A stretch of DNA of 64,000 nucleotides from positions 150,360 through 214,359 of the forward strand of contig CAZGEO010000001.1 of NCBI GenBank assembly GCA_964525295.1, given 5' to 3'. The notes beneath the pieces were generated by a model, which saw only the letters and a list, made by a program, of their open reading frames with translations, was not told the origin of the DNA and ran no database searches. The stretch comes from an uncultured Candidatus Saccharibacteria bacterium. GTDB lineage: Bacteria; Patescibacteriota; Dojkabacteria; GCA-002793355. Made by a program: the position numbers and the translations under genes. Positions 1 to 64,000 of the stretch are shown in pieces. Numbering within the stretch: position 1 is the first letter of the stretch; the number at the start of each line of letters is the position of its first letter.

Positions 1-2
1 TA

Positions 3-1562
3 GAACTCGACAATGGAGAAACCTGGAAAACACCTATCGATATAAAAAAAGTTAGTTATCAACGTTTACCTTCAGCAACAAATCTAGATGAAGAGCTTCC
101 TGTACTTGAAGTGTATGATGAATCAACAACAGACGGAGGCTACAAATTCCTTCGTATTGGTCAAGAAGATGTGTATATAACCGGCGCCTATCTCTACGAA
201 ATAGTCTACTCGATGAAAAATGTGATTCGATTTTTCGATGATAGAGAAGAGTTGTATCAAAACATAAATGGCAATCTTTCTGAGCTTGCAACTTTGAGTG
301 TTTCTGCCGAAATCTCTCCTAAACGTGAAACAACGAATTTGGCCTGTTTCACAGGAAGTGCCGGATCAACCGCTTCTGATTGCTCGATTAATGTCGAAAA
401 TTCGGGCAATGTTTTTTCACGTTCCACAAAACCATTTACAACGCACGAAGGATTAACCGTAGGTATAGCGTTTCCTAAGGGAACTTTTACCGGTCCATCA
501 GCGCTTGAAAAACTGCTTTGGCAATTACTCATTTGGCTACCTGTACTCTTTATCATTCCACTCTTTTACTACGCATTCACGACATGGAGTAAATTCGGCA
601 AAGACAAACCGATGACAGCCATACCTCCAGTATTTTTGGTACCAAAAGAATTACAAAATCAATCATTAAGTATCCTAAAGTATCTTGAGAAAATGAATAC
701 TTCTGATACGCCTTTTTTGGCAGAATTAATCAGATTAGCCGAAGCTGGCTTTCTCACCATCAATTTTGAAAACAAAAAATTCTCTTTAACTATATCACCT
801 GAACAAAAACAGAAACTTGAAGTTCATCTTGCGACCCAGCCTGATTATATTCAAAAACTTGTGATGACTTTCACAAGAAATTTGAGTGAATACACCGAGC
901 TCAATACGTTAAAATCAGTCTACGACGACATCCAACGAATCAATGATGCTGCGAAAGAAGAGTTCGAAAAATCGACACTTATCGAAAAAACTTCAGTTCG
1001 CAAACGAACAACATTAATTGTTCTCATGACATTACTCTTTATAGCAGCTGGCGTATCTTTCTTTGTTGTTATTTCACTTGAAGAAGCAGCTCTACTTACC
1101 TGGCCACTTTCACTAGGAATTTCTGGTATCATTTTTACGATTGCACAAAGTGGAATGCTTAAAAGAACTCCAGCAGGAGACACATTATTGCTTGAGTTAC
1201 TTGGGTTGCGAAAATATATTGCAACAGCAGAAGTCGAACGACTTGCTTTCTTCAATGACCCCGCAAAAATGATTGCGCATTTTGAAGAGTTGTTGCCGTA
1301 CGCAATTGTTTTTGGGCTTGAAAAGAAATGGGCTGCAGTATTCACCCCAATTTTAGAGCAAATGCAGTATGAGCCAACCTGGTACACCGGCAACGCACCT
1401 GTTTATCATGCATTAAACAGCACTTTCTATAACATGAGTTCGGTATTCGCAAGTACTGCTGCAACTCTGGCAACACCACCAAAATCGAGTAGTGGCGGAT
1501 TTAGCGGGGGTGGTGGGTTCAGTGGCGGGGGAAGTGGTGGTGGTGGTACGGGATCTTGGTAG
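3..1562 (+). CDS. DUF2207-like predicted membrane protein. It is 5'-partial, with the reading frame open to the window edge. It has an extracellular N-domain, TM helices, an LGLRKYI motif and a C-terminal Gly-rich tail (GGFSGGGGFSGGGSGGGGTGSW).
   Basis: The frame stays open upstream of the GTG at 111 all the way to nt 3. Hydrophobic segments are LIWLPVLFIIPLFYYAF and LIVLMTLLFIAAGVSFFVVISL. The glycine-rich C-terminus is typical of the DUF2207 family. The family call is from memory, not a search. Confidence 0.5.
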   Translation, partial: ELDNGETWKTPIDIKKVSYQRLPSATNLDEELPVLEVYDESTTDGGYKFLRIGQEDVYITGAYLYEIVYSMKNVIRFFDDREELYQNINGNLSELATLSVSAEISPKRETTNLACFTGSAGSTASDCSINVENSGNVFSRSTKPFTTHEGLTVGIAFPKGTFTGPSALEKLLWQLLIWLPVLFIIPLFYYAFTTWSKFGKDKPMTAIPPVFLVPKELQNQSLSILKYLEKMNTSDTPFLAELIRLAEAGFLTINFENKKFSLTISPEQKQKLEVHLATQPDYIQKLVMTFTRNLSEYTELNTLKSVYDDIQRINDAAKEEFEKSTLIEKTSVRKRTTLIVLMTLLFIAAGVSFFVVISLEEAALLTWPLSLGISGIIFTIAQSGMLKRTPAGDTLLLELLGLRKYIATAEVERLAFFNDPAKMIAHFEELLPYAIVFGLEKKWAAVFTPILEQMQYEPTWYTGNAPVYHALNSTFYNMSSVFASTAATLATPPKSSSGGFSGGGGFSGGGSGGGGTGSW

Positions 1563-1606
1563 CAATTGATAATTATCAATTATTTCCTTTTGTGTTACTA
1601 TTATAA

Positions 1607-2359
1607 ATGTACTGCCATCGTAGAGTAAAAGCTTTCACCTTATTCGAATTACTCATCGTTTTGGCGATTGTTGGTGGAGCAATGCTTTTTACCACAAATT
1701 TTACTGCACGTATCCGAGAAACCTTTGTTGCCCAACAATATGTTAAAACAATTCTTCAACAAAGTCGTACAGCACGAAGAAAATCGATGCTTATCACTAG
1801 AAATTCAAATGACACAGGGTGGGTTCACGGAATTGGTATGCAGCTCAAAAAGAATCAAAATGGCTGGCAACTCTCGTTGATTAAGGCACTCGGCAATGAA
1901 AGTCAAAATATCTTTTACCGTTCCTATCCAACAGAAGTTTCGCAACTTAGATTTGAAGAGGTTGACGCTGCTTTCCGGCAATATCTACCCGAAGGAGTAC
2001 AGCTAAGTATATCCGCACAAAACGTTACCGGCTCATTGCAAGCACGTTGCCTGCGCGACGGTACCGAATTTCTCTTGCTATTCGAATCCATTAATGGAAA
2101 ATTACACGCGTATTGCTATAGCCAAGCTACTGCAGGTAGCTACGTGGATATTACTGCCGATGAAGCAGCTTCAGGAGAAGGTTCACAAAATAAACAAATT
2201 GAAATTTCTTTAATTTACCCAAATCAAGGGAAGCATCAATCGCGTGTCTTAATATCACAAAATGGCGACATCAGCGTACAAAATGATAACATTGTCAAAG
2301 AAGAAGAACCCGTTGATGAAGAAGAAGGTGAGGAAGGAGGTGAAAATGAAGGAGAATAA
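1607..2359 (+). CDS. Type IV pilin-like protein, minor or pseudopilin 1. It has a prepilin N-terminus and an acidic Glu-rich C-terminal tail.
   Basis: N-terminus MYCHRRVKA|FTLFELLIVLAIVGG has a class III signal: F at +1, E at +5 and a hydrophobic helix. Ala is at -1 instead of Gly. C-terminus is EEEPVDEEEGEEGGENEGE. Confidence 0.7.
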   Translation: MYCHRRVKAFTLFELLIVLAIVGGAMLFTTNFTARIRETFVAQQYVKTILQQSRTARRKSMLITRNSNDTGWVHGIGMQLKKNQNGWQLSLIKALGNESQNIFYRSYPTEVSQLRFEEVDAAFRQYLPEGVQLSISAQNVTGSLQARCLRDGTEFLLLFESINGKLHAYCYSQATAGSYVDITADEAASGEGSQNKQIEISLIYPNQGKHQSRVLISQNGDISVQNDNIVKEEEPVDEEEGEEGGENEGE

Positions 2360-2954
2360 TAAAAAAATTGTACGAGCAATTGCTATGACTTTAGTGGAAG
2401 TGCTTGTTGCGCTTGCAATTATTTCATTTGTCTTCTCATCATTAACACAAATGACCTTTGACGGGCTAAAACGCACTAAAAAACTCGAGTTACAAGACAA
2501 AATGAGAAATTATGCAACTGAAGCAGTTCAAATCATTTACAACGCAAAAAACGTAAATTGGCAGGGTAGTGGTGGATTCACTAAAATGCTTCCTCCTGTT
2601 ACCGCCGGAATTATCCCACAGGTGTATGTGAACTACGATGACTTCGAAGGCACAAGACTTCTTGAACTTTCACCAGCCGATTGTAGTTACGACGCTAAGC
2701 GTAAGGTTATTGTTGGTGCTGATTGTGCCAAAGTTATCCCACCAGAAACGCTCGAAAGAAACATGATCTTTGGAAGAGTAATTCAACGACTTGATAATGA
2801 TATTATCGACACAGGCGAAGAACCGTTAAGCGATACCGTTAACGATGCGGAAATCAGCATTATTGTCGCTTGCATTGATGATATGTGTGATCCCTCTGAA
2901 TTCGCTCCATTTATTCTAAATTTTAAAGTTTTCCGTACCGGTGCAGCACAATAA
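2346..2954 (+). CDS. Type IV pilin-like protein, minor or pseudopilin 2.
   Basis: ATG at 2346 is preceded by the Shine-Dalgarno-like AGGAGGTG at 2332-2339. N-terminus MKENNKKIVRAIA|MTLVEVLVALAIISF has E at +5. The longer track ORF from 2262 lacks an RBS and overlaps the upstream gene. Confidence 0.7.
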   Translation: MKENNKKIVRAIAMTLVEVLVALAIISFVFSSLTQMTFDGLKRTKKLELQDKMRNYATEAVQIIYNAKNVNWQGSGGFTKMLPPVTAGIIPQVYVNYDDFEGTRLLELSPADCSYDAKRKVIVGADCAKVIPPETLERNMIFGRVIQRLDNDIIDTGEEPLSDTVNDAEISIIVACIDDMCDPSEFAPFILNFKVFRTGAAQ

Positions 2955-3495
2955 TAAAACGATAAAAGTCCTAGATGCCTTTACTTTGGTCGAAACACTC
3001 ATTGCGATGTCGCTCATCGCGGTATTATTTGTTCTCATCATGCAAGCCCTTAGTTCAATGCTCTTGGGGTCATTACTTATAGAGGCAAGAACAGCGGTAA
3101 GAACAGAAGGAGAATTTGTTGGCGAATATCTCAAGCTGCGCATTAAAAATGCTGACCCAGCATCACTCGTTTGTGATGATGAATCAGATTTGAAACCTAT
3201 TACCTGGCAAACCAAAGGTTCAAGTGATACGCATACCTTCTATTTTGACGAACCTAATGATCGCTTTTGCCTTGACAACGACAGTACTCAAGCTAGCGCC
3301 TGCGATACCGTTCTAACATATAATGATGTTATTGTTCACGATGTTATAGTTAACTGTGAAAGCACCATTGATGACATTACCGGTCAACAGTTTACCACCG
3401 TTAATCTTATGTTTGACCTTGACTCGACGCAGAAATATGGAGATGGACCAGCAGTTGCAAATGTATCACGTTTCATAAACATCGCTATCAGATAA
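2941..3495 (+). CDS. Type IV pilin-like protein, minor or pseudopilin 3.
   Basis: GTG start. N-terminus ...KVLDA|FTLVETLIAMSLIAVLFVLI fits the prepilin motif with E at +5. Start overlaps the preceding gene by 14 nt, suggesting translational coupling. Confidence 0.6.
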   Translation: MQHNNKTIKVLDAFTLVETLIAMSLIAVLFVLIMQALSSMLLGSLLIEARTAVRTEGEFVGEYLKLRIKNADPASLVCDDESDLKPITWQTKGSSDTHTFYFDEPNDRFCLDNDSTQASACDTVLTYNDVIVHDVIVNCESTIDDITGQQFTTVNLMFDLDSTQKYGDGPAVANVSRFINIAIR

Positions 3496-3596
3496 ATATT
3501 CTTACGCTTTGAGTCCACGTCGTTGATATTGCTTTCACCCACGCACACACAAGCATGTGACTCTAGCTTGAGAATAGATATTCAAAAAATCTATGA

Positions 3597-4346
3597 TTAC
3601 AGTGTCAGTAATGACATAAACACCAGCGGAAGAAAGAGTGTAAGAAGTGGGATTTTCTGTCCACTTCGTAGTCGTTTTTGCATCAATAAGTAGAACATAG
3701 CCATAACTGCGACTATTGCAAGAATAATTGTCATTCTGGTGAACCCTAGAAGCCCAACAGCAACAGAAAAGGCGATTATATCAGCGCTTCCAAATAGCGC
3801 ACCAAATTCAATATTTTCATCGCGCTTAAGCAGTTTAACCAGCCCAACAGAAAGTACAATAATACCTAGAATAAGTAGAATATCGAGATAGAATATAGTG
3901 CTATTGCCCATCAAGTACCACAATAAAACAAGACTCAACTGCCCAACAACTAGCCAAGAGACGGGAACAGAAAAGCGCTTTGAATCTTCGTACATCAGTA
4001 AACTCGTACATGCAAAAGCGAACAAACCAACAGCAAAAATCAAATGATTTATTCCAAAAGCGAGGTATAAAACAAATAACACCCAAGCCCATGTTGCTGA
4101 AAAGAGTAGTTCAAATCGTAAATAATCGAGTGAAACTTTTTTACCGCAGTAGATGCACTTTTGCTTCACAAGAAAGACACCAATGAAAGGCAAAAGTGCA
4201 TACCATGGCAACTCTTGTTTACAAGCATCACACTGCGATCTGCCAGCAATAGATTTCAAAAATGAACCACGATCAACAATAAGCTGCACATACTCTGACA
4301 TAATTATACCGACAACAAGCCAGAATATGAGCAGTATTTGATCCAT
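3597..4346 (-). CDS. pilD: Type IV prepilin peptidase, A24 family (PilD/ComC-like).
   Basis: N-terminal tetra-Cys zinc motif CDACKQ...CIYCGK. Polytopic membrane protein with Asp-containing motifs (GSADIIAF). Length 249 aa. Sits next to the pilin genes. Confidence 0.85.
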   Translation of the reverse strand: MDQILLIFWLVVGIIMSEYVQLIVDRGSFLKSIAGRSQCDACKQELPWYALLPFIGVFLVKQKCIYCGKKVSLDYLRFELLFSATWAWVLFVLYLAFGINHLIFAVGLFAFACTSLLMYEDSKRFSVPVSWLVVGQLSLVLLWYLMGNSTIFYLDILLILGIIVLSVGLVKLLKRDENIEFGALFGSADIIAFSVAVGLLGFTRMTIILAIVAVMAMFYLLMQKRLRSGQKIPLLTLFLPLVFMSLLTL

Positions 4347-4352
4347 AATTCG

Positions 4353-4952
4353 TTATTGAGCTTTTTGCATTCCTGCACAAGCGATTGCTGATTGATCTGA
4401 ACCAACACAGTAACAATCTTTGTTCTTTGAAGCATCATTTCTTTCGACATTACCACCACGTGGGTTCTCGGTTACAGCACATACGGTTGCTCGCAATGCT
4501 GCACCATCAGTAGTTCGGCGAATGTAGTAATAGCGAATTTCGTTATAGTTATTCTCTTTTGAGAATGGTCCCCATGAGAATTCACCTTCAAAATATTCTG
4601 CAAGACCACCTTTACCTCGAACATTAATTAACGAAGAAGTGTCTGAGGTAAATGCTGTATTACAAGCTTTAACATTAGCCAAATCGACAGTTGTCTTTGT
4701 TGAATCAACGCCATCACCGACTGGATCACCAGCACCGAATTTACCAGAGTTATAAATACACCCTGGATATGTTTGGAAGTCAGCATAATATGCTGTTAAA
4801 GCAGTTTGAATCTGATTAACAATGTTTCTTCGCTGAGTGTCTCGACCTTGGCGTAGTGCGAATGTTAAGCCGGCGTATGCGCCAACTGACAAAAAGGCAA
4901 TAATTGCCATAACTACCATAAGCTCGACGAGGGTAAAACCTTTAACTTTCAT
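4353..4952 (-). CDS. pilA: Type IV major pilin (PilA-like).
   Basis: MKVKG|FTLVELMVVMAIIAFL is a canonical prepilin signal with G at -1, F at +1 and E at +5. Length 199 aa. C-terminal Cys pairs (CYCVG...CAG) suggest a disulfide-bonded loop. Confidence 0.8.
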   Translation of the reverse strand: MKVKGFTLVELMVVMAIIAFLSVGAYAGLTFALRQGRDTQRRNIVNQIQTALTAYYADFQTYPGCIYNSGKFGAGDPVGDGVDSTKTTVDLANVKACNTAFTSDTSSLINVRGKGGLAEYFEGEFSWGPFSKENNYNEIRYYYIRRTTDGAALRATVCAVTENPRGGNVERNDASKNKDCYCVGSDQSAIACAGMQKAQ

Positions 4953-5020
4953 TATTGAGCAGATCAGTTTATATACCAGAAAGATACCTCAATCGCATAA
5001 TTGTGTCAATGACGTTTCAA

Positions 5021-6244
5021 TTACTGAATTGATTGCGTCAACTGGAACATTGGATAGTAAATTGACGCGACAATTACTGCAACAATTCCACCCATAACGA
5101 CCAAAAGTATTGGTTCAAGTAATGATGATAATGCCGACGTTGCAGCCCTAATTTCTAGATCAAAATACCTCGCAATTTTTTGCAATACTTTATCAAGTTG
5201 ACCAGTTTCTTGCCCCACATTAACCATATATCCAACGATCGTAGGGAAATGCTGACTTTGTAGTAATGGAACTGCTATCGAAACACCACGACGAACCTGA
5301 TCACGCATATTGGCGACTTCATCTTTGAACCATAAGTTACTTAACGTTGCTTCAGTCAATTCTAACGTCTGAATAATTGGCACACCGCTACTGATAAGAA
5401 GATACAACACGCGACTAAACGTTGCTACTTGTATCTTCACCATAAGCACCCCAATAATTGGAATGCTAATGAGTAACTTGTCCCAAACACGGCGACCTTC
5501 AGGCGTCGAAATGAAATATCTACCACCAACAATTGCACCAACCACGATCAGTATAACAATATACCAGTAATTAATAAGAAATTGACTCAATCCAATGACC
5601 ATCTTTGTTATTAACGGTAGTTCAGTATTGAATGATTTGAAAGCTTCCTGCATTTGCGGAACAACTACCGTAATCAGGAAAATGACTACACCAAGCATAA
5701 CAACTGTCAAAACCGCAGGATAGGCAAGTGCAGAAACCACTTTGGAGGTTAATGCTGAACGTTGTTCATATTCACGAGCTAATTTTCTAAAAATTCTCCC
5801 TAAATTACCGCTTTGCTCACCGGCTTTAATCAAATTTATTGCAATTGAATCAAACACATCTGGATATTTTGCAAGCGCATCTGATAACGGAACACCCGAC
5901 GAGACAGTTTTCAATACTTCTTTCAAAACGCGCTGAAAGCGCGGATTTTGAGTTTGTGTACTCAATACTTCAAGAGCTCGAGTAATTGATAACCCCGCAT
6001 TAATCATAATTGAGAACTGCTTTAAGAAAATCATTTTTTCTTTAAGCGGAATTCCCCCAATATTAATCTCTTTTAATCGCTCAATCGACAAAAATCTAGA
6101 AACCTCATCAACTGAAAGTGGCGATAAATTACGCTGAAACAATTGCTGCACAACTTCTTCTTTTGTTGCTGCTTGCAATGATCCCTTAACCTTACCACCA
6201 TCTTTATTCAATGCAACGTATTCGTATAATTTTTTGTCTTCCAT
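5021..6244 (-). CDS. pilC: Type IV pilus assembly platform protein PilC (GspF family).
   Basis: 407 aa with two GspF-like repeats and three TM segments. Conserved blocks include GxPLSxAL and QxxETGxL. Lies between pilA and pilT. Confidence 0.9.
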   Translation of the reverse strand: MEDKKLYEYVALNKDGGKVKGSLQAATKEEVVQQLFQRNLSPLSVDEVSRFLSIERLKEINIGGIPLKEKMIFLKQFSIMINAGLSITRALEVLSTQTQNPRFQRVLKEVLKTVSSGVPLSDALAKYPDVFDSIAINLIKAGEQSGNLGRIFRKLAREYEQRSALTSKVVSALAYPAVLTVVMLGVVIFLITVVVPQMQEAFKSFNTELPLITKMVIGLSQFLINYWYIVILIVVGAIVGGRYFISTPEGRRVWDKLLISIPIIGVLMVKIQVATFSRVLYLLISSGVPIIQTLELTEATLSNLWFKDEVANMRDQVRRGVSIAVPLLQSQHFPTIVGYMVNVGQETGQLDKVLQKIARYFDLEIRAATSALSSLLEPILLVVMGGIVAVIVASIYYPMFQLTQSIQ

Positions 6245-7785
6245 TACACCAATTCCTCAAGTAATCTGGCCATTTCAGTCGCATCTAGGGCATAACGCAA
6301 AGCGTCTTCTTGCTGAATTAACCCTTCTTTGTATAGCCCAAGTAATGATCGTTCAAGTGTAATCATGCCGAGATCTAGACTCGTTCTGATGATATTATCG
6401 ATTTGATAAATCTTGTTTTCTCGAATTAAATTCCTAATTGCTGGAGTCATTAACATGATTTCTAAGGCAGCACGTCTACCACCGCCTTTTACAGGAATTA
6501 ATCGTTGCGCAACAACGGCTTCTAGAACATCTGCCAATTCAGAACGAATCTCATCTTGCTGAACATCTGGGTACATATTTACAATTCTTTGTATTGTCTG
6601 AGCAGCGCTATTTGTGTGTAAAGTTGCAAATACCAAGTGACCAGTTTCAGCGACAGTAATCGCCGAAGAAATTGTTTCAAGATCACGCATTTCTCCGACC
6701 AAAACTACATCTGGATCTTCACGAAGTGCAGAACGAAGTGCACCTTTCCAGGAGTGAGTGTCATCACCGAGTTCTCGCTGTGAAACAAGTGCCTTTTGTT
6801 GAGGAAAGACATATTCTACTGGATCTTCAATAGTCAGAATATGTTTTGGATGTTTCATGTTAATTTCTTGAATTACTGCAGCCAAAGAAGTTGACTTACC
6901 ATGGCCTGTTGGACCAGTAACAAGAACCAATCCTTGTTCAAGATCAGTAAATTTATGAAACAAATCTGGAAGTTTCAATTCATCAATTGTTCTAATTCTC
7001 GTAGGAATTAAACGGAAAGCTGCAGACAAATAACCACGCTGCCAGTATGCATTAATACGAAATCGACCAGCATCTTTATGTTGATATGCTAAATCTACCT
7101 CGCGATTTACTTCAAGTTGCTCCTTTTTGTCATCTGGCAAAACTGAATAAATCAATTCTTTTGCTATTTGTGGCGTAATAATTACTGAACCAACAGTAAC
7201 TAAAGATCCATCGATACGAACCATTGGCAAATAGCCAACGACTAAATGGAGATCAGAGGCATCTTGCGCAATAACCAAATCTAATAATTGCTTAATTTCA
7301 TATGGACCACTTACCGAAATATTTCCTACAGCTGGTTCTTGTGGCTGCGCTGGCGAAATTGGCGTAGCAACAACAGGCGAACCTAAATCTGGCTGTGGGG
7401 CCACGGGTTGCGTAACCTCAGGAAAGGTAACTGCTGGCGTTACTACCGCAGGTGTTGACGATACAGGAACATCACTCGAAGAAACTGGAGGCTGAGTTAC
7501 TGTAGGTTGACTTGCAACAGCATTCTCTGTAACCGTCTCGGTTACCTGTGTTGATTGCACAACATTTACTGGTTGTTCTGATACAGTCGGAATCGGCGCT
7601 GCTGGTGATTGCCCAGTCATTTGTTTAAGCATTGCAAGTGGATCTAAAAAACCTGGTTTTGCGACATCTTGTGCTGACGCATTCATAGGCGTAGATGAAA
7701 CCGGTGGCAAACCAGAACTTGTTTGCGGTAACGGAGGTAATTGAGTGTTTGGCGGTTGTATCGGAGTTCCTGTGTTTAAATCCAT
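6244..7785 (-). CDS. pilT: PilT-type twitching-motility/retraction ATPase with an N-terminal low-complexity extension of about 170 aa.
   Basis: Core matches PilT: ASDLHL, Walker A GPTGHGKST, DPVEY, an Asp box, and HLVFATLHTNSAAQTIQRIV. The N-terminal ~170 aa are rich in Pro/Thr/Ser/Val/Gln with no in-frame stop. Confidence 0.85.
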   Translation of the reverse strand: MDLNTGTPIQPPNTQLPPLPQTSSGLPPVSSTPMNASAQDVAKPGFLDPLAMLKQMTGQSPAAPIPTVSEQPVNVVQSTQVTETVTENAVASQPTVTQPPVSSSDVPVSSTPAVVTPAVTFPEVTQPVAPQPDLGSPVVATPISPAQPQEPAVGNISVSGPYEIKQLLDLVIAQDASDLHLVVGYLPMVRIDGSLVTVGSVIITPQIAKELIYSVLPDDKKEQLEVNREVDLAYQHKDAGRFRINAYWQRGYLSAAFRLIPTRIRTIDELKLPDLFHKFTDLEQGLVLVTGPTGHGKSTSLAAVIQEINMKHPKHILTIEDPVEYVFPQQKALVSQRELGDDTHSWKGALRSALREDPDVVLVGEMRDLETISSAITVAETGHLVFATLHTNSAAQTIQRIVNMYPDVQQDEIRSELADVLEAVVAQRLIPVKGGGRRAALEIMLMTPAIRNLIRENKIYQIDNIIRTSLDLGMITLERSLLGLYKEGLIQQEDALRYALDATEMARLLEELV

Positions 7786-7796
7786 AGTTATTAAAA

Positions 7797-9656
7797 TTAC
7801 GTTAATTCACTATCGCTCTTTGCGACACGAGCGACTTCTTCTATTGTTGTAATACCTTCAATTGCTTTAAGATAACCATCTTGCACGATAGTAATCATAC
7901 CTTCTTCTTCGGCTAATTTTTCGAGTGCATCATATTCTGCATTGCGCATTATGCCAGAAGCCATTTTATCGTTGATCATCGCGACTTCAAAGATTGCCAT
8001 ACGACCGCGATATCCTGTTCCACCACACTTTGAACAACCCGTTCCATGATACAAATATATCTGCTGCTGACCATCTGCTGTTAAGTCGGGAGCTTTAACT
8101 GGTGGAGCAAATTTATATTCTGGTTGATCTGGCGACAATACTGGTCGTTTCGCTAAAGTTTCTAAATAGCGTGTTACATCAAAGTTTGCAATGCCACCAA
8201 GAACTTTCGTAACATCATCAACTAATTCTTTTGGTGCAGGTTCAGCAACTCGACAATGTGGACAGATAGTTCGCACCAATCGTTGAGCTACGACACACTT
8301 AACAGTAGAGGCAACCAAGAATGGCTCAATTCCCATGTCAATTAAACGCACAATAGATGAAACCGCACCATTTGTGTGCAATGTTGAAAGAACCAAGTGC
8401 CCCGTAAGTGCAGCTCGAATTGCAAGACGAGCTGTTTCTTCATCACGTACTTCTCCTAGGTACACAATATTCGGATCTTGACGTAGAACTGCGCGCAGTA
8501 CTGTAGCAAAATCGAGGCCAATATCATGATTAACTTGAACTTGAGTAATACCAGGAATTCTAATTTCAACAGGATCTTCAATAGAGATTACGTTGACCTT
8601 TGGATCGTTCAATCTGTTTACAGTACTTGCCAATGTTCTCGTTTTACCACTACCTGTTGGACCGGTAACTAAAACAATTCCGTTAGTAACGCTAATACTC
8701 TCAACATATCGTTTATATGCAGAACCACGCAGGCCAGATTCTTCAAGCGGAGGAATTCCTGTAGTTCTTTCGAGCAAACGCATAACAAGCTTTTCACCGT
8801 ACAACGAAGGTAGAGTAGAGATACGTAAGTCAAACTTTCTTTCGGCGACCTTAATGAAAAGACGACCGTCTTGTGGCATTCTAGTTTCGTCGATTTTCAA
8901 ATTCGACATAATCTTCATTCTTGCAACGACTGGTGGCTGAAGTTCTTTCGGTAATGTCAATTTTTCAGTCATAACACCATCGATACGATAGCGTACGCGA
9001 ACTGATTTTTCTTGAGGTTCAACGTGAATATCTGAAGCACCTGCTTGTGCACCATAAACGAGAATAGAATTAACTATTTTAGCAACAGGTGCACCTTGTA
9101 GATTTTGTGAAACATCAGCAACATCTTCGGTCGAAATCTCAGTTTCCTGAACGCCGGTTTCTTGTTGATACGATGTAACTGCAGCTTGAACATCACCACT
9201 AATCAGATTGCCAAATCTAGTTGAAATATACGTTTGTACTTCTTGCGGAGAAGCCGTGTAAATCTCAACCTGTCGAGGTAAATATTTAACTTTCCAAAAT
9301 TGAATCGCATTCAAGTTGAATGGGTCAGCCATTACAACTTTAACTTTCGTATCGTTTACTTCAAAAGGAAACGCCTGCTGTTCTTTAAGAACATCTACGC
9401 TAACGCCATTTAGTAGTTCAGGGGCTGCCTGAATTGGAGATAAATCATCAATAAATTGAACGTTGTAAACGGCTGCCTTTGTCTTAAAAAGATCTTTTTC
9501 ATTGACTAACTTCTTTTCAAGAATTATCTGCAGTTCAGTCTTATTTTGCTGCGCACATTCGAGTTTAATTTGATCAGCAGTTTGTGCGGTAAGCAAGCCT
9601 CTTTCAACTAAAGCAGTAAGTAGGCGTGTATCAACACCAGTATAGGGCAATGGCAT
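7797..9656 (-). CDS. pilB: Type IV pilus assembly ATPase PilB (GspE family).
   Basis: 619 aa. Walker A is GPTGSGKT. GspE signature blocks present. Tetra-Cys zinc motif CPHCR...CSKCGGTG near the C-terminus. Confidence 0.9.
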   Translation of the reverse strand: MPLPYTGVDTRLLTALVERGLLTAQTADQIKLECAQQNKTELQIILEKKLVNEKDLFKTKAAVYNVQFIDDLSPIQAAPELLNGVSVDVLKEQQAFPFEVNDTKVKVVMADPFNLNAIQFWKVKYLPRQVEIYTASPQEVQTYISTRFGNLISGDVQAAVTSYQQETGVQETEISTEDVADVSQNLQGAPVAKIVNSILVYGAQAGASDIHVEPQEKSVRVRYRIDGVMTEKLTLPKELQPPVVARMKIMSNLKIDETRMPQDGRLFIKVAERKFDLRISTLPSLYGEKLVMRLLERTTGIPPLEESGLRGSAYKRYVESISVTNGIVLVTGPTGSGKTRTLASTVNRLNDPKVNVISIEDPVEIRIPGITQVQVNHDIGLDFATVLRAVLRQDPNIVYLGEVRDEETARLAIRAALTGHLVLSTLHTNGAVSSIVRLIDMGIEPFLVASTVKCVVAQRLVRTICPHCRVAEPAPKELVDDVTKVLGGIANFDVTRYLETLAKRPVLSPDQPEYKFAPPVKAPDLTADGQQQIYLYHGTGCSKCGGTGYRGRMAIFEVAMINDKMASGIMRNAEYDALEKLAEEEGMITIVQDGYLKAIEGITTIEEVARVAKSDSELT

Positions 9657-9714
9657 GTGTCAGTATAGCAAGTTGGGGGGAGCTTGGCAATGAGAACTTT
9701 GGTTCAACTCGATC

Positions 9715-10053
9715 ATGCTAATCATACGAAATTGTCGAAGTTATAAAATTATGCTAGTGTCTTTTATGACTTTAGAAAGCTCGAATTGGATTGTATGTCC
9801 ACAATTTAGTGAAAGATGGTTTATAACATGTGGCCCCGTTGCTTTAATAAAAATTGTACCTGTATTGACTACAATTGTACTAATCGCTGCAATTCCTTAT
9901 GTCATAACGCATGCCATCATATTGGCCAGAAAAAAACTATCTATCGGTAACATAATTTACAAACTAACAGCAGACGTAATTTTGATCTGCTGCCTTCTAT
10001 TTCTCTTTGCTACGCTTCAAATAATAATAGTTCGATTTGGTGTCATTAATTAA
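9715..10053 (+). CDS. Hypothetical small hydrophobic protein of 112 aa in the AT-rich divergent intergenic region. Could be spurious.
   Basis: The only ORF in the 493-bp gap between the pilB and valS starts. Two predicted TM helices. No RBS identified. Confidence 0.2.
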   Translation: MLIIRNCRSYKIMLVSFMTLESSNWIVCPQFSERWFITCGPVALIKIVPVLTTIVLIAAIPYVITHAIILARKKLSIGNIIYKLTADVILICCLLFLFATLQIIIVRFGVIN

Positions 10054-10149
10054 TATATAAGCATGGCTACGTAAACCAAGATTTACGCAATCTAATAAAT
10101 CGAGCGTCAGCTTATTTCAGTATTTTAGCAATTAATTGTATAATTCCCC

Positions 10150-12516
10150 ATGGCAAAATTCGAACTTTACAAAGGCCCATACAATCCTCAGGCAACAGAA
10201 AACGCTGTGCTTGATTTCTGGGCAAACAAACCTTACTTCAAACCTGAATATAACAGCATCACAAAAGCTGTTGATTCAACCGAAGAACTGAAAACGTATT
10301 TGAAAGAAAATCCTGACAAGAAATTCGTTATTGTTGACCCACCACCAAATGCATATGGACGACCACATCTTGGAAACATCTCTGGTTACGCCTATCAAGA
10401 CTTACTAGGAAGATTCAATAGAATGCAAGGCAAGAGAGTATTATTGTTTCCAGGTAAAGATCATGCAGGAATTCAGGGAGAAATCGTAGTTCTACGTGAA
10501 CACTTTAGACCACAAGGCAAGACAAAACAAACACTAGGTCGCGAAAAATTCTACGAGGAGACCTATGACTATTTCACCACAATGATGGCTGCAGCGCAGA
10601 AAGATGAGAAGAGAATCGGGCTTTCTGCCGACTTCGACCGAGATGTTTTTACCCTACATCCAGAAATTGTTGATAACGTTTTAACGACCTTCATTAAGCT
10701 TCATGAACAAGGCCAAGTTTACAAAGGGGTACGAATCGTAAACTGGTGCCCTTCATGTAAAACCGCATTGGCCGATATCGATACAGTCAAAAAAGAACGT
10801 GAATCAAGTATGTATTACCTTCGCTATCCTTTGAAAACGCCCGTTAACGGCAAAACCTTCATTACCGTTGCGACCTCTAGACCAGAAACAATGCTCGGTG
10901 ATACAGCAGTCGTTGTTAACCCAGAAGATGAACGATATACCGATTTACACGGTGCAATTGTTGTATTGCCATTAGTCAATCGCGAAATCCCAATCATTAC
11001 CGATCCGCAAGTCGATAAGGCTGTTGGAACTGGGTGCTTAAAACTTACCCCAGCGCACGCGACCGAAGATTACGAAATAATGTTACGTTGGAATGAACAC
11101 AGACCAAATGAACAAGTAGATTGGCTAAATGTTATAGATCCCGACGGAAAAATGTGTGGACCTATCGGTAAATACGTAGGAATGGCCACTGACGAAGCGA
11201 AAGTCGCAGTTCTAAACGATTTCATGGCACTCGATCTATTCGAGAAAGAAGAAAAAATAGAGCAGCGAACGCCAGCCTGTGAAAGATGCAAAACGATCAT
11301 TCAACCATTAATGTCGAGCCAGTGGTTTATAAAAATCGACGAATTACGAAAGCAAGGTATTGAAGCAGTACGTTCAGGCGAAGTTACCATTCATCCAAAA
11401 TATATGACTAAAAAGTATCTTCATTGGATGAGAAATCTTCGAGATTGGCCAATTTCTCGCTCACTCTGGTGGGGTTACAGATTCCCAGTTTGGTACAAAG
11501 GTGATCTAGAAACGACCTTTGGTGCAGATGGAAAAGTCATTGAAAAGATTGGTGGAGTAGAAGTAAAAGATTTTGCAGACGCAGTATCTCGAGGGCTTGC
11601 TCAAGTTAGTAAAACATCTCCAGGCGAAGGATGGATCCAAGATGAAAATGTGTTTGATACCTGGTTTAGTTCAGGGCAATGGCCATATGTAACTCTCGAA
11701 AAAGAGGGTTTACTTGATGTTATGTACCCAACCGATGTTATGGAAACAGGCTACGATATCCTTGAATTCTGGGTATCGCGAATGATCATGTTAGGATACT
11801 TCAGAACTGGGAAACATCCATTCAAAGATGTTTATCTTCACGGTTTGATCAAAGCAGCAGATGGACAGAAAATGAGTAAATCGAAAGGCAATGTTGTTAC
11901 CTTAGACGACTTAGTAGGAGAATATGGTGCCGATGCGATTAGAATGTTATACATCGTTGGTAACAAAGCAGGGGCTAGTTACCGTCTAGACAAAGAAAAA
12001 CTAAATGGCAATAGAAACTTCTTAAACAAAGTCTGGAACGCCTCACGATTCGTTTATTTCTCGATTAACGACCTCGAAAAGCCATGGGACCTAAAAGAAT
12101 CGGAGCTAACCTTTACTGAAGAAGACAAAAAAATGCTACAGGAAGCAAGAGATATGGCAGCAACAGTAGCAAAAAAGATCAAGACCTTTAGATTTGGGTT
12201 AGTAGCCGTAGACTTAATTCAATCGTTCTGGCATTCCTTCTGCGATACCTACTTAGAACAGGTTAAAGGAAGATTGTACACAAAAGACCGTGAGGGAAAT
12301 CCGATCAATACCTCGGTTGAAGCTATCGCTTCACGAAAGGCCGCACAATGGACTTTATGGACCGTACTTGGTATGTATTTGAAGATGTTACATCCCTATA
12401 TTCCATTCATTACAGAATATCTCTGGGAATCATATCCAAAAGCATTTGAAGAGAGCGATACCATAATGTATGCCAAATGGCCTGAATCTGCCCAAGTTGA
12501 AACAAATAGTAAATGA
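10150..12516 (+). CDS. valS: Valyl-tRNA synthetase, class I.
   Basis: HIGH-type motif PPNAYGRPHLGNI. KMSKS motif. ValRS-specific VNWCPSCKTALADIDTV and SLWWGYRFPVWY. Length 788 aa, a compact form. Confidence 0.9.
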   Translation: MAKFELYKGPYNPQATENAVLDFWANKPYFKPEYNSITKAVDSTEELKTYLKENPDKKFVIVDPPPNAYGRPHLGNISGYAYQDLLGRFNRMQGKRVLLFPGKDHAGIQGEIVVLREHFRPQGKTKQTLGREKFYEETYDYFTTMMAAAQKDEKRIGLSADFDRDVFTLHPEIVDNVLTTFIKLHEQGQVYKGVRIVNWCPSCKTALADIDTVKKERESSMYYLRYPLKTPVNGKTFITVATSRPETMLGDTAVVVNPEDERYTDLHGAIVVLPLVNREIPIITDPQVDKAVGTGCLKLTPAHATEDYEIMLRWNEHRPNEQVDWLNVIDPDGKMCGPIGKYVGMATDEAKVAVLNDFMALDLFEKEEKIEQRTPACERCKTIIQPLMSSQWFIKIDELRKQGIEAVRSGEVTIHPKYMTKKYLHWMRNLRDWPISRSLWWGYRFPVWYKGDLETTFGADGKVIEKIGGVEVKDFADAVSRGLAQVSKTSPGEGWIQDENVFDTWFSSGQWPYVTLEKEGLLDVMYPTDVMETGYDILEFWVSRMIMLGYFRTGKHPFKDVYLHGLIKAADGQKMSKSKGNVVTLDDLVGEYGADAIRMLYIVGNKAGASYRLDKEKLNGNRNFLNKVWNASRFVYFSINDLEKPWDLKESELTFTEEDKKMLQEARDMAATVAKKIKTFRFGLVAVDLIQSFWHSFCDTYLEQVKGRLYTKDREGNPINTSVEAIASRKAAQWTLWTVLGMYLKMLHPYIPFITEYLWESYPKAFEESDTIMYAKWPESAQVETNSK

Positions 12517-13187
12517 CGTACCTAGTAATTGGTAACAGCACAGATGCGCTCTTTCAAGAGGTAGAAAAAATTATTACTGAAGTTGGCGATTTCGGCAAAA
12601 TTTCTCTTAAAAAGGCGACCGAAGTCGCCCATCCCGATATTCACATTGTTGACGGCTTCAATACAGAAACTTCTATCGGTATCGCTGAAATGAGGCAATT
12701 TTCGAAGACTCTTCATAAAAAGCCCTTTAAAGCTAAACAACAACTAGGCATAATTCTGGGATTTGAAAAGGCAACAATTGAGGCACAAAACGCAATGCTC
12801 AAAGAATTTGAAGATCATGCGACCTCAGTTTGCTATATCCTTGCAGTTGTTGATGAAGCTTCACTACTTGCCACCATCAGATCGAGAGCAACAACACGTT
12901 ACGCTGGTGGGCAACAACAATTTGACACCGACGACACAATTACAGCACTAGCCGAGAATTTTTTGAATGTAAACATCGACACAGTCTCGGTTTTTGCTCA
13001 ACTCAATAAGAAAGAGTGGAGTAAACATCAAGCTGAGCAAGCACTTTCTGTCATTTATCAGAAAAGTACTCCTTCTCGAGAACTTTTTTCTCTTCTACAG
13101 AAATGCGCTGAGTTTCTTGCAAATAATGTCGCCCCAAAACAAGTGCTAAGTTACGCTTTGTTTACGCTACGGATGCCCAAAGGGTAA
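12513..13187 (+). CDS. holB: DNA polymerase III delta'/delta-like clamp-loader subunit (HolB-like), apparently lacking a Walker A P-loop.
   Basis: AQNAMLKEFED and LLATIRSRA match the AANALLKTLEEP and LLPTIRSRC blocks of delta'. No GxxGxGK motif is present. The ATGA overlaps the valS stop, indicating translational coupling. Confidence 0.5.
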   Translation: MTYLVIGNSTDALFQEVEKIITEVGDFGKISLKKATEVAHPDIHIVDGFNTETSIGIAEMRQFSKTLHKKPFKAKQQLGIILGFEKATIEAQNAMLKEFEDHATSVCYILAVVDEASLLATIRSRATTRYAGGQQQFDTDDTITALAENFLNVNIDTVSVFAQLNKKEWSKHQAEQALSVIYQKSTPSRELFSLLQKCAEFLANNVAPKQVLSYALFTLRMPKG

Positions 13188-13231
13188 CAATTTTTTGCAA
13201 CGCAGTTGCTAGGCCGTAAGGCCACGGATCT

Positions 13232-15406
13232 CTACTTCTGCTCAGTAACAAAATCGGACTTCACGAAGCTCGCCATGTTGTGTACTTTTTCAGGCATTGA
13301 CAATCCAATTTCAGATCGATTTTCATTGCCTCCACAAGCTACAGTAGGGGAATAAATATTGTCTAAAGTTGGAATCTCGCAGAATGCTTCATAACCATAT
13401 GACGTAACATCAGCGTTATAGATATTATCAGCGCCAACGACAGCATCAGGCAAATATGACAAAATCAAATTGCTTGATACAGCAACTAAACGACCATCTC
13501 GAAGTCCAATAGTTAATGAAACATATGCAGTATCTGATGTTGTAGTTTCCTTTAATGTCTTCAACAACGAGCGTCGGTTAATAGTAACTTCACGCCCACG
13601 ACTCACATAGCGACTACCTGTTGCAAATTGAGAAACATCGCCTTCATATCCCGAATCAACGTAAAGTTTTGCAGAAACTGAAGTGCCTGAGGCAAAAGCC
13701 TCAATATCATTACGCTTCATAACTGGATCAAATACAGAACGAGCTAACGCAAAATCATTGGAGAGAACCCCTTGGAAGAACGTTCGCTCAATATTCGAAA
13801 CCCGTTCTTTCAGGTATTTGGTTGTTTCTTTGGTAAATTCATCTGTGTTTTTATCAGAAAATGAAAGTAATTGCTCACCTGCAAAGTTAAATCCAAAGAT
13901 TCTCGTAAACAACGATTCTTCTCGAGCTTTCTGATAATTATCACGCTCATTTAGTGATTGGAGTTGAATAATCTTTGCGCCATCAACAATACCATCTTTC
14001 TCAAGTGTATTTGCGAACGCAAAAGTAAGTGGTTGGGCTTCTTTAGAAATTGCCAATAACTGTGAGACATCAACTTTTTTAGTTCGTACATAATAACTCT
14101 GCAATTCACGAACAACATAGCTTGGCCAAGAATAGAGTGAAATTGTTGCAAGCAAGCCGAGTCCGGTAAATAATGCGAGAACTGAATAATCACCAATTGC
14201 TAAGGAATTCATAAACGAGAAGCCAGGCTTCGCTACCTTCAATACAGCTACAATTTCATAGGCAAGCAAGACCAACCCGACGAATAATGCCCCGATCAAG
14301 ACATACGTTCGCAACACCGATGGACCATACGTTGTCATATACACATTCATTCTCAAAAAGAGTGAGTAGAGCATAACTACTAACAATGAAACGATCCCTG
14401 TATTGGTTAAGAAGTTTGCAATTCTAGCGATTTGCCACTCGGTACGCATTCGATTCATAGTCCACGCCAAAATTGGATAAGACAAGATGCCAACAACAAG
14501 TAATTCGATGAAACCACGGTGAACATATTCAGCAAAGGTGTACTTTGCAAGAATTTGAGTCATATCTTGCCCAAAGAGATATTTTGTCTGAACCCAAACA
14601 TACAAAGCGAATAAAAAGAAAATTGGGAGAGTTATAACTAAAGGAAACAATGCATCACTTCTTTTCACCGTAATAAAACTAAATGCTTTTTTCCATTGCT
14701 CTTTCACTTTTTCGGTATTAAGCCCTAGCATTGGAATAAATGAGAAATAACCAACAAGGGTTAAGAGCCCTGCAATAATGAAAGATACGATGACGCCGCC
14801 AACAGTTCGAGTCATTACCTCAGAAAGTTTGAGAGACTCCAAAATCTCTTGAATTCTCTTTTTAAATTCCGGGTCAGCATCAGAAAGTAAATTCGAAAAC
14901 AGAATAAAGATGAATAACGATACAGCAGCATATAAGACGAATTTCAACAACAATTTCACAACATTTGCATTGCCTTTAAACAAGTCAAGGGCTGATTTCA
15001 CTGTCTCCATAATCCAGTTACCGACAAAAGATAACGGGGTAATAAGGAATGCAAAAATATCAATAATATGTACTGCCCCAGGAAGAGCAACTAGTACCGA
15101 CAGCAAGGCAGCCAATGCGACATGCGCGACTACCAAAGCAACAAGCACTAAATCGTCCATTCGATATAAATAAGGCACCGAGAGAATTACATATGCACCA
15201 GAAAGTGCTTTAATTAATCCATCACTTACCTGAGTCACGTCTAATTCCTGACGTTTTTCATTTTTTTGCCCAAAATACCATATACTCGCGAGTAATGAAT
15301 TAAAGAAAAGAAAAGTTCCTAAACCAATGGGAATACCAATTACCCCAAAAGCGAATAGAAATCCTAACGCAAACACAATTATCCAGAAGATATCTGACCT
15401 TTGCAT
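13232..15406 (-). CDS. Large polytopic membrane protein of unknown function. At least 10 TM helices over about 470 aa, then a C-terminal soluble domain of about 250 aa.
   Basis: Long uninterrupted ORF of 724 aa. Many hydrophobic helices. No motif I can assign. Confidence 0.5.
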   Translation of the reverse strand: MQRSDIFWIIVFALGFLFAFGVIGIPIGLGTFLFFNSLLASIWYFGQKNEKRQELDVTQVSDGLIKALSGAYVILSVPYLYRMDDLVLVALVVAHVALAALLSVLVALPGAVHIIDIFAFLITPLSFVGNWIMETVKSALDLFKGNANVVKLLLKFVLYAAVSLFIFILFSNLLSDADPEFKKRIQEILESLKLSEVMTRTVGGVIVSFIIAGLLTLVGYFSFIPMLGLNTEKVKEQWKKAFSFITVKRSDALFPLVITLPIFFLFALYVWVQTKYLFGQDMTQILAKYTFAEYVHRGFIELLVVGILSYPILAWTMNRMRTEWQIARIANFLTNTGIVSLLVVMLYSLFLRMNVYMTTYGPSVLRTYVLIGALFVGLVLLAYEIVAVLKVAKPGFSFMNSLAIGDYSVLALFTGLGLLATISLYSWPSYVVRELQSYYVRTKKVDVSQLLAISKEAQPLTFAFANTLEKDGIVDGAKIIQLQSLNERDNYQKAREESLFTRIFGFNFAGEQLLSFSDKNTDEFTKETTKYLKERVSNIERTFFQGVLSNDFALARSVFDPVMKRNDIEAFASGTSVSAKLYVDSGYEGDVSQFATGSRYVSRGREVTINRRSLLKTLKETTTSDTAYVSLTIGLRDGRLVAVSSNLILSYLPDAVVGADNIYNADVTSYGYEAFCEIPTLDNIYSPTVACGGNENRSEIGLSMPEKVHNMASFVKSDFVTEQK

Positions 15407-15535
15407 AACATACGGTTAATAAATTATTTGGTCACCAGTAATACTATCACTACGAGAAAATTCTATAAAGGTAACAATTTCGTATTTGTTCATGTCTTAG
15501 CAGATTCTTCTACAGGTGATATAATTAGCCCAAAC

Positions 15536-16891
15536 ATGGTAAAAAACATACTCAAAAACGCTTATCTCGCCATCATCAAATTCCTCGCTACAAAAGAAAT
15601 GCAGAAACACAAAGAGGCGCAGGTCATTGGCATTACCGGTTCATCGGGTAAAAGTAGTTGTAAAAGTCTCGTCGTTGCATTCTTGAAACCACATTATGGA
15701 ACGAGACTAAAATACTGTGAAAAAGGAAATTCAGAAACTGGCATACCTTACGAAATTTTAAATATTCCCGTAAAGAATTATCAAATGACTGAATACCTTG
15801 GTGTGCTTTTAAAAGCAATTTGGAATTTCTTATTCTCAAAACAAGAATTCGACGTATTTGTTATTGAATATGGTATCGACGGCCCAGAGAAACCTTACAA
15901 CATGGAATACTTATTAGAGATTGTGAAGCCAGATATCGCTGTTTTACTATCAATTTCTGGCGTTCATGGTTTTAGATTTGAAAAAGATATTCCAGAGTCT
16001 GTAACAGGAAACACTCGCCAACACCTCATCGCAAAAGGAATCGCTTCCGAAAAAGTGAAACTTCTTCAGGCAGTACCAAATAAAAAGAAAGCATTCTATT
16101 CCGAACAATCAAGCAAATTTCTTGAGGAAAAACAAATTAGTGGTATGACACAATTGTCAGAAAGTGATTCTGTCAAGATAAAACAGTGGAAGAATACTTC
16201 AAAAGGTTGCACAATTAGTTGCGATATTCACAGTGAAGTGTATACTGCGACGCTGCCAGAAGTCGCATTGGCAAATAGTACGAAAGACAACTTCTTATTC
16301 GCTATTTACGTAACACTTCTATTGAAGAAGAATTTACAAACTTCGTTTGACACCCTAGCTCACAATTACTATGTTGATCCCGGACGAGCCTCGCTTTTAC
16401 CTGGAATTCGAGGAACATTGATTCTAGACTCCTCTTACAATGCAAATGAATTGGCTGTTAGTAAACTTTTTTCTATCGTTGACGAAATTGCAAAAGATGA
16501 ATCACGAAAGCGTTGTATTGTTCTTGGAGAATTTCGAGAACTAGGCTCAGTTTCGCCAGAAGTACATGAACGAATCGTTAAGGAAGCTACAAAACATGCA
16601 GACACATTGATATTAACAAACAATATTATGCGCGAGGTAGGCATTCCTGTTGCAGAAGAGGCTGGATTTACTCTCAATGAAAATCTGTTTTGGTTTGAAA
16701 ATGGCAAGCAATTGAGTTATCACATTACGGAACTTGTTGATGATGAATCTATTATTCTTTTTGAAGGAAGTCAAAACACCGTATTCCTCGAATATGCAGT
16801 AAAGGAGATGTTACTAAACAAATCAGAAGAATATATCAAAAAGAAACTGGCTCGAATGAGTGACGACTGGATGAAACTAAAAAATTCATAA
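15536..16891 (+). CDS. Mur ligase family protein, MurF-like (UDP-MurNAc-peptide ligase).
   Basis: ATP-binding motif IGITGSSGKSS is the Mur ligase P-loop. Length and domain order are consistent. The upstream part of the track ORF (15401-15535) overlaps the neighbouring gene, so the start is taken at ATG 15536. Confidence 0.65.
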   Translation: MVKNILKNAYLAIIKFLATKEMQKHKEAQVIGITGSSGKSSCKSLVVAFLKPHYGTRLKYCEKGNSETGIPYEILNIPVKNYQMTEYLGVLLKAIWNFLFSKQEFDVFVIEYGIDGPEKPYNMEYLLEIVKPDIAVLLSISGVHGFRFEKDIPESVTGNTRQHLIAKGIASEKVKLLQAVPNKKKAFYSEQSSKFLEEKQISGMTQLSESDSVKIKQWKNTSKGCTISCDIHSEVYTATLPEVALANSTKDNFLFAIYVTLLLKKNLQTSFDTLAHNYYVDPGRASLLPGIRGTLILDSSYNANELAVSKLFSIVDEIAKDESRKRCIVLGEFRELGSVSPEVHERIVKEATKHADTLILTNNIMREVGIPVAEEAGFTLNENLFWFENGKQLSYHITELVDDESIILFEGSQNTVFLEYAVKEMLLNKSEEYIKKKLARMSDDWMKLKNS

Positions 16892-16893
16892 TT

Positions 16894-17745
16894 ATGATTG
16901 ACTCTCAGCCAAAAATTTTGGATGGAAAAGTAGTTGCTGAAGAACTTCTGCGCGAACTTCGTGCCGAAGTTCGCGCAGAAAACTCACCTCCTCATCTCGT
17001 CATTTTTCAAATTGGTGAGAATGCTGCATCAACTCAATATGTCTCAATTAAAGAACGTCGCGCCAACGAGCTTGGCATTGTGACTGAAATTATTCACCTC
17101 CCCGATGGCTTCAGCGACAAAGAACTTTCGCAACTCATCGGAGAAAAGGCACTTAATAGTACGGGTACCATGCTTCAACTACCGTTACCTGAACATTATG
17201 ATACACGATTTTTACTTGACTCAATTATGCCAAACAAAGATGTCGACGGGCTTTGCAGTCAAAATCTTCACGACTTAGAAGAGGGTAGGGAGCCAGAATT
17301 TGCACCTGCAGTCGCAGAGGCCGTAATTTCAACAATTACTCACTACAATATTCAACTAAATAACAAGAAAATCCTTATCCTTGGCAAAGGCAAGTACGTT
17401 GGCAAACCGATTGGTGAATTAATCAAATTGCGTTATCCCACAGTACCCCTCGATTGGGCAGATGAAACAACACAAAATCGCTACGAGCAGTTAAAACAAG
17501 CTGATATTGTAATAAGTTGCGTGGGATTACCGCATTGCTACACCGACTTAGACCTAAAAGATAATGCTATTCTCATCGATGTTGGTACGAGTCTCGATCC
17601 AATCTCAAAAAAAATTGTAGGAGATTTCAAAATATCTGACAAAACTAATATCGCTGCATACACCCCAATTCCAGGTGGCATAGGCCCACTTACCGTAGCG
17701 AACTTACTAAAAAATGTCGTGAAAGCATGGCAACGCCAAAACTAG
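16894..17745 (+). CDS. folD: Bifunctional methylene-THF dehydrogenase/cyclohydrolase FolD.
   Basis: ILDGKVVAEEL N-terminus. QIGENAASTQYVSIKER block. DVDGL motif. GKGKYVGKPIGELI Rossmann loop. Length 283 aa. Confidence 0.9.
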   Translation: MIDSQPKILDGKVVAEELLRELRAEVRAENSPPHLVIFQIGENAASTQYVSIKERRANELGIVTEIIHLPDGFSDKELSQLIGEKALNSTGTMLQLPLPEHYDTRFLLDSIMPNKDVDGLCSQNLHDLEEGREPEFAPAVAEAVISTITHYNIQLNNKKILILGKGKYVGKPIGELIKLRYPTVPLDWADETTQNRYEQLKQADIVISCVGLPHCYTDLDLKDNAILIDVGTSLDPISKKIVGDFKISDKTNIAAYTPIPGGIGPLTVANLLKNVVKAWQRQN

Positions 17746-18836
17746 AAATCAGCCAGAATGAAAAAAATCTAGACTTTCTAATAGAGGACGGTCCATTAAT
17801 TAGAGATGCTCGCCATGTGGTAATAGTCACTCCGGGGTTAGGCAACACACTTGGGCAAGCACTTCCGCAAGTTATTACACAATCGGTTGATCATTCAATA
17901 ACGCGACTTCTCATCGAACAGAATGTAAAAATTGCTGATCATGTTGAGATTCCGACACTCGATTTGCAAGCTCAAAGAATTCAAGATACTGTTAAATATT
18001 CATTAGCAAATAGAAAAATCTGCACGATAGTGACACATTCTCTTGGGGCACTTGCCACAATTAAAGCGTTAAGTTCATTAACTCAAGAAGAATTACAAGC
18101 GGTAAATGTTATATTTATCAACCCCGTGCATTACGCCTTAAAAGATATTTTTGCAAACTACTGCCAAATTGAATGGTCAGAAAATGAGACCACAAAGATC
18201 GTCGGTAAAAATGGTAGTACCATGAAGATTTCGAAAGCAACATTTGAATCGCTTGCCTATGATCCACACCTCGACCTGCCCAAAATAGCCGAGAAACTGG
18301 GTAGCATTACTGTCATTCAAACGGAACAGGATAGAAAATACTTAATTCCAGAACAAGAAAAAATCCAATTTAAGTCTATGGTTGAACAACTTCCATATGG
18401 TCAACACCTATCACTTCCAGGGAATCATAATGTTACAGATACTGAAGAAAGGGCACACGTTGAACAACTTATAACGCAACAACTACTTCCCGAAATATTC
18501 CAACGTTACAAATTTACGCTAGGTCGTCTATGGCTTACAGAAAATATGCCGATTAATGTTTACATACCTTGGTTTCCCCGAGGATTCGCCATTCTAAAAC
18601 AACCCCCAGAAAATTGGCATGTTGGCCCTGAGAAAAAAAATGTACTCCCAATAACAGACACTCTTCTATTCGATCTAAGCTCTCTTGAACCAGAAATTCG
18701 TACTTCATCTGAATTGTTACAACTCATCGAAACAACTGCGCGACGTTTTTTAGAACAAGAAGAGGTAAGAGACGAGATTTACGTTAAACTGCAAGAACGA
18801 AAAAAGTCTAAAAACGATTTAGTTATTCAGGGCTAA
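17727..18836 (+). CDS. Hypothetical protein, possibly alpha/beta-hydrolase fold (GxSxG-like HSLGA).
   Basis: IVTHSLGALATIKAL contains a nucleophile-elbow-like pentapeptide. No other recognisable motifs. Confidence 0.35.
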   Translation: MATPKLEISQNEKNLDFLIEDGPLIRDARHVVIVTPGLGNTLGQALPQVITQSVDHSITRLLIEQNVKIADHVEIPTLDLQAQRIQDTVKYSLANRKICTIVTHSLGALATIKALSSLTQEELQAVNVIFINPVHYALKDIFANYCQIEWSENETTKIVGKNGSTMKISKATFESLAYDPHLDLPKIAEKLGSITVIQTEQDRKYLIPEQEKIQFKSMVEQLPYGQHLSLPGNHNVTDTEERAHVEQLITQQLLPEIFQRYKFTLGRLWLTENMPINVYIPWFPRGFAILKQPPENWHVGPEKKNVLPITDTLLFDLSSLEPEIRTSSELLQLIETTARRFLEQEEVRDEIYVKLQERKKSKNDLVIQG

Positions 18837-19587
18837 CTACTGAACCCTTTGCCGATAATCGAGTTCTAATCACTTCATTGACTGCCTCAAAATCTCTGCC
18901 ATCTATAACCGTAAAACCAATTTTCATTTTTTCAGCGAGTTGTGCAGCAACAGCATCAATTGGAAAACTTGCACCAGGCTTATGTTCAGTTTCTTTAATA
19001 ATACTTCGATATTCATACCAAGTCATCACTCGTTTTTTCTCAGCTGCAGGATCATTCTTAGGATCGCCCGAATAAATTCCATCAATATTCTTTAAGCTAG
19101 CGATTTGATTCGTGCCAAAGAGTGAAGCAAAGAGGAGTGCGTCAACATCGGTACTATGACCTGGCTTGCGACCAGCACCAACAATAATTCTAAATTTCTC
19201 AAGTTCCGCCACGTTATTTTCAAGTGAGTCATACTCACAATACTTTACCACGGTAGGATAAACTGCCTTTTCACCAAAAACTTCAGCTGCCATCATTCTG
19301 AACATTTCAGCATTGATAATAGATGACGCGATTCCAATATGGTGTAGATCAGTTTGCATACTATCGGAAATCTCTAGCTCATTTTTCACCCCTTTTACCA
19401 ACCATCTACTTAAAAACCCACCACCTACAATGAACACAAAGGCCTTACCTGAATTTTTGCATTCTTCTAAAATTTTTCGTGCATAACCAAAATCAAAAGG
19501 AATCCCACCCGATGCAACTTTAATTTGTGCTTCCTCATAGGGTGATAATAATGATCCGCCAACTTTGAAAATAATGCGTTCACTCAT
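18823..19587 (-). CDS. pyrH: Uridylate (UMP) kinase, amino-acid-kinase family.
   Basis: KVGGSLL N-terminal motif. IVGGGFLSRW matches VVGGGNIFRG. MQTDLHHIGIASSIINAEMF matches the GMLATVINALAL block. Start overlaps the rsmI stop (ATGAGTGA). Confidence 0.75.
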   Translation of the reverse strand: MSERIIFKVGGSLLSPYEEAQIKVASGGIPFDFGYARKILEECKNSGKAFVFIVGGGFLSRWLVKGVKNELEISDSMQTDLHHIGIASSIINAEMFRMMAAEVFGEKAVYPTVVKYCEYDSLENNVAELEKFRIIVGAGRKPGHSTDVDALLFASLFGTNQIASLKNIDGIYSGDPKNDPAAEKKRVMTWYEYRSIIKETEHKPGASFPIDAVAAQLAEKMKIGFTVIDGRDFEAVNEVIRTRLSAKGSVVSPE

Positions 19588-20320
19588 TGTACTTATTGTG
19601 CCGTTTTTTTATTGTAATAACAAGAGTAGCTTCTCCTTTATCAAGTTTAAAATCCCTATTTTCCCGTGCCAAGATACCCTGGGGGGTATCCCATATATAT
19701 GACTCAAAAACCTTTGTCATTTCTTTTCCAATACCCACAAAAAGGTCTAATTCTTTCTCTCCCAAGTCAATTTGTAAATCGGCCAAATACCCCAATGACT
19801 TCTTTAATCTGAAAGGCGATTCGAAAAACACGATTGCAACTTTTTCTTTAACATAAAATGGTAAATTATCTGTAACCATACGCTTGAATTCACCTTCTTT
19901 TCGAGGAGCAAAACCCCAAAAAAGAAACTTGGCACTTGCAACCGGAAAAGCACTAATTGCAGTAGTAACTGCAGATGCGCCAGGAATAGGGACCACTTTA
20001 ATTCCCGCTGCATGAACGTCAGCCAAAAGTTTTGCACCTGGGTCTGAAACCACAGGCGTTCCTGCCTCAGAAACGACGCCTATTGTCATATTCTTATCAA
20101 CAAGATCTGCAATAATGATTTTACTCATTCCCTTGTGATTCCCCTCGCGATACCAACGGATCACTTTTTGGATATTGTATTTACTCAGAAGTTTCTTAGT
20201 AGTCGCTGGATTTTCAGAAACAAGATAGTCACATTCTTGAATAGAGTCGAGTGCTCGTTGTGAGATATCACCTAAATTTCCGATTGGAGTTGCAATTACT
20301 AATAAAGCTGCCATTCGCAA
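19580..20320 (-). CDS. rsmI: 16S rRNA (cytidine1402-2'-O)-methyltransferase RsmI.
   Basis: LLVIATPIGNLGDISQRAL. VSEAGTPVVSDPG. PIPGASAVTTAISA. FWGFAPRK. These are the canonical RsmI blocks. Confidence 0.85.
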   Translation of the reverse strand: MRMAALLVIATPIGNLGDISQRALDSIQECDYLVSENPATTKKLLSKYNIQKVIRWYREGNHKGMSKIIIADLVDKNMTIGVVSEAGTPVVSDPGAKLLADVHAAGIKVVPIPGASAVTTAISAFPVASAKFLFWGFAPRKEGEFKRMVTDNLPFYVKEKVAIVFFESPFRLKKSLGYLADLQIDLGEKELDLFVGIGKEMTKVFESYIWDTPQGILARENRDFKLDKGEATLVITIKKRHNKYNE

Positions 20321-20364
20321 TTATCGATGATTAACGATTAATTTGCAAATATGCCATACGTGAC

Positions 20365-20715
20365 TTGACAATACAAGCTACCTTGCAGTACAATGTACCT
20401 ATGTCACTAGACACACAACTTAAAAAAGGAGTGCTAGAACTGTGTATTCTTGCAATTATTGGTAAAGAACCTATATATGGCTACGACCTAATCGAACAAT
20501 TAAAAAGTTCAGGATTAGTTGTAACTGAAGGAACTTTATATCCAATTCTTTCAAGATTACGTCAAGAAGGCATGGTAGAAACGACTATCAAAGAGTCAGC
20601 TACTGGGCCTTCCCGCAGGTACTATGAACTCTCAGAAAAAGGAAAACTTGCTGTAGTAAGTGGAAAAACTGAACTACTCAAGTTTTTTACAACAGTTAAA
20701 AAGATTTTAAATTAA
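20365..20715 (+). CDS. PadR-family transcriptional regulator.
   Basis: 116 aa. LYPILSRLRQEGMVE...RRYYELSEKGK is the PadR winged-helix signature. Confidence 0.8.
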   Translation: MTIQATLQYNVPMSLDTQLKKGVLELCILAIIGKEPIYGYDLIEQLKSSGLVVTEGTLYPILSRLRQEGMVETTIKESATGPSRRYYELSEKGKLAVVSGKTELLKFFTTVKKILN

Positions 20716-20725
20716 TATATTTATT

Positions 20726-22006
20726 ATGAACTTAGATTCATATCAATTACCAACAAAAGTTAAAACCTGGTTGGTAAAACAATTGCTTGCCGATACTGAA
20801 GCAAGAAAATTACTCAACGAATATTCATTCACATTAGGCGCATTTATCACCATAACCAGTTATTTGCAGAAGCTGTACAGCGCCAAAAAGTATGTTTCAG
20901 AAGATACCTTCTCTGACACTTACGGAAGTATTGTTGAACACATTCATGAAAAACTATCAAAAGACAAGACCAATGTCGTACATGAAAAACCTTTAATTAA
21001 AATTCTCGATGACCTTGGCTCTCCAGAAAATATTTCGTCTGAACTTGGAGTAAAAATTAATGAGAAATCAGGTTTTCATAACATATCAATGGTATTAGTA
21101 ACTTTCATTGCCTGGACTTACACAATATTGCTAAACCTCGCAATTATTGGAGTGCTAGCCCTTGCCTTTGGGGCTATTGCATATTCACTTGCCATATTGT
21201 TTATCATTGTTTCTGATAATAATGATTTTGCTGGAGTTTCAGGTTCAAGTGTTTTCGCTCAAGTAAGTGGGGTAGCAGCCTTACCAATTGGCATATTGCT
21301 ATTAATTGTATTTGCTACAAGTTGGAATGAAAAACGCCTACTCTGGAAAACACTTTATGCAGGTATTACTTATTTCTCGATTGCTGCATTACTTTATGGA
21401 GCTTCATATGGAGTATCACGATTGATGCATGTTAAATCACCTGAAAATCTAGATTCCGTTGTTTATCAACAGAAATTGATCACAGGAAACAGTATCAAAA
21501 TTGAGGCAGATAACGCAATCAGTATTTTGGTAAGTGTCGATGAGTTAATGCCGAAAGACCAAATTCGTATTGAATCAACATCTACTCCTTATTTCCCTAG
21601 AAATTGGTTTTTTAGTAATGAAGATACAGTAAACTGGCCAACTATTTCAGTAGAGGCTTTGGGTAATGGTTATTCACACATAAAAATCTTAGATGAACTG
21701 ATTTCAGGACCTTTTATAGCCTCGAAGTATGAAGGCATTCATCAAGAAGTTCGTGTAATTCTTCCCTCATATAATTATCACCTTAGCGTACTTGGGCAAG
21801 AAATCCAAGGACACACACTCTTTAGTGTCGTACATGGCGGTTTTAGCGAAGCAGACATAACAAGAATACATGCGACACAAACTGAATATTGTTCAGAAGA
21901 GCCTGTCTTCAAAGATAATGACAACATAACCTTTGAAAAAGTCTGCCAAAAACGCGAAGAAACAACAGGGTTAGGAATTGCAATGATTGAGATTAAGGCA
22001 AAGTAA
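20726..22006 (+). CDS. Membrane protein of unknown function just downstream of padR. Probably in the same operon.
   Basis: 426 aa. Soluble N-terminal region then 4-5 TM helices. Gap to padR is 10 nt. Confidence 0.45.
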   Translation: MNLDSYQLPTKVKTWLVKQLLADTEARKLLNEYSFTLGAFITITSYLQKLYSAKKYVSEDTFSDTYGSIVEHIHEKLSKDKTNVVHEKPLIKILDDLGSPENISSELGVKINEKSGFHNISMVLVTFIAWTYTILLNLAIIGVLALAFGAIAYSLAILFIIVSDNNDFAGVSGSSVFAQVSGVAALPIGILLLIVFATSWNEKRLLWKTLYAGITYFSIAALLYGASYGVSRLMHVKSPENLDSVVYQQKLITGNSIKIEADNAISILVSVDELMPKDQIRIESTSTPYFPRNWFFSNEDTVNWPTISVEALGNGYSHIKILDELISGPFIASKYEGIHQEVRVILPSYNYHLSVLGQEIQGHTLFSVVHGGFSEADITRIHATQTEYCSEEPVFKDNDNITFEKVCQKREETTGLGIAMIEIKAK

Positions 22007-22030
22007 TCATTTTGATTCCAAAAAAAAAGA

Positions 22031-22051
22031 AAAGGGGCTTTCGCCCCTTTT
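22031..22051. terminator. Bidirectional rho-independent terminator between convergent genes.
   Basis: AAAAGGGGC-TTTC-GCCCCTTTT. Perfect 8-bp GC stem, 4-nt loop, A-tract upstream and T-tract downstream. Confidence 0.75.
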
Positions 22052-22074
22052 CTTTCCTTATCTTTGTAACGAAG

Positions 22075-23472
22075 TTATTTTACTTCAACAACTTCAAACA
22101 CATTTGGGAAATAAGTTTCACCATCAATAGGTGTCTTACAAATCAAGAGTACACGCTCACCAACGGTGACGATTCCCATTGATTTTGATCTTTCCAAAAT
22201 ATTTCGAACTGCTTCGTCTCGATCACCGGTTACTGCATCTTGTACATATGCTCCGGTAATTCCCTTGCTCAAGCGCAAAGTACGGGCATTAACTGGAGTA
22301 CTCACAAAGGCATAAACTTCTTGCTTGATGCCATGGCGAGTAAGTAAACGAGCGGTTAATCCAGATTTTGAAACAACGATAACCTTGTCGATTTCAGTAG
22401 CCATTTCAATACAAAGTGAAGCTCCTGCTTTAGTTAAGGCATCAGCTGAAAGCGAAGCGCCAATTGCTTTGGCCGGTTGAATTTTTGGAGCAACTGATTG
22501 CTCAACTTCAATCGACGTAGTACTCATAAATGTCACCGCTTCAATAGGGTATTTACCTGCAGAGCTTTCACCTGAAAGCATAATCGCATCTGTTCCTGAA
22601 AGGATTGCTGTTGCAATATCGTTGGTTTCAGCGCGAGTTGGGTTAGGATTGTAGGTCATTGACTCAAGCATTTGAGTAGCTGTAATGACTGGTTTACCAG
22701 CTGCATTGGCTTTTTCGATAAGCAACTTTTGCACCATTGGAACTTTTGGTAATCCAAGTTCGACACCCAGACCACCACGGGCGACCATAATTCCATCAAC
22801 GACTTCGAGAATTTCGTCGATATTGTCAACACCTTCTTGATTCTCAATCTTCGCGATTACTCTCATATTTGAGCCTTTAATGAATTCTTTTACTTGTAAT
22901 GCAGATTCTTTATTTTGAATAAAAGAAGGAGAGACGAAATCCCAACCGGTCACAATTGCGTGACGAAGATTTTCTTTATCTTTTTCAGTCAAAACATCGG
23001 TAGTATAAGTACATCCTGGAAGATTCAATGCTTTACCTGGTTTCAAGATTTCACCAAAAACGACCTCGCAGTGCATAATTCCTTCAACAATCTCTTTAAC
23101 GACAAGTTCAACATCACCATCACCAACTAACATTCGTTGACCAACCTGCACATATTTATGCAACTGTGGATAGTTCGCAGGATATATTGGAGCTTCTGGC
23201 GAATTACCGATCGAAATGAGCATTCCAGGGACCAACTTAATTGGCTCTGGGAATTTATTCATTCGAACCTCAGGGCCTTTAACATCAAGCATTAAAGCAA
23301 CGTCATCATTAACAGAACGAACGAGTTCTTTAACTTTATCCATTTCTGCAGGATCTGCAAACGCGCCATTTACACGTGCGCAGTTCATTCCGGCATCAAT
23401 CATAGCTTTCATAACACTTGGTTCCCATGATGAAGGACCAATAGTGCAGACAATTTTTGTTTTTTTGTTCAT
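22075..23472 (-). CDS. pyk: Pyruvate kinase.
   Basis: KTKIVCTIGPSS...GMNCARVNGAF. MVARGGLGVELG active-site block. Length 465 aa. Confidence 0.9.
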   Translation of the reverse strand: MNKKTKIVCTIGPSSWEPSVMKAMIDAGMNCARVNGAFADPAEMDKVKELVRSVNDDVALMLDVKGPEVRMNKFPEPIKLVPGMLISIGNSPEAPIYPANYPQLHKYVQVGQRMLVGDGDVELVVKEIVEGIMHCEVVFGEILKPGKALNLPGCTYTTDVLTEKDKENLRHAIVTGWDFVSPSFIQNKESALQVKEFIKGSNMRVIAKIENQEGVDNIDEILEVVDGIMVARGGLGVELGLPKVPMVQKLLIEKANAAGKPVITATQMLESMTYNPNPTRAETNDIATAILSGTDAIMLSGESSAGKYPIEAVTFMSTTSIEVEQSVAPKIQPAKAIGASLSADALTKAGASLCIEMATEIDKVIVVSKSGLTARLLTRHGIKQEVYAFVSTPVNARTLRLSKGITGAYVQDAVTGDRDEAVRNILERSKSMGIVTVGERVLLICKTPIDGETYFPNVFEVVEVK

Positions 23473-23536
23473 ACAGGCGAATTGTAATACAAAGGAGAGA
23501 AGAATGCTACTATCGCAAATTCCTAAATAAACTTTG

Positions 23537-24250
23537 TTAAATATCTACTTTATCTTCAATCTCGATAAAAGTTAATAAGAGTTCACGTATCTTCGAAACG
23601 TGAACTTTTTTATTTTTTGTTGCTGCGCCAACTCTCTCAAGTGCTTGAATAAGAATGCTACCAACAGGGGTTTTCTTAATTGGATGCTCGCCGTTAGCAA
23701 CAGGTTCGATACCATTCATATACTGATGTAGTGCTGTATTCACTTTTGAATATCTCGACTTAAAGCTAGCCTCGTCAATCTCATCAAATTCAAATCTGAT
23801 ACAACTAATAACCAACTCTGTATATAGACACAACGCTACATTGGATGAATTGATCCTCTCTCGTGCTACTCGTTCTTCAACATCTAGAATAGTCGATCTC
23901 TGCATGCAATTGCCTGTCCAGTCACAATCATTTTTTCCGTATAGTCTTTGTAGAAATTCCATCACCGATGGAATAACATCTTCTCGAACAGTGTATGGCA
24001 GTTGCGAGGGAGCTCTTGTTCCCTGAGCCAGATCGCGCCAAATTTTTGCTTCTTGAGTATATTTTTCGAACAAGATCCGCGATTCTTTAGTTTTCTCTTC
24101 TGGAAAGTTTTCTCCTGATTGCCCTTGATCCGCACAACGAGGTAATCGAATACTGGGGGATGCTTCAAAAATGCTGTCACTTTGATTTGGCCGTTTTTTT
24201 GCACTCCTTGTATCTCCAAACATATCCCGAATTATATCAGAACAAGACAA
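23537..24250 (-). CDS. Hypothetical protein.
   Basis: Long ORF of 237 aa between pyk and gyrB. No recognisable motif. Confidence 0.4.
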   Translation of the reverse strand: MSCSDIIRDMFGDTRSAKKRPNQSDSIFEASPSIRLPRCADQGQSGENFPEEKTKESRILFEKYTQEAKIWRDLAQGTRAPSQLPYTVREDVIPSVMEFLQRLYGKNDCDWTGNCMQRSTILDVEERVARERINSSNVALCLYTELVISCIRFEFDEIDEASFKSRYSKVNTALHQYMNGIEPVANGEHPIKKTPVGSILIQALERVGAATKNKKVHVSKIRELLLTFIEIEDKVDI

Positions 24251-24319
24251 TTTCTGGAACTTTTCAGTAATACTACTTTATCATTCGCACACTCAATTCT
24301 TATGCTATAATCTCGAAAT

Positions 24320-26251
24320 ATGAGCGACACTCCGAACACACAATCAAATTACAATGCAGAGCAGATTACCGTTTTGAAAGGTCTTGAAGCGGTTCGTCAG
24401 CGCCCGGCAATGTATATCGGTTCAACCGATGTAAATGGTTTACACCATATCTTCTATGAAGTACTCGACAACGCCGTTGACGAAGCGCTTGCAGGCTTTG
24501 CAACTCACGTTACCGTCATTCTACACAAAGATAATGGTATTACCGTTAAAGATAACGGTCGTGGTATTCCTATCGACATACACCCAGATACCGGAAAAAG
24601 TGCTCTCGAAACAGTTATGACTGAACTTCACGCAGGTGGAAAATTCGGTAAAGGCGCTTACAAAATTTCAGGAGGTCTTCACGGGGTTGGTATGACCTGT
24701 ACAAACGCGCTATCAACCAAAATGGTTACTTCTGTTTTTCGAAACGGCAAACGATATCATCAAGAATACAAGCAAGGAATTCCACAAACAACACTTCTAG
24801 AAACAGAGGGTAAGGAATTTGCAGATCTGTCAGGAACAACACAATATTTCGTTCCAGATCCAGAGATTTTCAAAGATTCGCAATATAGTGCCAAAACCAT
24901 AGAGAAAAAGATTCACACTCAGGCATTTCTCACGTCAGGTATTACGTTCACATTCATCAACGAAACAACCGGCGAAACACCAGTCATTAAAAGATATTAC
25001 TTTGAGCGTGGAATTTTGTCATTTGTTAACAGTATAAAAACTGGTAGCCCAATCATGAAAGTTCCTTTCTACGTCAACAAGGAACAAGACAATATGCTTA
25101 TCGAAGCAGGTTTCATTTATACTGATTCTTCTACCGACAACATTCGAACTTTTGCAAACAACATTGAAAACCCAGAAGGCGGTACTCACCTTGCCGGTTT
25201 TAAGGCAGCATTGACCTCGTCAATCAATAAATACGGCTTAGGAACAAAACTTCTTGACGATAAAACAAAGCTCGAAGGTGAAGACGTGCGCGAAGGATTA
25301 ACTGCAGTCATTTCTGTAAAACTTGGTAATCCACAGTACGAAGGGCAGACAAAAATCAAACTAAACAACCCTGAAGTAAAAAGTGCTGTACAAACAGTCA
25401 TTTCAGAAGCACTTGCAGAATTCTTTACAGAAAATCCACAAGATGCAAAGTCAGTCATTCAACGTGCGGTTCTTTCATTAAAAGCACGTAATGCAGCGAA
25501 AGCAGCGCGTAACGCCATCTTGCGAAAGAGCGTTATGACCTTTACTGCGCTACCAGGCAAGCTTGCAGACTGTTCAACGAAAGATAAAGAGAAGGGTGAA
25601 CTATTCATCGTAGAAGGTGATTCAGCAGGTGGTTCAGCAAAACAAGGTCGAGATCGTGAATTCCAAGCAATTTTGCCATTAACTGGTAAACCGATTAACG
25701 CTGAAAAGCACAGAGTTGATCGTGTGTTAGCCAACGAAAGGTTGAAAGATCTAGTTACCGCACTAGGCTGTGGTATTGCCGACCAAATGGACATGACCCG
25801 ACTTCGCTACGGTAAAGTTATTATCATGACCGATGCTGATGTTGACGGTTCTCACATTGTTATACTCGTTTTGACCTTCTTCTTTAGATTTATGCGTAGA
25901 CTGATCGACGACGGTAGAGTATTCATTGCACAACCACCATTATTCAAGGTCGAAATTGGAAAAGAAAAATATTGGTTTGTAAGTGAACCAGAAAAAGACA
26001 AATTCCTAGCAGAAGAGGCACTCAAGGGGCACAAGATTAAGAATGTTCAGCGATTCAAAGGGTTAGGTGAAATGAACCCCGAACAATTGAAAGAAACGAC
26101 AATGGACGTTGATAAACGCGTACTCAAGAAAGTTTCCGTAGCCGACGCACAAGCAGCTGACCAATTATTCGATATGCTCATGGGAACTGAAGTTAGTCCA
26201 CGAAAGAAATTTATTCAGCAATACGCTAAGTTCGCAACGCTGGACTTATAA
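24320..26251 (+). CDS. gyrB: DNA gyrase subunit B, type IIA topoisomerase ATPase subunit.
   Basis: GLEAVRQRPAMYIGST. HHIFYEVLDNAVDEALAG (GHKL N-box). Toprim EGDSAGGSAKQGRDR. PLRGKILN-like LPLTGKPINAEK. Length 643 aa. Confidence 0.95.
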   Translation: MSDTPNTQSNYNAEQITVLKGLEAVRQRPAMYIGSTDVNGLHHIFYEVLDNAVDEALAGFATHVTVILHKDNGITVKDNGRGIPIDIHPDTGKSALETVMTELHAGGKFGKGAYKISGGLHGVGMTCTNALSTKMVTSVFRNGKRYHQEYKQGIPQTTLLETEGKEFADLSGTTQYFVPDPEIFKDSQYSAKTIEKKIHTQAFLTSGITFTFINETTGETPVIKRYYFERGILSFVNSIKTGSPIMKVPFYVNKEQDNMLIEAGFIYTDSSTDNIRTFANNIENPEGGTHLAGFKAALTSSINKYGLGTKLLDDKTKLEGEDVREGLTAVISVKLGNPQYEGQTKIKLNNPEVKSAVQTVISEALAEFFTENPQDAKSVIQRAVLSLKARNAAKAARNAILRKSVMTFTALPGKLADCSTKDKEKGELFIVEGDSAGGSAKQGRDREFQAILPLTGKPINAEKHRVDRVLANERLKDLVTALGCGIADQMDMTRLRYGKVIIMTDADVDGSHIVILVLTFFFRFMRRLIDDGRVFIAQPPLFKVEIGKEKYWFVSEPEKDKFLAEEALKGHKIKNVQRFKGLGEMNPEQLKETTMDVDKRVLKKVSVADAQAADQLFDMLMGTEVSPRKKFIQQYAKFATLDL

Positions 26252-26267
26252 ACTTTTGACCAATTAA

Positions 26268-27161
26268 ATGCAGTCCTCCTTAGAGAAAAAACTGCAACAA
26301 GTGCATGCAATTTTTGATGTTAAGTCGATTATCTCTACCGAATTAGACAAAGGTTCTATCGAAGCGTACTATAAGAAAAATTTTCTTGCCTACCGCCTAT
26401 TTCACAATAGAACCGGCTTCTTGCACATGGGAATTTCTACTGCCGAAAAGGCGCAAGATAAAGATTATTGCGAGCAAGCAAATCAAATCAGTTCATTGAT
26501 CGCCAAGCATAAGCTTAAGAATATACTTGAACTAGCCTCGGGACAGGGAGCAAATTTGCAACATCTTGCATCAAGGCACAGAGACGTGACCTTCTATGGA
26601 ATTGATCTTTCCACCTCACCTAATCGTCAAATTTTGCAACAACCAAATATCAGCTTTAGTTATGGTGATTATCATAATCTTTCACAATTCAAAGATGAAA
26701 GCCTAGATCTAATTTACGTTATTGAAGCTCTTTGTCACACAACTACGCCAGAAATTGTTTTCTCTCAAGTTCACAAGAAACTTCGAAAAGACGGTTTATT
26801 CGTAATATTCGACGGATACTATACCAACAGATCAATTAGCCCAACAGAAAAAATTGCGTGCGAACTTGTTGAAAAATCAATGGCCGTTAATACATTTCAA
26901 AATATTAACGATATAGTTAAAATCACAGAAAGAGAGCATTTTCGTATTATTGAGCAAACCGATCTATCAAAAAACGTGTTACCCTCAATGCGAAAAATTG
27001 AAAGATTAGCCAAACATCTCTTTAAACACCGTGTAATATCGAAAATTCTATCACGGGTGTTTCCCTCTGAGATATTCAACAATGCGATTGCAGGCTACCT
27101 TATGCCTGATTTGATTGAATATGGCATCGCAACTTATTATAAGCTTATTATCCAGAAATAA
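26268..27161 (+). CDS. Class I SAM-dependent methyltransferase.
   Basis: Motif I ILELASGQGANL. Acidic motif II YGIDLS. Motif post-I DLIYVIEAL. Confidence 0.6.
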   Translation: MQSSLEKKLQQVHAIFDVKSIISTELDKGSIEAYYKKNFLAYRLFHNRTGFLHMGISTAEKAQDKDYCEQANQISSLIAKHKLKNILELASGQGANLQHLASRHRDVTFYGIDLSTSPNRQILQQPNISFSYGDYHNLSQFKDESLDLIYVIEALCHTTTPEIVFSQVHKKLRKDGLFVIFDGYYTNRSISPTEKIACELVEKSMAVNTFQNINDIVKITEREHFRIIEQTDLSKNVLPSMRKIERLAKHLFKHRVISKILSRVFPSEIFNNAIAGYLMPDLIEYGIATYYKLIIQK

Positions 27162-27778
27162 TGCCTCGGGAAATCGAAATCAAGTTCAAGTTAACAGCTG
27201 AGCAGGAATCGATTTTACGAAATTGGCTTACGGTTAATGCACATTCTGAAGGAACAACTCATCAAATTGAACACTATATAGATAATCCTGACAAAAGTTT
27301 TCTTTTTGAGAATAAGAATGGCTATCTCGATAGTGAACATTATTTGCGAATTCGTCATGACGAACAAAAAGGCGATTCCGTTTGCCTCAAAATATTTGAA
27401 ATTGACCAGGAACTAAACACATCGAAGAATTTAGACGAGATCGAATTCAATGTGAGCGATGCAAGCGAATCTCTCAAACTCTTTACAAAACTAGGATATT
27501 CTAATCACACGATTGTCGACAAAACTCGTGAAAAATTCCTAAGTAACGACGAAAAATACGAAATCTGCATTGATGAAGTCAAAGACCTTGGAAAATTCGC
27601 AGAGGTTGAACTCAAATTTGAAGTAGAAGGTGATATAAAAATTGGCTTTCAGTATCTTTACAACTTTTTGATAGCGCTTGGAATAACCGAAATTGACGTG
27701 CAAAAGCGTGGATATGTATCAATGTTGTGGAATCCAGATATGAATTTTGGGAAAGTGAAGAAATTAATTAATAATTAA
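27161..27778 (+). CDS. CYTH-domain protein, triphosphate tunnel metalloenzyme (class IV adenylate cyclase or thiamine triphosphatase like).
   Basis: N-terminal EIEIKFKL is the CYTH ExExK signature. Later acidic and Lys/Arg blocks follow. Length about 200 aa. Confidence 0.6.
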   Translation: MPREIEIKFKLTAEQESILRNWLTVNAHSEGTTHQIEHYIDNPDKSFLFENKNGYLDSEHYLRIRHDEQKGDSVCLKIFEIDQELNTSKNLDEIEFNVSDASESLKLFTKLGYSNHTIVDKTREKFLSNDEKYEICIDEVKDLGKFAEVELKFEVEGDIKIGFQYLYNFLIALGITEIDVQKRGYVSMLWNPDMNFGKVKKLINN

Positions 27779-27895
27779 TATTTAATAATTAATATGCAGT
27801 CGTGATCATTTGCTCAATCACATAGTGAAATGCGACTCTAGAACATTCCCTAAATGCGCGATTTGAAGAAAAACTTATATGCGGTACAATAGCAC

Positions 27896-28990
27896 ATGAA
27901 ATTCGTAATAATGTGCGGAGGTTCGGGCTCAAAACTATGGCCAGTTAGCCGAGATCTAGCACCAAAACAATTCTTGCCAATTGTTGGAAAAAAAACAATG
28001 TTCCAACTAAACGTTGAGGCCCTACTTGAACGTTATTCAGCACACGATATCTATGTTTCAACTTCTGATGAGCTACAACATTTTGTTGAAGAACAAGCAC
28101 CAGAAATCCCCAAAGAAAATTACATTATTGAACCAAAACTCAACAAGGATACCGGTCCGGCATCTTGCTACGCAATGGCAAAGGTAGCAGCAAAGCATCC
28201 CGATGATGTCGTTTATTTCTACGTTCAAAGCCCAATTATTCGTACTCCCTCCGAAAAATACCTCGATATGATTGAAGGCATGGAACAATTAGTGCTCAAG
28301 CACAACAAATTGGTTACCGGCACACAAATTCCAAAATATACGGAAACTGGAAGCGATTTAATGCAATTAGGCGCACAAGTAGAGGCGATTAATGGCCTTT
28401 CGGTTTACGAAATTGAAAAATTCTTCGATGTCGTCAAAGATCGCTGGACCAAAGACGAAGTTGTCGAAGTTTCAGAGAAACACCGCGTTGGTACACACAC
28501 CAATCACTACACCTGGAGACCTGAGCCTTTCTTCGAAGCAGTAAAAAAATACCGACCAGATTGGTACAAAGTAACCCAGAAACTTCTTGATGCATTTGGC
28601 AAACCAAACGAACAAGAACTTATTAACAAGATTTATTCAGAATACGAACCAGGGCGAGCAGAGTTGTTAACTCGTGAGTTAATGAACAACAATCAAGTAA
28701 TTGCCGTTGTGGTACCGTATCGCTGGGCTCACATAACAACCTGGGACGATGTTTACCGATACTATCTTGAAGAAAATATTGAAACACATCAAACAGAAGT
28801 CATTGAAATCCAAAAAGACGGCAACCTCGTGCTTTCATCTAGCAAAAAACTAGTTGCTCTGGTAGGCATCGAAAACATGGTTATTATCGAAACCGATGAC
28901 GCACTTCTAATTTGCCCGAGAGATCAAGCTAACAAGGTAAAAGAGGTGAATGATATTTTGAAGACGAGAGGGTACAAGGAATTGCTTTAG
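27896..28990 (+). CDS. Mannose-1-phosphate guanylyltransferase-like nucleotidyltransferase.
   Basis: MKFVIMCGGSGSKLWPVSRDLAPKQFLPIVG matches the GGxGTRLWPLSR...PKQF signature of ManC/CpsB-type sugar-1-P nucleotidyltransferases. Confidence 0.75.
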   Translation: MKFVIMCGGSGSKLWPVSRDLAPKQFLPIVGKKTMFQLNVEALLERYSAHDIYVSTSDELQHFVEEQAPEIPKENYIIEPKLNKDTGPASCYAMAKVAAKHPDDVVYFYVQSPIIRTPSEKYLDMIEGMEQLVLKHNKLVTGTQIPKYTETGSDLMQLGAQVEAINGLSVYEIEKFFDVVKDRWTKDEVVEVSEKHRVGTHTNHYTWRPEPFFEAVKKYRPDWYKVTQKLLDAFGKPNEQELINKIYSEYEPGRAELLTRELMNNNQVIAVVVPYRWAHITTWDDVYRYYLEENIETHQTEVIEIQKDGNLVLSSSKKLVALVGIENMVIIETDDALLICPRDQANKVKEVNDILKTRGYKELL

Positions 28991-29030
28991 TTTGATAATT
29001 AAGTAATACCTTAATAAGTTTGTTATTAAT

Positions 29031-29065
29031 ATTTAATATTTAATATTTAATATTTAATATCTAAT
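29031..29065. repeat. Tandem heptamer repeat (ATTTAAT), about 4.5 copies, in the AT-rich spacer upstream of eno.
   Basis: TTAATATTTAATATTTAATATTTAATATTTAATATCTAATA. A similar TAATAATTAATATTTAATAATTAATAT lies at 27772-27800. Confidence 0.6.
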
Positions 29066-29214
29066 AAGTAATGTTTTCGATTTGTATTGCAGACTAATTA
29101 GAGAAGTATTATAAGCATCTATCAATTAAACATTAACTATTAAATCGTAGAATAATAGACTAAGCCTCCCCAACTATGCTACAGTAGCGTTGATTAACAT
29201 CATAGCTACCATTC

Positions 29215-30477
29215 ATGAAAATTACAAAAATAAAAGCCTATGAAATTCTTGCCTCAGGCGGTTACCCAACTGTCGAAGCAGAGGTCACTCTAGAAAACGG
29301 ATTTGTTGGTGTTGCCTCAGTTCCTTACGGTGCATCGGCGGGTTCACATGAAGCCACAGTACTAAATGATGGTGATGAAACTCGCTACGGTGGAAAAGGT
29401 GTTCTTAAGGCGATCGCAAACATTGAAAATGAAATTGCACCAGCAGTTATCGGAATGGATGCAACTGATCAAAGAGCACTCGACCAAAAAATGATTGAAC
29501 TTGATGGAACCCCCAATAAGGCACGACTCGGTGGCAATGCAATTCTTGCAGTTTCACTTGCTGCTGCGCGGGCAGTTGCGAATGCGACGGGAAAGCAACT
29601 ATATCGTCATATTATCGACACTTACAATACACAAGTTGATCTAGCCAAGCTACCAAACCCTATGGTTGTCGTTATTGAAGGTGGAAAGCACGCAGATGAA
29701 ACGACCGATCTCCAAGAATTCTGTATTACCGCAATTGGAGAGGGTAGTGTTAAAGAAAATGTTCGCAAAGCGATGGAAGCATATCATGCGCTCCGAGGAA
29801 TCTTGAAAGAGAATAAGCTCTCAACTAACGTTGGTAACGAAGGAGCATTCGCACCAAACGGTATTCCTACAAATGAATCACCCTTCCAATACATTGTAGA
29901 TGCAATTACGAAAGCTGGTTACGTTCCAGGTAAAGATCTTGGAATTTCAATCGACGCAGCAGCAAGTGAATTCTATGAAGACGGCAAATACGTACTCGCA
30001 GTAGAGAATCGCTCGTTGACTGCAGCTGAACTTATCGCTTATTACGAGACTTGGTTGCAAAAGTACCCGATTGTAACCTACGAAGATATGCTTCAAGAAG
30101 ATGATTGGGCAAACTGGGTCGAAATGAAAAAAGTAACTGACAAGTATAATGTTCCTCATATTGGCGATGATCTTACCGTTACAAACGTAGAACGACTACA
30201 AAAAGCAATCGATCTAAATGCGATTTCGGCGATTCTTATCAAGCTCAACCAAATTGGAACTCTTACTGAAACTGTCGATTGTTGCATGCTTGCTAACAAA
30301 CACGGATTAATGACAACGACCTCACACCGAGGTGGTGGAGAAACAAACGACACCGCAATGATCGATGTCGCAGTTGCAGTTGGCAGTAAGTTCGTTAAGG
30401 TTGGACCAACCCGCGGCGAACGAGTCAGCAAGTACAACAGATTGATGGAAATTGAAAGAGACGTTATCGGTAATTAA
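29215..30477 (+). CDS. eno: Enolase (phosphopyruvate hydratase).
   Basis: ILASGGYPTVEAEV. GASAGSHEA. SHRGGGETNDT and KVGPTRGERVSKYNRLMEIE signatures. Length 420 aa. Confidence 0.95.
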   Translation: MKITKIKAYEILASGGYPTVEAEVTLENGFVGVASVPYGASAGSHEATVLNDGDETRYGGKGVLKAIANIENEIAPAVIGMDATDQRALDQKMIELDGTPNKARLGGNAILAVSLAAARAVANATGKQLYRHIIDTYNTQVDLAKLPNPMVVVIEGGKHADETTDLQEFCITAIGEGSVKENVRKAMEAYHALRGILKENKLSTNVGNEGAFAPNGIPTNESPFQYIVDAITKAGYVPGKDLGISIDAAASEFYEDGKYVLAVENRSLTAAELIAYYETWLQKYPIVTYEDMLQEDDWANWVEMKKVTDKYNVPHIGDDLTVTNVERLQKAIDLNAISAILIKLNQIGTLTETVDCCMLANKHGLMTTTSHRGGGETNDTAMIDVAVAVGSKFVKVGPTRGERVSKYNRLMEIERDVIGN

Positions 30478-30623
30478 CAATTTTCAATTAGGAATTGTCA
30501 ATTAGTAGGTCGCACGATGTTTTTGTGTTTCACAAGAAAAATTATTGAAAAAACATTCTCTTAATTACGGCGATTTTGTCGGCGAAGAAACACTCTCTCA
30601 AAATGTGAAACGTATCTATTCAC

Positions 30624-31199
30624 TTATTCCACGAAATCTACAAGAAGTGTTTGCCAGCCTCGTTTGTTAGCAGCTTCGATATTTACGATCGTGTCATCAA
30701 CAAAGAGGATATCTGAACCACAATATCCGCAAGCTTTTTCAGCAATTTCGTAAATTTCAGGCTCAGGTTTAACATACCCAACTGAAGAAGAGTCGAGAAT
30801 TGTTGCGTACTCATATTTGGGAACCAAACCTTGATTAAATGCATGATCAAGCAAAGTTTCCCACGCATTTGTAAATAAGCCAGCAGGTGCTTTTTGAGAT
30901 AACTCAGCAAACAATTGATGACCTTGATTCATCACAGAAGCTCCTGCATTCCATTCAATCGTATAATTAATAGTCTCATCATATATGCCACCGGCTGAAA
31001 CAATAAGCTTCCGCCAGAATTCTTCTAATGAAATTCTCCCTGAACAACCTTCTAAAACATGCGTTTTCATTGCATTGCCAACGCGCGCTGAATCAAGAGA
31101 GAATTTCTCTGCAAAAACTATGTGATTTCTTCGATGGTTAAGTAAAACGCCACCAATATCAAAATAAACGAACTTCGGTTCGGTACTAAGCTGTAACAT
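30624..31199 (-). CDS. HAD-superfamily hydrolase, subfamily IA-like.
   Basis: Motif I FVYFDIGGVLL (DxGGVL). Downstream Lys and Asp motifs (FVDDTIVN). Confidence 0.6.
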   Translation of the reverse strand: MLQLSTEPKFVYFDIGGVLLNHRRNHIVFAEKFSLDSARVGNAMKTHVLEGCSGRISLEEFWRKLIVSAGGIYDETINYTIEWNAGASVMNQGHQLFAELSQKAPAGLFTNAWETLLDHAFNQGLVPKYEYATILDSSSVGYVKPEPEIYEIAEKACGYCGSDILFVDDTIVNIEAANKRGWQTLLVDFVE

Positions 31200-31239
31200 A
31201 TCGTAAGTTATACCTTTCTAACGTGATTTCCGCAAGATA

Positions 31240-31268
31240 TTGCGAAAAGTTTCCCCATCGTCTATAAT
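31240..31268 (+). promoter_or_regulatory. Sigma70-like promoter for the tRNA gene.
   Basis: -35 TTGCGA at 31240-31245. 17-nt spacer. -10 TATAAT at 31263-31268. tRNA 5' end 10 nt downstream. Confidence 0.5.
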
Positions 31269-31278
31269 ACTGAACAAT

Positions 31279-31350
31279 CCAGAGGTAGCTCAGTGGTAGA
31301 GCCGGAGACTGTAAATCTCTTGGTCGGGGGTTCAAATCCCTCCCTCTGGA
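31279..31350 (+). tRNA. tRNA-Tyr (anticodon GUA), 72 nt, class I with a short 5-nt variable loop. C1:G72, A73, no encoded CCA.
   Basis: Manual fold. Acceptor CCAGAGG/CCTCTGG. U8. D-stem GCTC/GAGC with GG in the loop. Anticodon stem GGAGA/TCTCT. Loop CU-GUA-AA with U33 and A37. T-arm GGGGG-TTCAAAT-CCCTC. A T-run follows. Confidence 0.8.
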
Positions 31351-31363
31351 TTTTTTTATTACC

Positions 31364-32236
31364 CTACAATAACTGATGCGCTCGCACAATTGCTCGCGCT
31401 GTATCAATATCATCAAATTCTGGCGGCTCGCGACGTAAACTTTGCGCTAGCATAGAGATAGTTTCAGTGTATTCACGCATAAATTCCTGCTTCCCCATTT
31501 CATAAAGAACATAATCAAGGTGATTAAGTTTTCGTAATTCTGTAATTGTTTCCTCATCAAAATCCGTTATTTGAGGCCTACCCGAAAAAGTCATTTCTCG
31601 TTTGTTATCAACACGTGGAGTTAACCCAGTCTTAAACGCAAGCAGTAAACACGATTGTTCAAAGTATTCTTGAATGCCGACAAAATCTAATGTTTTGAGG
31701 TGCTTTACGGCATTCCCTAAAAGTTCTGATTCTGGCATTTTTCCCGCATGCTTACTCAAAATGTGATGAATTGCCGAAGAAGATTCCAATTCTTCAGAAG
31801 TTGTATTCTGTAAGATATCAATATCGATACCAACAAATCGAGCTTGCGCGTTCCAATAATGGGTTCTAACACTCTCAACTTGAAGCATCTTTTTCAAATC
31901 ACCATTTTCTATTGACTTATACTCTCTGTTGGCGACTGTATGAACCAAATATGGGTCGACGAGAGCATGGTGATGTTGCGAGATAACCCTCTCAACTGGG
32001 TCGCGAAGAAAGGTTAATGTAAAAGCATCTTGTGGCAAAAATCTGCGCAGACTATACCCGAAATGTCCACGATAAAATCGATACTTATTCCAGGGCATGG
32101 GAGAATGTTTAACAATATCATACCAAAAATGACCGGGAAAAATTTCTTCTTCGGTAAAGAATTTTGAAAAGTAACCAGTAAAGGAAGTTCCCGCAGTTTT
32201 GGGAATGTGTAAGAAATAGTACGTGCGGTCTTTCAT
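31364..32236 (-). CDS. Sulfotransferase-family protein.
   Basis: 5'-PSB-like motif FLHIPKTAGTSF (PKTGGTS). 3'-PB-like FLRDPVERVISQ. Length 290 aa. Confidence 0.6.
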   Translation of the reverse strand: MKDRTYYFLHIPKTAGTSFTGYFSKFFTEEEIFPGHFWYDIVKHSPMPWNKYRFYRGHFGYSLRRFLPQDAFTLTFLRDPVERVISQHHHALVDPYLVHTVANREYKSIENGDLKKMLQVESVRTHYWNAQARFVGIDIDILQNTTSEELESSSAIHHILSKHAGKMPESELLGNAVKHLKTLDFVGIQEYFEQSCLLLAFKTGLTPRVDNKREMTFSGRPQITDFDEETITELRKLNHLDYVLYEMGKQEFMREYTETISMLAQSLRREPPEFDDIDTARAIVRAHQLL

Positions 32237-32377
32237 TGCGACATTGTACGAACTGAAATGACGTTGGTCAAATTCGCGGATTTACTTTCACCCACGTCTT
32301 CACTAACATGGTACTCTCGCTCAAAAAATTAACATCCCTGGCATTACGCTTTGCAATGAATACCTGCGAATAATTGA

Positions 32378-33361
32378 GTGACGGTAACATTACTTACTGT
32401 ATTTATGTATAATAAGGTAATGAGAAATCCTTTAACAATAATCAAAGAAAAAATTCAGAAATTAGATTCAATTGAGAAAAAGGTCGATAAACTTCTCGCA
32501 AATAGATCCGAGAACAGAAGAGGTCCAGAACAACCTGCAGAGATACTCCAACAAGAATTACAAAAAAAACAAAAACTTTTGAAATCTTCACTCTGCAAAG
32601 AACTCGATTTTCACCAACCATGGTATGCAAAATGGTGCGCTGAAATTAATCAGAAACCTGCATTCCATCGTAAACAATGGGAATTCGCATATATTTTGCA
32701 GGCTTTACATGAACGAGGCATGCTTCAAGAAGGGAAAAAAGGATTAGGTTTTGCTGTTGGCTCCGAACAATTGCCAGCATTATTTGCGAAATACAAAATG
32801 ACCATTTTAGCGACAGATTTAGATCCAGAGCAAGGTGCAGAAAAAGGTTGGACCACCGGAGATCAACTCTGTTACGGGGTTGAGTCATTTGCCAAACATG
32901 GCATTGCGTCACTCGAGACATTGCAAAAATACGTAACCTACCGTGCTGTTGATATGAATAACATTCCTGATGATCTAAAAGATTTTGATTTCACCTGGTC
33001 AGCCTGTGCATTCGAGCACCTTGGTTCAATCGAAAATGGCTTAAAATTTGTTGAGAATCAGATGAAAACATTGAAACCTGGTGGCTATGCAATTCATTCC
33101 TCCGAATACAACATCAGTTCAAATGACGATACCGTTGAAAATGAAAATCTCGTTTTGTTTAGACAACGTGATTATCAAGAACTTGCAGAAAGACTACGTA
33201 AACAAGGTCACTTTGTAGAAGAATTAGATTTTTCTCTTGGTTGGTTACCAACAGATTATTTTGTTGATGTGCCCCCATATTTGCAAGACAAACATCTTAG
33301 GTTACAGATCGATCGATTCGTAACTAGCTCATTTTGCTTAATTATTCGAAAGAAACTGTAG
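32378..33361 (+). CDS. Putative SAM-dependent methyltransferase with an N-terminal coiled-coil. May modify a glycan.
   Basis: N-terminal heptad-like KEKIQKLDSIEKKVDKLL...QQELQKKQKLLK. Then a motif-I-like KGLGFAVGSE and acidic ILATDLD. The family call is tentative. Confidence 0.4.
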   Translation: MTVTLLTVFMYNKVMRNPLTIIKEKIQKLDSIEKKVDKLLANRSENRRGPEQPAEILQQELQKKQKLLKSSLCKELDFHQPWYAKWCAEINQKPAFHRKQWEFAYILQALHERGMLQEGKKGLGFAVGSEQLPALFAKYKMTILATDLDPEQGAEKGWTTGDQLCYGVESFAKHGIASLETLQKYVTYRAVDMNNIPDDLKDFDFTWSACAFEHLGSIENGLKFVENQMKTLKPGGYAIHSSEYNISSNDDTVENENLVLFRQRDYQELAERLRKQGHFVEELDFSLGWLPTDYFVDVPPYLQDKHLRLQIDRFVTSSFCLIIRKKL

Positions 33362-33368
33362 TACAATA

Positions 33369-34139
33369 GTGAATATGACCAGTAACTATTTCGACTTGCT
33401 AAGAGAATTTTTCGTTACTGATTTCAAATTACGTTATAAACACTCATATTTGGGATTCTTGTGGGTTGTCATGAAACCACTTTCACAGTACGCAATTCTT
33501 TACATCATTTGGACCTCATTGTTCGGAAGAACTGCTGACTTTGCGTCATATCTTTTAATCGGAATTTTATCTCTTTCTTATTTTTCAGAAGGAGTTGTTT
33601 TTGGTATGCAGGCACTTCAAAACAAGGCGCATATTATATTAAAAGTTCGTTTCCCTCGAGAAGTGGTGGTTTTAAGTTCAGTTATGATCGCAACCGTTAA
33701 TTATCTCATCAATTTAGGAATTTACTTTCTATTCAGGATCGTGTCACAACAACCACTTTTCGCCGGTAATTGGCTATTATTTGTGCTCGGATTCATTCTT
33801 CTTACGCTTTTCTTGTTTGGGCTTGCCTTCTTTACTAGCATAATCAGCGTTAAATATCACGATATCCGTCATTTAATCGAGTTGTTATTACAACTCATGT
33901 TCTGGGCTACGCCAATTTTTTATAGTTTGTCGCAACTTCCTAAAAAACTAGCAGCCATTTTAAGCAATTTTAATCCATTAGTTTCAATATTAACCCTGCT
34001 TCGAGGAGGCTTGTTGGCTGACGCAGATCCGGTAAATTGGCAAACAATTGCATTTATGACCTTGTTTATCCTTTTTATCACAATTACTGGCTATTGGTCG
34101 TTCAAGAAACGTTTACCTAAAATCGCAGAATTCTTTTAA
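33369..34139 (+). CDS. ABC-2 type polysaccharide/teichoic-acid exporter permease (Wzm/TagG-like).
   Basis: 256 aa with six TM helices. N-terminal FVTDFKLRYKHSYLGFLWVVMKP is typical of Wzm/KpsM/TagG. Directly followed by the ATPase gene. Confidence 0.8.
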   Translation: MNMTSNYFDLLREFFVTDFKLRYKHSYLGFLWVVMKPLSQYAILYIIWTSLFGRTADFASYLLIGILSLSYFSEGVVFGMQALQNKAHIILKVRFPREVVVLSSVMIATVNYLINLGIYFLFRIVSQQPLFAGNWLLFVLGFILLTLFLFGLAFFTSIISVKYHDIRHLIELLLQLMFWATPIFYSLSQLPKKLAAILSNFNPLVSILTLLRGGLLADADPVNWQTIAFMTLFILFITITGYWSFKKRLPKIAEFF

Positions 34140-34140
34140 C

Positions 34141-34881
34141 ATGGACGCAATAACAGTAAACTCGCTGACGAAATCATTCACAATTCCTCATGAGCGAAAA
34201 AACTCACTCGTAGAAATGCTGACCAAATCATTTCAAAAAGTTCCCGTCGATAAACTTGAAGTACTTAAAAACATTTCATTTACCGTTAAAAAGGGTGAAA
34301 CATTAGGAATAATTGGCACGAATGGAGCAGGTAAATCAACTTTACTAAAACTCATCGCAGGTATTTACACACCAGATGCTGGGACCATAGCTCTTGGAGG
34401 TAAATTGGTACCATTTCTTGAACTTGGTGTAGGATTCAACCCAGAACTAACTGGAAGAGAAAACGTGTTTTTAAACGGCATTATTCTTGGAATGTCGCGT
34501 TCTTTTCTAAAACAGAAATTCGACGAGATTGTTTCATTTTCTGAGCTTGAGAGATTCATCGATTTACCACTGAAAAACTATTCTTCTGGTATGCAAGTTC
34601 GACTCGCGTTTTCAATAGCATTCATGGCAGAAGCAGATATTTATTTACTTGATGAAGTTTTTTCTGTTGGAGATATGGCATTTCAAGAGAAGAGCAAAAC
34701 AATTTTTAAGCATCTTAAAGAAGAAGGTAAAACACTTGTATTAGTTTCACATTCACTCCCAACGATGAGTGAAAATGCCGATCGTTTGTTGCTTTTACAC
34801 CAAGGTAAGGTGCAACTATTTGATTCAGTTGCCGCTGGAATCGAAAAATACGAACAACTGGTTAAACAAAACAGCAATTAA
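34141..34881 (+). CDS. ABC transporter ATP-binding protein (Wzt/TagH-like), with no extra C-terminal domain.
   Basis: Walker A GTNGAGKST. ABC signature LSSGMQVRLAFSIA. Walker B YLLDEVFSVGD. H-loop VSHS. Start is 2 nt after the permease stop. Confidence 0.85.
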   Translation: MDAITVNSLTKSFTIPHERKNSLVEMLTKSFQKVPVDKLEVLKNISFTVKKGETLGIIGTNGAGKSTLLKLIAGIYTPDAGTIALGGKLVPFLELGVGFNPELTGRENVFLNGIILGMSRSFLKQKFDEIVSFSELERFIDLPLKNYSSGMQVRLAFSIAFMAEADIYLLDEVFSVGDMAFQEKSKTIFKHLKEEGKTLVLVSHSLPTMSENADRLLLLHQGKVQLFDSVAAGIEKYEQLVKQNSN

Positions 34882-34888
34882 CAAAGAC

Positions 34889-36208
34889 TTACAATTTCGC
34901 AAGACCTGCTTTTATCTTTTCATACATAACTTGTTCTGTGTATTTCTTCGACTGCTCAGTACCTTTGCGGATAAGGTCAACGCGCAATTGAGGATCTTTC
35001 AAAATCTTCAATAATTTTTGTGAAATTTCACCAACAGAGTAGGGGTTATCAATTTTTAGAACGGCCTCTCCGGCTACTTCTGCCAAAGCTCCACGTACAC
35101 TCGAAACAGCAGGGCACCCCAATGCAAAAGCTTCTAAGACAGGTAAGCCAAATCCTTCATATAGTGTCGGATTTACTAATGCAATCGCATGTTTTAGCAA
35201 AGTATATTTATCGTGCTCATTCGCATACCCCGTAAAGATAATTCTTTTCTGAATATGTTTTGGAGCTTTCTCTACCTCTTTGAAAATATCCTTAAATGCA
35301 TAAGTTTTATTACCAATGATAACTAGATTTGCGGTTGTCTTGTCGGCAATTGCAATAAATGCCTGAATTAATCGGTGTACATTTTTGCGTCTTTCAACAG
35401 AAGATATAAAAATAATAAATTCTTTACCTACAAGATCATTTTGAATGAGTACCGGGGAATCTGTTTCATAGAGTGGACGTTCATAATCAAATGCTGAAAT
35501 TGCAGCACCAATATTGTGAAGAAAGGTTGTTGGTTCAACTTCTTTGATTTTTGCTTCAGAGTCATCTGAAATTGTAAAAACTAAGTCAGAATTCCTTGTG
35601 ACATAATCAATTTGCTTCGCAAGTTTTGTCAACCAATTATTTTCGGGTGATTCTTCTGCAATTTCGAATGGAATCAAATCGTAAATAATCTGAATAGTTT
35701 TAACACCTTTAAGTTTCGGTACAACGACAGGAAAACTAAAGAAGACCGCATCAGGCTTAACTGTTTTGATAATTTTTTGTAAAGCGAATTTTCTAACAAT
35801 CTTTGGCAAAATTCCGATAAGGCGATAAAAATACGGCAAGTTAACTGCTGCATCAAAAAATGGCAGCAATGGAATACCAACAGATTTATCTTTATCAATT
35901 TTGGTTACAGGCGATTTTTGAAAGAAAAAGGCTTTCAAAAATCGCAACACTACGCGCCAGTTAGATTGCTTTGGGTCAACTTTGCGCGTCAATTCACCAC
36001 CGTTAACTAAATATTGGCGAATGTAAGTATTGTGAACTCTTTCAGCCATGCGTTCTGAGCCAACAGTTAGAGAAATTTTTGGATAACTTGTGAGAAGAAC
36101 AACTTCGTGCCCTTGATCGGCAAATGCTCTAACGACATGTTTCGTTACAAATTGCACACCACGATAGTTCAAATCTTCAAGTTCCGGCGCTACTACGAGT
36201 ATCTTCAT
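34889..36208 (-). CDS. Glycosyltransferase family 1 (GT4-type, retaining).
   Basis: C-terminal EGFGLPVLEAFALGCPAVSS carries the E-x7-E/GT1 signature. N-terminal KILVVAPE with Gly-rich loop. Length 439 aa. Confidence 0.85.
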   Translation of the reverse strand: MKILVVAPELEDLNYRGVQFVTKHVVRAFADQGHEVVLLTSYPKISLTVGSERMAERVHNTYIRQYLVNGGELTRKVDPKQSNWRVVLRFLKAFFFQKSPVTKIDKDKSVGIPLLPFFDAAVNLPYFYRLIGILPKIVRKFALQKIIKTVKPDAVFFSFPVVVPKLKGVKTIQIIYDLIPFEIAEESPENNWLTKLAKQIDYVTRNSDLVFTISDDSEAKIKEVEPTTFLHNIGAAISAFDYERPLYETDSPVLIQNDLVGKEFIIFISSVERRKNVHRLIQAFIAIADKTTANLVIIGNKTYAFKDIFKEVEKAPKHIQKRIIFTGYANEHDKYTLLKHAIALVNPTLYEGFGLPVLEAFALGCPAVSSVRGALAEVAGEAVLKIDNPYSVGEISQKLLKILKDPQLRVDLIRKGTEQSKKYTEQVMYEKIKAGLAKL

Positions 36209-36293
36209 ACCCGATTTTACTCAATGATATCCTGTAATGCAAATTTTTCAATCTTTTACTGAAAAAACCGAACAAAATCTGCTATAGTAACTT

Positions 36294-36545
36294 ATGAACA
36301 AAATCAAGAATGTTTTACAGAAGATGGGTGTCACATACTTTTCGGCACGAGAAAATTTCAAAAAGCGATATCCTCTCATAAATACCATTTTAATATTGTT
36401 CGCAATGGTTATGCTTTGGCGCGGAATCTGGGGGGTACTAGATCTCTACCTATTTCCTGAGAATCAACTACTCAGCTATGTTGCCAGCATTGGTATTGCA
36501 CTCTTCATCATTCTTTTCGATGATTTCAAACTAACAGAAGTCTAA
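36294..36545 (+). CDS. Small hypothetical membrane protein of 83 aa.
   Basis: Two hydrophobic helices. Short ORF. Confidence 0.3.
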   Translation: MNKIKNVLQKMGVTYFSARENFKKRYPLINTILILFAMVMLWRGIWGVLDLYLFPENQLLSYVASIGIALFIILFDDFKLTEV

Positions 36546-36593
36546 AAAAGAGCCCAGTTTGACAGATGCGCGTATTAATGCGATAATACACTC

Positions 36594-36896
36594 ATGAACA
36601 CTAATTGGCGAACCAATGAATTAACCCAGCTTGCTGAAGCAATTGCTGTTTGTTCGACAATAGATGAAGTAGAGTCTTTTCTACGTGATTTACTCACCGA
36701 AGCAGAAATTAAAGAATTTGCAGGTAGATTAGCGGTTGCTAAAGCGTTGGCATCAGGAATCAGCCAAAGAACGGCTTCAAAGCAAACCGGTGTAAGTATC
36801 GCAACGGTCACCAGAGTCAATAAGTGGTTAACCAATGGCGCATCCGGGTACAAAAACGTTATCAACAAGATTTTCCATCATCATCATAAGGCGTAG
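36594..36896 (+). CDS. TrpR-like YerC/YecD-family DNA-binding protein ending in a His4 run (..FHHHHKA).
   Basis: RDLLTEAEIKEFAGRLAVAKAL...SQRTASKQTGVSIATVTRVNKWL matches the YerC/YecD Trp-repressor-like fold. Codons CAT x4 at 36876-36887. Confidence 0.65.
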   Translation: MNTNWRTNELTQLAEAIAVCSTIDEVESFLRDLLTEAEIKEFAGRLAVAKALASGISQRTASKQTGVSIATVTRVNKWLTNGASGYKNVINKIFHHHHKA

Positions 36897-36987
36897 TTTT
36901 TCGCTTTGTGATTTCATATTTTCCAAAAAAATAAAGGTAAGTAAGAAGAGACAAGGCGAAAAGCCTGATTTTTTTATAAATAAATTA

Positions 36988-36993
36988 TATAAT
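36988..36993 (+). promoter_or_regulatory. -10 element (TATAAT) about 10 nt upstream of the hisS ATG, so a leaderless or very short leader.
   Basis: TTATATAATACACGAATT-ATG. No Shine-Dalgarno between the box and the start. Confidence 0.4.
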
Positions 36994-37002
36994 ACACGAA
37001 TT

Positions 37003-38322
37003 ATGAATCAAAACTTCCTTTCAACGCAGCCTTATAAAGGTGCTCGAGATTTCTATCCAGAAGATATGCGTTTACGTAATTACATATTTAATACCTGGAA
37101 AAAAGTCTGTACCCGCTATGGATTCGAAGAATATGATTTCCCGATTCTTGAAAATTTCGAAGTTTTCGCCTCAAAATCTGGGGAAGAAATTGTGAATACG
37201 CAACTTTTCTCATTTGAAGATAGAGGTGGCAGAAAAGTTGCGATTCGCCCAGAACTTACGCCAAGTACCGTTCGCATGATTGCAGCTCGCATCAATGATT
37301 TACCAAAACCAATCAAATGGTTCATGATTGGTAACAACTGGCGTTTTGAAAAACCTCAAAAAGGGCGTGGCCGCGAATTTTATCAACTGGAGATGAACAT
37401 TTTTGGTGTTCCTGAAGTTGAAGCAGATTTTGAAATCTTTTCAGCAATTGTAGATATCATGTCGGCCTTTGGCGCGAATGAAACGATGTACAAAGTAAAG
37501 TACAGCGATCGCAGAATTATTTCGGCATTATTGCGTGATTACCTAAAGCTCGACGATGAAAAACAGGTTGCCGCCCGCAGAATTATGGATAAGCGCCAAA
37601 AAGTTTCGAAAGAAGATTTTGTCACAATGCTTGCAGAAGTTAACATTTCAGCAGGTGATGCAGAAAAAATCGATGCCTTTATGCTCAGTTCCTTTGCTGA
37701 TTTAAAGGGTGTCATTCCAGCAGAAATTCTTGAAAATAATGAGGGCTACAAGAATGTATTTGCTTTAGAAAAACTCTTGCAAACCTACGATATTCAAAAA
37801 TATTGCGAATTTGATCCGGGTATTATCAGAGGTTTCGATTATAGCGATGGATTAGTGTACGAAGTATTTGATAAGAATCCAGAAAACAGGCGTTCAATGT
37901 TCGGAGGAGAACGTTTTGACAGATTGATCAATGTTTATGGTAAATATGACATGGCTGCAACTGGCTTCGCCATGGGGGATATTACTTTGCAAGAATTCCT
38001 CAAAGGTTGGAATCTATTACCTGAATTTCCTAGTACAACCACGGTTCTTGTTACTCGTTTCGGTCAAGATGAAAAGTTTGAAGCATACAGCATAAAGACC
38101 GCCAAGAAACTGAGAGATGCTGGTATTACCGTTGACTTATACACCACACCTGATAAGCTCGAAAAACAATTGAAATATGCTGACAAGAAGGGAATACCTT
38201 ACGTCATCATTGCGGGTGAAGAAGAAATTACGAAAAGTACTGTCGTATTGAAGAATATGCGCAAAAAGGATCAAACAATAGTTCAACTTACTGACTTATG
38301 TGATGTAGTAAATGGCACCTAA
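37003..38322 (+). CDS. hisS: Histidyl-tRNA synthetase, class IIa.
   Basis: Motif 1/2 region FRFEKPQKGRGREFYQ matches RYERPQKGRYRQFHQ. Motif 3 region. C-terminal anticodon-binding domain (VLVTRFGQDE...YVIIAGEEE). Start taken at ATG 37003; the track ORF from 36835 is an upstream extension. Confidence 0.9.
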   Translation: MNQNFLSTQPYKGARDFYPEDMRLRNYIFNTWKKVCTRYGFEEYDFPILENFEVFASKSGEEIVNTQLFSFEDRGGRKVAIRPELTPSTVRMIAARINDLPKPIKWFMIGNNWRFEKPQKGRGREFYQLEMNIFGVPEVEADFEIFSAIVDIMSAFGANETMYKVKYSDRRIISALLRDYLKLDDEKQVAARRIMDKRQKVSKEDFVTMLAEVNISAGDAEKIDAFMLSSFADLKGVIPAEILENNEGYKNVFALEKLLQTYDIQKYCEFDPGIIRGFDYSDGLVYEVFDKNPENRRSMFGGERFDRLINVYGKYDMAATGFAMGDITLQEFLKGWNLLPEFPSTTTVLVTRFGQDEKFEAYSIKTAKKLRDAGITVDLYTTPDKLEKQLKYADKKGIPYVIIAGEEEITKSTVVLKNMRKKDQTIVQLTDLCDVVNGT

Positions 38323-38896
38323 TTATCCCGCACCAAAAGAATCACTAGCACAAAAAACGTCGCAACAAATTATTGGTGATTTGATTGATAAACGTGAAAA
38401 GAGTAGATATTACCAAGAACTCGTTCAAACTCCGAAGAAGGCCGGTAATTTGCTCAAAGAGTGTTTACGAGAATATAAAAACCCACTAAATAATTTCATT
38501 GCGTATCTTGCTACTTCTGGTATTTCTCAATACGATGATGATTCACCAATAAAATCTGCCCTCAAAATCTTTTGTAGTGAAGAAATTAATGCTCTCAAGG
38601 CGTACTCATTTAACAATATTCGTCAAGTAATAATCAAAATGATGGATTCATATTCATATGTTGATGCTGCTATGCCATTCTATGAGCAGATGGCAGAATA
38701 CATTGATGCAGAATCACTTGACAAAATTCGTGCTGAAATCATTGCTTCGCCAAATAGAGTGCGTGGGAAGGATATTCGATTGAATTTTAAACAACAAACA
38801 ATTTTGAATAGCATCATGGTTGCATTTTTAAAAGCACTTAGCATTAAAAATCCTGATAGTTCTTATAAATATACATATCACGATCTAGTTAAATGA
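38312..38896 (+). CDS. Hypothetical protein, paralog A of a tandem pair.
   Basis: 194 aa. Shares N-terminal (MAPN..AP), middle (EKSRYYQELVQTPKKAGNLL, NPLNNFIAYL) and C-terminal (AFLKALSIKNPDSSYKYTYHDL) blocks with the downstream gene. Confidence 0.5.
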   Translation: MAPNYPAPKESLAQKTSQQIIGDLIDKREKSRYYQELVQTPKKAGNLLKECLREYKNPLNNFIAYLATSGISQYDDDSPIKSALKIFCSEEINALKAYSFNNIRQVIIKMMDSYSYVDAAMPFYEQMAEYIDAESLDKIRAEIIASPNRVRGKDIRLNFKQQTILNSIMVAFLKALSIKNPDSSYKYTYHDLVK

Positions 38897-39389
38897 CACC
38901 AAACATAAAAAATTTAAATGCACCCTCAGCCCCAGCACAAGAAAAAAAAGAGCCTGTACTCAGCCAATCCAGGTTTTCAGCGACATTGTCATACAAAGAG
39001 AAGAAAGTAAGTATTTTAAACAATTGCAAGATTCGCCCGAATTAGCCGGGAATATATTACTTTCTCTCGTTATCGATAAATTTCGCCCGCTCAATAACTT
39101 CTACCTCTATTTTCTACCTGAGAACCAAATCGGACCAATCGAATCACCGATTTATAATTCCGCATTAGTGCAAGATATTCGCAGAGTTGCAAAACAAGAA
39201 TTGCAAAAGCTGCAAAAAATTCCAAATCTAAGAGAAAGGTTTACTCAATTTAACGATCTAAAACTTACTAGTATTACTGCAGAAGACAACATTTTTGCTG
39301 GTTTATACATGCAAGCATTTCTCAAAACATTAGCAATAAAGAATGATGATGGCAGTTACAAGTATACTTTCAGAGAATTGCGTGCTTAA
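38893..39389 (+). pseudogene. Paralog B of the tandem pair, interrupted by a frameshift at an A8 homopolymer (38942-38949). Candidate phase-variable gene, or a homopolymer sequencing error.
   Basis: ATG 38893 (MTPNIKNLNAPSAPAQEKK) is in frame +1 relative to the downstream ORF 39024-39389. The downstream frame is open back to 38889 and encodes ..IQVFSDIVIQREESKYFKQLQDSPELAGNILL, homologous to paralog A. The frames switch at the A8 tract. Confidence 0.5.
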
Positions 39390-40819
39390 CGAACGATAAC
39401 AATCGCCGTCATTGAATCAGTTGAAATACTTGTCGGCAAGTCTATTGAGTAATCCAAACCGTATTCCTTTGCTAGAAACTTTGCCGTACTCTCATATTTC
39501 TTTCCTCCGACTGCATATACTTTTCCTGAAAGTTGCGTTGCTTCCGGCATCGATAGCGTTCCTGCGTCAACGATTTTTACGAAATAATGGCGTTTTGTCA
39601 TTTTCGCGAGCAATTCCTGCTTTCTGGCACTATCCGTTACGTGATACACCGCAATCTTTTTGTCGGTAGTAACCAAAGCTGGCTCCAAGAAGTATTCTTT
39701 AATGTAGCCTTGAATTTCTCCCCAATTTCCCATACCAAGTCTCGGTCCAAGTAAATATGGATTCGCATTTACAACATCAATCAAGCGATAAGCTGAACCA
39801 CCGGCATATAGATCAAGAACAGAAGAATGGGTTGTTGGACGGCCTTTCTCCTTCAAAATAAGTAGTGCAGTTTGAATTTCATCAATACCAAATTTTGTAG
39901 TTTTTATATTCTTTGAAACAACTCCCAAAAGTTCCATAATTTTTTTCGCATTCAACAATGTTTCTGTTTTCGATACTTTATCAACAACACTTTGAATAAC
40001 TTTCTGTTGACGTATTGATCGAGCAAAATCTCCTTCTTCACTCGTTGGAATCATATCTTTTCTTAGCCGACTAAACTTCAAAGCCTGTTGCCCTGAAAAA
40101 TGATTCCAACCTTTTGTGAAATTTACTCGTTCATAACCAAAATTTGCAGTCGGGTAGAGCCCCGAGAGATCATAATCTAAATATACATCCACACCGCCGA
40201 TTACATCAATCACATCAGTAAATCCTTTTAAATCAATCATTGCAGCATAATGGATTTCTTGGCCAGATAACTGCGTAATAAGTTTTTGTAATGCCTCTAA
40301 CCCTGAATTCTTTTTCTTATTCTCGGCATACGCGTAGGTTGCATTAATTCTTCCGACCACGTCACTATCAGGATAAGTTACTGCTAAATCGCGCGGAAAC
40401 GAAATCATCGCAAGTCGATTAGTCTCAACATCATAAGAAGCCAAAATTATAGTATCTGTATTCAGTTCAATTTGTCCTTCTTCTCGAGTATCTATGCCTA
40501 CGAGGAGAACATTTGTTTTGCCATTCTCATCTTTTTTAATCTCTGGACGTGCTGAAAATACTCCTTCTTCTTGGTTTGTAACTCCAAGTACCGAGCTAGA
40601 ACTAAAAAAAGGCAATGCGAATCGAATCACCCCAAACACAAATGCAAGTGATAATACAACGGCAGTGACTTTACCTATTTGAAACCTTTTTTTCGGCAGT
40701 GCAGTCATTGATTGTTTGCTGATAACTGGCTGAACATTAGATTGCTTTATTGGTTGCGCAGCAGGTGCTTTGTTTCCTTCGAAAATATGGTCATCTAGTG
40801 ACACTCGCATCGTTGACAT
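39386..40819 (-). CDS. LCP-family (LytR-CpsA-Psr) cell-wall glycopolymer ligase.
   Basis: N-terminal TM (VTAVVLSLAFVFGVI). LCP core VLLVGIDTRE...NTDTIILASYD...AMISFPRDLAV. C-terminal LytR_C-like region. Start could instead be 40906 (track). MSTMRVSL at 40819 is preferred because it avoids overlap with the divergent gene. Confidence 0.75.
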   Translation of the reverse strand: MSTMRVSLDDHIFEGNKAPAAQPIKQSNVQPVISKQSMTALPKKRFQIGKVTAVVLSLAFVFGVIRFALPFFSSSSVLGVTNQEEGVFSARPEIKKDENGKTNVLLVGIDTREEGQIELNTDTIILASYDVETNRLAMISFPRDLAVTYPDSDVVGRINATYAYAENKKKNSGLEALQKLITQLSGQEIHYAAMIDLKGFTDVIDVIGGVDVYLDYDLSGLYPTANFGYERVNFTKGWNHFSGQQALKFSRLRKDMIPTSEEGDFARSIRQQKVIQSVVDKVSKTETLLNAKKIMELLGVVSKNIKTTKFGIDEIQTALLILKEKGRPTTHSSVLDLYAGGSAYRLIDVVNANPYLLGPRLGMGNWGEIQGYIKEYFLEPALVTTDKKIAVYHVTDSARKQELLAKMTKRHYFVKIVDAGTLSMPEATQLSGKVYAVGGKKYESTAKFLAKEYGLDYSIDLPTSISTDSMTAIVIVR

Positions 40820-40875
40820 GCCTGCATTATCGCATACTTTGAAATGCAAACAAAGATTGACAATTTTCACCAAGA

Positions 40876-41643
40876 GTGGCACAAAAGAGTATGAAAAAAG
40901 GAACAATCATACTTATCATCATTATTGTCGTAGTTGCCCTCTGTGGGGGAATCTTCTTTTGGGGTTACACACAACTCAAATCTGGTCTCTCTCTTTTTGG
41001 CAAACTATCCAATTCTGATTTAGGCGTGACTTGGTCAGCTGAAGATGCCAAACTCTTTCAAGAGAAAATTGGTACTTCTGCAACAACCTTAACCATAGAA
41101 GAATGCTCAAAGGTCGGTGCAACTTGTGTATCTGGTTCAACCACCTATTCAGGCACTCAAACTATTAATACTACGATAACTAACGCAGAAGGAACAGCTC
41201 TAATTAATGAATGGATCAAACTCTCACCAAATGCACCATTTACTTCTGCACAGATGAGAGTTAATGCAGACGGTACTGTTGATTTCAGCGGAATAGTTGA
41301 TATGAACCGCGTAAAAAATTACGCCCGTGTTTCTGGTGTACCTCAAGAAACAATTGATCTTGTGTCAAAGTATGTCGGTGTACTAGGAGCTAGCTTTCCA
41401 ATTAATGCATCAGGCAAACTTACCATTAAAAATAACCAAGTAGATGCCAACTTTAACTCAGTAAAAGTAGGGTTTATTCAAGTTCCTGCCGATATTCTCA
41501 CTTCAAATAAAACAACCGTAGATTCGTTTGTCGAGGAACGTTTCAAAGTGGTAAAGGGCATGTCAATCGAAGAACTTTCATTCGCCGACGGAAAAACAAC
41601 ATTCAAAGGCACAATGCCAAAGAAAATTGAATTTGTGAGATAG
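40876..41643 (+). CDS. Hypothetical membrane-anchored extracytoplasmic protein.
   Basis: N-terminal signal anchor KKGTIILIIIIVVVALCGGIFFWGY. Remainder is Thr/Ser/Asn-rich. Length 255 aa. Confidence 0.45.
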   Translation: MAQKSMKKGTIILIIIIVVVALCGGIFFWGYTQLKSGLSLFGKLSNSDLGVTWSAEDAKLFQEKIGTSATTLTIEECSKVGATCVSGSTTYSGTQTINTTITNAEGTALINEWIKLSPNAPFTSAQMRVNADGTVDFSGIVDMNRVKNYARVSGVPQETIDLVSKYVGVLGASFPINASGKLTIKNNQVDANFNSVKVGFIQVPADILTSNKTTVDSFVEERFKVVKGMSIEELSFADGKTTFKGTMPKKIEFVR

Positions 41644-41736
41644 CTCTCTTAAATTAATTGCGAATCGGAATCTTTATCTCTTCATTCCTTTCCTATATAA
41701 TTGCAATAAACTTACTAATAAACTAAAGAACTAAAA

Positions 41737-42327
41737 ATGGCCAACATTTCAAATCTTGATCCAAAATATTTAACCAACGGTATTAACCCACAACACGTAC
41801 TTCCGGCTTTCGACGAAGATGGAAACGTTAACATGCTTGTCGAGATTCCAAAAGGTTCATATAACAAATATGAATACGTTACCGAAGCGAATGTAATGAA
41901 GTTAGACAGAGTATTATTCGAAATGCTTCCTTACCCAATTGAATATGGTTTAATCCCTCAAACTTATGATGAAGATAACGATTTGCTTGATATCATGTGT
42001 TTGGTCACCTATCCAACCTTCCCAGGCTGCTTAATTGCTGCACGACCAATTGGTGTAATGTATATGAACGATAGCGGTGAAGTTGATGACAAAATTCTTG
42101 CAGTACCAGCAGATGATGCACGCTTCAAAAACATTAAAACTCTCAACGATTTGCAACCAATTCTTCGAGATGAAATACAATTCTTCTGGGAGCACTATAA
42201 AGATATGCAATTCAAATACAAAGGGCAAACTGACAAAAAAGTTATTGTCGAAAAATGGGGTGATGAAAACGAAGCGAAGGCAGTAATTGAAAAGTGCCAG
42301 AAAGCTTACGCAGCAAAATTCAATTAA
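41737..42327 (+). CDS. ppa: Inorganic pyrophosphatase, family I.
   Basis: VEIPKGSYNKYEY...DRVL...YPIEYGLIPQT...DNDLLDIMCL are canonical PPase blocks. TATAAT at 41696-41701 upstream. Confidence 0.9.
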   Translation: MANISNLDPKYLTNGINPQHVLPAFDEDGNVNMLVEIPKGSYNKYEYVTEANVMKLDRVLFEMLPYPIEYGLIPQTYDEDNDLLDIMCLVTYPTFPGCLIAARPIGVMYMNDSGEVDDKILAVPADDARFKNIKTLNDLQPILRDEIQFFWEHYKDMQFKYKGQTDKKVIVEKWGDENEAKAVIEKCQKAYAAKFN

Positions 42328-42354
42328 GTATCGTAAAGTACTTAGCTTGACCAA

Positions 42355-44232
42355 ATGTACTACTTAATTACTCCGAAAAAGAAAAGTGCGTGTTTGGCAA
42401 CTGTACCTGCTGCTATTCAAACATTTGTATCGGATAACGAGTGTTACTTGCAGATTTATGATGATTCTCCAATTTTTGGTATCGCATATCGGCTACCTTC
42501 AGGCGACATTACACAGCTTGGCGGAACGATTGAGCCGTTATTTAGATTTACTAAAAAGAAATACTATTTAAGGCACATTACCTGGCAAGTTACTGAAGAG
42601 TTTCCAGAGTACGTAAACATAGAACGAATTTTTGAAAAAATCTTACGAAGACTTTTTAGAGCGATAGGAGAGTTTTCATTGTACATCATTCCACTAGATC
42701 GCTCCTATGTAGTAAAAGATGAAGAAACTGCAGACGAACTCGCACTCACCTTGGCTACTTCATATCCAGAAATTTTCAAAGAAAATGAGAAGCTAATAAA
42801 AAAAATTGAGAAGAATAATGACGTTGATTCAGTAATCGAAGAAATAAATTCGTACAACGTCCCCTATTCAATCATTCTGGCAAAGCTCTATGCATGGAGT
42901 CACCTTGAAGCCAACACATTGAACGGTAGAATTATGGATGCTTTAGTCGAAAATGTTTTTACACGACTTGAACCAAAGAAATGGAGAAAGGTTCGCTCCC
43001 TTATTCTCTACAAATTTATGCAAGGCGCGCGTTGGTTACGCAGTGGATTCTTGAGACATATCTCAGCACCTGTTCTTGTACGAACCTACTTAGGATTAAT
43101 AGACAAATGTTCATTAAATAATGAAACAACTCAATTTCTTGTAAATGATCTCATTTTAACCGGTATCGCGAAGGCTCAAGATACAACGTACAGAGAAATT
43201 AAAGAGAGACTTATCGCAAGAGTTAAAAAATTAAGTGGGGTACAAATTTTTGCTCCTGAAATTCTGTCGTTTTACGAATTAGAAAAAACTGGTAATCAGG
43301 AATTAGCCCTTAATACTTATATTTCTGCAAACAATAAACATACTCCAGCCAATCTCTATAGAAAAGAACTTCAAAAATCATTCCCTGTAATAACCTTTGT
43401 GAATGATTTTTTTCAGTCGACATTGAAGAATATATTCAAATTTGCCCCCTTCACCACAAAACTGAAAAATTGGCGACTAACATTTGCATTTTCATCAAAA
43501 AATCCGACAGCAAAACTAAGTAATGACACTACATTTGTCCCGCCAATTATAGCTGCGATATTCTCAATACTCGTTACAGGAATATCATGTTTTTCATATT
43601 TACAAAATATTCAAGAGAACAATGCTTTTATTGCATACTACCAAGCTGATACCTTTACCATTATAACCAAAATGTTTGGTTTGGGAGCATTATTACTCAT
43701 TCCAACAGCAGTCACCTTGTGGGTAATTTACAAAGCATTACTAAATATTCGAACTATGCAAAACGGACTGAAAAAGATTTTAGTTGCCGTTGGAGTAAGC
43801 ATTTTTGCGACTCCCTTTATAATTACTTTTGTTGGCTTACTGATGATAGTATTTGCAAATGTTTCGATTTCAGAAAAGACGATAGCTGGTGCTACAAACA
43901 CACACTTCGTCAAAGGCTTAGATTGGTATGCCTTTGATGAAATTGATCAGGTTACCTACCAGATCAAGTACTGCATAAGAACAGATACTTCTTGTGAACT
44001 ACCTACGATCGAATTACAGGGGCTCAAAAAGAATGGGACGTCTTTTTCATTCAAAACAGATTATATTTTTGAATCAAACAACTCGGAACGTCAAAAAGAG
44101 ACATGCAAAACATTAGAAACTTTCAACAAAGAAATGAAAGCGCGTAATGTAAAAATTAGAAGCGCATCTTCGCTCGATTTTGGCGTTGCACTTAGTATGC
44201 ATTGCAAAACACAGACATTGGAATCCAATTGA
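42355..44232 (+). CDS. Hypothetical protein of 625 aa. N-terminal soluble region of about 380 aa, 3-4 TM helices, and a C-terminal Cys-containing extracytoplasmic domain.
   Basis: Long ORF. Hydrophobic helices around residues 390-520. No assignable motif. Confidence 0.5.
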   Translation: MYYLITPKKKSACLATVPAAIQTFVSDNECYLQIYDDSPIFGIAYRLPSGDITQLGGTIEPLFRFTKKKYYLRHITWQVTEEFPEYVNIERIFEKILRRLFRAIGEFSLYIIPLDRSYVVKDEETADELALTLATSYPEIFKENEKLIKKIEKNNDVDSVIEEINSYNVPYSIILAKLYAWSHLEANTLNGRIMDALVENVFTRLEPKKWRKVRSLILYKFMQGARWLRSGFLRHISAPVLVRTYLGLIDKCSLNNETTQFLVNDLILTGIAKAQDTTYREIKERLIARVKKLSGVQIFAPEILSFYELEKTGNQELALNTYISANNKHTPANLYRKELQKSFPVITFVNDFFQSTLKNIFKFAPFTTKLKNWRLTFAFSSKNPTAKLSNDTTFVPPIIAAIFSILVTGISCFSYLQNIQENNAFIAYYQADTFTIITKMFGLGALLLIPTAVTLWVIYKALLNIRTMQNGLKKILVAVGVSIFATPFIITFVGLLMIVFANVSISEKTIAGATNTHFVKGLDWYAFDEIDQVTYQIKYCIRTDTSCELPTIELQGLKKNGTSFSFKTDYIFESNNSERQKETCKTLETFNKEMKARNVKIRSASSLDFGVALSMHCKTQTLESN

Positions 44233-44252
44233 GCAACGTTGTATAATTCCGC

Positions 44253-45575
44253 ATGTTAGATCTTCAATTTATTCTTGCCAACCCCGACGTTGTAAAGGCA
44301 GCGATCACGAATAAAGGGGTACGTGGCATTTCACCAGCAGATGTTGATACCATTGTTTCTCTCGCATCCTCCGTGAAATCACAGAGTAGTGAAGTTCAGG
44401 CATTACGAGCAAAAAGAAATGAAAACTCAGAAAGAATTCAGAAGGCAATAAATCCAGAAGAACGCACAAAGATAATTGATGAAGGAAAGAAATTAAAAGA
44501 AGAAATCAGCGAAAAAGAAGTAAAATTAAATGCCGATGAAGCAGAATTAAACCGGTTGATGACGTATCTTCCAGGAATTCCTTCAGCTGATACACCGATC
44601 GGTCCAGATGATTCAGGTAATGTTCAGGTCAAAGAATGGGGCGAAAAGCCAAAATTTGATGGTTTCGAACCACGACATCATGCTGACATACTTAGCGAGT
44701 TGGGGCTACTAGACCTAGAACGCGGAAGTAAGGTTGCTGGATTCAGAGGATACTTTCTAAAGGGCGATGCAGCCATGCTGCAATGGGCAGTTCTCATGTT
44801 TGCAATGGAAAAACTGCGTTCAAAAGGCTTTGAACTAGTTATCCCACCAATTATGAACAAACCATTCGCGCTGTTCGGTTCTGGGCACTTCCCTTGGGGA
44901 GCAGTTGATCTCTATGAAGTTGGTAAACCAGGAGTTGATGAAACCGGAAACGAGATTTCAGATTCAATTTACTTGGTCGGAACTTCAGAAACTTCATTGA
45001 TGGGCATGTATGCAAATGAGGTACTCGACGTTAGCAAAGGTCCAATTAAAATGGTCGGAATTTCACCATGTTACCGCCGAGAAGTTGGTAGTTACAGTAA
45101 AGACCTTCGCGGAATCTATCGAGTTCACGAATTCTTCAAAGTTGAACAAGTCATTTTAATGGAACCTGACGAAGAAAAAGCTGAAGCAATGCATCAAGAA
45201 ATCTTGAATAACGCAGAAGAAATCTTGCAAGACTTGAATATTCCTTACCGAATCCTTTCTATGTGTACCGGTGACATGGGCGAACCACAATACAAGAAAT
45301 TTGATATTGAAAGTTGGATGCCCGGAAAAGGAGGGTACGGTGAAACGCACTCCGCATCAAACATGCGTGACTTCCAATGCCGACGAAACAATATTAAGGT
45401 GAAGCTTGCCGATGGAACCAAAGCATTCGCATTTTCTCTTAACAACACCGCAATTGCGTTTCCACGCTTTTTAATCGCCTTGATTGAGAATAATCAGACA
45501 AAAGAAGGTAATATTCGAATTCCTGAAGTACTTCAGAAGTACATGGGGAAGAGTATTATTGAAAAAAAGTCATAA
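44253..45575 (+). CDS. serS: Seryl-tRNA synthetase, class II.
   Basis: N-terminal coiled-coil arm. Motif 2 FRGYFLKGDAAMLQWAV. Motif 3 region GETHSASNMRDFQCRR. Length 440 aa. Confidence 0.9.
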   Translation: MLDLQFILANPDVVKAAITNKGVRGISPADVDTIVSLASSVKSQSSEVQALRAKRNENSERIQKAINPEERTKIIDEGKKLKEEISEKEVKLNADEAELNRLMTYLPGIPSADTPIGPDDSGNVQVKEWGEKPKFDGFEPRHHADILSELGLLDLERGSKVAGFRGYFLKGDAAMLQWAVLMFAMEKLRSKGFELVIPPIMNKPFALFGSGHFPWGAVDLYEVGKPGVDETGNEISDSIYLVGTSETSLMGMYANEVLDVSKGPIKMVGISPCYRREVGSYSKDLRGIYRVHEFFKVEQVILMEPDEEKAEAMHQEILNNAEEILQDLNIPYRILSMCTGDMGEPQYKKFDIESWMPGKGGYGETHSASNMRDFQCRRNNIKVKLADGTKAFAFSLNNTAIAFPRFLIALIENNQTKEGNIRIPEVLQKYMGKSIIEKKS

Positions 45576-45598
45576 CTAGTGCATAAACCTCAATAACT

Positions 45599-46266
45599 AT
45601 GTCAGTTGAGATTTCGTTTCAAACGTCTGCAAAAAGAAAACGCTCTACAAGCATGCGCATTGTTGGAAAGGGTAGAGTAGAGGCAAAAATTCCTAAGAAA
45701 TTACCGATCTCCTACATCGCTGATGTATTAAGCAAAAACTATCGATTTTTGCAAAAATCGTTAGCTGTTTCTGAGCGCATGAATCTACCAAAATTAATTC
45801 AAACTGGTAATGACATAATGATTTTCGGTAGTCATTATCTCGTAGAAGTAATATCTGGCAAACGTATGAAAATATCCTTTGATATCGAAAATCGCGTATG
45901 TTCGATTAATTCTCCGACACAAGAAATTGAGTCAAAGGCTTTCTATAAATATGTTTCACAAATTTTACTTCCAGAAATCGAAAAAATGTTTCACGGATTT
46001 CTCAAGACATGGGACCACTAATTCCGACCGCGATTCGGATAAAAATGACTAAATCACAGTGGGGTAGCTGCACGAGCACCAACAAACTCAGTTTTAGCAA
46101 AAAGTTGATTCATTACCCGCAGGAAGTAATCAACTACGTCATCGTTCACGAATTAGCACACATGTACCAACACAATCACTCTCGAGAGTTCTGGAAAATC
46201 GTCGAAAAACATTGTCCTAATTACAAAGTATTAAGAAAGCAATTGAAGGAACACAAATATGGATAA
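45599..46266 (+). pseudogene. DUF45/YgjP-like (SprT-like) metal-dependent hydrolase gene, split into two overlapping ORFs (45599-46021 and 46009-46266) by a -1 frameshift.
   Basis: The second ORF carries RIKMTKSQWGSC...VIVHELAHMYQHNHSREFWKIVEKHCPNYK (WGSC plus HExxH, the YgjP signature). The first carries the typical N-terminal half. Together they are about 225 aa, the normal size for this family. Confidence 0.5.
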
Positions 46267-46327
46267 TAGAAATCGGGAGACACAAAAAATTCCAAAGCAT
46301 TCCCATCACATCGCAGAAATTGTATAA

Positions 46328-46783
46328 TTGCAGATGGCGAAACTGGGGGATGTCTTTGAAATAGAGATCGACAAGCAAAAAGCATATTTTCAATACACTT
46401 TTAAATATGTCCCATTCGGTTACTTAATTCGAATATTACCAGGCCTATATACCGACAAATGCGATAACATTCAAGAACTAGTCGAACAAAAACAGCGTTT
46501 TTGGATATTTTACCCACTCGGAACAGCTATACGACGCAAGCTTATAACCAAAGTTGGAAATTTTGCCATCCCAACATACGCACAAGAATTGCCACCAATG
46601 CGTGCCAGAGGAGGCATTGCAAAAGACGGTACGGTATTAAATTGGTACCGATGTGAAGGCACCAATGTTCAAAGAATCAATCTAACAGAAAAAGATCTCG
46701 ATTTGTCGCTTAGGGGTGTAGCTAATCATCAATACCTAATCGACATCATTAAGGACCCAGACTACCCAAGAAGCATTCGCTAA
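46328..46783 (+). CDS. Hypothetical protein.
   Basis: 151-aa ORF. No motif recognised. Confidence 0.4.
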   Translation: MQMAKLGDVFEIEIDKQKAYFQYTFKYVPFGYLIRILPGLYTDKCDNIQELVEQKQRFWIFYPLGTAIRRKLITKVGNFAIPTYAQELPPMRARGGIAKDGTVLNWYRCEGTNVQRINLTEKDLDLSLRGVANHQYLIDIIKDPDYPRSIR

Positions 46784-47721
46784 TTACAATATTTTTTTCC
46801 CCACGTAATTTGCCTTTTCGCATAACGACGGTGCTCACGTTGAATTTCAGACAGTACGGCATCGAATTGTGGCATGCGATCATCTACAAGTTGCTGCCAA
46901 TTATGATTCTCTGTCATAAATTTCACCAACTGCCTGTATCCCATCATCTGCAGCGCAGGTGCAGCAGCGCCATATTTGGCAAGTAACGAGACTACTTCAT
47001 CAAGCCAGCCCAGCTCGATATAAGTCAAAACCCGTTCATTTATGATTTGATATGCTTGCTCACGCTCGATCGTCGGCAAATGCCAAATCTTTTTCATCTC
47101 TTGCAACACTAAAGGAACTTCAGCTTTTTCAGGCGCAATCTTTTGCATTGCATTCTCGATTAATCGAATTAATCGTCGTGGATTACCTCTATCACTTTCA
47201 TTCAACGAAGCGAATTTTTCTTTAGCACTCTGTTTCGCTTTTTCCTGTAATTCAGCAAGAGATAAAGCATTCAGTTCGCTTCGCAAGAATTCATCTTTCT
47301 CTGCTAAAAGTCCGTGTCCTTCAAGTATTGAATCCAAATACAAACCTGTTCCGCCGTGAATAATGAGCCCCCCTCGCTCTCGCAAGAGCGCCTCATTTTT
47401 ATTCAACCAGTCATACACATACTGCTGATATATATATGCCGAAATCTCTTCGGTAGGTTCTAAAAAATCAATTCCGGCAACGGTCATTGAAGGATTAGAT
47501 TTTATAAAATTCACCATTGTATATTTATTAGTACCAATATCGGCAAACTTATAAACCTTACGTGAATCAACCGAAAGAATCGGGTAACCGTATTGTTGCC
47601 ACAGCGAAAAAGCAAGCTTACTCTTACTAGAAGCAGTTGGACCAAAGATTATGTGCAAATTCACAATGTATTGTAGCAAAAAAACAAAGAGTATCCTATA
47701 ATACGACCGTGCGCACATCAA
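46780..47721 (-). CDS. miaA: tRNA dimethylallyltransferase MiaA. True start probably near 47661 (TTG before LHIIFGPTASSKS).
   Basis: IIFGPTASSKSKLAFSL...ILSVDSRKVYKFADIGTNK matches iiGPTASGKS...IISaDSmQvYrgmdIGTAK. Confidence 0.85.
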   Translation of the reverse strand: MMCARSYYRILFVFLLQYIVNLHIIFGPTASSKSKLAFSLWQQYGYPILSVDSRKVYKFADIGTNKYTMVNFIKSNPSMTVAGIDFLEPTEEISAYIYQQYVYDWLNKNEALLRERGGLIIHGGTGLYLDSILEGHGLLAEKDEFLRSELNALSLAELQEKAKQSAKEKFASLNESDRGNPRRLIRLIENAMQKIAPEKAEVPLVLQEMKKIWHLPTIEREQAYQIINERVLTYIELGWLDEVVSLLAKYGAAAPALQMMGYRQLVKFMTENHNWQQLVDDRMPQFDAVLSEIQREHRRYAKRQITWGKKYCN

Positions 47722-47723
47722 AT

Positions 47724-48260
47724 TTGGTCGAACATAGACCTACACAAAATCAGAAAAATTTACAAACAACCTTTCAAGAACTCTTCCATTCCCCTGAAGT
47801 TACTGGCGCACTCGAATTCATTGGTTTTTCGCAATCAAACATAACCGAAACGATAGCCACATTAGACATGCGAACCAAAAACAGTTCACTCCTGCTATCA
47901 CCATCAGAAAAAGAAAACAAAATAGCATTTGCAAATGCAATAGATTACGTAATTCTGCATCTGCGAACTAAACTTGCAAGTGGAACCCCTGTTGAATCAG
48001 TAAGTGAATTCTGGAATAAAGTTCAGATCGAGGGATCCAATCGCGAAATTATTCACCAGTATGATACCTTCATTGATGTGGCTGCCTTTGCTTTAGGTGT
48101 TAAAGCTGGAGCAATTGTCAATGCCGAAGGCGCAATTTGTGGCGCAATTCTTGATACTAAATGCCCTCAACTACAAGTACTCATACTAGCCACCCCTAAT
48201 TTCTTCGATTATCCGGTGACACCAAACTTATCCTTCGGTTTCATTTTCAAAACTCGATAA
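47724..48260 (+). CDS. Hypothetical protein. Start uncertain: TTG 47724 or ATG 47868. The track ORF 47637-48260 overlaps the miaA 5' end.
   Basis: Open frame of 207 codons diverging from miaA. No motif recognised. Confidence 0.3.
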   Translation: MVEHRPTQNQKNLQTTFQELFHSPEVTGALEFIGFSQSNITETIATLDMRTKNSSLLLSPSEKENKIAFANAIDYVILHLRTKLASGTPVESVSEFWNKVQIEGSNREIIHQYDTFIDVAAFALGVKAGAIVNAEGAICGAILDTKCPQLQVLILATPNFFDYPVTPNLSFGFIFKTR

Positions 48261-48288
48261 CTGCTACCTCATCCTTGCGATTCCAAAT

Positions 48289-49845
48289 TTGCCGTTTTTT
48301 CGCTATACTATGACTATGTTCAACGTAAATACATTTGGCTCGAAAATATTAGTGGTTTTTTTTGCATTTTTTGCAGGACTCGCAGTTTATCTTCCATTTT
48401 TGGAAGCTTTTGCACTTACTCCTGCAATCGCATTTGTGCATCGTTTCAGTATAACGCTACAAATTGGTAGTCTTGAGAAAACACTGCAACCTATTCTCTT
48501 TGTGATTCCAATTTTATTCATAAAGGGGGCGCTTGAATACAATAAACGTTACGGTATTACCTCCTTGATTAAAAATAAAATTGTATGGTTAGTTCTCGCT
48601 TTATTACTTATTGACCTAGTTTCAGTCGCGACCTCAAGCCTCAAATCAACATCTTTCGTTGCTTTTGCCGTTCATGCAATTAACATTATGGTATTTCTGA
48701 CCAGTAGCATTTGGCTAAGAATTGTCATTGATATGTTACAAAAGCCAAATCTTCAAAAGGCCGCCTTACGCATTACGAAAACTTTTATCATTACACTCGC
48801 AGTTTTCACCATTACGAATGCTGTGGTTTCGACTTCTCAGTTTGCGGATTGTTCATTTTCAGATGGCGCATGTCACCTATGGAAATCAATCGACACAAAT
48901 TTCCCCAACCGCTTACTCGAAGTAGGGCACCAAAAATTTAGTTACGAATCACCAATAATAGCTCGAGCACCAGGCTTTTTTGGTGATGTCAATTTTAACG
49001 GGATGTTCTCACTATTCATCTTAGTTTCAACAGCAGCACTCTATTTTTTATCTGAGGTATTGAAAACGAAAAAAGGTTATTCACCCATAAAAGAGCAACG
49101 AATTTTGATTGCAATAATTGCTGCAAGTACCATTTCTTTCTTACTTACATTTTCAAGAAGTGCTTTGCTCGGCGCAGGCATTTTAACAATAGTCTTATTC
49201 TTTGCATTTATCTTACCCCTGTTAAAAAATATTGAATTACCAAAGCTTTTTTGGAGCAACTTACTAAAAATTTCTGCAGTAGCAACAACTGCGTTGGTCT
49301 TAACATTCCTTATTGGTTTCGCGATCCCACTACAAGGTGGCGAGAGTAGAACGTCAATTTCAGGAAAAGTTCTGACATACATTGGCGAGGCAATTTCAAT
49401 CAAAGATTCTTCTGCGAACGGTCACCTTATTCTATTTCAAGATGCATTGAAACTTGGCTCACTTAAACCGATTTTCGGCCACGGTATTGGAACATACTCA
49501 CCAATGTACCAAAAATTCATTAATCCTGCCGATGCGAATTCAAACCCACACTCAACTTACGCGATGCTTTACGCTGAACAAGGAATTGTTGGATTGGTTG
49601 TTTACTTTGTTGTAATCATTTTGTTTTGGATAATTGCAATAAATACGATCCGTAAAACAATTCGCGAAATTGCTATCGCATTCAAAAATGAGAAAAAACT
49701 AAGTAAGGAATTTTATATGACATCTCTCGTTCGCATTCTTCTTGCACTAATTTGCTTTGGAATTCCATTTTACTCAATCGCAACTACAACTTATTATGGC
49801 TTCTTTTTGCCTATGACGTGGTGGTGGGGAATGATTGAATCATAA
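48289..49845 (+). CDS. Polytopic membrane protein of 518 aa. Possibly a Wzy_C/O-antigen-ligase-like glycan polymerase or oligosaccharyltransferase.
   Basis: At least 10 TM helices. A loop segment and ...FSRSALLGAGILTIVLFFAF resemble Wzy_C (PF04932) topology. The family call is tentative. Confidence 0.4.
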   Translation: MPFFRYTMTMFNVNTFGSKILVVFFAFFAGLAVYLPFLEAFALTPAIAFVHRFSITLQIGSLEKTLQPILFVIPILFIKGALEYNKRYGITSLIKNKIVWLVLALLLIDLVSVATSSLKSTSFVAFAVHAINIMVFLTSSIWLRIVIDMLQKPNLQKAALRITKTFIITLAVFTITNAVVSTSQFADCSFSDGACHLWKSIDTNFPNRLLEVGHQKFSYESPIIARAPGFFGDVNFNGMFSLFILVSTAALYFLSEVLKTKKGYSPIKEQRILIAIIAASTISFLLTFSRSALLGAGILTIVLFFAFILPLLKNIELPKLFWSNLLKISAVATTALVLTFLIGFAIPLQGGESRTSISGKVLTYIGEAISIKDSSANGHLILFQDALKLGSLKPIFGHGIGTYSPMYQKFINPADANSNPHSTYAMLYAEQGIVGLVVYFVVIILFWIIAINTIRKTIREIAIAFKNEKKLSKEFYMTSLVRILLALICFGIPFYSIATTTYYGFFLPMTWWWGMIES

Positions 49846-49880
49846 ATGTTACTCTTTTCTAATTTAATCGTATAAAAAGA

Positions 49881-50420
49881 ATGGCTTTAAGAATGAAAAT
49901 ATTAGAAGATAATGGCAAAGAAGTAGACATTCCAATTGGAAAATCCGCAAGTACTGCGCTTGCAATAGGCAATAAAATAAAAAGTTTACTTGATCCAGAG
50001 AAAGAACAGAAATTTCCAATGACAACAGGCGATTTTGTTGAAGATAATCGCCAGCTACATCAACGAACCCTACACCATCATCTGGGAACTGTTAACGCTG
50101 ATAATATAGGAAAGATTTCAGGTTACCTCAAAGAGCATCAGATGCCAATTCCGGAGTCAATGGAAGAGCTCGAAGCTTTACTAAGAAATCAATCATTTGC
50201 AGGAAACATGAACCCAATAGCAGTTACCTCGGAGTCTTTCAAATTTACTGGTTTCGCATACCAGATTCCCGATTCTGAATATTTTCTTTGTATAGGAACT
50301 GAAGTCGCCAATATTGGCAGGGTTATGCAAGTCATTAATAGAGTATCTGATATGCTTAAGTATCCAACAGATACTTCGCGAGAACCAAGGATTTCGGTCG
50401 CAATAAGACGAACGATTTAA
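49881..50420 (+). CDS. Hypothetical protein.
   Basis: 179-aa ORF. No motif recognised. Confidence 0.4.
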   Translation: MALRMKILEDNGKEVDIPIGKSASTALAIGNKIKSLLDPEKEQKFPMTTGDFVEDNRQLHQRTLHHHLGTVNADNIGKISGYLKEHQMPIPESMEELEALLRNQSFAGNMNPIAVTSESFKFTGFAYQIPDSEYFLCIGTEVANIGRVMQVINRVSDMLKYPTDTSREPRISVAIRRTI

Positions 50421-50480
50421 CAAACTGGAGAACTGCACTCCAAGCGAACACAAAACCTGAAATTTCTGCTATACTTCGGC

Positions 50481-53399
50481 ATGACATTTCAGGAAATCAT
50501 TCAAACTCTAAATACCTTTTGGGGCAAGCAAGGCTGTTTAGTCGGGCAACCTTACGGCGTAGAAGTTGGAGCCGGTACAGGTAACCCAAACACATTTTTT
50601 AGGGTTTTAGGTCCTGAACCATTTAATGTCGCTTATGTTGAACCAAGTCGACGTCCTACCGATGGTCGTTATGGGCAAAGCCCGAATAGATTTCAACATT
50701 ATTACCAATATCAGGTCATATTGAAACCAGCCCCGAAATTCAACCAAGAACTTTTTATTGAAAGTCTCATTGCAATTGGGCTTGATCCAGAAAAACATGA
50801 TATTCGTTTCGTTGAAGACAACTGGGAATCAACGCCGCTTGGGGCTTGGGGGCTAGGATGGGAAATTTGGTGCGATGGTATGGAAGTTGCACAATATACT
50901 TATTTTCAGCAAATGGCGGGTATCCCGCTCGAGGTTCCAGCGCTAGAAATTACCTACGGTCTTGAGCGATTGGCAATGTATATTCAAAACGTTGACCACT
51001 ACAAAGACCTAAAATGGAACGAAACTACTACCTATGCGGATCTTTTCGAAAGACATGAATATTGGCAGGCAACACATAACTTCGAAACTTCAACACCAGA
51101 ATCTTTACAAACACTTTTTACAACTTACGAAAAAGAAGTTCAAACTCAATTAGAAAGAAAAAATTACTGGGGCGCATACGATTATTTATTGAAAGTATCG
51201 CACGCTTTCAACTTACTCGATGCACGTGGTATGGTAAGTGTTTCTGATAGAGTTGCAAAATTCGGCATGATGGGAAAATACTCAAAAGCAGTAGGGCAAA
51301 TGTATTTAGAAGAACGAGAATCACTTGGATTTCCACTTAAAAACCGCATGTCACCAATTAATTTTCAATTACCACTTGTTAATTCTCAATTAGAGAAGAA
51401 CGATAAGTATCAAAAAAACGTTGCTATTGTTGAACTCGGATTTGAAGAAATTCCCTCTGAATACTTAAGTGAGTGGAGTAGTATTGCAACACACAGCTGG
51501 CTTAAACAGCAGCTCAAGGCGAATGGTATTACCTATAGAAAGGCATATATTTACTTTACTCCCCGTAGAATTGTTATAAAAATCGTGCAACCTAGTAAAG
51601 TCGGTCAGGTAACACAAATTATCAAGGGACCTATGGCGAGTATTGCCTTTGATTCAAATGGAAACAAAACGCCAGTACTTGATGGATTCTTGCAAAAAAA
51701 TGGGGGGACACGTAAAGACACAAAAGTTGTTCTAATCAAAGATACAAAAACTAACAAAGAAATCAGCATCGTTCAACTACACAAAGAATTGAAAGTTTCC
51801 CTTGGCGAGGCGTTGCAAAAAATTGCTCAGCAAATTCTTGATCTTGCGCCAAAAACGAAGTGGATGGTATGGGAACAAAACGTTCCTGCCTTCATTAGAC
51901 CTCTCAGAACAATAGTAGCCTTTCACAATGACAAAAAGTTGTCAATTTCACTCATGAACTGCAAGAGCAATACTTTGACCTCCCTGCCTCGTTACGAACG
52001 ACCTGGATGCATTTCTTTGAAGTCAGCTCAAGAATATCTTGCGTTCCTACAAAGCTACGGAATTATTCTTAGCCCAAAGAAACGAGCTGCTCGCATAACT
52101 CGCGAATCTAGCGAAAAGAATACGCAGAAAATCGGCAAGTTTACAGCAATGATAGAGAAGAACACCTTCTTAACCGAAAATCCACATGGTAAACAGCTTG
52201 CACTTGAAAAGAGGTACACAGAATTACCAAAAGAACTCGTGACACTTATCCTTGAGAAGAATCAAATGTATCCAATGACTTCAAATGACAAAGGTGAGAT
52301 CTTCTACCATATCGTCGCCAATCATTATCGAGTTCACAAGAAAATCGAACATGGAAACCAGAAAGTTGCAAAAGCACGTCTTGATGATGGCTTATTCTAT
52401 TTCCAACTCGATATTCAAAAGAAACTTGAAGATTTTGAGATTGGTCTAAAACAGGTTGGATTTCATCCTAAAGCTGGTACCTACTTCGATAAAAAGAAAA
52501 GGATTTCAGATTTAGCAGAAAAATTCTACAAGCAAATGAATAAAGCTATGCCCGAAACAGTACAAGAGGCACTTCGATTGATCAAAAATGATAAGGCTAC
52601 GGCACTCGGAAAAGAGTTTCCATCGCTTGAAGGAACAATTGGCAAGGCTTATGCACTGCGCCAAGGGATAAATAAAGAAGTTGCGGATATGCTTGCAGAT
52701 CATTACTTACCACTAACGCCTGAAGGAGAATTACCAAAAACGGAAGGTGCAATCATATTAAGTATTGCTGACAAAATCGATTCATTAACGACGTTAGCTC
52801 AAGTTGAAAAACTACCAGAAGGTAGTCACGATCCATTCGAAATTCGCAAAACAGTTTACAGATTACTTGCCTTGTTATTAAAAGGGAATGTTTCAATTGG
52901 TGAGTTGCCATTCAGCGACGCCCTTTACGCCTTTATTAACAAGCGATTTCAACAAATTCTTGAAGATGAAGGTATTCCGCACTGGATTGCTAACGGCGTA
53001 AGCAAGAGTAAAGAAAAGGATTTTGCGAGAAAGTATGAGTACGCAAAACGATTGCAACAATTGACGGCTGAAAAAAATGATACGGCTGAGCAGGTTTTAG
53101 ACACGATGAAAAGAGTAAACAATATAACCCAGAAAGAACCTGAATTACGCATCTCACTTGATGAAGTAAAGCCTGCGAACCTAACGATACAAGCTGAAAA
53201 AGATTTATTCAATCTACATCAAAGAAACAGTGAAGGATTCGCACCAGAAGCAATATTCGAACTTGGGGCAACCTTAAACAACTACTTCACTGACGTCTTA
53301 GTCATGGATAAAGATCCCGAAGTTAAAAGACTTCGAATTGGTCAATTGAAACTTATTCAAGAGACACTAGAGAAGAACTTCATGCTCGATTTCACTTAG
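50481..53399 (+). CDS. glyQS: Glycyl-tRNA synthetase, bacterial alpha2beta2 type, with alpha and beta fused into one 972-aa chain.
   Basis: N-terminal ~290 aa match GlyQ (TFQEIIQTLNTFWGKQGC...QYQVILKP...WGLGWEIWCDGMEV...ITYGLERLAMY). The remainder matches the GlyS beta subunit. Confidence 0.9.
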   Translation: MTFQEIIQTLNTFWGKQGCLVGQPYGVEVGAGTGNPNTFFRVLGPEPFNVAYVEPSRRPTDGRYGQSPNRFQHYYQYQVILKPAPKFNQELFIESLIAIGLDPEKHDIRFVEDNWESTPLGAWGLGWEIWCDGMEVAQYTYFQQMAGIPLEVPALEITYGLERLAMYIQNVDHYKDLKWNETTTYADLFERHEYWQATHNFETSTPESLQTLFTTYEKEVQTQLERKNYWGAYDYLLKVSHAFNLLDARGMVSVSDRVAKFGMMGKYSKAVGQMYLEERESLGFPLKNRMSPINFQLPLVNSQLEKNDKYQKNVAIVELGFEEIPSEYLSEWSSIATHSWLKQQLKANGITYRKAYIYFTPRRIVIKIVQPSKVGQVTQIIKGPMASIAFDSNGNKTPVLDGFLQKNGGTRKDTKVVLIKDTKTNKEISIVQLHKELKVSLGEALQKIAQQILDLAPKTKWMVWEQNVPAFIRPLRTIVAFHNDKKLSISLMNCKSNTLTSLPRYERPGCISLKSAQEYLAFLQSYGIILSPKKRAARITRESSEKNTQKIGKFTAMIEKNTFLTENPHGKQLALEKRYTELPKELVTLILEKNQMYPMTSNDKGEIFYHIVANHYRVHKKIEHGNQKVAKARLDDGLFYFQLDIQKKLEDFEIGLKQVGFHPKAGTYFDKKKRISDLAEKFYKQMNKAMPETVQEALRLIKNDKATALGKEFPSLEGTIGKAYALRQGINKEVADMLADHYLPLTPEGELPKTEGAIILSIADKIDSLTTLAQVEKLPEGSHDPFEIRKTVYRLLALLLKGNVSIGELPFSDALYAFINKRFQQILEDEGIPHWIANGVSKSKEKDFARKYEYAKRLQQLTAEKNDTAEQVLDTMKRVNNITQKEPELRISLDEVKPANLTIQAEKDLFNLHQRNSEGFAPEAIFELGATLNNYFTDVLVMDKDPEVKRLRIGQLKLIQETLEKNFMLDFT

Positions 53400-53886
53400 C
53401 GATACGCCCCGCTAATGCTGGTTTGATGGTAGCAAAAACTTCGAGTGAATCTGTATCTACAACTGCGCGCATGACACCTGTCGGTTCGTTTTCAAGAAGA
53501 AAAGCAATATGCCTAATACCGTGCGACAAAACATCTTTCGGTAATATTCTGCGTGGCCTAGGAATATGAGCGTTTTCTGAATGTGCTACTGAAAGTTCTG
53601 AAAGACGTAACAACCCAGGGTTCATCGACTCAAAGGAAAAAAGATCAGAGTAGGCGAGATACGTCAATACTAACTGAGCAGGTTGTTCATATCGCCAACT
53701 TGTTGAATGCAAGATGTAACGATCTTTTTCGGTAAGAAGACGATTATCTGCAAAGAGAAATTCGAGATATTCTGCTGCAACTGAATCTGGGTCACGGTTT
53801 TCTTGAGAAATAGAAAGTTTCTTTTGTAGATAATGAAATCCTTCTGGAATACACCTAACCAAGAAAAGTTCTAATTCTAGCTTCAT
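53392..53886 (-). CDS. Hypothetical protein.
   Basis: 164-aa ORF. Start overlaps the upstream gene stop (ATGA). End overlaps the glyQS stop by 8 nt. Confidence 0.4.
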   Translation of the reverse strand: MKLELELFLVRCIPEGFHYLQKKLSISQENRDPDSVAAEYLEFLFADNRLLTEKDRYILHSTSWRYEQPAQLVLTYLAYSDLFSFESMNPGLLRLSELSVAHSENAHIPRPRRILPKDVLSHGIRHIAFLLENEPTGVMRAVVDTDSLEVFATIKPALAGRIAK

Positions 53887-54572
53887 TTAGCAAGTTGCAT
53901 CATACAATCTTTGGTAAGCTCTTTCTCTTTGAAAGTATAGCCGTATTCTTCAATAACCGATTTTGGTAATTTCATCTTGATAATTCTAAATGGGGTATTT
54001 ACCTGTGCGGTTGTGACGCAACTACGCCCGGGCTTAATTGCTGCATAATGAATAACTGGTTTTTTACCTGCCCAACTTAGTGATTCAAGGCTCAATTCAT
54101 TACCTGATGTCCCATACGTTGATGCTATAACCGCAACGACTTCGTTTTGCCAATCGATAACTGGCATAACTTCGCCTTCACATTTTTTTACATACATAAC
54201 ATCGGCGTAACAAACCTCGTCATAAAGCGTATGATAAATTTCTCTTAATTCATTAACATTCGTTGCTATTCGATTAAATTCTAAGCCCACACGTTGTAAT
54301 TTCGATGAAATTCCAGATGCAATAATTTGCATTTTAATATCTGATTCGGCAACAACGGTAGGGCAGACGAATTCGCATGAAGAACCGCTTCTACCAACGA
54401 CTGTACCATCAGAGCAAACTCTTGCATCATTTGTACAAGCAAGTTGTTTTTTATTGCTCGCGCGAGTAGTATTCCACCACATCGAGCCGAATAAAACTAC
54501 CAAAGATAGGGATAAAATTCCAATAAGTGCCAATGGAGAAATGACATTGGGCGATGTCGCTTGCTCTTTCAT
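53883..54572 (-). CDS. Hypothetical membrane-anchored protein with a Cys-rich extracytoplasmic N-region.
   Basis: Signal anchor ISPLALIGILSLSLVVLFG. CTNDARVCSDG..SSCEFVCP. Length 229 aa. Confidence 0.4.
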   Translation of the reverse strand: MKEQATSPNVISPLALIGILSLSLVVLFGSMWWNTTRASNKKQLACTNDARVCSDGTVVGRSGSSCEFVCPTVVAESDIKMQIIASGISSKLQRVGLEFNRIATNVNELREIYHTLYDEVCYADVMYVKKCEGEVMPVIDWQNEVVAVIASTYGTSGNELSLESLSWAGKKPVIHYAAIKPGRSCVTTAQVNTPFRIIKMKLPKSVIEEYGYTFKEKELTKDCMMQLAK

Positions 54573-54633
54573 AACATAGAGTAACTTCTTTGGATACTGC
54601 TGTCAACTTTGCAGAATAATTACGTTGACTGTT

Positions 54634-55737
54634 TTAGCCAATTGGCAATTCTGTTTGTGCTGAACCGTCAGTATCGACGTCGGTAATTGCAACAGTACTC
54701 TTAAGGCGCGCGCCAAATTTGTCAAGAAACTTATCTGTCTCTGCGTATTTTTGTTGAGCATGAGTTAAGTGACTACCGATTGTATCGTAAGAATTCAGAA
54801 CTCTCACGAACTCTGCTTCCATACTTTTAATCGAATCTAAAATCTCTTTTGCTTTCTTACTTACCTGCATTCCTTTCATTCCCAACAATACAATTTGGAT
54901 ATACGCATATAACGTGCTTGGCGAAACAGGAACGACATGCTTATCAAAACAATACCTCTTAATGTTCAAATCTTCATCATCACGAATAACCGTTTCGTAG
55001 TATATATTTTCTGCTGGAATATACATAAAAGCGACATCAAGCGACTTATCTTCCTTCGAAATATACTTTGAGGCAATCGCATCTACATGTTTTTGAATGT
55101 CTTTCTTAAGAATCTTTTTAAGTTCGTTCTTCTTTTCTTCACTTTCTGCTTCATTAAGACGTACGAAATTTTCTAACGGAAATTTCGCATCGATAGGAAG
55201 GAAGGAATCGTTAAATCTGACAATCGCATCTACGATGGCATCGCCTGCCTTATATTTATACTGAAATTCGAGCATATCTCGTGGCATGAACTCGACAAGG
55301 AGTGATTCCAGCGATTCTTCGCCCCAGCCACCACGCATTTTTTGAGCTTTAAAAACATTGGTTAAATCGCCAATACTTTTACCTAGGTCAGTAATTTTCT
55401 TTGATCCTTCTTCAAAAGCAGTAATTCTTTCGCGTAGATCACCGATGACCTTACTTGCTGTGGTAAGACGGTCGTTAACTTCTTTCGTAGAATTTTGCGT
55501 AAAGCCCATATTTTCTCGAACTCGTGAGGTCACATGTTCTTTCACTTCATTCATACGGCGCTCAAATTTCTCGTCGAGAGATCGAAGTTCTTCTGTGACT
55601 TTACCTTGAATTTGTACATTTTCTTGCTGAACAGCATTCAAGCGATAGGCAAGAAAAGCAACTAATAATACTAAAGCAATAATGACAATGATAAGAAAAA
55701 GTTCCATTGAGTATGGTAACACATTCTTAATTGTCAA
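54634..55737 (-). CDS. rmuC: DNA recombination protein RmuC.
   Basis: N-terminal TM, a long coiled-coil, then the RmuC core ..FKAQKMRGGWGEESLESLL.. and C-terminal nuclease-like region. Length 367 aa. Confidence 0.8.
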   Translation of the reverse strand: MTIKNVLPYSMELFLIIVIIALVLLVAFLAYRLNAVQQENVQIQGKVTEELRSLDEKFERRMNEVKEHVTSRVRENMGFTQNSTKEVNDRLTTASKVIGDLRERITAFEEGSKKITDLGKSIGDLTNVFKAQKMRGGWGEESLESLLVEFMPRDMLEFQYKYKAGDAIVDAIVRFNDSFLPIDAKFPLENFVRLNEAESEEKKNELKKILKKDIQKHVDAIASKYISKEDKSLDVAFMYIPAENIYYETVIRDDEDLNIKRYCFDKHVVPVSPSTLYAYIQIVLLGMKGMQVSKKAKEILDSIKSMEAEFVRVLNSYDTIGSHLTHAQQKYAETDKFLDKFGARLKSTVAITDVDTDGSAQTELPIG

Positions 55738-55740
55738 TTC

Positions 55741-55778
55741 TTAATTGTCAATTCTCAATTTTCAATTATCAAGCTGAG
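55741..55778. repeat. Direct repeats of a near-palindromic AATTGTCAATT motif (two 14-mers TAATTGTCAATTCT plus CAATTTTCAATT) upstream of rmuC.
   Basis: TAATTGTCAATTCTTAATTGTCAATTCTCAATTTTCAATTATC. The same words recur at 30478-30508. Confidence 0.6.
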
Positions 55779-55834
55779 ATTGGGTGATTATGAGCAATAA
55801 AGTTAGCCAAACGATACCGAAACGAACTAAAAAT

Positions 55835-56452
55835 CTACAAAAATTTCTTCAATATTTCGGCGTCTTTCAGCAAGACTGCGCGCATACTGCCGTTATAAAG
55901 CGCAACAGCGGGGTGATATAACGTCACTAAACAGACCTTTTGATTGTTCAATTTTCCTTTGAAAACCTTCCCATGCATTTGACCGATTGGTTTTAATTCG
56001 TCTTCAAGACCAAGTTTCGGCATTAAATACTGCATTGAATGGCGCCCTAAAGTAACAAGAACTTTTGGTTTAATAATTTTGATCTGGCGATCGAGTAGAG
56101 GTGCGTAGTAAGCGACCTCAGCTGGCAAAGGATCACGATTCTTTGGGGGTCTATCTTTAACCAAATTGGTAATATAAACATCTGCGCGAACTAAACCAAT
56201 ATGTTGCAAGAGAGTATCTAAAACTTTTCCAGAGGCGCCGCAAAAGGGGTGCCCTTGTTTTGCTTCAGTCGCTCCTGGGGCTTCACCAACAAAAAGAATA
56301 TGCGCTGCAAGGTTTCCTTCTCCAACTACTGAATGAAAGCCATTTTCTTTGCGAAACGAAAAGAACGGGGCACGCTCATCATTAATTAATTCGTCACGAA
56401 TTTTATCGAGAGCCGCTTGTCGTCTTTCCAATTCTTTTACTGATATGGCCAT
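55835..56452 (-). CDS. Uracil-DNA glycosylase, family 4.
   Basis: Motif A HILFVGEAPGATEAKQGHPFCGASGKVL. Motif B HPA near the C-terminus. Cys ligands present. Length 205 aa. Confidence 0.8.
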   Translation of the reverse strand: MAISVKELERRQAALDKIRDELINDERAPFFSFRKENGFHSVVGEGNLAAHILFVGEAPGATEAKQGHPFCGASGKVLDTLLQHIGLVRADVYITNLVKDRPPKNRDPLPAEVAYYAPLLDRQIKIIKPKVLVTLGRHSMQYLMPKLGLEDELKPIGQMHGKVFKGKLNNQKVCLVTLYHPAVALYNGSMRAVLLKDAEILKKFL

Positions 56453-56469
56453 ACTAGCTTCGAAATCAG

Positions 56470-57612
56470 CTAATATTCCATCGGATCACCGTGAAAGTAG
56501 AGCATTTTCCCACATAGAGCACAGTTTGTTTTCGTTGTTGTTTCGGCCTGCTGATTAAAATCTTTTGCAAAGGCAAGCATCGAACCAAAAAGCGAAGTGG
56601 TTGAACTAATTTTCACTACTTTAAAGTCATTTGCTACACCGGCTTTTTCGGCAAGGGCTGAATAGACATCGTCGCGAGTGCCAACCTTGTCGATTAATCC
56701 GTATTTCAATGCTTCAGTTGTTCCATAAATCAAAGCTTTAACATCCTCTCGAATTGTTGTTTCTTTAATTCGTCGGCGAGAAGCAACAAATTCAACGAAT
56801 TTATCATATTCCTTTGCGACACCGTCTTTCAAAACAGTTAGTTCTTCGTCAGTAAGTTTACGAGTAGGATTTCCAATATCTTTGTACGTACCACCCGTAA
56901 TATAATTAAGTTCGATACCCCCCTGGGTACCAACACTTCCGAGAGATACAAGCTTATTGTAGTATTCGAATGGCCCCATAATTACCCCGATACTTCCGGT
57001 TAAACTGCCTTGTTCTGCATAAATAACGTCAGCAGAAGCGGCTGCCCAATAGCCACCCGAGGCTGCCATATCTTGAACATACGCATAGACTGGTTTTTTA
57101 GTTTGTTCGCGATAATAAGATACACCATCGGCAATAGCTTTTGCTCCTACAATAGTTCCACCTGGTGAATTGATGTATAAAACAACGCCTTTAATATCAG
57201 GGTCAGCGGCAGCCTTTACTAAATCGTCCTTAACTCGATATCCAAAGATATATTGCCCATTAACGAGTGCATTTAAAACGCTATCGTCATATTCCTGTGC
57301 AGCACTGAGAATTGCTTGATCAATGTATATTGCTAATAACTTGTTTTTACTGTCTTCATTTCCATAAACGTACGAATAAGAAAGCCCGCTTTTACCTGAT
57401 TCTGTCGATACGTCGGAACCACTCGCAGAAAAGAGTGCAACCATAGCGACACTACACAATCCGCAAATTGCAAGAATTGTCACTAGGATTGCGATAACAA
57501 TACCAAGATTACTTTGCTTAGGAAGATGATTTTGAATAATAATTGGCTGTTGTGCATTATTTACCGTTTCTTCAGCTTTTGCTGCTGTATGTTGGGAAGA
57601 GAGTTCTGACAT
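56470..57612 (-). CDS. sppA: Signal peptide peptidase SppA (S49, 36K type).
   Basis: Catalytic Ser region YINSPGGTIVGA and DMAASGGYWAA. N-terminal TM. Start taken at MSELSS (57612) rather than the track start 57693, to leave a divergent promoter gap. Confidence 0.75.
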   Translation of the reverse strand: MSELSSQHTAAKAEETVNNAQQPIIIQNHLPKQSNLGIVIAILVTILAICGLCSVAMVALFSASGSDVSTESGKSGLSYSYVYGNEDSKNKLLAIYIDQAILSAAQEYDDSVLNALVNGQYIFGYRVKDDLVKAAADPDIKGVVLYINSPGGTIVGAKAIADGVSYYREQTKKPVYAYVQDMAASGGYWAAASADVIYAEQGSLTGSIGVIMGPFEYYNKLVSLGSVGTQGGIELNYITGGTYKDIGNPTRKLTDEELTVLKDGVAKEYDKFVEFVASRRRIKETTIREDVKALIYGTTEALKYGLIDKVGTRDDVYSALAEKAGVANDFKVVKISSTTSLFGSMLAFAKDFNQQAETTTKTNCALCGKMLYFHGDPMEY

Positions 57613-57691
57613 CAAGAAAATCTTAAGTTTAACGTGACAATCGTAGCATAGGGAGATGAAAAGGGGAAGAGAAATGATATAATATAGGTCC

Positions 57692-58960
57692 ATGGAAACG
57701 AAACTTTATCTTTCAAATTTATCTGGTAATGAAGTAACTACAGCACGAATTCTTCAATCAATTGAGCGAAAGCAACGCATAAATAACGCTGCAGCAGCTG
57801 AAGTTTTTCCTTATAAGTCATATTCTAGTGACAAGTTAGAAGCCACAGATTATTTTGTAACTAGAAGTTCAGGCCATAATGCGGAAGAAACATCCATTGC
57901 ACAACACTTACAAATACTTGTTGCGCCAAAAAAGATTAAGCCAATAATTGCTACTTCCACCGGAAGATTCGAGCGAGATTCCAGCTACATCGACGTGCAA
58001 GGAAGTCCTTTATATCACATACTTATTACTCAACATTCGGCAAAAAACATAAATTCTGTAACATTAACCTTACGTAGATATAAAGAAAAAGGGAGTTGGG
58101 ATCCAAAAAAGATTGTAGTACATATTCCAAATACTGAAAATCCTGATGAATACTACTTACATATTCAAGACATGGGATGGAGAAATACTAAAGCAACTGT
58201 TACAACCTATATGCACCTTGAAAACGGTCAATTTTCATCTCCTCAAAGAATTACAAATCATGCTGTGTCACAATTCGCTCCTCAAAAAATCTCTGCTATT
58301 CTTTTTGCACCTGGAAATGAACGAAAATTCGACGGAGTTCCGCAACACGCAACAGTAACAAACAATAATGGAATAGGTGTTATTTCATCACTAGAGAAAG
58401 GCTTCTCAACTATTCCTGTTGAGAATAGAACTGAAGGGAGTTTTTTCAGAATAAAAGCTTCACTTGCAGAATTACTTATAAATCCGTCGGAGATTGTACG
58501 ACATGCAAGGGGAGATAAACCTATCGACCAATTATCTCAATTACTGGAAGTACTTTGGACAAGAGTCGATGAAGAAGCCCTTATAAACAATCTTCACTTA
58601 CATCTTGCACCTTTTGCAGCAAATATACCTATTACAAATAATTGGCAGAGTTTTCCTCCAGAGCAATGGTATAAATATCCATCATCTACAAAATCTCCCT
58701 CAGAGTTATTTGTATGCTCAGAAAAGAACCGTATTGTTCTCTTGCTCAAAAGACAAATTTTCAGCCGACAAAAACGTAATAAAAGTTACCGCAATGCTGT
58801 ACTCACCATCTCTTCACTCAACTATATTCCGACATTGCACCTATTTGATTGCGAAATCAATAGAAATGGCACTTCTTTTACATCCATTACAGATAGAGCA
58901 GTATTCTCTAATAACGGTTTTATTTCTATAGATGACTTCATTAGCCATCTTTCTGAATAA
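57692..58960 (+). CDS. Hypothetical protein of 422 aa.
   Basis: Long ORF convergent with the helicase-nuclease gene. No motif recognised. Confidence 0.45.
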   Translation: METKLYLSNLSGNEVTTARILQSIERKQRINNAAAAEVFPYKSYSSDKLEATDYFVTRSSGHNAEETSIAQHLQILVAPKKIKPIIATSTGRFERDSSYIDVQGSPLYHILITQHSAKNINSVTLTLRRYKEKGSWDPKKIVVHIPNTENPDEYYLHIQDMGWRNTKATVTTYMHLENGQFSSPQRITNHAVSQFAPQKISAILFAPGNERKFDGVPQHATVTNNNGIGVISSLEKGFSTIPVENRTEGSFFRIKASLAELLINPSEIVRHARGDKPIDQLSQLLEVLWTRVDEEALINNLHLHLAPFAANIPITNNWQSFPPEQWYKYPSSTKSPSELFVCSEKNRIVLLLKRQIFSRQKRNKSYRNAVLTISSLNYIPTLHLFDCEINRNGTSFTSITDRAVFSNNGFISIDDFISHLSE

Positions 58961-58961
58961 C

Positions 58962-61900
58962 CTATTTCCCCACCTCACAATATTCGCAGCCTTCTTCGTG
59001 AATACGAGGGAATTCCATTCGTTGAATCTTTTGCCATACATCAATAATGATTGCTTTCATATCTTCAACATCGGATTTTTCATAAACTAACTCTCTTTCT
59101 GCAAATAATTCTCGTTCAGGGTCAACAAAGAAAAGTGACCCTTTCACAACTTCCGCATTATTGCTCGTTACCCACCAATCGAGATCAGATACTACTTTAT
59201 AAAATAACAATTGATTGTAATAACGCTGTGCCTTTGCCTTTTCTTTGTTTGAATCATCAATATGATCGACTGGATGTAGCCCATCAAATGCTGATTGAGA
59301 AAGAGCTTTACCCGTTTTGTAATCGACAACTTTCAAGAAATTCTTATTTGAATCGACATAATCGATTCTATCAACACGCCCTTTTATGCGAGCGCCACCA
59401 ATTTCTCCCGAAAGTTTATGTTCCGTTTTTAGTGGAATTACTAAATTCCCGACGAATGTTTCGTAGTATAAACCAAGATTTTTACGACCTTTTTCAAGTA
59501 ACCTCTCTTTCTGCGAAGTTCGTAGCGGATACGTTTCAAGTTTTTTTGCAAATATATCAAAGAATTCTGATCTTGAAAGTGGTGCCAGCGACATTTTCGC
59601 TGAACGATATAGCTGTTCGAGCGATGCGTGAAAAGCGTTACCATATGCGAGTGGGGCAGACATAGCAGCAGGAATTCTCAATATATTCGTTAAAAGAAAA
59701 CGCATTGGACATTCCAAATAATTATTAAATCCAGTTGGGTGCAATTCGAAGCGATTAACAATACTTCGAATGACATCTCGTTCATCTACAGAATTAATAT
59801 AAACTGTGTTAAATGGGGACTTTGCCAATAACTCAGCAACATGCTCCTGTATCATTTGTGTATACTTACGTACTTTCAACTTTCTATACATCTTACGTGG
59901 AATTTCATCGATGAATTGGGACTTATGCACTTCCTTATCATTTCCGTAAGAAGTGGCGTATACTTTTGAATAACTCAAATATACCTTCTTTTGGGCTCTT
60001 GTCATAGCAACATAAAGAAGGCGACGATCTTCTTCTAGTTCATCGAGTTCGCCAGATTGGGCGGTAAGTGCAGTAGGTAAGGAAAGTCTTGAAATATGAC
60101 GGCGATGATCCCATTTTGTACTGTACAGCTGAGGTATAAAAACATACGAGAATTCGAGACCTTTCGAGGAATGGGCTGTCATCAACTGAACGCCTTTTTC
60201 GACAACACCAAGTTCTTTCTCTTTAATTGGTAAATTGAATTGGTTCATTAAATCGATTGCTACAAGGAAACTTTCAAGTGTCATATCTGGTTCACTAACA
60301 TTGAGTGCCTTGACTTCAGCAAAAAATGAATTCAAAGAGTTCAGGTGCTTCACTTTGTTAACATCGGCCAATACATGATCAAGTAATCCTGATTCATGCA
60401 TCAAGATTTCAAGCATTTTTGTTAATGATTCAAGAAATGACTGCGAATACCATTCCACTAAATTATCAAAGAATTTCGTAATTTTTGTCTTACCGTCATC
60501 TGAAATACCCAATACTCCTAAATCTACACCTTTAGTATTACCAATCAAGTACTCCCAAAAGGTCTTAATTCTGTTTTCAGGATAAGCTCGACCAACTTTC
60601 AGCAAATCTATCTTAGGAATTCCTAAGTACGGAAAATGGAGAATTTTCACCAACAACAGATCATTTTCATTTTTTTCGCCTATCGTTACAACTAGTCGAA
60701 CAAGATCTAGTAATTGCTTCACATAATAGTTGTCTAGTGCATTATCACCGGCTTTTCGAACATATGGAATACGCTTTCGTTGCAACATATCAACGATTGG
60801 GTCCATATCAGCATTGTTTCGCACAAGAATTGCAAAATTTTCGTAGTCAACTTTATGTTGTTTATGTAACTGCTCAATTTTGTCGGCAATAAAGAGATTT
60901 TCTGCTTCCCCTCGATGAAATTCGGCATAGCGCAATTTTTGCTTCTTATGCGGAGCTCTCGATTGTAAAGTTTTATCTATTGATTCTATTGTTCTTTCAA
61001 GTGATTGCGTGTTGTGCCTAATAAATTCGCGTGAGGCATCAAGAACTCGCTGTTGTGAACGGTAATTTTCGGTCAAGGTGATCACTTTTGCATGTGGATA
61101 CTTACCCAAATAATCTGCAATATTTTTTACAGAAGCTCCCTGAAATCGGTAGATCGCTTGATCATCATCACCTACGGCAAAAATATTTGCTTCTTCTTTC
61201 CAATATTCTGCAAGTGAGAAGATGAGGGTATTTTGTGCATCATTTGTATCTTGATATTCATCTACCAAGAGATAATGGTACTTTTCTTGGAGAGTGCTGC
61301 GCAATTCAAGATTGTTCTCCAATGCATGTAATACGAAAAGTATCATGTCTTCATAATCATAGCGTTTTTTGCTCTTGAGCAACGCTTCGTATTCAGCAAA
61401 AAACGCTACTAACTCGCGATATTTTGCGATTTTTTTCTCTTGTTGCTCATATTCTGCACGAACTTTTTTACCTTTATCTGGGCCACGAGTGACATATTTC
61501 TCCATACCCCCCAGGGTATCGACTTCTTGAGCAATTGCCTCTTCTAGGCGAGAAAGCGTAATATATTCGCGTTTCATCGTTGAGATTACACTGAGAATAT
61601 CCATGATATACATGTCTTTAGCCGTTACTGGAGCAAGAAGTCCATATTTTGGATTCTCAAGTATCTGTTGTGTAAACTTGATTCGCTCAATATCGTTAAG
61701 TGCAGAAAAACCAATTATTTCAGAGAAATATTCACTATAATCTTGAATTACTGTATTACAGAAACCATGAATTGTTGTAATGACAACATTATACGCGGTA
61801 GGGCCGATTAATTCATATAATTTCTTTCGCATTGCGTAAACACCAGCTTCTGTAAAGGTCATGGCCAAAATTGAATCTGGTTTTGTATCGGTTGTTGAAA

Positions 61901-62051
61901 GGATGTGAGCAATTCTATACGTCAAAACTGTTGTTTTACCTGTTCCAGGCCCGGCAACAATAAGTAACGGTCCATCTAAAGTTTCAACTGCTTGACGTTG
62001 AGAGGTATTTAGTTTTGACAAATCTAACATACCTAGATTGTACCCGCTCAA
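58962..62051 (-). CDS. UvrD/PcrA-family SF1 helicase fused to a C-terminal RecB/Cas4-like PD-(D/E)xK nuclease domain (AddA-like).
   Basis: Walker A AGPGTGKTT. Motif II DEYQDTN. Motifs V/VI TAHSSKGLEFSYVF and VAMTRAQKKVYL. C-terminal VVDYKTGK nuclease motif. Cys residues ECPMRF...GCEYCEVGK suggest a possible Fe-S site. Length 1029 aa. Confidence 0.85.
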   Translation of the reverse strand: MSGYNLGMLDLSKLNTSQRQAVETLDGPLLIVAGPGTGKTTVLTYRIAHILSTTDTKPDSILAMTFTEAGVYAMRKKLYELIGPTAYNVVITTIHGFCNTVIQDYSEYFSEIIGFSALNDIERIKFTQQILENPKYGLLAPVTAKDMYIMDILSVISTMKREYITLSRLEEAIAQEVDTLGGMEKYVTRGPDKGKKVRAEYEQQEKKIAKYRELVAFFAEYEALLKSKKRYDYEDMILFVLHALENNLELRSTLQEKYHYLLVDEYQDTNDAQNTLIFSLAEYWKEEANIFAVGDDDQAIYRFQGASVKNIADYLGKYPHAKVITLTENYRSQQRVLDASREFIRHNTQSLERTIESIDKTLQSRAPHKKQKLRYAEFHRGEAENLFIADKIEQLHKQHKVDYENFAILVRNNADMDPIVDMLQRKRIPYVRKAGDNALDNYYVKQLLDLVRLVVTIGEKNENDLLLVKILHFPYLGIPKIDLLKVGRAYPENRIKTFWEYLIGNTKGVDLGVLGISDDGKTKITKFFDNLVEWYSQSFLESLTKMLEILMHESGLLDHVLADVNKVKHLNSLNSFFAEVKALNVSEPDMTLESFLVAIDLMNQFNLPIKEKELGVVEKGVQLMTAHSSKGLEFSYVFIPQLYSTKWDHRRHISRLSLPTALTAQSGELDELEEDRRLLYVAMTRAQKKVYLSYSKVYATSYGNDKEVHKSQFIDEIPRKMYRKLKVRKYTQMIQEHVAELLAKSPFNTVYINSVDERDVIRSIVNRFELHPTGFNNYLECPMRFLLTNILRIPAAMSAPLAYGNAFHASLEQLYRSAKMSLAPLSRSEFFDIFAKKLETYPLRTSQKERLLEKGRKNLGLYYETFVGNLVIPLKTEHKLSGEIGGARIKGRVDRIDYVDSNKNFLKVVDYKTGKALSQSAFDGLHPVDHIDDSNKEKAKAQRYYNQLLFYKVVSDLDWWVTSNNAEVVKGSLFFVDPERELFAERELVYEKSDVEDMKAIIIDVWQKIQRMEFPRIHEEGCEYCEVGK

Positions 62052-62132
62052 TTATGAAAAAGCCACATTAAAGATATCCCTGGCCTTACGACCTCACAAC
62101 TATGTTGTGAAAATCACTTCGTGATTGCGGAG

Positions 62133-62159
62133 AAGAGAGCGGAAGCTTCGCTTCCGCTC
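62133..62159. terminator. Strong GC-rich hairpin downstream of the stop of the minus-strand gene 62172-63995. No clear U-tract.
   Basis: GAGAGCGGAAGC-TTC-GCTTCCGCTCTC. Perfect 12-bp stem. Confidence 0.4.
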
Positions 62160-62171
62160 TCTCATCTATAA

Positions 62172-63995
62172 CTACTCAGCACAGAAAACGTGACCGATTG
62201 TACCACAAACGAGATCTACCGTTCTTTCGTAACCAAGAATTGGTCTCATCGAATCAAGCACGTTTGCATCATAGAGAATAGTTTCTGCTGGGAATAACTT
62301 ATTGTTATCAAGCAAAAGATCTCTTTGGAATGCAGGTGCTGTATATGAGTCTGAGAAGATAAAACCATTGATTACCAAACGATCTCGAACAAGGCCAGTT
62401 CTCAACGATTGCGAAGGTGAGAAGAGTAGTTGCCCACCCTGTGAGACGACAATGCTCGCCTGGAAGTTATCGATCTTTGGATCTCCAGAGAACGTAGCTG
62501 AAGGCATATCAGCAACCGTCAAAATTGCCCCGGTATTAACCACAAAGAGACAACTACTATCTGGCGTTGCTTTTGTGACTTGCCCAGAAATTGTTACTAC
62601 TGCAGCTGAGTCGATGAAGATAATCGAATTCCCTCGGCAGACTAAGTCATTACTGATTGTTACTTTTCCGGTAATCGTGCCTACCTTAAACTTCGTTTCA
62701 TTGCTTAGTTCTGCAAGTGATTCAGAAATTTGACCACAGTTTCCTAACAATTGACAGTTTCTTGCAACGAGCCCTTTCAACTGGGTATACCAATTTATCT
62801 GATTTCCCTTCGATTGTCCGTAAAGGTTATACCCTGAAGTTGAAGTAGAGGTTCGATAATAATCGACCCTTTGAGCGTTAGTTGCATACCCCAGGGGGTA
62901 TGTGTGAGTCGTATCACTTGGGAAAGTTCTTCCACCTAATAATCCTGCATTATTACCCGCGGTAACTAGGAAGCCAGAAACCGCCGAGGAAGTCATGACA
63001 AAAGTTGAGCTTTGCGTATTTCTGCTGGCCGATGGTAAGGTCATATTGAAAGCATTCCCAGTTGATGCTGAGTTACTGTAAGCAGAGCCATTAGCAACTT
63101 GCAACCACCCCATGCCGAATCGATACATACCAGTTGCGCCGTAATTAACACAAGTTGAAGTTTTCGTTGAGTTAATTGTTTGGGCACAACAGGCGTTTCC
63201 TGCTTTATCATAGACACACATTCCGACTGCGATGCCATCGCCTTGTAGCACTCTGTGACCTGAATAACTAAAGGCTGCGGTACTTGTTGAAACCAAGTCA
63301 TCTTTACCATCCCATGACGGATAAACCGGTTCTGGTGTTGGCGTTGGAGTAGGTGTAGGCTCAGGTGTTGGTTCTGGAGTCGCTGTTGGTGTAGGAGTTT
63401 CCGATGGAGTTCCCGTAATCTCACCTGAAACAGATGGTGTTGGTGATGGCGTTTCGGTTGGCTCTGGTGTTGGACTTGGGGTTGGAGTAGGCGTTGGAGC
63501 TGGAATATTTTGCTTTGTTAAGAAGAATCTATCTCCTGTAATCGCCTCTGGAGTATCGTAATGTTCACGAAGCATGTACCTTGTGGTAACACCACCAATT
63601 CCTGACACAAGATCAGAAATTGTACCTTGCATGATTACGGTGTTGTTCGAAGCTGATGGAGCAGTAATATTCAAATCGATTGCCGGAGGGTTAGTATCGT
63701 AAATAATTGGTAAGACTCCCGAAGCATTGGATACTGGTTTCCAATATTTATTTCCATATGCAGTGCCACCGACTTTATCTTGTGCACCAACATATAACGT
63801 GTAACGACCATTCATCATTCCTGCACCAGCTTCATTTTTGTCATTCATAAAGATCTTGAAAGTCGCACGAACAGAATTACTTGTACCAATCTGTGTTACA
63901 TCTTCACGTGAAATACAAGCTGCACAGTTTGCAGGACAATCATCTGATTTTGGAATTACATACGTTGTATTCGAACTCGTTGGCATACAAAGCAT
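62172..63995 (-). CDS. Large secreted/surface protein with a Pro-Thr-rich ([10 protein letters not shown]) linker. Probably 5'-partial, with the start possibly beyond the window edge.
   Basis: Long ORF on the minus strand. Linker is ..[48 protein letters not shown].. Many Cys in the N-terminal part. C-terminal beta-rich region. Confidence 0.5.
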
Positions 63996-64000
63996 GTGTG

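What the first reader, a model, noticed from the sequence alone, without database searches (positions are those of the whole stretch)
1607..9656. Complete type IV pilus module: three pseudopilins convergent with pilD-pilA-pilC-pilT-pilB
Three consecutive genes encode proteins with class-III prepilin N-termini (xFTLxE, hydrophobic helix). They face an oppositely oriented operon: prepilin peptidase (tetra-Cys zinc motif), a canonical major pilin, PilC, PilT and PilB. All three pseudopilins have Ala at position -1 of the cleavage site. The major pilin has the canonical Gly. This may reflect different processing efficiency or a distinct peptidase preference. The first pseudopilin ends in a poly-Glu tail, which is unusual for pilins. 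A DUF2207-like membrane protein with a poly-Gly tail sits just upstream. In small-genome, CPR-like bacteria such a machine is usually tied to DNA uptake or host attachment.
Basis: partly seen in the sequence, partly recalled or inferred. Interest (0 to 1): 0.5.

Follow-up and report, generated by a model that had tools for sequence, protein, structure and literature searches.

The report
Type IV pilus genes, Dojkabacteria

Summary
- "Complete" is overstated. No PilM, PilN or PilO gene lies in the 64 kb window or the 7 kb upstream, and no GspK-like fourth minor pilin was found.
- The Ala versus Gly contrast at position -1 is not systematic. Both residues alternate among orthologues of at least three of the four pilin families, including the major pilin.
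- The poly-Glu tail is confined to a small subclade, and DUF2207 belongs to a LemA-DUF2207 pair that two relatives lack.
Verdict: a new member of a known kind, of low interest.

The parts
1607..2359 (+). pp1: minor pilin, 250 aa. The class III signal is VKA|FTLFE. Weakly GspH/ComGD-like. Acidic C-terminal tail encoded at 2303-2356.
   Evidence: N_methyl 20.9 bits and TIGR02532 19.7 bits (above the 16.3 cut-off). Sub-threshold ComGD hits in 9 of 11 family members and GspH hits in 6 of 11. The globular domain has only 24 representatives in 1.84 billion proteins, and none hits Pfam GspH. The tail is present only in close relatives.
2346..2954 (+). pp2: minor pilin, 202 aa, RAIA|MTLVE. The +1 residue is an invariant Met. 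GspI/PilV-like fold with insertions. Overlaps the end of pp1 by 14 nt.
2941..3495 (+). pp3: minor pilin, 184 aa, LDA|FTLVE. GspJ/PilW-class fold. Overlaps the end of pp2 by 14 nt.
3597..4346 (-). pilD: prepilin peptidase/methyltransferase-type protein, 249 aa, with a divergent peptidase domain.
   Evidence: A24_N_bact 53.4 bits. No Peptidase_A24 hit for this copy, but 4 of 8 orthologues hit PF01478 (best 2e-4). Invariant across the 8 orthologues: C39/C42/C64/C67, D121 (in MYEDxK in the 6 closest relatives) and D189 (FGxAD).
4353..4952 (-). pilA: major pilin, 199 aa, MKVKG|FTLVE.
   Evidence: N_methyl 36.1 bits. The alpha-1 helix matches solved T4a pilins (geopilin 2.5e-5, PilE 3.5e-3). Promoter-like TTGACA-17-TATCTT at 5009-4981, a consensus match only.
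5021..6244 (-). pilC: platform protein, 407 aa.
   Evidence: T2SSF x2, 201.8 bits. GspF and PilC models score 365 and 320 bits, below their equivalog cut-offs.
6244..7785 (-). pilT: retraction ATPase, 513 aa. The core is residues about 164-509. It is preceded by an N-terminal extension of about 150-160 aa rich in Pro, Val, Thr, Ser and Gln (7306-7785).
   Evidence: TIGR01420 446.6 bits against a cut-off of 319.1. Aquifex PilT 2ewv E 3.7e-99 over residues 164-509. The extension is present in every orthologue examined.
7797..9656 (-). pilB: extension ATPase, 619 aa, MshEN N-domain plus T2SSE.
   Evidence: T2SSE 392 bits and MshEN 42 bits. Best solved matches are Geobacter PilB at E about 1e-109 over residues 14-480, then Thermus PilF, then GspE. 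Promoter-like TTGCCA-17-TG-TATACT at 9690-9662.
3..1562 (+). DUF2207 membrane protein, 3' part; the ORF runs off the window. It is a neighbour, probably co-transcribed with pp1-pp3, but it is not shown to be part of the pilus machine.
   Evidence: DUF2207_C 87.2 bits and DUF2207 31.2 bits. The frame is open at the window edge. It is 615 aa and preceded by LemA in the same genome. It is absent in L006 and L008.

Best explanation
The region encodes the core of a retractile, monoderm-style type IVa-like pilus of a Candidatus Dojkabacteria (WS6, Patescibacteria/CPR) bacterium.

Inferred mechanism, by homology with characterised T4aP systems:
1. PilD removes the short basic leader after Gly or Ala, and probably N-methylates the new N-terminus, on four prepilins.
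2. pp1, pp2 and pp3 are a GspH/ComGD-like (weak), a GspI/PilV-like and a GspJ/PilW-like minor pilin, in the same H-I-J gene order as gspHIJ and fimU-pilVW. They form the priming complex that ends up at the pilus tip.
3. PilB, docked on the PilC platform, polymerises the major pilin beneath them.
4. PilT depolymerises the fibre to retract it.

Shown here: gene identities, conserved synteny, pilin signal motifs and the predicted folds of pp2 and pp3. Inferred: assembly order, tip location and biological role. The role is host or surface attachment, twitching or DNA uptake, as in Saccharibacteria.

The Gly/Ala choice at -1, the acidic tail of pp1 and the DUF2207 neighbour are lineage-level variation with no demonstrated role.
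For: - Domain hits for all five machinery genes.
- PilT is above its curated cut-off and matches solved PilT structures at 1e-95 to 1e-99. PilB best matches solved T4aP PilB over its full length.
- Four class III signal motifs, and only four at ORF N-termini in 64 kb.
- The arrangement valS | pilB-T-C-A-D converging on pp3-pp2-pp1 recurs in 6 related genome loci at 66-77% PilC identity. It recurs again in a more distant relative with pp3 at 37% identity.
- pp1 family: recurrent sub-threshold ComGD and GspH hits.
- PilD orthologues keep four Cys and two Asp invariant, and half of them hit Peptidase_A24.
- The literature shows T4P with PilB/T/C/M/N/O/D and no secretin to be widespread in CPR (PMC6744442). 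In Saccharibacteria they mediate host binding and twitching (PMC11623550).
Against: - No PilM, PilN or PilO was found in the window or 7 kb upstream, so the machine as seen here is incomplete, or these genes lie elsewhere.
- No fourth GspK/PilX/ComGG-like minor pilin lacking Glu5 was found.
- The class of pp1 is weak. It rests only on similarity in the N-terminal helix region, pp1 was not modelled, and none of the 14 family members scanned hits Pfam GspH.
- The window's own PilD does not hit Peptidase_A24, and its second active-site motif reads GxAD rather than GxGD.
- Nothing here shows expression, processing or piliation.
Confidence: 0.85

Rival explanations
1. It is a dedicated competence (DNA-uptake) pseudopilus of the ComG kind. 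The three minor pilins would correspond to ComGD, ComGE and ComGF, and the fibre's main job would be to pull DNA to a ComEC channel.
For: The best sub-threshold NCBIfam hits of pp1, pp2 and pp3 include ComGD, ComGE and ComGE/ComGF. All three keep Glu5, as ComGD, ComGE and ComGF do (PMC8727766). Ala at -1 occurs in monoderm pilins (PMC3244431). CPR bacteria are thought to scavenge DNA, and their genomes are enriched in ComEC (PMC6744442).
Against: - ComG operons have no PilT, and here PilT is clearly present.
- PilB is a 619-aa MshEN-containing PilB-type ATPase that best matches T4aP PilB, not the short ComGA.
- All ComG model scores are far below their cut-offs.
- There is no ComGG-like fourth pilin.
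- No ComEA, ComEC or DprA gene lies in the 64 kb window.
- DNA uptake as one function of a T4aP is not excluded. Membership of the ComG family is.
Confidence: 0.1
2. It is a type II secretion system. The major 'pilin' would be a GspG pseudopilin and pp1-pp3 would be GspH, GspI and GspJ.
For: - PilC scores highest against the GspF model (365 bits), and PilB scores about equally against GspE and PilB models (523 vs 517 bits).
- The pp2 and pp3 folds match GspI and GspJ crystal structures.
- One source annotates pp2 homologues as 'PulG'.
Against: - All Gsp equivalog scores are below their curated cut-offs.
- No GspC, GspD, GspK, GspL or GspM was detected.
- A PilT retraction ATPase is present, and T2SS do not have one.
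- CPR bacteria lack an outer membrane and a secretin (PMC6744442).
- GspH/I/J-like core minor pilins are shared with T4aP (PMC11623550, citing the core minor-pilin concept).
Confidence: 0.03
3. The minor-pilin operon works with the upstream LemA(-DUF2207) membrane proteins. These would replace the missing PilMNO alignment proteins, giving a reduced, lineage-specific pilus machine.
For: - LemA, with or without DUF2207, lies on the same strand in all 7 genomes where the flank is visible, 4-44 nt from pp1.
- No PilMNO lies near the cluster.
Against: - CPR genomes are tightly packed, so adjacency alone is weak evidence.
- LemA-DUF2207 pairs occur in unrelated bacteria in other genomic contexts (PMC12631010).
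- DUF2207 is dispensable, being absent in L006 and L008.
- PilMNO may simply be encoded elsewhere in the roughly 0.7-1 Mb genome, which could not be searched here.
Confidence: 0.07

Closest known systems
Type IV pilus loci of Saccharibacteria (Nanosynbacter lyticus TM7x T4P locus 1) and other CPR bacteria (PMC11623550/PMC12206443; PMC6744442)
   Same: - A monoderm-style T4aP-like set: PilB, PilT, PilC, PilD, a small major pilin and several divergent minor pilins with pseudopilin-like folds.
- No secretin.
- The pilin globular domains are lineage-specific in sequence.
   Different: - TM7x locus 1 also encodes PilM, PilN and PilO and five pilins, including a large PilX-type tip protein.
- Here there is no PilMNO nearby, only three minor pilins, and none carries a large accessory domain.
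- PilT carries an N-terminal low-complexity extension of about 150 aa.
Core minor (pseudo)pilins GspH-GspI-GspJ-GspK of T2SS, FimU-PilV-PilW-PilX of T4aP, and Thermus PilA2/PilA3 (TTHA1218/TTHA1219)
   Same: - The gene order (H-like)-(I-like)-(J-like) is the same.
- All have class III signals with Glu5.
   Different: - There is no K-class (GspK/PilX/ComZ/ComGG) member.
- Sequence identity is 7-14% only.
- pp2 is about twice the size of GspI.
- pp1 could not be assigned by fold.
- None passes a curated family cut-off.
ComG competence pseudopilus of Bacillota (ComGA-GG, ComC)
   Same: - A monoderm envelope with no secretin and no PilMNO in the operon.
- Three Glu5-bearing minor pilins.
- Ala is tolerated at -1.
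   Different: - PilT is present.
- The ATPase is a long PilB-type enzyme with an MshEN domain.
- There is no ComGG.
- The genes are split into two convergent units.

Membership tests
Type IVa pilus system (T4aP) | PilB-type extension ATPase (T2SSE with an N-terminal MshEN/GSPII domain) | tested here: met
   PF00437 392 bits and PF05157 42 bits. Best PDB matches are Geobacter and Myxococcus PilB and Thermus PilF. TIGR02538 scores 517 bits, below its equivalog cut-off of 675.
Type IVa pilus system (T4aP) | PilT/PilU retraction ATPase | tested here: met
   TIGR01420 446.6 bits against a cut-off of 319.1. PDB PilT 2ewv at 3.7e-99.
Type IVa pilus system (T4aP) | PilC platform protein with two T2SSF domains | tested here: met
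   PF00482 201.8 bits in two stretches.
Type IVa pilus system (T4aP) | Prepilin peptidase with two catalytic Asp residues (Peptidase_A24) and an N-terminal Cys-rich domain | tested here: inconclusive
   A24_N_bact is met at 53.4 bits. Peptidase_A24 is not detected in this copy but is detected in 4 of 8 orthologues (best 2e-4). Two Asp residues and four Cys residues are invariant. The second motif is GxAD.
Type IVa pilus system (T4aP) | Major pilin with a short leader, G/A|F-T-L-x-E and a hydrophobic alpha-1 helix | tested here: met
   MKVKG|FTLVELMVVMAIIAFL. N_methyl 36.1 bits. The alpha-1 helix matches T4a pilins in the PDB.
Type IVa pilus system (T4aP) | PilM/PilN/PilO alignment subcomplex | tested here: not met
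   No PilM_2, PilN or PilO hit in any ORF of at least 110 aa in the 64 kb window (no-hit ORFs rescanned at E up to 0.5). None in the 7 kb upstream or around the distant relative. The rest of the genome could not be searched.
Type IVa pilus system (T4aP) | Set of core minor pilins (H, I, J, K classes) | tested here: inconclusive
   [not shown]
Type II secretion system | Secretin GspD plus GspC, GspL and GspM, and no retraction ATPase | tested here: not met
   None of these was detected in the window. PilT is present.
ComG competence pseudopilus | A short ComGA ATPase, ComGB, ComGC-GG in one operon, and no PilT | tested here: not met
   ComGA, ComGB and ComGC-GF model scores are all below their cut-offs (243 vs 300 for ComGA, 137 vs 240 for ComGB, and at most 27 bits vs 49-80 for the pilin models). 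PilT is present. There is no ComGG-like gene.
Prepilin-type N-terminal cleavage/methylation domain proteins (TIGR02532 / PF07963) | The N-terminal motif scores at or above the curated cut-off | tested here: inconclusive
   TIGR02532 (cut-off 16.3): pp1 19.7, pp2 16.3, pp3 16.2, PilA 32.0. PF07963 (cut-off 21.2): pp1 20.9, pp2 20.1, pp3 16.7, PilA 36.1. The motif, Glu5 and the hydrophobic helix are conserved in every orthologue whose called N-terminus includes them.

The most novel reading that the evidence does not exclude
Dojkabacteria may run a stripped-down retractile type IV pilus. It would have no PilM/N/O alignment complex and no K-class tip cap. The three-member H-I-J minor-pilin set would be co-transcribed with, and functionally coupled to, the LemA(-DUF2207) membrane module, and PilT would carry a lineage-specific disordered N-terminal arm. 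If so, this would be the smallest known retractile T4P gene set, with a new accessory module.
Probability: 0.08. Interest if true: 0.55.

Novelty: new member of a known kind. Interest (0 to 1): 0.2.

Why it matters
Type IV pili are thought to be central to how ultrasmall CPR bacteria attach to hosts, move and take up DNA, and this has been shown experimentally only for Saccharibacteria. This locus adds a well-conserved Dojkabacteria example with a compact gene set and a simple three-member minor-pilin operon. That is useful for comparative work but does not change what is known. The check also removes three tempting over-readings: a special Ala -1 processing class, a family-wide poly-Glu tail, and a DUF2207 link to the pilus.

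Tried and rejected
- Profile searches of the three minor-pilin families against PDB sequences matched at most the N-terminal helix (pp1 clearly, pp3 marginally, pp2 nothing pilin-like), so they say nothing about the class of the globular domains.
- Foldseek of the pp2 model against the PDB gave no significant match.
- The afdb50 library was unavailable.
- An exhaustive HMMER search with the pp1 globular domain found only 24 representatives. None of the 14 family members scanned hit Pfam GspH, so pp1 could not be tied to the H class by transitive homology.
- The window's PilD has no match among PDB sequences or in NCBIfam.
- Promoter and terminator scans gave counts no higher than shuffled sequence. 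The sites upstream of pilB and pilA are only consensus matches.
- I looked for a Dojkabacteria entry in the supplement of the Saccharibacteria T4P paper to learn whether PilM is present in this lineage, and found none.
- I considered that ORF 9715-10053 ('SFMTLESS') might be a cryptic pilin. I rejected this because no hydrophobic helix follows the motif and the ORF is absent from relatives.
- I considered that the DUF2207 gene is truncated. I rejected this because the ORF simply runs off the window.
Full report
**What is in the sequence.**
- Plus strand, three short overlapping genes:
  - pp1 is 1607-2359, 250 aa.
  - pp2 is an ORF from 2262, but its most plausible start is the ATG at 2346, 5 nt after a GGAGGTG Shine-Dalgarno sequence. 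That gives 202 aa.
  - pp3 is 2941-3495, 184 aa.
- Minus strand, converging on them: pilB (9656-7797), pilT (7785-6244), pilC (6244-5021), a major pilin (4952-4353) and pilD (4346-3597).
- A six-frame scan for the class III signal motif finds it at the N-terminus of an ORF only in these four pilin genes in the whole 64 kb.

**Family searches.**
- PilB: T2SSE 392 bits plus MshEN.
- PilT: TIGR01420 446.6 bits against a cut-off of 319.1.
- PilC: two T2SSF stretches.
- PilD: A24_N_bact 53.4 bits.
- Major pilin: N_methyl 36.1 bits.
- The three small pilins fall just below the Pfam N_methyl cut-off (20.9, 20.1 and 16.7 against 21.2). pp1 passes the TIGR02532 cut-off of 16.3 (19.7), pp2 equals it (16.3) and pp3 is just under (16.2).
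- The upstream protein is DUF2207 with a Gly-rich tail. Its ORF runs off the window and is 615 aa in the same genome.

**Whose genome it is, and is the layout conserved.**
- A genome-collection scan with PilC returned six loci at 66-77% identity. They are named Candidatus Dojkabacteria, Patescibacteria group bacterium, and in one case (mis)labelled Saccharibacteria.
- tblastn of the window proteins shows the same order in all of them. It runs valS | pilB-pilT-pilC-pilA-pilD, converging on pp3-pp2-pp1, then DUF2207 (absent in L006).
- Upstream in relatives, and in a second assembly of the same genome, lie LemA and a ClpB-like AAA+ protein.
- A more distant relative (pp3 37% identical) keeps the arrangement. 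It has two tandem major pilin genes and no DUF2207, so LemA is followed directly by pp1.

**What kind of machine.**
- The PilT core (residues 164-509) matches solved PilT structures at 1e-95 to 1e-99.
- PilB matches solved T4aP PilB over residues 14-480 slightly better than it matches GspE.
- Type II secretion and ComG systems have no PilT. No secretin, GspC/L/M or ComGG-like gene is present, and all Gsp and ComG equivalog scores are below their cut-offs.
- This fits what is already published. Type IV pili without a secretin are widespread and enriched in CPR bacteria (PMC6744442). In Saccharibacteria they drive host binding and twitching (PMC11623550, PMC12206443).

**The three minor pilins.**
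- Their globular domains have no sequence match in the PDB, and the families are small. The word-indexed search found 11, 6 and 18 homologues, and the named ones are Dojkabacteria.
- An exhaustive profile search with the pp1 globular domain found only 24 representatives among 1.84 billion proteins.
- pp1: it was not modelled. Its family gives recurrent sub-threshold hits to ComGD (9 of 11 members) and GspH (6 of 11). These lie in the N-terminal helix region, and none of the 14 family members scanned hits Pfam GspH. The H-class label is weak and leans on gene order.
- All three keep Glu5, and no K-class pilin lacking Glu5 was found.
- The likely role, by analogy with GspHIJK, FimU-PilVWX and ComGDEF, is a priming complex that ends up at the tip. 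This is inferred, not shown.

1. "Complete" is overstated.
   - Every ORF of at least 110 aa in the window was scanned against Pfam, and the ORFs with no hit were rescanned at E up to 0.5.
   - None of them is PilM, PilN or PilO. None lies in the 7 kb upstream or around the distant relative.
   - Other CPR loci do carry these genes.
   - Whether they sit elsewhere in this genome could not be tested.
2. The Ala/Gly contrast at -1 is not systematic.
   - The major pilin has Ala in L001-L005. It has Gly in the window, in L006 and in both L008 copies.
   - pp2 orthologues split A10/G6.
   - pp3 is mostly Ala, but Gly in L001 and in P0011, the L008 copy.
   - pp1 is Ala or Gly depending on the genome.
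   - Cleavage after Gly or Ala is the textbook range for prepilin peptidases (PMC3244431). A single PilD evidently accepts both.
3. The poly-Glu tail occurs only in the window, in an 89%-identical relative and, in longer form, in a 59%-identical one. Other orthologues end at ...NGEINAxxx. The tail codons also contain the ribosome-binding site of pp2.
4. DUF2207 is the partner of LemA. That pairing is seen in unrelated bacteria (PMC12631010), and DUF2207 is absent from two relatives.

**PilD.**
- The window copy hits only the N-terminal A24 domain.
- Four of eight orthologues reach Peptidase_A24 (best 2e-4).
- The alignment keeps four Cys and two Asp residues invariant. The Asp sit in MYEDxK (most relatives) and FGxAD, a GxGD-like motif with Ala.
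- The enzyme is therefore probably active but divergent.

**Verdict.** This is a real, conserved, ordinary type IV pilus core locus of a Dojkabacteria bacterium, and so a new member of a known kind. The residual open points are:
- the missing PilMNO and K-class pilin;
- the tight linkage to LemA;
- the low-complexity N-terminal extension on PilT, about 150 aa here and 117-204 aa in every orthologue examined.

Together they leave a small chance (about 8%) of a reduced, lineage-specific variant.

Noticed in passing
window 7306-7785 (-), N-terminus of PilT; also L001, L004, L005, L006: PilT carries an N-terminal extension of about 150 aa rich in Pro, Val, Thr, Ser and Gln (117-204 aa in the relatives). 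Its first ~25 residues are conserved (MDLNTGTPIQ...). Solved PilT proteins begin where residue ~164 aligns. This is unusual for a retraction ATPase, and its function is unknown.
   Followed up: partly
L007 3492-10555; L001 10632-17112; L008 4365-9414: A ClpB-like AAA+ protein, LemA, (DUF2207) and the three minor pilin genes are packed on one strand, with gaps of 4-44 nt between the last upstream gene and pp1, in every genome where this flank is visible. DUF2207 is missing in L006 and L008, where pp1 starts 4-10 nt after the LemA stop codon. Co-transcription is likely, but any functional link is unknown.
   Followed up: partly
window 1563-1582: A near-perfect (19/20) palindrome, CAATTGATAATTATCAATTa, lies directly after the DUF2207 stop codon and 25 nt before the pp1 start. 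It is not present in the relatives, whose gap is only 4-20 nt. It could be an operator or a weak hairpin.
   Followed up: no
window 9657-10149 (ORF 9715-10053 +): The pilB-valS spacer is about 490 nt here against about 100 nt in relatives. It holds a hydrophobic 100-112 aa ORF with no family hit. L008 has an NYN-domain gene at this position instead.
   Followed up: no
window 2303-2359: The codons of the acidic tail of pp1 (GAA/GAG/GGA runs) contain the GGAGGTG ribosome-binding site of pp2. The tail may partly be a by-product of the stop codon having moved into this purine-rich stretch.
   Followed up: partly
window 2346-2954 and homologues P0018-P0035: pp2 has an invariant Met at +1 after the predicted cleavage site (MTLVE), and Leu in L008, instead of the usual Phe. 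Some gene callers start the protein at this Met.
   Followed up: partly
L008 10171-11519: The distant relative carries two tandem paralogous major pilin genes between pilC and pilD.
   Followed up: no
window 50481-53399 (+): A single 972-aa gene fuses the glycyl-tRNA synthetase alpha and beta subunits (glyQ-glyS).
   Followed up: no
window 31364-36208, 39386-40906, 48289-49845: Cell-envelope glycopolymer genes lie here: a sulfotransferase, an ABC-2 transporter pair, a GT4 glycosyltransferase, a LytR-CpsA-Psr ligase and a Wzy_C/O-antigen-ligase-like protein. The last family includes pilin O-glycosylases, but no link to the pilins was tested.
   Followed up: no
window 42355-44232, 57692-58960, 62172-63995: Three large ORFs (625, 422 and 607 aa) have no Pfam hit even at E up to 0.5. 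GC content rises to 0.43 in the last 2 kb of the window.
   Followed up: no

Follow-up and report, generated by a model that had tools for sequence, protein, structure and literature searches.

The window (the whole stretch of DNA that was analysed, 64 000 nucleotides) contains a cluster of type IV pilus genes at positions 1607–9656, comprising pilB, pilT, pilC, a pilin gene, a prepilin peptidase gene and three pilin-like genes. Patescibacteria (CPR) conserve few surface machines, one of which is the type IV pilus; it is essential where this has been tested and is believed to serve in host contact, motility and the uptake of DNA (PMC6744442, PMC11623550). The first gene of the operon, pilB (7797–9656, minus strand), encodes the extension ATPase of 619 residues with T2SSE and MshEN domains (TIGR02538/02533). 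The pilT gene (6244–7785, minus strand; stop codon at 6244–6246) encodes 513 residues including an N-terminal tail, and its ATG is separated from the pilB stop codon by a gap of 11 nucleotides that contains no Shine–Dalgarno site (7786–7796, minus strand). The platform protein PilC (407 residues) is encoded at 5021–6244 on the minus strand, the pilC ATG sharing one nucleotide with the pilT stop codon. The pilin gene is located at 4353–4952 and the prepilin peptidase gene at 3597–4346. The three pilin-like genes are on the plus strand, divergent from the pilB–pilT–pilC operon. The best promoter-like site of the region, TTGCCA-17-TATACT with a TG, was found at 9662–9690 on the minus strand, with the end of the −10 box 5 nucleotides before the pilB ATG.

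By every criterion applied (score, motifs and gene context), the pilT gene is a member of the PilT family. The 513-residue protein scored 446.6 bits against TIGR01420 (PilT/PilU family; cutoff 319.1), with residues 164–503 aligned to positions 2–342 of the 343 in the model. The canonical ATPase core was assigned to residues 164–513 (6247–7296, minus strand) from this match, the AlphaFold model, in which the pLDDT of the core is mostly above 90, and matches to solved structures. The catalytic motifs were read as GPTGHGKS (Walker A; residues 291–298, 6892–6915, minus strand), DVVLVGEMRD (Walker B/Asp box; residues 359–368) and HLVFATLHT (His box; residues 383–391). These are invariant or nearly so across 90 homologues; within Walker A all residues except His295 are invariant in the 90 homologues, and the 20 close orthologues show no variation at any of the eight. 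An AIRNLIRE motif was also read at residues 449–456 (6418–6441, minus strand) and is conserved in the alignments. The gene product is predicted to be a functional-looking PilT retraction ATPase. An identical 513-residue protein is encoded on two contigs from independent assemblies of other samples (L035 and L036) and is also present in public collections (P0001). Sequencing runs in which the identical gene occurs include SRR11582162 and SRR32934939.

Residues 1–163 (7297–7785, minus strand) form an N-terminal extension rich in Pro, Val, Thr, Ser, Gln and Ala. The preliminary description had placed a long low-complexity extension of about 170 residues before the PilT core, at 7273–7785, with no stop codon between the two. 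Such an extension is present and is joined to the core by an uninterrupted frame, TIGR01420 matching only from residue 164 and AlphaFold pLDDT values being low before the core; its end at 7273 (residue 171) was, however, set slightly too far in. The composition of the extension is 19% Pro, 13.5% Val, 11% Thr, 11% Ser, 9% Gln and 9% Ala, with two Lys residues and no Arg. No Pfam or NCBIfam family was matched in residues 1–163. No membrane-span-like segment was found in the tail (maximum Kyte–Doolittle hydropathy of 0.95 over 19 residues), and Tandem Repeats Finder detected no DNA tandem repeats over 7200–7800. An exhaustive HMMER search with the tail alone against 1.84 billion representatives returned a single match, an unrelated Ig-repeat protein aligned on 'VTQPQ' repeats, which was rejected as spurious; no homologues of the tail were detected beyond the close orthologues. 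Since only two of the 54 ORFs in the window, PilT included, have a comparable P/T/S/Q-rich segment, the tail does not reflect a proteome-wide habit.

Structure prediction was performed with AlphaFold on the monomer using a 90-sequence alignment; a run with a shallower alignment gave agreeing secondary structure. The pLDDT is 42–61 across residues 1–150 (about 45 for residues 1–10), with a local peak of 67 in a helix at residues 49–57, which is the sole helix predicted in the tail. Confidence climbs from about residue 152, with a pLDDT of 85 at residues 151–160 and a short strand at residues 155–156. Because TIGR01420 begins at residue 164 and AlphaFold confidence climbs from about residue 152, the predicted unstructured part is about 150 residues long and the whole extra N-terminal part about 163. 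The description of the extension as disordered agrees with the low pLDDT of residues 1–150 but not with a charge–hydropathy plot, in which the tail falls on the folded side (H of 0.485 versus a boundary of 0.433). This placement is due to the near lack of charge and the Val-rich composition of the tail. In view of this outcome, the safest description of the tail is that it is non-globular and probably extended and proline-rich.

Several observations bear on whether the tail is translated. Its reading frame contains no stop codon in 163 codons, compared with 3–12 in each of the five other frames, and only four of 20 000 shuffled sequences were free of stops. No competing ORF of at least 50 residues was found in the other frames across this stretch. 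At six orthologous loci the pilT ATG follows the pilB stop codon in the same layout as in the window (11 nucleotides), with a gap of 11–14 nucleotides in five of them and 20 nucleotides in the more distant L006. The protein begins with MDLNTG at five of the six loci and with MDGNAP in L006. In codons 1–9 the amino acids are kept between orthologues and the third-position differences are mostly synonymous. For a close pair of orthologues (L037 and L001) the tail has a dN/dS ratio of 0.14 and the core one of 0.01, compared with the value of about 1 expected for non-coding DNA; the value in the tail points to constraint beyond composition alone. Between the window and L038, pN is 0.42 and pS is 0.74 in the tail. 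Judged by its reading frame and substitution pattern, the tail is translated from the ATG at 7785 and is under purifying selection. It had been proposed that orthologues starting near the ASDLHL region would mark the extension as an untranslated leader; the orthologues instead keep the long open frame and an ATG 11–20 nucleotides after pilB, and islands within the tail are conserved.

Ribosome-binding sites were also inspected, as the preliminary description had advised. This test was run but cannot discriminate between starts, because a Shine–Dalgarno-like motif is missing at 42 of the 43 ORF starts in the window. A −10-like box was found 4–10 nucleotides upstream of 14 of the 43 starts, compared with 4% at random positions. 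The position of the promoter-like site, 5 nucleotides before the pilB ATG, suggests that the pilB–pilT–pilC transcript is leaderless. Given this site and the −10-like boxes near starts, pilT is probably translated by coupling to pilB on the leaderless operon transcript.

In-frame ATG, GTG or TTG codons occur at codons 1, 26, 34, 52, 56, 76 and 128 and next only at codon 170. Canonical starts between codon 56 and the core are limited to GTG76 and GTG128, and a protein begun at TTG170 would lack half of the first helix of the core. The search for an internal start thus returned no usable start codon near the core and none between codon 128 and the core. These codons bear on a scheme in which translation of the long ORF is accompanied by initiation at an internal start, yielding a short canonical PilT that is the working motor. 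It could make use of the ATGs at codons 34, 52 and 56 or of the two GTGs, and three orthologues have a Met six residues upstream of the model start that is taken as the start by NCBI. The aligned residue is Val158 in the window (GTA, 7312–7314) and Ile or Val in two other orthologues, and the position lies inside the conserved segment P[VI]GNI..xGxY; for these reasons the Met is, on the alignment, an ordinary internal hydrophobic residue and not a conserved start. Any internal start would leave at least 36 extra residues (more than 100 for the ATGs), and the coding strand of the tail region contains no promoter-like site. We regard the production of two isoforms as quite improbable.

On the names given to homologues of the protein, its source is assigned to Candidatus Dojkabacteria (WS6), within the phylum Patescibacteria/CPR. 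At 29 scorable loci from representative genomes, the length of the open frame preceding the core was compared. Six Dojkabacteria-type loci have 136–217 open codons upstream of the core, the first start being an ATG. The other 23 loci were from Moranii-, Parcu- and Paceibacteria, other phyla and some Saccharibacteria-labelled records; in 21 of these a stop codon lies 4–28 codons upstream of the core, the two outliers having values of 72 and 51. Tails among the best 120 protein matches range from about 20 to 504 residues. A set of 84 dereplicated tails of at least 40 residues, assembled from the best 120 protein matches and two further loci, ranges from 47 to 680 residues with a median of 175. 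Length variation as extreme as this could mean that only bulk properties matter. A long N-terminal tail on PilT is, from the sequences compared, clade-wide in Dojkabacteria. The preliminary description had called the extension atypical; this holds for characterized PilTs but not within Dojkabacteria, where tails are the rule.

Seven of the matches are tail-less, all from NCBI annotation, and six of them coincide exactly with the C-terminal part of a long ORF at their own locus. These six short homologues are, on comparison with the long ORFs, truncated start calls. In L033 and L034 the annotated start is preceded by 454 and 677 open codons, respectively. The annotation of CP129478.1 leaves 1.45 kb gene-free despite 454 open codons upstream, and in DAOODH010000007.1 a gap of 2.05 kb precedes an annotated start that is an ATA codon, with 677 open codons. 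The tail is dropped by NCBI annotation where an internal Met is available (once at the ATA codon), and 1.4–2.0 kb of DNA then looks empty although the genomes are very compact. The trimming is a systematic annotation error, and because of it the tail is hidden from surveys of NCBI records. The same records bear on the view that the extension is an untranslated leader, a miscalled start, an assembly or frameshift artefact or an erroneous fusion of an upstream gene. NCBI does start PilT at the core in several orthologues and the ATG at 7785 has no Shine–Dalgarno site, but the short calls entail the empty stretches and the ATA start just described, and the lack of a Shine–Dalgarno site is normal for the genome of the window. 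The frame is open for up to 677 codons in relatives, the identical gene is present in three assemblies, no gene intervenes between pilB and pilT at the loci of other Patescibacteria, and all of the evidence for translation stands against a leader. An explanation of this kind is therefore considered to be extremely improbable.

The tails are hypervariable outside three islands: an N-terminal peptide, a short helix and a junction segment. The first island comprises residues 1–26 (MDLNTGTPIQPPNTQLPPLPQTSSGL; 7708–7785, minus strand) and was delimited from the alignment of orthologues. In the close orthologues the peptide reads MDLNTGTPIQxPSxQxPPxPQQS, with Met1, Asp2, Asn4, Pro8 and Pro17 at least 90% conserved across 20 orthologues; the protein in the window begins with MDLNTGTPIQ. 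Distant relatives have [FILVM]x[YF]P at this site (motif 1; for example DFTYP, FSYP or IQYP), usually at positions 10–16. Motif 1 was found in 40 of the 84 tails, compared with 3.2 expected from shuffled sequences. It lies almost always inside the first 20 residues, and its density is 30-fold higher within the first 70 residues than further on. The protein in the window does not have the aromatic residue of motif 1, with PIQPP where relatives have IQYP; in our interpretation, the N-terminal peptide of the close orthologues (the PIQNP form) may be a derived IQYP. A search of the other proteins encoded at the fetched Dojkabacteria loci did not find the N-terminal motif, which is carried by PilT alone.

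The second island is a short helix motif at residues 46–57 (FLDPLAMLKQMT; 7615–7650, minus strand), identified from the alignment and the AlphaFold model. The close orthologues have it as F[LVIM]D[PT]L..LK and the protein in the window as FLDPLAMLKQM, and a related element, SLADLAKKLSxWKDDF (core LADLAKKLSxWKDDF), is present in other subclades. Motif 2 was defined by joining these two flavours (FLDPLAMLKQM-type and LADLAKKLSxWKDDF-type), which was our choice; together they occur in 20–23 of the 84 tails, compared with about none in shuffled sequences. A membrane-targeting amphipathic helix similar to those of FtsA or MinD was also considered. The conserved helix is short, its hydrophobic moment is not outstanding and at least one other 11-mer scores higher, which reduces this candidate to a bare possibility. 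The third island is the junction segment at residues 152–163 (AVGNISVSGPYE; 7297–7332, minus strand), with the consensus P[VI]GNI[PSE][MVI]xG[PAS]Y[ED]; in the AlphaFold model it seems to be packed on the core.

The islands bear on two other accounts of a translated tail. The tail might act by bulk only, as an entropic bristle or spacer or by low-complexity clustering or condensation of PilT, with no specific partner. The lengths of 47–680 residues, the hypervariable sequence with retention of a P/S/T/Q/N-rich composition, and the failure of the exhaustive search to find homologues are consistent with this account, as is the absence of motif 1 from about half of the tails and of detectable motif 2 from about three quarters. 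The islands are, however, position-specific and far above the shuffled expectation, nine N-terminal residues are under clear amino-acid constraint and the dN/dS ratio of the tail is 0.14; a role in bulk only is considered to be unlikely. Alternatively, a peptide of the tail might fold onto the PilT hexamer, at the pore or at the face that binds PilC, and hold the motor off until it is displaced by a signal or a partner. A regulatory or autoinhibitory role has been proposed for the C-terminal region of Myxococcus xanthus PilU (PMC13584747), truncations of the Tad pilus ATPase CpaF trend towards higher ATPase activity (PMC12019362), and the junction segment at residues 152–163 is predicted to be packed on the core. 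Stable intramolecular docking is not suggested by the pLDDT values of about 67 for the helix at residues 49–57 and about 45 for residues 1–10, and autoinhibition of this type is regarded as doubtful.

Docking motifs typically show up as short conserved peptides set in variable spacers, and the conserved peptides of the tail are read in this way for that reason. The reading that we favour, tentatively although it may well be correct, is that the tail is a flexible docking or tethering arm, translated from 7785, on a canonical retraction ATPase. The tail may serve in partner docking, in tethering or in regulation, and the idea of tethering or regulation of retraction put forward in the preliminary description appears more plausible in view of the conserved short motifs. 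Canonical PilT binds PilC in the pore and swaps with PilB (PMC6858323, PMC13584747). Each subunit of the PilT hexamer would project one flexible arm, giving six arms per hexamer. The conserved peptides of the arms would dock either on PilT itself or on a partner at the pilus base, which could be PilC, PilB, the membrane or a PilM-like protein. Docking would keep the retraction motor near the machine or, if the arm is folded back, gate its engagement with PilC. As regards candidate partners, no PilM, PilN or PilO genes were found among the approximately 34 of 54 ORFs that were scanned in the window.

A more elaborate version of the docking arm, which we consider to be rather unlikely, is a built-in disordered adaptor. 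Here, the N-terminal peptide and the helix would dock on PilC, a PilM-like protein or PilB and so tether PilT, motors would be exchanged by competition between short motifs and not by diffusion, and the length of the arm (47–680 residues) would tune retraction in ultrasmall, host-dependent cells. If this were true, it would be a mode of PilT recruitment that is undescribed in any type IV pilus system. The field has yet to settle how PilT is brought to the machine and exchanged with PilB, and the tailed clade provides a natural handle on this question. The two candidate docking-type peptides are short enough for direct testing and give access to motor recruitment in minimal pilus machines.

The closest solved structures are PilTs, with E values of 1e-95 to 1e-99 (4e-99 for Aquifex PilT, PDB entry 2EWV). 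Core residues 164–513 align end to end with the canonical PilTs of Aquifex aeolicus (2EWV/2GSZ), Geobacter metallireducens (6OJX) and Pseudomonas aeruginosa (3JVV), which share the Walker A, Walker B, His box and AIRNLIRE elements with the PilT in the window. All of the solved PilTs begin at query residues 160–165 and, unlike the PilT in the window, none has an N-terminal tail. Our search of the literature found no description of an N-terminally extended PilT in Patescibacteria, although absence from the searchable literature is not proof; in a study of Saccharibacteria, PilT was described as resembling that of non-Patescibacteria.

The N1 domains of PilB and GspE (MshEN or T2SSE_N) link the ATPase to PilM or GspL or bind c-di-GMP, whereas PilT, to our knowledge, normally has no such appendage. 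The tail, like the N1 domains, extends the common ATPase fold at its N-terminus through a flexible linker, and the arm could have a role comparable to that of folded N1; the analogy is one of position and proposed role. The N1 domains are folded, whereas no domain model matches residues 1–163, for which an unstructured state is predicted. A protein of the PilB/GspE type with a folded N1 domain was rejected, as no MshEN or T2SSE_N match was found in residues 1–163; the adjoining PilB has MshEN.

Caulobacter crescentus CpaF is a PilT/VirB11-like hexameric pilus motor with a disordered N-terminus, and in this it resembles the PilT in the window with its predicted unstructured tail. In class II CpaF the N-terminal disordered region is found in one clade and is absent from most orthologues (PMC12019362, PMC11300603). 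It comprises about 79 residues, and its truncation lowers pilus dynamics while leaving the ATPase activity intact (PMC12019362); a role in protein interaction, to which that of the arm could be comparable, is suspected (PMC12019362, PMC11300603). CpaF belongs to another subfamily, is bifunctional and has a three-helix bundle after the disordered region that is absent from the PilT in the window, and its region of about 79 residues compares with tails of 47–680 residues on a dedicated retraction ATPase in Dojkabacteria. Identity as a CpaF/TadA class II protein was rejected on the TIGR03819 score (40.3 bits; cutoff 373), and no helical bundle was predicted before the core.

M. xanthus PilU (MXAN_1995) has a C-terminal disordered region of about 112 residues for which a regulatory role has been proposed, and the PilT paralogue MXAN_6705 has a longer disordered N-terminus (PMC13584747). 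Like the PilT in the window with its predicted unstructured tail, the M. xanthus proteins belong to the PilT family of ATPases and carry a terminal disordered region specific to their clade, for which a regulatory or partner-binding role has been proposed. The exhaustive HMMER search with the tail found no sequence similarity to the M. xanthus paralogues. The latter are accessory to a compact main PilT, whereas the tail described here is on the PilT encoded in the pilB–pilT–pilC operon, and conserved short motifs have been described for the Dojkabacteria tails but not for the M. xanthus paralogues. Terminal disordered regions on PilT/VirB11-like motors are thus already known; what is new is that, across a whole CPR class, the PilT encoded in the operon has a tail, with an extreme range of lengths and conserved motifs.

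Six of the seven short PilT records were found to be truncations through an internal start call. In the NCBI annotation, translation of PilT begins at an internal Met at the pilT-bearing loci L033, L001, L002, L004 and L006 on other records, and at an ATA codon at L034. Upstream of the annotated start, 454 codons in L033 and 677 codons in L034 are open and conserved; under the NCBI calls, gene-free stretches of 1.45 kb (L033, CP129478.1, 1050-2500) and 2.05 kb (L034, DAOODH010000007.1, 450-2500) are left in these records.

Start codons were scanned across the window. A Shine-Dalgarno-like motif was absent at 42 of 43 ORF starts, and a TATAAT-like box ending 4-10 nt 5' of the start codon was present at 14 of the 43, compared with 4% of random positions. 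Examples are the starts at 9656 (-), 10150 (+), 24320 (+), 44253 (+), 50481 (+) and 57692 (+). Taken together, the Shine-Dalgarno-poor starts and the nearby TATAAT-like boxes suggest that leaderless mRNAs are widespread in this Dojkabacteria genome.

The PilT encoded at L003 (CAZCKT010000060.1; 64% identity) has a Dojkabacteria-type tail and the MDLNTG start. The title of this record reads 'uncultured Candidatus Saccharibacteria', a taxon label that is probably a placeholder. Between the pilT gene of a second strain (L036) and that of the window there are 13 nucleotide differences, every one synonymous and confined to a single 235-nt stretch of the core (gene nt 1053-1287, window about 6499-6733, minus strand), with no differences in the remaining 1,300 nt. 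This stretch looks like a recombination patch.

Among the 54 window ORFs, a P/T/S/Q-rich segment besides the pilT tail was found in only one, a 607-aa ORF without a Pfam match (62172..63995, minus strand), at residues 143-249. The pilus gene cluster is flanked by two membrane proteins of unknown function, containing DUF2207 (111..1562, plus strand) and DUF4153 (13232..15406, minus strand).

The 619-aa product of pilB (7797..9656, minus strand) is covered by family models in two separate stretches. On inspection by eye, in the part around residues 480-560, the two Cys pairs of the zinc-binding region seem to be separated by inserted sequence (…LSPDQPEYKFAPPVKAPDLTADGQQQ…). Four PilT-like proteins among the database homologues (P0029-P0032, one named as Myxococcota) are 660-730 aa in length and carry about 310-375 additional residues each, which follow the PilT part in three of them and precede it in the fourth; they are a further non-canonical PilT architecture.

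Follow-up and report, generated by a model that had tools for sequence, protein, structure and literature searches.

The opposition between bacterial tRNATyr species, which carry a G1:C72 pair and a long variable arm (V-arm), and archaeal/eukaryal ones, which carry C1:G72 and lack the arm, is a textbook case of domain-specific tRNA recognition, and the tyrosine identity rules underlie the orthogonal pair most often employed to expand the genetic code. C1-G72 tRNATyr species accompanied by an archaea/eukarya-type tyrosyl-tRNA synthetase (TyrRS) have been described in several bacterial groups, namely Parcubacteria, Microgenomates, Dojkabacteria (WS6) and Katanobacteria (Mukai, Reynolds, Crnkovic & Soll 2017, Life 7:8, PMC5370408). 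The stretch of DNA analysed here, of 64 kb in length and denoted from now on as the window, contains a tRNA-Tyr gene that displays archaeal/eukaryal features in the midst of bacterial housekeeping genes. This locus raises the question of whether its host decodes tyrosine codons by the archaeal/eukaryal rule, with a functional tRNA and a matching enzyme, or whether the gene is a remnant, a contaminant or a tRNA with some other charging.

The tRNA-Tyr gene and its identity elements

The gene for tRNA-Tyr(GUA) is 72 nt long and spans positions 31279..31350 of the forward strand, as established by ARAGORN, the Rfam family RF00005, the minimum free energy (MFE) fold and the covariation across six tRNAs. 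It is the sole tRNA that ARAGORN finds in the window, where it is reported as tRNA-Tyr(GTA) at 31278-31351. The search with RF00005, a family characterized here by stems of 7/4/5/5 bp, the residues U8, A14, G18-G19 and U33, and a GUUCRAAUC T-loop, aligned the segment 31279-31350 to the full model with zero non-canonical pairs and a score of 71.1 bits (E=1.6e-13), above the gathering score of 29, and this places the tRNA within the family. The cloverleaf coincides with the MFE fold. As for the fold z-score, its value of -1.15 is usual for single tRNAs and is no argument against the call, the evidence for which is carried by the covariance-model score and by the covariation described below. It was also observed that the ARAGORN span is 2 nt longer than that of Rfam, with one flanking U on each side, and that the 5' U could pair with A73. 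This additional pair is considered an edge artefact because, in the homologous loci denoted below as L005 and L014, the upstream flanking base is an A, unable to pair with A73.

The acceptor stem (CCAGAGG/CCUCUGG, from both a direct reading of the sequence and the Rfam alignment) opens with the pair C1:G72, and the discriminator base is A73. The D arm reads GCUC-AGUGGUA-GAGC, the T arm GGGGG-UUCAAAU-CCCUC and the anticodon loop CUGUAAA, which provides G34, U35 and A36, followed by A37 and A38. The variable loop (UGGUC) consists of only 5 nt, making this a class I tRNA without V-arm, and the 3' flank is TTTTTTT, with no encoded CCA. The elements of the archaeal/eukaryal tRNATyr identity set are all present, that is, C1:G72, A73, G34-U35-A36 and the class I architecture. 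In contrast, the molecule departs from the bacterial class II tRNATyr in both its 5-nt variable region and its first acceptor pair, which is C1:G72 and not G1:C72. The initial annotation of this locus had described the only tRNA of the window as a clean fold with anticodon GUA, a class I variable loop of 5 nt, a first acceptor pair C1:G72 and no CCA in the gene. Each of these points was reproduced, the fold and the anticodon by the agreement of ARAGORN, Rfam and the MFE cloverleaf, the loop and the acceptor pair by reading and alignment, and the lack of CCA by the run of seven T residues immediately after A73. The ARAGORN run, which had been proposed as a check, returned no differing isotype or anticodon.

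Genomic neighbourhood and nature of the host

The GC content of the window averages 38.8% (range 0.36-0.43) and shows no compositional break at tRNA-Tyr, which is situated between gyrB/eno and hisS. On the gyrB side, the genes are gyrB, a methyltransferase, a CYTH-domain gene, mannose-1-phosphate guanylyltransferase, enolase (eno) and a HAD hydrolase. The hisS side presents a sulfotransferase, a polysaccharide ABC exporter, a GT4 glycosyltransferase, hisS itself, a LytR_cpsA_psr gene, serS, miaA and a fused glyQS; type IV pilus genes and a class I synthetase of the size of LeuRS are found further left in the window. Three loci from named Dojkabacteria metagenome-assembled genomes (MAGs), L005, L008 and L014, match the window proteins at 40-64% amino acid identity and in the same order, the common arrangement being pilus genes, holB, TP_methylase, gyrB and then the tRNA. 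In L005, gyrB is directly upstream of the tRNA, and in L008, a closed (complete) Dojkabacteria genome of 1.09 Mb, hisS and ppa are near it. By its similarity to these named MAGs, and not by phylogenomic placement, the host can be regarded as a Dojkabacteria-like bacterium (WS6, within the CPR/Patescibacteria). The housekeeping neighbours and the shared synteny are thus in keeping with the earlier statement that the genome is bacterial.

A phage or mobile origin of tRNA-Tyr was also considered and was rejected, given the housekeeping neighbourhood and the flat GC profile. The matches of the gene to phage tRNAs amount to a generic core similarity of 79-89% and correspond to tRNA-Asn, tRNA-Arg and tRNA-Ile only.

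The same neighbourhood bears on a different proposal, according to which the tRNA-Tyr would be archaeal DNA, for instance from DPANN, brought into the assembly or bin through contamination or chimerism. CPR and DPANN organisms co-occur and cross-contaminated bins are possible (PMC5370408), and the combination of C1:G72 with class I architecture is an archaeal-like set. Nevertheless, this proposal is hardly credible. The window sequence occurs in two sequencing runs, SRR11582162 and SRR11582163, and Logan contigs that were assembled independently, at least two in number (163.5 kb, from SRR11582162, and 28.7 kb), display the same arrangement; the window proteins are found, in addition, on a 659,080-bp contig at NCBI. 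Also against it stand the flat GC (0.36-0.43) all across the window, the fact that other Dojkabacteria, the closed 1.09-Mb genome among them, have the same tRNA in the vicinity of gyrB or hisS, and two traits that are bacterial, namely the A37/A38 anticodon loop and the sigma-70-like promoter.

Conservation of the tRNA in related genomes

A degenerate pattern of this tRNA type, covering V-arm-less forms only, was scanned over a set of bacterial and archaeal genomes, one for each species, and yielded just 16 matches, three of them in Candidatus Dojkabacteria. The tRNAs from the three syntenic loci, together with those from L013 (a Crystal Geyser MAG) and L009, are all class I and carry C1:G72 and A73. 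The acceptor stem of the L008 tRNA is identical to that of the window, and its anticodon stem (GGAGU/ACUCU versus GGAGA/UCUCU in the window) and T stem (CAUAG/CUAUC versus GGGGG/CCCUC) differ by compensatory changes. L005 and L014 share a distinct acceptor stem, CCGGCGG/CCGCCGG, and further stem variants occur in L013 and L009. When the six tRNAs were aligned, 100% of the cloverleaf cells formed standard pairs, with 11 of the 21 pairs changed on both sides; none of the 500 shuffles reached the observed values, and the slid controls gave 37-57% of paired cells. What does not vary across the six molecules (alignment A2) is C1:G72, C2:G71, A73 and the anticodon loop. This pattern of sequence change indicates that the tRNA-Tyr is conserved and under selection, and not a decaying pseudogene.

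These data bear on the possibility that the gene is an extra or decaying pseudo-tRNA, with a canonical class II G1:C72 tRNA-Tyr and a bacterial TyrRS encoded elsewhere in the genome. The region examined represents 64 kb of a genome of ~1 Mb (an estimate from related CPR genomes), with ~8 kb more on one flank lying outside the coverage, and L004, like some other scattered bacteria, has a class I GUA tRNA in addition to an ordinary class II tRNA-Tyr. In spite of this, the pseudo-tRNA explanation is highly improbable: the gene scores 71 bits with no mispairs, it is conserved in Dojkabacteria, where the stems change in a compensatory manner and the identity elements stay the same, and a -10-like box recurs upstream at a similar distance. 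Furthermore, the TyrRS attributed to this genome (P0270, see below) is archaeal/eukaryal-type, a class of enzymes that shows no cross-reaction with G1:C72 tRNATyr (PMC1934993). All Dojkabacteria-named relatives of the WS6 enzyme are archaeal/eukaryal-type as well, in a search that was unable to return bacterial-type enzymes.

If the tRNA-Tyr is taken as functional, a variant of this explanation, which does not contradict it, is that the same system comprises two tRNA-Tyr genes, the second one encoding a V-arm-containing C1-G72 tRNATyr. Small CPR genomes usually have a single gene per tRNA species, and neither the 64-kb window nor the flanks covered contain a second tRNA of any kind, so this variant is distinctly unlikely, albeit less so than the pseudo-tRNA. 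It draws on the reports that many CPR C1-G72 tRNATyr species keep the V-arm, one Roizmanbacteria genome having a tRNATyr of each kind (PMC5370408), as well as on the fact that the pattern used for the genome collection detects V-arm-less forms only.

Several of the scattered GUA tRNAs that carry G1:C72 resemble, by eye, tRNA-Phe.

The body of the window tRNA has its nearest E. coli counterparts in tRNA-Asn and tRNA-Ile, at about 78-81% identity, which is a generic level, and no specific ancestry is visible in it. It could be argued from here that the molecule is a UAY-decoding tRNA that receives some amino acid different from tyrosine, or a remodelled Phe/Asn/Ile-like tRNA, causing recoding or mistranslation. 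Indeed, its body is like that of generic class I tRNAs, the nearest annotated ones (from phages and E. coli) being tRNA-Asn and tRNA-Ile, and the tRNA-Phe-like aspect of the G1:C72 forms might be invoked in the same sense. However, at about 78-85% identity across the conserved core the resemblance is a generic one, and the gene exhibits the complete archaeal/eukaryal Tyr set (C1:G72, A73 and GUA). According to the identity rules, AsnRS needs U36 and G73 and PheRS needs A35; all three residues are missing from the tRNA-Tyr. As, moreover, the TyrRS attributed to this genome is of the cognate type, a non-tyrosine charging appears extremely improbable, and tyrosine is retained as the probable amino acid of this tRNA.

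Flanking signals and modification

Two promoter-like elements were located by a consensus scan on the forward strand upstream of the gene: a -35-like hexamer (TTGCGA, 31240..31245), part of the putative tRNA promoter, and a -10 hexamer (TATAAT, 31263..31268), which ends 10 nt before position 1 of the tRNA. The resulting TTGCGA-17-TATAAT element (31240-31268) shows 10/12 matches to the consensus and a 17-nt spacer, and had been described in the initial annotation as a textbook promoter. The element itself is there, but the qualification does not hold to the same extent, since such sites are no commoner than in shuffled sequence (2 found versus 2.4 expected), and the element is not significant by itself. 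Because shuffles give equal numbers of sites, only the positional recurrence of the -10-like box was used as evidence: a TTTACA-17-TAAAAT lies at the equivalent position upstream of the homologous tRNA in L008, and a TATAAT is found at a similar distance in L014. On this basis, TTGCGA-17-TATAAT may be proposed as a sigma-70-like promoter of tRNA-Tyr.

At the other end, the T7 run (31351..31357, forward strand) starts directly after the discriminator base, and T-rich trailers are also found 3' of the homologous tRNA in L005 and L014. A terminator scan gave no canonical terminator on the forward strand, and the T7 run likely corresponds to the end of the transcript or to a 3' trailer that would be cut off before CCA addition.

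The window also contains, ~15 kb from tRNA-Tyr, a miaA gene (46780..47721, reverse strand) encoding a MiaA-type tRNA isopentenyltransferase (PF01715 IPPT, 122.7 bits). The substrates of MiaA are UNN-reading tRNAs with A36-A37-A38, which are modified at A37, and the enzyme encoded in the window would be expected to modify A37 of tRNA-Tyr. This residue is bacterial/eukaryal-like, archaeal tRNATyr having G37 instead.

The probable partner tyrosyl-tRNA synthetase

The window does not contain a TyrRS gene, as judged from a motif scan of its 56 ORFs, in which only a 788-aa class I synthetase of LeuRS size (tRNA-synt_1 plus Anticodon_1) was detected, and from tblastn searches, in which the M. jannaschii, human and E. 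coli probes gave no match. Likewise, bacterial-type TyrRS and class II tRNATyr are absent from the 64-kb window and the flanks covered. A first clue as to the nature of the partner is provided by L013 and L009, where tblastn revealed a full-length archaeal-type TyrRS directly adjoining the class I C1:G72 tRNA. These two enzymes score 379 and 385 bits on NF006330, the archaeal-type equivalog model (cutoff 220 bits), and both fall below the cutoff of the bacterial tyrS model TIGR00234 (113.8 bits). Family searches seeded in turn with the L013 enzyme, a B2-fused relative and P0128 (from WS6 GW2011_GWA2_37_6) gathered proteins of CPR bacteria (WWE3, Roizmanbacteria, Patescibacteria) mixed with those of DPANN archaea, and, among the more distant matches, plant and oomycete cytoplasmic TyrRS. 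At least 10 members of the family are named by NCBI as Dojkabacteria or WS6 tyrosine--tRNA ligase.

One member of this family, P0270 (444 aa), has a signature in common with the window proteins (NCBI plus Logan, 2 contigs, the longest of them being 659,080 bp). Such a match would hardly arise by chance, and this indirect link makes P0270 the probable TyrRS of the window's genome. Its identity to P0273, which NCBI assigns to Candidatus Dojkabacteria, is 63%. Two other candidates for the TyrRS of this organism, P0187 and P0224 (Logan-only, 3 contigs), were rejected, both being from other samples.

P0270 scores 323.8 bits on NF006330, thus passing its cutoff, and 81.6 bits on TIGR00234, thus failing it. 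In the PDB, every significant sequence match of P0270 is to a TyrRS of eukaryotic, archaeal or giant-virus origin. The AlphaFold model of the protein (pLDDT 90.1, pTM 0.86) has as its neighbours the plant, Plasmodium, Pyrococcus, Aeropyrum, Nanoarchaeum and M. jannaschii enzymes, with target-normalised TM-scores of about 0.85-0.92, and no bacterial-type TyrRS is found among its top 50 structural neighbours. The polypeptide ends right after the anticodon-binding domain, with no C-terminal S4-like domain. P0270 is, therefore, an archaeal/eukaryal-type TyrRS, and the window's genome very probably encodes, besides the tRNA, the matching enzyme. The initial annotation had argued that a class I tRNA-Tyr with C1:G72, if the genome is bacterial, implies an unusual system of TyrRS-tRNA recognition and had pointed to the acceptor-recognition elements of the TyrRS as the place to look. 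The enzyme attributed to this genome lends support to that view by its scores on the two models and its lack of an S4 domain, and on inspection it keeps two of the acceptor-end residues, Arg132 and Lys175, and presents Gln in place of another, Arg174.

In the TyrRS alignment (M. jannaschii numbering), the invariant positions are Arg132, Lys175, Asp286, Tyr32, Asp158 and the KMSKS motif; Asp286 is presumably the contact to G34. This numbering is consistent with the residues that PMC1934993 names. In the solved complexes, Arg174 contacts C1, Lys175 contacts G72 and Arg132 contacts C1 via water, and Arg193, the yeast equivalent of Arg174, contacts C1 and A73 (PMC1934993). As Arg174, a C1 contact, is replaced by Gln in P0270, recognition of the acceptor end by this enzyme may differ in detail from that seen in the solved complexes. 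The Gln is part of a DQQK motif. P0270 also carries an all-beta insertion of ~75 aa (residues ~222-298) just before KMSKS. The TyrRS of Dojkabacteria come in several forms, B2-fused or of about 375, 450 and 610 aa. The Gln and the insertion are common to a Dojkabacteria TyrRS subgroup that includes P0270, in which an all-beta insertion of ~75-85 aa is conserved together with the Arg174 to Gln change.

A proposed tyrosine system

The above observations can be integrated by assuming that the locus encodes a functional tRNA-Tyr and that its Dojkabacteria-like host follows the archaeal/eukaryal, and not the bacterial, tyrosine identity rule, a proposal that is in all likelihood correct. The features of the tRNA, the type of the enzyme, their joint occurrence and their conservation come from the data, while the processing, modification and charging of the tRNA are steps that we infer. 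In this model, tRNA-Tyr would be transcribed from its own sigma-70-like promoter and trimmed by RNase P to C1, and CCA would be added post-transcriptionally, as the gene does not encode it. A37 would probably be isopentenylated by the window-encoded MiaA. Then, P0270 would charge the tRNA with tyrosine. The archaeal/eukaryal-type TyrRS uses the C1:G72 identity rule (PMC1934993). Enzymes of this type read C1:G72, A73 and G34 and have no need of a long variable arm, because they lack the S4-like domain that holds the arm in bacterial TyrRS. The charged tRNA would finally read UAU and UAC as tyrosine. With regard to its origin, the TyrRS family would have entered the CPR by lateral transfer, the tRNA being co-adapted or co-acquired, and the adjacency of enzyme and tRNA genes in L013 and L009 is as would be expected of a transferable cassette.

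Comparison with known tyrosine systems

The closest precedent is the CPR system reported by Mukai and coworkers, with which the present one shares a CPR host (of the Dojkabacteria/WS6 type), a C1-G72 tRNATyr and a TyrRS without S4-like domain. Because that work names Dojkabacteria among the groups having C1-G72 tRNATyr and an archaea/eukarya-type TyrRS, the archaeal-style pair was already published in 2017 (PMC5370408), and the initial inference, although right, is not new. The same authors considered acquisition from DPANN archaea as the probable source of the CPR TyrRS, with eukaryote-like sources also being proposed, and described an N-terminal PheRS-beta B2 domain in the WS6 enzyme (PMC5370408). 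This enzyme, the B2-fused P0128 from WS6 GW2011_GWA2_37_6, and P0270 share 55% identity in their TyrRS core. However, some differences with the reported system can be noted. Many of the CPR C1-G72 tRNATyr keep the V-arm, and its loss is explicit in the text of that paper only for one Roizmanbacteria genome, whereas the window tRNA has none. In addition, the WS6 enzyme has a B2 (tRNA_bind) fusion that is absent from P0270, where PF01588 is not found and the only domain is PF00579, starting at the TyrRS core; P0270 has instead the ~75-aa beta insertion and Gln at the Arg174 position, neither of which is mentioned in the text of PMC5370408. In the literature collection searched, nothing further joining Dojkabacteria, tRNA and tyrosyl was found beyond that article, and the passages found of a 2023 review on tRNA identity (PMC9976931) contain nothing on the CPR system.

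Eukaryotic cytoplasmic TyrRS, from Phaseolus vulgaris (7SC6/8ZMI) and Plasmodium (3VGJ/7ROR), are the closest solved relatives of P0270, with phmmer E-values of about 1e-97 to 1e-94, 36-40% identity and target-normalised TM-scores of 0.87-0.92. They share the C1:G72 identity rule (PMC1934993) but are devoid of the insertion, and the yeast enzyme has Arg193 where P0270 has Gln. The pair from E. coli or T. thermophilus resembles the window system in the GUA anticodon, A73, the MiaA-suited A36-A37-A38 and the bacterial promoter context; in contrast, it is made of a class II long-arm tRNA with G1:C72 and a TyrRS with an S4-like domain, and both the arm and G1:C72 are missing in the window tRNA.

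The TyrRS-tRNATyr pair of M. jannaschii is the standard orthogonal pair for genetic-code expansion. The pair (1J1U) has in common with the window system a class I tRNA with C1:G72, A73 and GUA, and an enzyme without C-terminal tRNA-binding domain whose Arg132, Lys175, Asp286, Tyr32 and Asp158 are kept in P0270. At the level of fold, the P0270 model matches MjTyrRS with E-values of about 1e-20 to 1e-21 and target-normalised TM-scores of 0.85-0.89. The identity is 27-29% between the model and the Mj TyrRS structures (Foldseek), and 36-43% between the MjTyrRS sequence and the bacterial-hosted enzymes, including P0270, in a MAFFT alignment (A1). The two systems differ in the Gln at Arg174 and the insertion domain of P0270, as well as in the A37 of the window tRNA (a MiaA-type context), its bacterial host and its sigma-70-like promoter.

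A bacterium running the archaeal rule would imply that identity sets are not hard-wired to the domains of life and can be replaced by lateral transfer, a point already made in 2017. To this, the locus adds one well-supported example, an intact and conserved V-arm-less tRNA with an identified partner enzyme. Its practical value is modest and would lie in a clean natural pair from a bacterial host, whose tRNA has a promoter of bacterial type and an anticodon loop compatible with MiaA. The detail that is possibly new is the combination of the beta insertion and the Arg174 to Gln change in the TyrRS subgroup. It is conceivable, though on balance unlikely, that the insertion supplies a new way of recognizing the acceptor end or the tRNA body, co-evolved with the V-arm-less C1:G72 tRNATyr. 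Were this the case, the insertion would represent a third solution beside the S4 domain of bacterial TyrRS and the B2 fusion of WS6, and the P0270-tRNATyr pair might show orthogonality towards bacterial pairs and the standard archaeal ones alike. The TyrRS variant offers a modest lead on altered acceptor recognition or orthogonality.

Archaeal-Type TyrRS Genes Adjoining a Class I C1:G72 tRNA

Two loci carry a class I C1:G72 tRNA(GUA) together with an archaeal-type TyrRS gene. The first of them, L013 (JAACPI010000001.1, positions 1714-3028, plus strand), belongs to a Crystal Geyser MAG with 34% GC, and encodes a 360-residue archaeal-type TyrRS followed, about 160 nt further on, by its tRNA(GUA), with the CCA encoded. 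This arrangement of the synthetase and the tRNA looks like an operon, and differs from the layout in Dojkabacteria, whose loci have the tRNA close to gyrB or hisS. In the second locus, L009 (JBOHNC010000116.1, positions 54-1356, minus strand), the tRNA(GUA), also with an encoded CCA, is found directly upstream of the synthetase gene, whose product scores 385 bits against NF006330, the curated model for archaeal-type TyrRS. The contig is 3.1 kb long, has 63% GC and comes from a bin labeled Planctomycetota. L009 represents either an archaeal Tyr pair existing as a tRNA-enzyme cassette outside the CPR too, or a misbinned contig. One further archaeal-type TyrRS match (P0120) carries the name Weeksellaceae.

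Other Class I GUA tRNAs

Class I GUA tRNAs with G1:C72 and A73 were found in five loci (L004, L007, L010, L012 and L018) from scattered non-CPR MAGs, including Lachnospiraceae, Alistipes and Myxococcota, among others. Several of them, judged by eye, resemble tRNA-Phe in their body, as though the anticodon GAA had become GUA, and these G1:C72 tRNAs could be genuine anticodon-shifted tRNAs or assembly errors. In L004 (positions 4670-4958), a normal class II tRNA-Tyr of 83 nt is located two genes away from the class I GUA tRNA.

Three dense tRNA arrays, of the kind typically seen in phages or mobile elements, were present in MAGs of Bryobacterales (L006, 1469-4981), Blastochloridaceae (L015, 3630-5318) and Planctomycetota (L017, 4564-7896), and contained 12-24 tRNA genes in about 1.7-3.5 kb. 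Each array includes a class I tRNA with GUA or, in L006, with an odd GU-containing anticodon loop. Finally, the class I GUA tRNA identified by ARAGORN in a Candidatus Nomurabacteria (Parcubacteria) MAG (L003, 6987-7060, minus strand) appears to have a C1-A72 mismatch as its first acceptor pair or, alternatively, its ARAGORN boundaries are shifted.

Synthetase Genes and a Small ORF in the Window

The window encodes, on the plus strand, a HisRS ORF of 495 residues (36594-38322), which the hisS model covers only from residue 65 on, leaving an N-terminal extension of about 64 residues. Because this extension overlaps a 100-residue ORF with a Trp_repressor (PF01371) match, the start of the HisRS ORF may not be the true one, or the ORF may be a fusion. 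In CPR bacteria, trp-repressor genes are reported to adjoin unusual TrpRS operons (Mukai et al., PMC5370408). The GlyRS (972 residues, 50481-53399, plus strand; PF02091 and PF02092) is a single alpha-beta fusion, rather than the product of separate glyQ and glyS genes. An 83-residue ORF (36294-36545, plus strand) has a precomputed match to a eukaryotic family, PF15993 (Fuseless), which is probably spurious or due to low complexity.

Follow-up and report, generated by a model that had tools for sequence, protein, structure and literature searches.

A putative ABC-transporter-dependent surface-glycan locus with a heparan-sulfate-type sulfotransferase in a Dojkabacteria-like bacterium

The five genes that follow tRNA-Tyr in the 64-kb stretch of DNA we analyzed (hereafter the window) are best explained as a locus for ABC-transporter-dependent export of a surface glycan, native to a Dojkabacteria-like bacterium (Patescibacteria/CPR) and variable in content across the lineage; we give this reading a probability of about two in three. 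A lipid-linked glycan would be assembled on the cytoplasmic face of the membrane, with a GT4 glycosyltransferase contributing at least one step and the priming transferase and any further glycosyltransferases being encoded elsewhere. Before export, the glycan would be decorated by a soluble PAPS-dependent sulfotransferase, whose predicted fold resembles that of heparan sulfate 2-O- and 6-O-sulfotransferases, and by a soluble class I methyltransferase, whose methyl group would be a decoration, possibly a terminal one. The Wzm/Wzt pair would translocate the finished product without dependence on a cap, and an LCP enzyme would then probably link the exported polymer to peptidoglycan. The heparan-sulfate-type sulfotransferase is the sole unusual feature of the locus.

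Table 1. Features of the glycan locus and its neighborhood (positions in the window).
Feature	Position	Strand	Evidence
ManC/GMP, mannose-1-phosphate guanylyltransferase-like	27896..28990	+	NTP_transferase + ManC_GMP_beta-helix; NCBIfam GMP_PMI E=2e-43
tRNA-Tyr (GTA)	31278..31351	+	ARAGORN; Rfam 71 bits
Sulfotransferase ST1, 290 aa	31364..32236	-	Pfam Sulfotransfer_2 E=7.8e-9
Divergent intergenic region between the sulfotransferase gene and the methyltransferase-Wzm-Wzt operon	32237..32419	.	Sequence reading
Class I SAM-methyltransferase, 313 aa	32420..33361	+	Pfam Methyltransf_11 (weak)
Wzm, ABC-2 permease	33369..34139	+	Pfam ABC2_membrane E=2.8e-8
Wzt, ABC ATPase, NBD only, 246 aa	34141..34881	+	Pfam ABC_tran E=1.9e-24
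GT4 (GT-B) glycosyltransferase, 439 aa	34889..36208	-	Glycos_transf_1 E=2.2e-28; Glyco_trans_1_4 E=9e-22
LCP (LytR-CpsA-Psr) transferase	39386..40819 (alternative limit 40906)	-	LytR_cpsA_psr E=3.4e-29; NCBIfam LCP/TagU

All five open reading frames are present in the ORF list of the window at exactly the positions given in a preliminary description, directly beside the tRNA gene found by ARAGORN, and Pfam searches support the domain assigned to each of them. The stop codon of the sulfotransferase gene lies 12 nt from the tRNA. The spacing is operon-like: the methyltransferase gene and wzm are 7 nt apart, a single nucleotide separates the wzm stop from the wzt start, and the GT4 gene converges on wzt with 7 nt between them. 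The sulfotransferase gene diverges from the exporter operon. Sigma-70-like hexamers occur on both strands of the divergent intergenic region (32271-32243 on the minus and 32384-32413 on the plus strand); however, their number is no higher than in shuffled sequences, and thus they provide no evidence of function. Both motifs quoted for the sulfotransferase, HIPKTAGTSF and FLRDPVERVISQ, are in its ORF. The label GT1 agrees with the Pfam family Glycos_transf_1, but in CAZy terms the enzyme is a GT4. The methyltransferase probably starts at ATG 32420 and not at GTG 32378, as the gene caller and all homologs agree. Several transmembrane segments are predicted in Wzm and none in the sulfotransferase, the methyltransferase, GT4 and Wzt, and these four proteins are predicted from sequence to be cytoplasmic. 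The domains, and the recurrence of the cassette in related loci, agree with the general reading of cytoplasmic glycan tailoring coupled to a Wzm/Wzt-type ABC-2 exporter.

ST1 scores 36.5 bits against Sulfotransfer_2 (cut-off 22), and residues H10, I11, P12, K13, T14, G16, G57, H58, L77, R78, P80 and S86 are invariant in 30 homologs. The top PDB folds for its AF2 model (pLDDT 91.5) are heparan sulfate 6-O-sulfotransferase (5t03; TMq 0.60-0.62) and 2-O-sulfotransferase (4ndz/3f5f), and a weak sequence match to 5t03 spans both PAPS motifs. With these enzymes, its best structural matches at a TMq of about 0.6, ST1 shares the 5'-PSB (PKTxGT), the 3'-PB (RDPxxR..S) and an invariant His between the two motifs, and it is predicted to share the sulfation of a sugar chain using PAPS. 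However, identity is 17-18%, and whereas the heparan sulfate sulfotransferases are Golgi type II membrane proteins, ST1 is soluble and cytoplasmic by prediction, is coupled to an ABC exporter, and has no visible PAPS pathway. Motifs and model together suggest that ST1 is a PAPS-dependent, cytoplasmic carbohydrate O-sulfotransferase. Bacterial systems that sulfate glycans include NodH and LpsS of Sinorhizobium and the cyanobacterial Xss system for synechan. A sulfotransferase, either ST1 or a second family (ST2), clusters with Wzm-Wzt in the window and in seven further loci, and this recurrence strengthens the functional link between the tailoring set and the exporter; none was seen in locus L092 or in the visible parts of two short related contigs (L093 and L094). 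We infer that the exported glycan is sulfated and methylated.

The NCBIfam models that rank highest are galactan Wzm/RfbD followed by KpsM for Wzm, and Wzt/RfbE and TagH for Wzt. The scores fall far below the equivalog cut-offs, which suggests that the exporter is a distant member of the cap-independent class. Among solved structures, Wzm matches M. tuberculosis Wzm (9qfx; 1.6e-12), Aquifex aeolicus Wzm and TarG by sequence, and Wzt matches the A. aeolicus Wzt NBD (1e-55), TarH (5e-48), TagH and M. tuberculosis RfbE. Identity to the Wzm of related loci is 56-66% (L002, L003, L087, L090, L091 and L093), 59% in L094 and 43% in L089, and the nearest named homologs of Wzt are from Candidatus Dojkabacteria and Patescibacteria. 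ABC_tran is the sole Pfam domain of Wzt, and the C-terminal carbohydrate-binding domain (Wzt_C) is absent; its close homologs all have 241-261 aa, and some 55%-identical homologs of about 400 aa carry PF14524. ABC-dependent export falls into classes that do or do not depend on this carbohydrate-binding domain (CBD), and capped systems require Wzt_C (PMC9445017). The absence of a cap-binding domain therefore argues for export in the cap-independent class, with methylation as a decoration and not as an export licence or ruler. A Wzt without a CBD, next to and translationally coupled with an ABC-2 permease, is also found in cap-independent systems (Klebsiella O2a Wzm/Wzt, mycobacterial galactan Wzm-Wzt and TarGH/TagGH), and the Gram-positive and mycobacterial ones likewise have an LCP gene nearby. 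The window differs from these systems in its CPR host with a genome of about 0.66 Mb, in having one glycosyltransferase and no priming enzyme in the locus, and in tailoring by a sulfotransferase and an uncurated methyltransferase family.

The methyltransferase matches Methyltransf_11 over residues 176-239 only (E=4.6e-5; score 24.4 bits, cut-off 21.2) and has no NCBIfam match. Its motif I is atypical (FAVGSE), and it has more than 1000 homologs with 51-67% identity. In the AF2 model (pLDDT 88.7) helices at residues 4-29 and 40-49 precede a Rossmann-type core, and Foldseek matches the model with a probability of 1.0 to class I methyltransferases such as NNMT, PNMT and SDMT at a TM of about 0.45. 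Judged by profile and model, the protein is a class I methyltransferase whose family is uncurated. Members of this family occur in polysaccharide clusters of three unrelated contexts: beside an MsbA-like ABC transporter and two GT4 enzymes in Bacteroidota (L004-L006), in a Bac_transf cluster (L095), and in Wzm/Wzt cassettes.

Several neighbors may belong to the same pathway. The LCP and Wzy_C domains that the preliminary description had seen at 39386-40819 and 48289-49845 were both recovered by Pfam, the former also by NCBIfam. The LCP protein has one N-terminal transmembrane segment and is a possible downstream partner of the glycan locus; its gene is syntenic in L002, L003 and L089 and does not adjoin the cassette in L090, L091 and L096. 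The ManC/GMP gene, which scores below the cut-off of GMP_PMI and is kept beside enolase in L003 and L089, possibly supplies a sugar donor. The GT4 enzyme has orthologs with 60-61% identity in L002 and L087, 44-47% in L090 and L091, and 35% in L089.

How the methylation should be read was one of two points on which the preliminary description did not hold. It had pointed to WbdD-like coiled-coil 'ruler' enzymes that regulate chain length by terminal methylation. In a full system of this kind, the methyltransferase would cap the glycan at its non-reducing end, determine its length and license its export. The methyltransferase gene indeed lies immediately upstream of Wzm-Wzt in the window and in five relatives, the N-terminal helix is confined to exporter-linked members of the family, and the nearby ManC and GT4 genes recall the E. 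coli O9a polymannose cluster. However, what was called a coiled coil is a single predicted helix of about 26 residues or 3.5 heptads and not an extended coiled coil, and Pfam finds no kinase domain in the 313-aa protein. WbdD structures exist in the PDB; the methyltransferase has no sequence match among PDB chains at E<=1, and its fold matches are generic. These features, together with the missing CBD, separate the locus from the E. coli O9a WbdD/Wzt-CBD and A. aeolicus methyl-capped O-antigen systems, which also combine a methyltransferase with Wzm/Wzt near GT4 and ManC-type genes. Furthermore, among relatives of the window the methyltransferase is dispensable (L003 has the exporter without any) or replaced (L089 has a different family, Methyltransf_21, RfbT-like), and we consider a WbdD-like system quite improbable. 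An alternative explanation is that, in place of a long polymer linked to polyprenol, the exporter delivers a small glycolipid or oligosaccharide that is sulfated and/or methylated. The Nod-factor system follows this logic, with the trio of the window represented by the NodH sulfotransferase, the NodS methyltransferase and the NodIJ ABC-2 exporter, which act on a cytoplasmically made glycan. The block has GT4 as its sole glycosyltransferase, and the 64-kb window showed no priming phosphoglycosyl transferase, so that a long polymer remains a supposition; in addition, L003 is reduced to the sulfotransferase and Wzm/Wzt, and NodI models match Wzt (E of about 1e-24 to 1e-26). On the other hand, Wzt is closer to Wzt/RfbE/TagH models (174-178 bits) than to NodI (84-90 bits), the best solved relatives of the exporter (A. 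aeolicus WzmWzt, TarGH and M. tuberculosis Wzm-Wzt) are polymer exporters, a NodC-like GT2 is absent, and related cassettes carry an extra GT2, hexose 2,3-dehydratase or UDP-GlcNAc 2-epimerase, enzymes commonly involved in making polymers and linkage units. A small product therefore appears rather unlikely.

The connection of the sulfotransferase to the exporter, and of the block to its surroundings, can also be questioned. ST1 might modify another acceptor (a small molecule, lipid or protein) or be inactive without PAPS. This would agree with its divergent transcription and with its identity between relatives of only 34-41%, compared with 62-71% for Wzm/Wzt in L002 and L003 (in L089, 59% for Wzt and 43% for Wzm). 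Genes for PAPS synthesis (ATP sulfurylase, APS kinase) and for PAP phosphatase were found neither in the window nor in the fetched loci of relatives. There is also a precedent in Aeromonas salmonicida, where the O-antigen cluster wb(salmo) is of the ABC-2 (Wzm/Wzt) type and has an ORF with a sulfotransferase domain beside wzt, yet the O-antigen contains no sulfate (PMC4483657). Adjacency is thus no proof of sulfation. However, the A. salmonicida Wzt has 438 aa (PMC4483657) compared with 246 aa in the window, and in the Dojkabacteria clade the association of sulfotransferase and exporter is repeated across many loci and in two chromosomal contexts, with a sulfotransferase from either of two families beside Wzm/Wzt. 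Given that the residues for PAPS binding and a His do not vary among homologs, and that the nearest folds belong to enzymes of polysaccharide chains, a role apart from the exporter seems distinctly unlikely. Still less probable, in our view extremely improbable, is that the block arrived horizontally as an accessory island and integrated at tRNA-Tyr, as its position beside the tRNA had suggested. The gene content does differ between relatives, and L090, L091 and L096 carry a related cassette in a different chromosomal context. However, the window ORFs of at least 110 aa contain no domain of an integrase, recombinase or transposase, in agreement with the earlier remark that no integrase was visible, and the 3' end of the tRNA has no att-like repeat anywhere in the window. 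The composition is native: the block has a GC content of 0.36-0.39 (window mean 0.387), its GC3 and synonymous-codon distance lie within 1 sd, and its tetranucleotide distance ranks 42 among 60 windows, so that the proposed comparison with the flanks gave no deviation. The slot is itself conserved, in the order enolase, tRNA-Tyr, the glycan genes, TrpR-like, HisRS and LCP. tRNA-Tyr and Wzm/Wzt lie together beside enolase in four related metagenomic contigs (L002, L003, L087 and L089) whose sulfotransferases have diverged to 34-41% identity, compared with 73% for HisRS and 82% for GyrB, and three of the four extend through TrpR-like, HisRS and LCP. The tRNA-Tyr gene is a conserved neighbor and not an integration site.

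Synteny thus argues against an island, although the tailoring genes in the slot do differ between related genomes. The methyltransferase-Wzm-Wzt operon and its convergent GT4 gene are arranged and spaced alike in the window and in five of the seven further loci with a sulfotransferase (L002, L087, L090, L091 and L096). Across the relatives, however, tailoring genes are exchanged: the sulfotransferases fall into two families, as do the methyltransferases, and GT4 is present or missing, whereas Wzm/Wzt keep 59-71% identity. Terminal methylation by RfbT (WbeT) defines the serotype of Vibrio cholerae O1. This decoration is optional: it changes a surface epitope of an ABC-exported glycan, and export does not need it. 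The Methyltransf_21 protein in the methyltransferase slot of L089 has a weak match to the Pfam family V_cholerae_RfbT, whereas the methyltransferase of the window belongs to another, uncharacterized family. Retention of the exporter with swapping of the tailoring genes resembles a serotype-type glycan locus.

The five ORFs between 31.3 and 36.2 kb are exactly those listed in the preliminary description: a sulfotransferase (ST, of the family here called ST1), a methyltransferase (MT), the exporter proteins Wzm and Wzt, and a glycosyltransferase (GT4, the only glycosyltransferase gene in the block). Pfam upholds all five domain assignments (Sulfotransfer_2, a weak Methyltransf_11, ABC2_membrane, ABC_tran and Glycos_transf_1, respectively), and the interpretation built on them is supported in part: the domain calls stand, while a WbdD-like chain-length ruler and cap and an accessory island at the tRNA do not. 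The ST is oriented divergently from the exporter genes. MT and Wzm are separated by 7 nt, and the Wzt start codon lies 1 nt past the Wzm stop; judging from these gaps, MT, Wzm and Wzt would be co-transcribed. The tRNA was the sole match in an Rfam scan. A promoter and terminator scan gave site counts not above those in shuffled sequence and was for this reason left unused as evidence.

Positions of the genes and gene clusters discussed (window or related locus)
Feature	Sequence	Position	Strand	Remark
Type IV pilus cluster	window	1607-9656		
ManC-like gene	window	27896-28990		
Enolase	window	29215-30477		
tRNA-Tyr(GTA)	window	31278-31351	+	12 nt to ST stop codon
ST	window	31364-32236	-	ORF
MT	window	32378/32420-33361	+	ORF
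Wzm	window	33369-34139	+	ORF
Wzt	window	34141-34881	+	ORF
GT4	window	34889-36208	-	ORF
Two-TM protein	window	36294-36545		83 aa
TrpR/YerC-like	window	36594-36896		
HisRS	window	36835-38322		as called, 495 aa
Hypothetical gene	window	38312-38896		
Hypothetical gene	window	39024-39389		
LCP enzyme	window	39386-40819		
Wzy_C membrane protein	window	48289-49845		
Glycyl-tRNA synthetase	window	50481-53399		972 aa
ST2	L002	10872-11585	-	
ST2	L087	9243-9998	+	
ST2	L090	4789-5514	+	
ST2	L091	4730-5482	+	
ST2	L096	4227-4928	+	
fn3-containing protein	L003	4713-8456	+	1247 aa
Rearranged block	L089	7346-12538		
264-277-aa protein	L002	5205-6005	-	
264-277-aa protein	L003	3725-4558	-	
264-277-aa protein	L089	12692-13486	+	
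264-277-aa protein	L093	5918-6715	+	

On their sequences, Wzm and Wzt are assigned to the ABC-transporter-dependent glycan exporters of the Wzm/Wzt or TagGH type, as a distant member. The Pfam match of Wzm to ABC2_membrane has an E value of 2.8e-8, its top NCBIfam match is Wzm/RfbD (74.7 bits, far below the equivalog cut-off), and its closest PDB sequences are Mtb Wzm, A. aeolicus Wzm and TarG. Wzt finds its top NCBIfam matches in Wzt/RfbE (177.9 bits) and TagH (173.8 bits), both far below the equivalog cut-offs, and is closest in the PDB to the A. aeolicus Wzt NBD (1e-55), followed by TarH, TagH and M. tuberculosis RfbE. The nearest named homologues of Wzt are annotated as Candidatus Dojkabacteria or Patescibacteria group, and the taxonomic placement rests on these. 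A weak Pfam match to GT4-conflict also led us to consider a defence system, which we rejected: PADLOC gave generic P-loop matches on Wzt only.

The exporter also bears on the proposal that MT acts like WbdD, the E. coli O9a terminator, in setting chain length and capping the polymer for export. Capped O-antigens require the carbohydrate-binding domain (CBD) of Wzt for export, and CBD-less transporters make up the cap-independent class (PMC9445017). The Wzt of the window comprises 246 aa and is an NBD only, with ABC_tran as its single Pfam domain and without the Wzt_C CBD (PF14524); its close homologues are all 241-261 aa long, and Wzt_C does occur in some homologues that are 55% identical and about 400 aa in length. 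MT has no kinase domain, matches no PDB chain by sequence at E<=1 (phmmer), and in Foldseek finds generic class I methyltransferases only (NNMT/PNMT/SDMT, probability 1.0, TM about 0.45). The N-terminal coiled coil, envisaged as a ruler, is in the AF2 model (pLDDT 88.7) a single helix at residues 4-29 that spans about 3.5 heptads and has hydrophobic residues at the a/d positions, followed by a disordered linker, a helix at 40-49 and a class I Rossmann methyltransferase core. With all three defining features missing (CBD, kinase-methyltransferase terminator and a long coiled coil keeping the catalytic domain at a distance from the membrane), the ruler and cap reading fails, and we regard a system of this kind as quite improbable. 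MT may still decorate the glycan with a methyl group, terminal or internal, on which export does not depend.

The most likely start codon of MT is the ATG at 32420, which yields 313 aa and agrees with the gene call and with all homologues. Its Methyltransf_11 match is marginal and partial, and no NCBIfam model exists for it. The residues G114, D133 and D178 show little or no variation, and sequence and model together predict a class I SAM-dependent methyltransferase with an atypical motif I (FAVGSE). The family is large (>1000 matches), and its catalytic part of about 255 residues retains 55-61% identity even between the CPR genome of the window and Bacteroidota (Chitinophagaceae, Sphingobacteriales). 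The N-terminal helix is confined to family members upstream of Wzm/Wzt and is not found in the Bacteroidota members, which in three loci lie in a conserved cluster of MsbA-like ABC, GT4, GT4 and MT; another member is found within a Bac_transf/GT2/GT4 cluster. These three contexts, with Wzm/Wzt, the MsbA-like ABC transporter or Bac_transf, indicate that the MT family is consistently associated with glycans.

The sulfotransferase scores 36.5 bits against PF03567 (Sulfotransfer_2; Pfam cut-off 22) and covers 238 of the 252 profile positions. In a search of 5.8 billion proteins, no more than about ten match it at E<1e-30; by sequence, it is placed as a rare subfamily within the broad Sulfotransfer_2/Gal-3-O-sulfotransferase neighbourhood. 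In an alignment of 30 homologues, the 5'-phosphosulfate loop (H10, I11, P12, K13, T14 and G16), the pair G57-H58 and the 3'-phosphate motif (L77, R78, P80 and S86) are invariant. Its sole sequence similarity in the PDB is to heparan sulfate 6-O-sulfotransferase, exactly over the 5'-phosphosulfate and 3'-phosphate motifs, and the closest folds to its AF2 model (pLDDT 91.5) are HS6ST (E 9e-7, TMq 0.60-0.62) and then HS2ST. These closest folds, the heparan sulfate 6-O- and 2-O-sulfotransferases, act on polysaccharide chains. No transmembrane segment was found in ST; taken together with the motifs and the predicted fold, this makes it a credible cytoplasmic glycan O-sulfotransferase, predicted to be PAPS-dependent. 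A literature search on sulfotransferases or envelope glycans of Patescibacteria/Dojkabacteria returned nothing relevant.

The position of the block beside a tRNA had suggested an accessory island. However, the block does not stand out from the rest of the window in GC content (0.36-0.39, in a window of about 38-39% throughout), GC3 or synonymous-codon distance, nor in tetranucleotide distance, in which it ranks 42nd among 60 windows; the comparison of composition with the flanks that had been suggested as a check thus reveals no deviation. No integrase, recombinase or transposase domain occurs in window ORFs of at least 110 aa (64 kb), and the 25-nt 3' end of the tRNA matches itself alone with up to three mismatches allowed. 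In all four syntenic relatives found, admittedly a small sample, tRNA-Tyr and Wzm/Wzt lie beside enolase, and in the three whose contigs reach on, the order is enolase, tRNA-Tyr, glycan genes, TrpR-like gene, HisRS and LCP (a LytR-CpsA-Psr enzyme). Presence/absence polymorphism of the whole block was not seen in these four; the tailoring genes alone differ, and ST is only 34-41% identical to the window, as against 73% for HisRS and 82% for GyrB. Native composition and conserved synteny are the very combination that the preliminary description had named as speaking against an island, and with the composition, integrase, repeat and presence/absence tests all against it, we give a tRNA-integrated island next to no probability.

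A scan of GTDB genomes with enolase was of no use for the presence/absence comparison, since the loci with the closest enolases (73-81% identical, from other CPR MAGs) share no further neighbour with the window. Enolase is a poor relatedness marker here: the matched loci carry labels such as Dojkabacteria and Pacebacteria, and the enolases of the syntenic relatives are only 65-68% identical to that of the window. The enolase gene may have been transferred between CPR lineages, or rates of evolution may have been uneven.

The contents of the slot between enolase and the TrpR-like gene vary around the exporter. Identity to the window is 62-66% for Wzm in L002, L003 and L087 and 43% in L089; for Wzt it is 68-71% in L002 and L003 and 59% in L089. 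L002 contains ST1, a second sulfotransferase family (ST2), MT and GT4; L003 contains ST1 only, lacks MT, and has a putatively secreted fn3-containing protein at the position of GT4; in L087, ST2 replaces ST1 and is joined by MT and GT4; and in L089 the block is inverted in part and comprises a GT4 of 35% identity, a Methyltransf_21 (RfbT-like) methyltransferase (MT21) and ST1. In three further loci (L090, L091 and L096), a related cassette in which ST2, a hexose 2,3-dehydratase, GT2, MT, Wzm, Wzt and GT4 follow one another lies in an unrelated chromosomal context with no tRNA. A Wzm-profile scan of JGI metagenomes recovered two short loci only (L093 and L094). Wzm/Wzt are accompanied there either by a UDP-GlcNAc 2-epimerase and two GT4s or by a fusion of MT21 and GT4, and the visible part contains no ST. 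ST is also absent from a glycosyltransferase-rich cluster in a Dojkabacteria locus that is more distant. A conserved exporter with exchanged tailoring genes is what a surface-glycan locus of the serotype type would show. Sulfation recurs most persistently, with a sulfotransferase among the tailoring enzymes in almost every case.

Several details of these loci are worth recording. The ST2 proteins (233-251 aa, motif HLAKTGGTTF, borderline Sulfotransfer_1/2 Pfam scores) accompany or replace ST1 beside Wzm/Wzt in related Dojkabacteria loci and are absent from the window. The fn3-containing protein of L003, encoded on a 668-kb contig, has a hydrophobic, signal-peptide-like N-terminus and one weak fn3 match, and may be a large surface protein. 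In L089 the tRNA-Tyr is found towards the TrpR-like gene, Wzt and Wzm stand in reversed order, and GT4, MT21 and ST are co-directional, which shows that rearrangement occurs inside the conserved slot. In the relatives, the glycan block is separated from the TrpR-like gene by a gene for a protein of 264-277 aa that has a hydrophobic N-terminal stretch, no Pfam match and 35-58% identity from one relative to another. The window lacks a homologue of this protein and has a two-TM protein with a Pfam 'Fuseless' match instead.

Elsewhere in the window, HisRS as called begins inside the TrpR/YerC-like gene; HisRS is 410-438 aa long in the relatives, and an internal Met at about 37003 would give 439 aa, so that the called start is probably too far upstream. 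Two hypothetical genes lie between HisRS and LCP, and their products have in common a nearly identical C-terminal motif of 24 residues (AFLKxLxIKNxDxSYKYTxxxL, 67% identity). Neither gene has a Pfam match, and neither has a homologue in L002 or L003, which are syntenic with the window. The type IV pilus cluster includes several N_methyl pilin-like genes, a prepilin peptidase (A24_N_bact), a PilC-like T2SSF protein and two T2SSE ATPases, and a Wzy_C (O-antigen ligase or O-OTase-like) membrane protein is encoded far from it. The alpha and beta subunits of glycyl-tRNA synthetase are fused in one protein (tRNA-synt_2e and tRNA_synt_2f).

Building on the observed domain identities, gene spacing, recurrence and synteny, we infer how the product of the block may be made. 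A lipid-linked glycan would be assembled on the cytoplasmic face by GT4, a soluble GT-B enzyme, together with enzymes encoded elsewhere; the soluble ST (using PAPS) and the soluble MT (using SAM) would decorate it; and cap-independent ABC export would deliver it to the outside. The ManC-like gene may supply GDP-mannose, and the LCP enzyme, syntenic in three relatives, may attach the glycan to peptidoglycan. Several observations weigh against this scheme. The block provides a single glycosyltransferase, and window ORFs of at least 110 aa include no polyprenyl-phosphate priming transferase (Glycos_transf_4/MraY-like or Bac_transf domain). Genes for the supply of PAPS (ATP sulfurylase and APS kinase, or uptake) are found neither among the window ORFs nor among the genes listed for the related loci that were retrieved, and ST is transcribed away from the exporter. 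Moreover, in Aeromonas salmonicida an ORF with a sulfotransferase domain adjoins wzt, yet the O-antigen carries no sulfate (PMC4483657). An alternative explanation is that the product is not a polymer but a small sulfated and/or methylated glycolipid or oligosaccharide following a Nod-factor-like logic, which we consider improbable; that ST is unrelated to the exporter, or inactive, appears less probable still.

A bolder reading of the proposed pathway is that these ultra-small Dojkabacteria (CPR) make an anionic glycopolymer of the wall or surface that is sulfated and resembles a GAG, with heparan-sulfate-type sulfotransferases coupled to a CBD-less Wzm/Wzt, and with two ST families and interchangeable methyltransferases giving rise to surface serotypes. 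We hold this to be speculative and on balance unlikely. If the genome of about 0.66 Mb lacked ATP sulfurylase and APS kinase, PAPS would have to come from a host or partner cell, and, were the GAG-like reading true, envelope sulfation would be a direct readout of an episymbiotic lifestyle.

With this locus, the well-known glycan pathway that depends on an ABC transporter gains a new, distant member from a phylum that has received little study. Its wider interest is limited to the recurrent heparan-sulfate-type sulfotransferases, the source of PAPS and the uncurated MT family, and it is otherwise an ordinary representative of the pathway. The analysis flags this large and highly conserved methyltransferase family in polysaccharide clusters, and raises a tractable genomic question in the origin of PAPS in a genome of about 0.66 Mb. 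It also makes the testable prediction that the exported glycan bears sulfate esters and O-methyl sugars. Experimental knowledge of the envelopes of CPR/Patescibacteria is scant; these bacteria depend on cell contact, and surface polymers therefore probably decide attachment and host range. In one Dojkabacteria clade, Wzm/Wzt occupies a fixed chromosomal position, and the tailoring enzymes are shuffled around this exporter.
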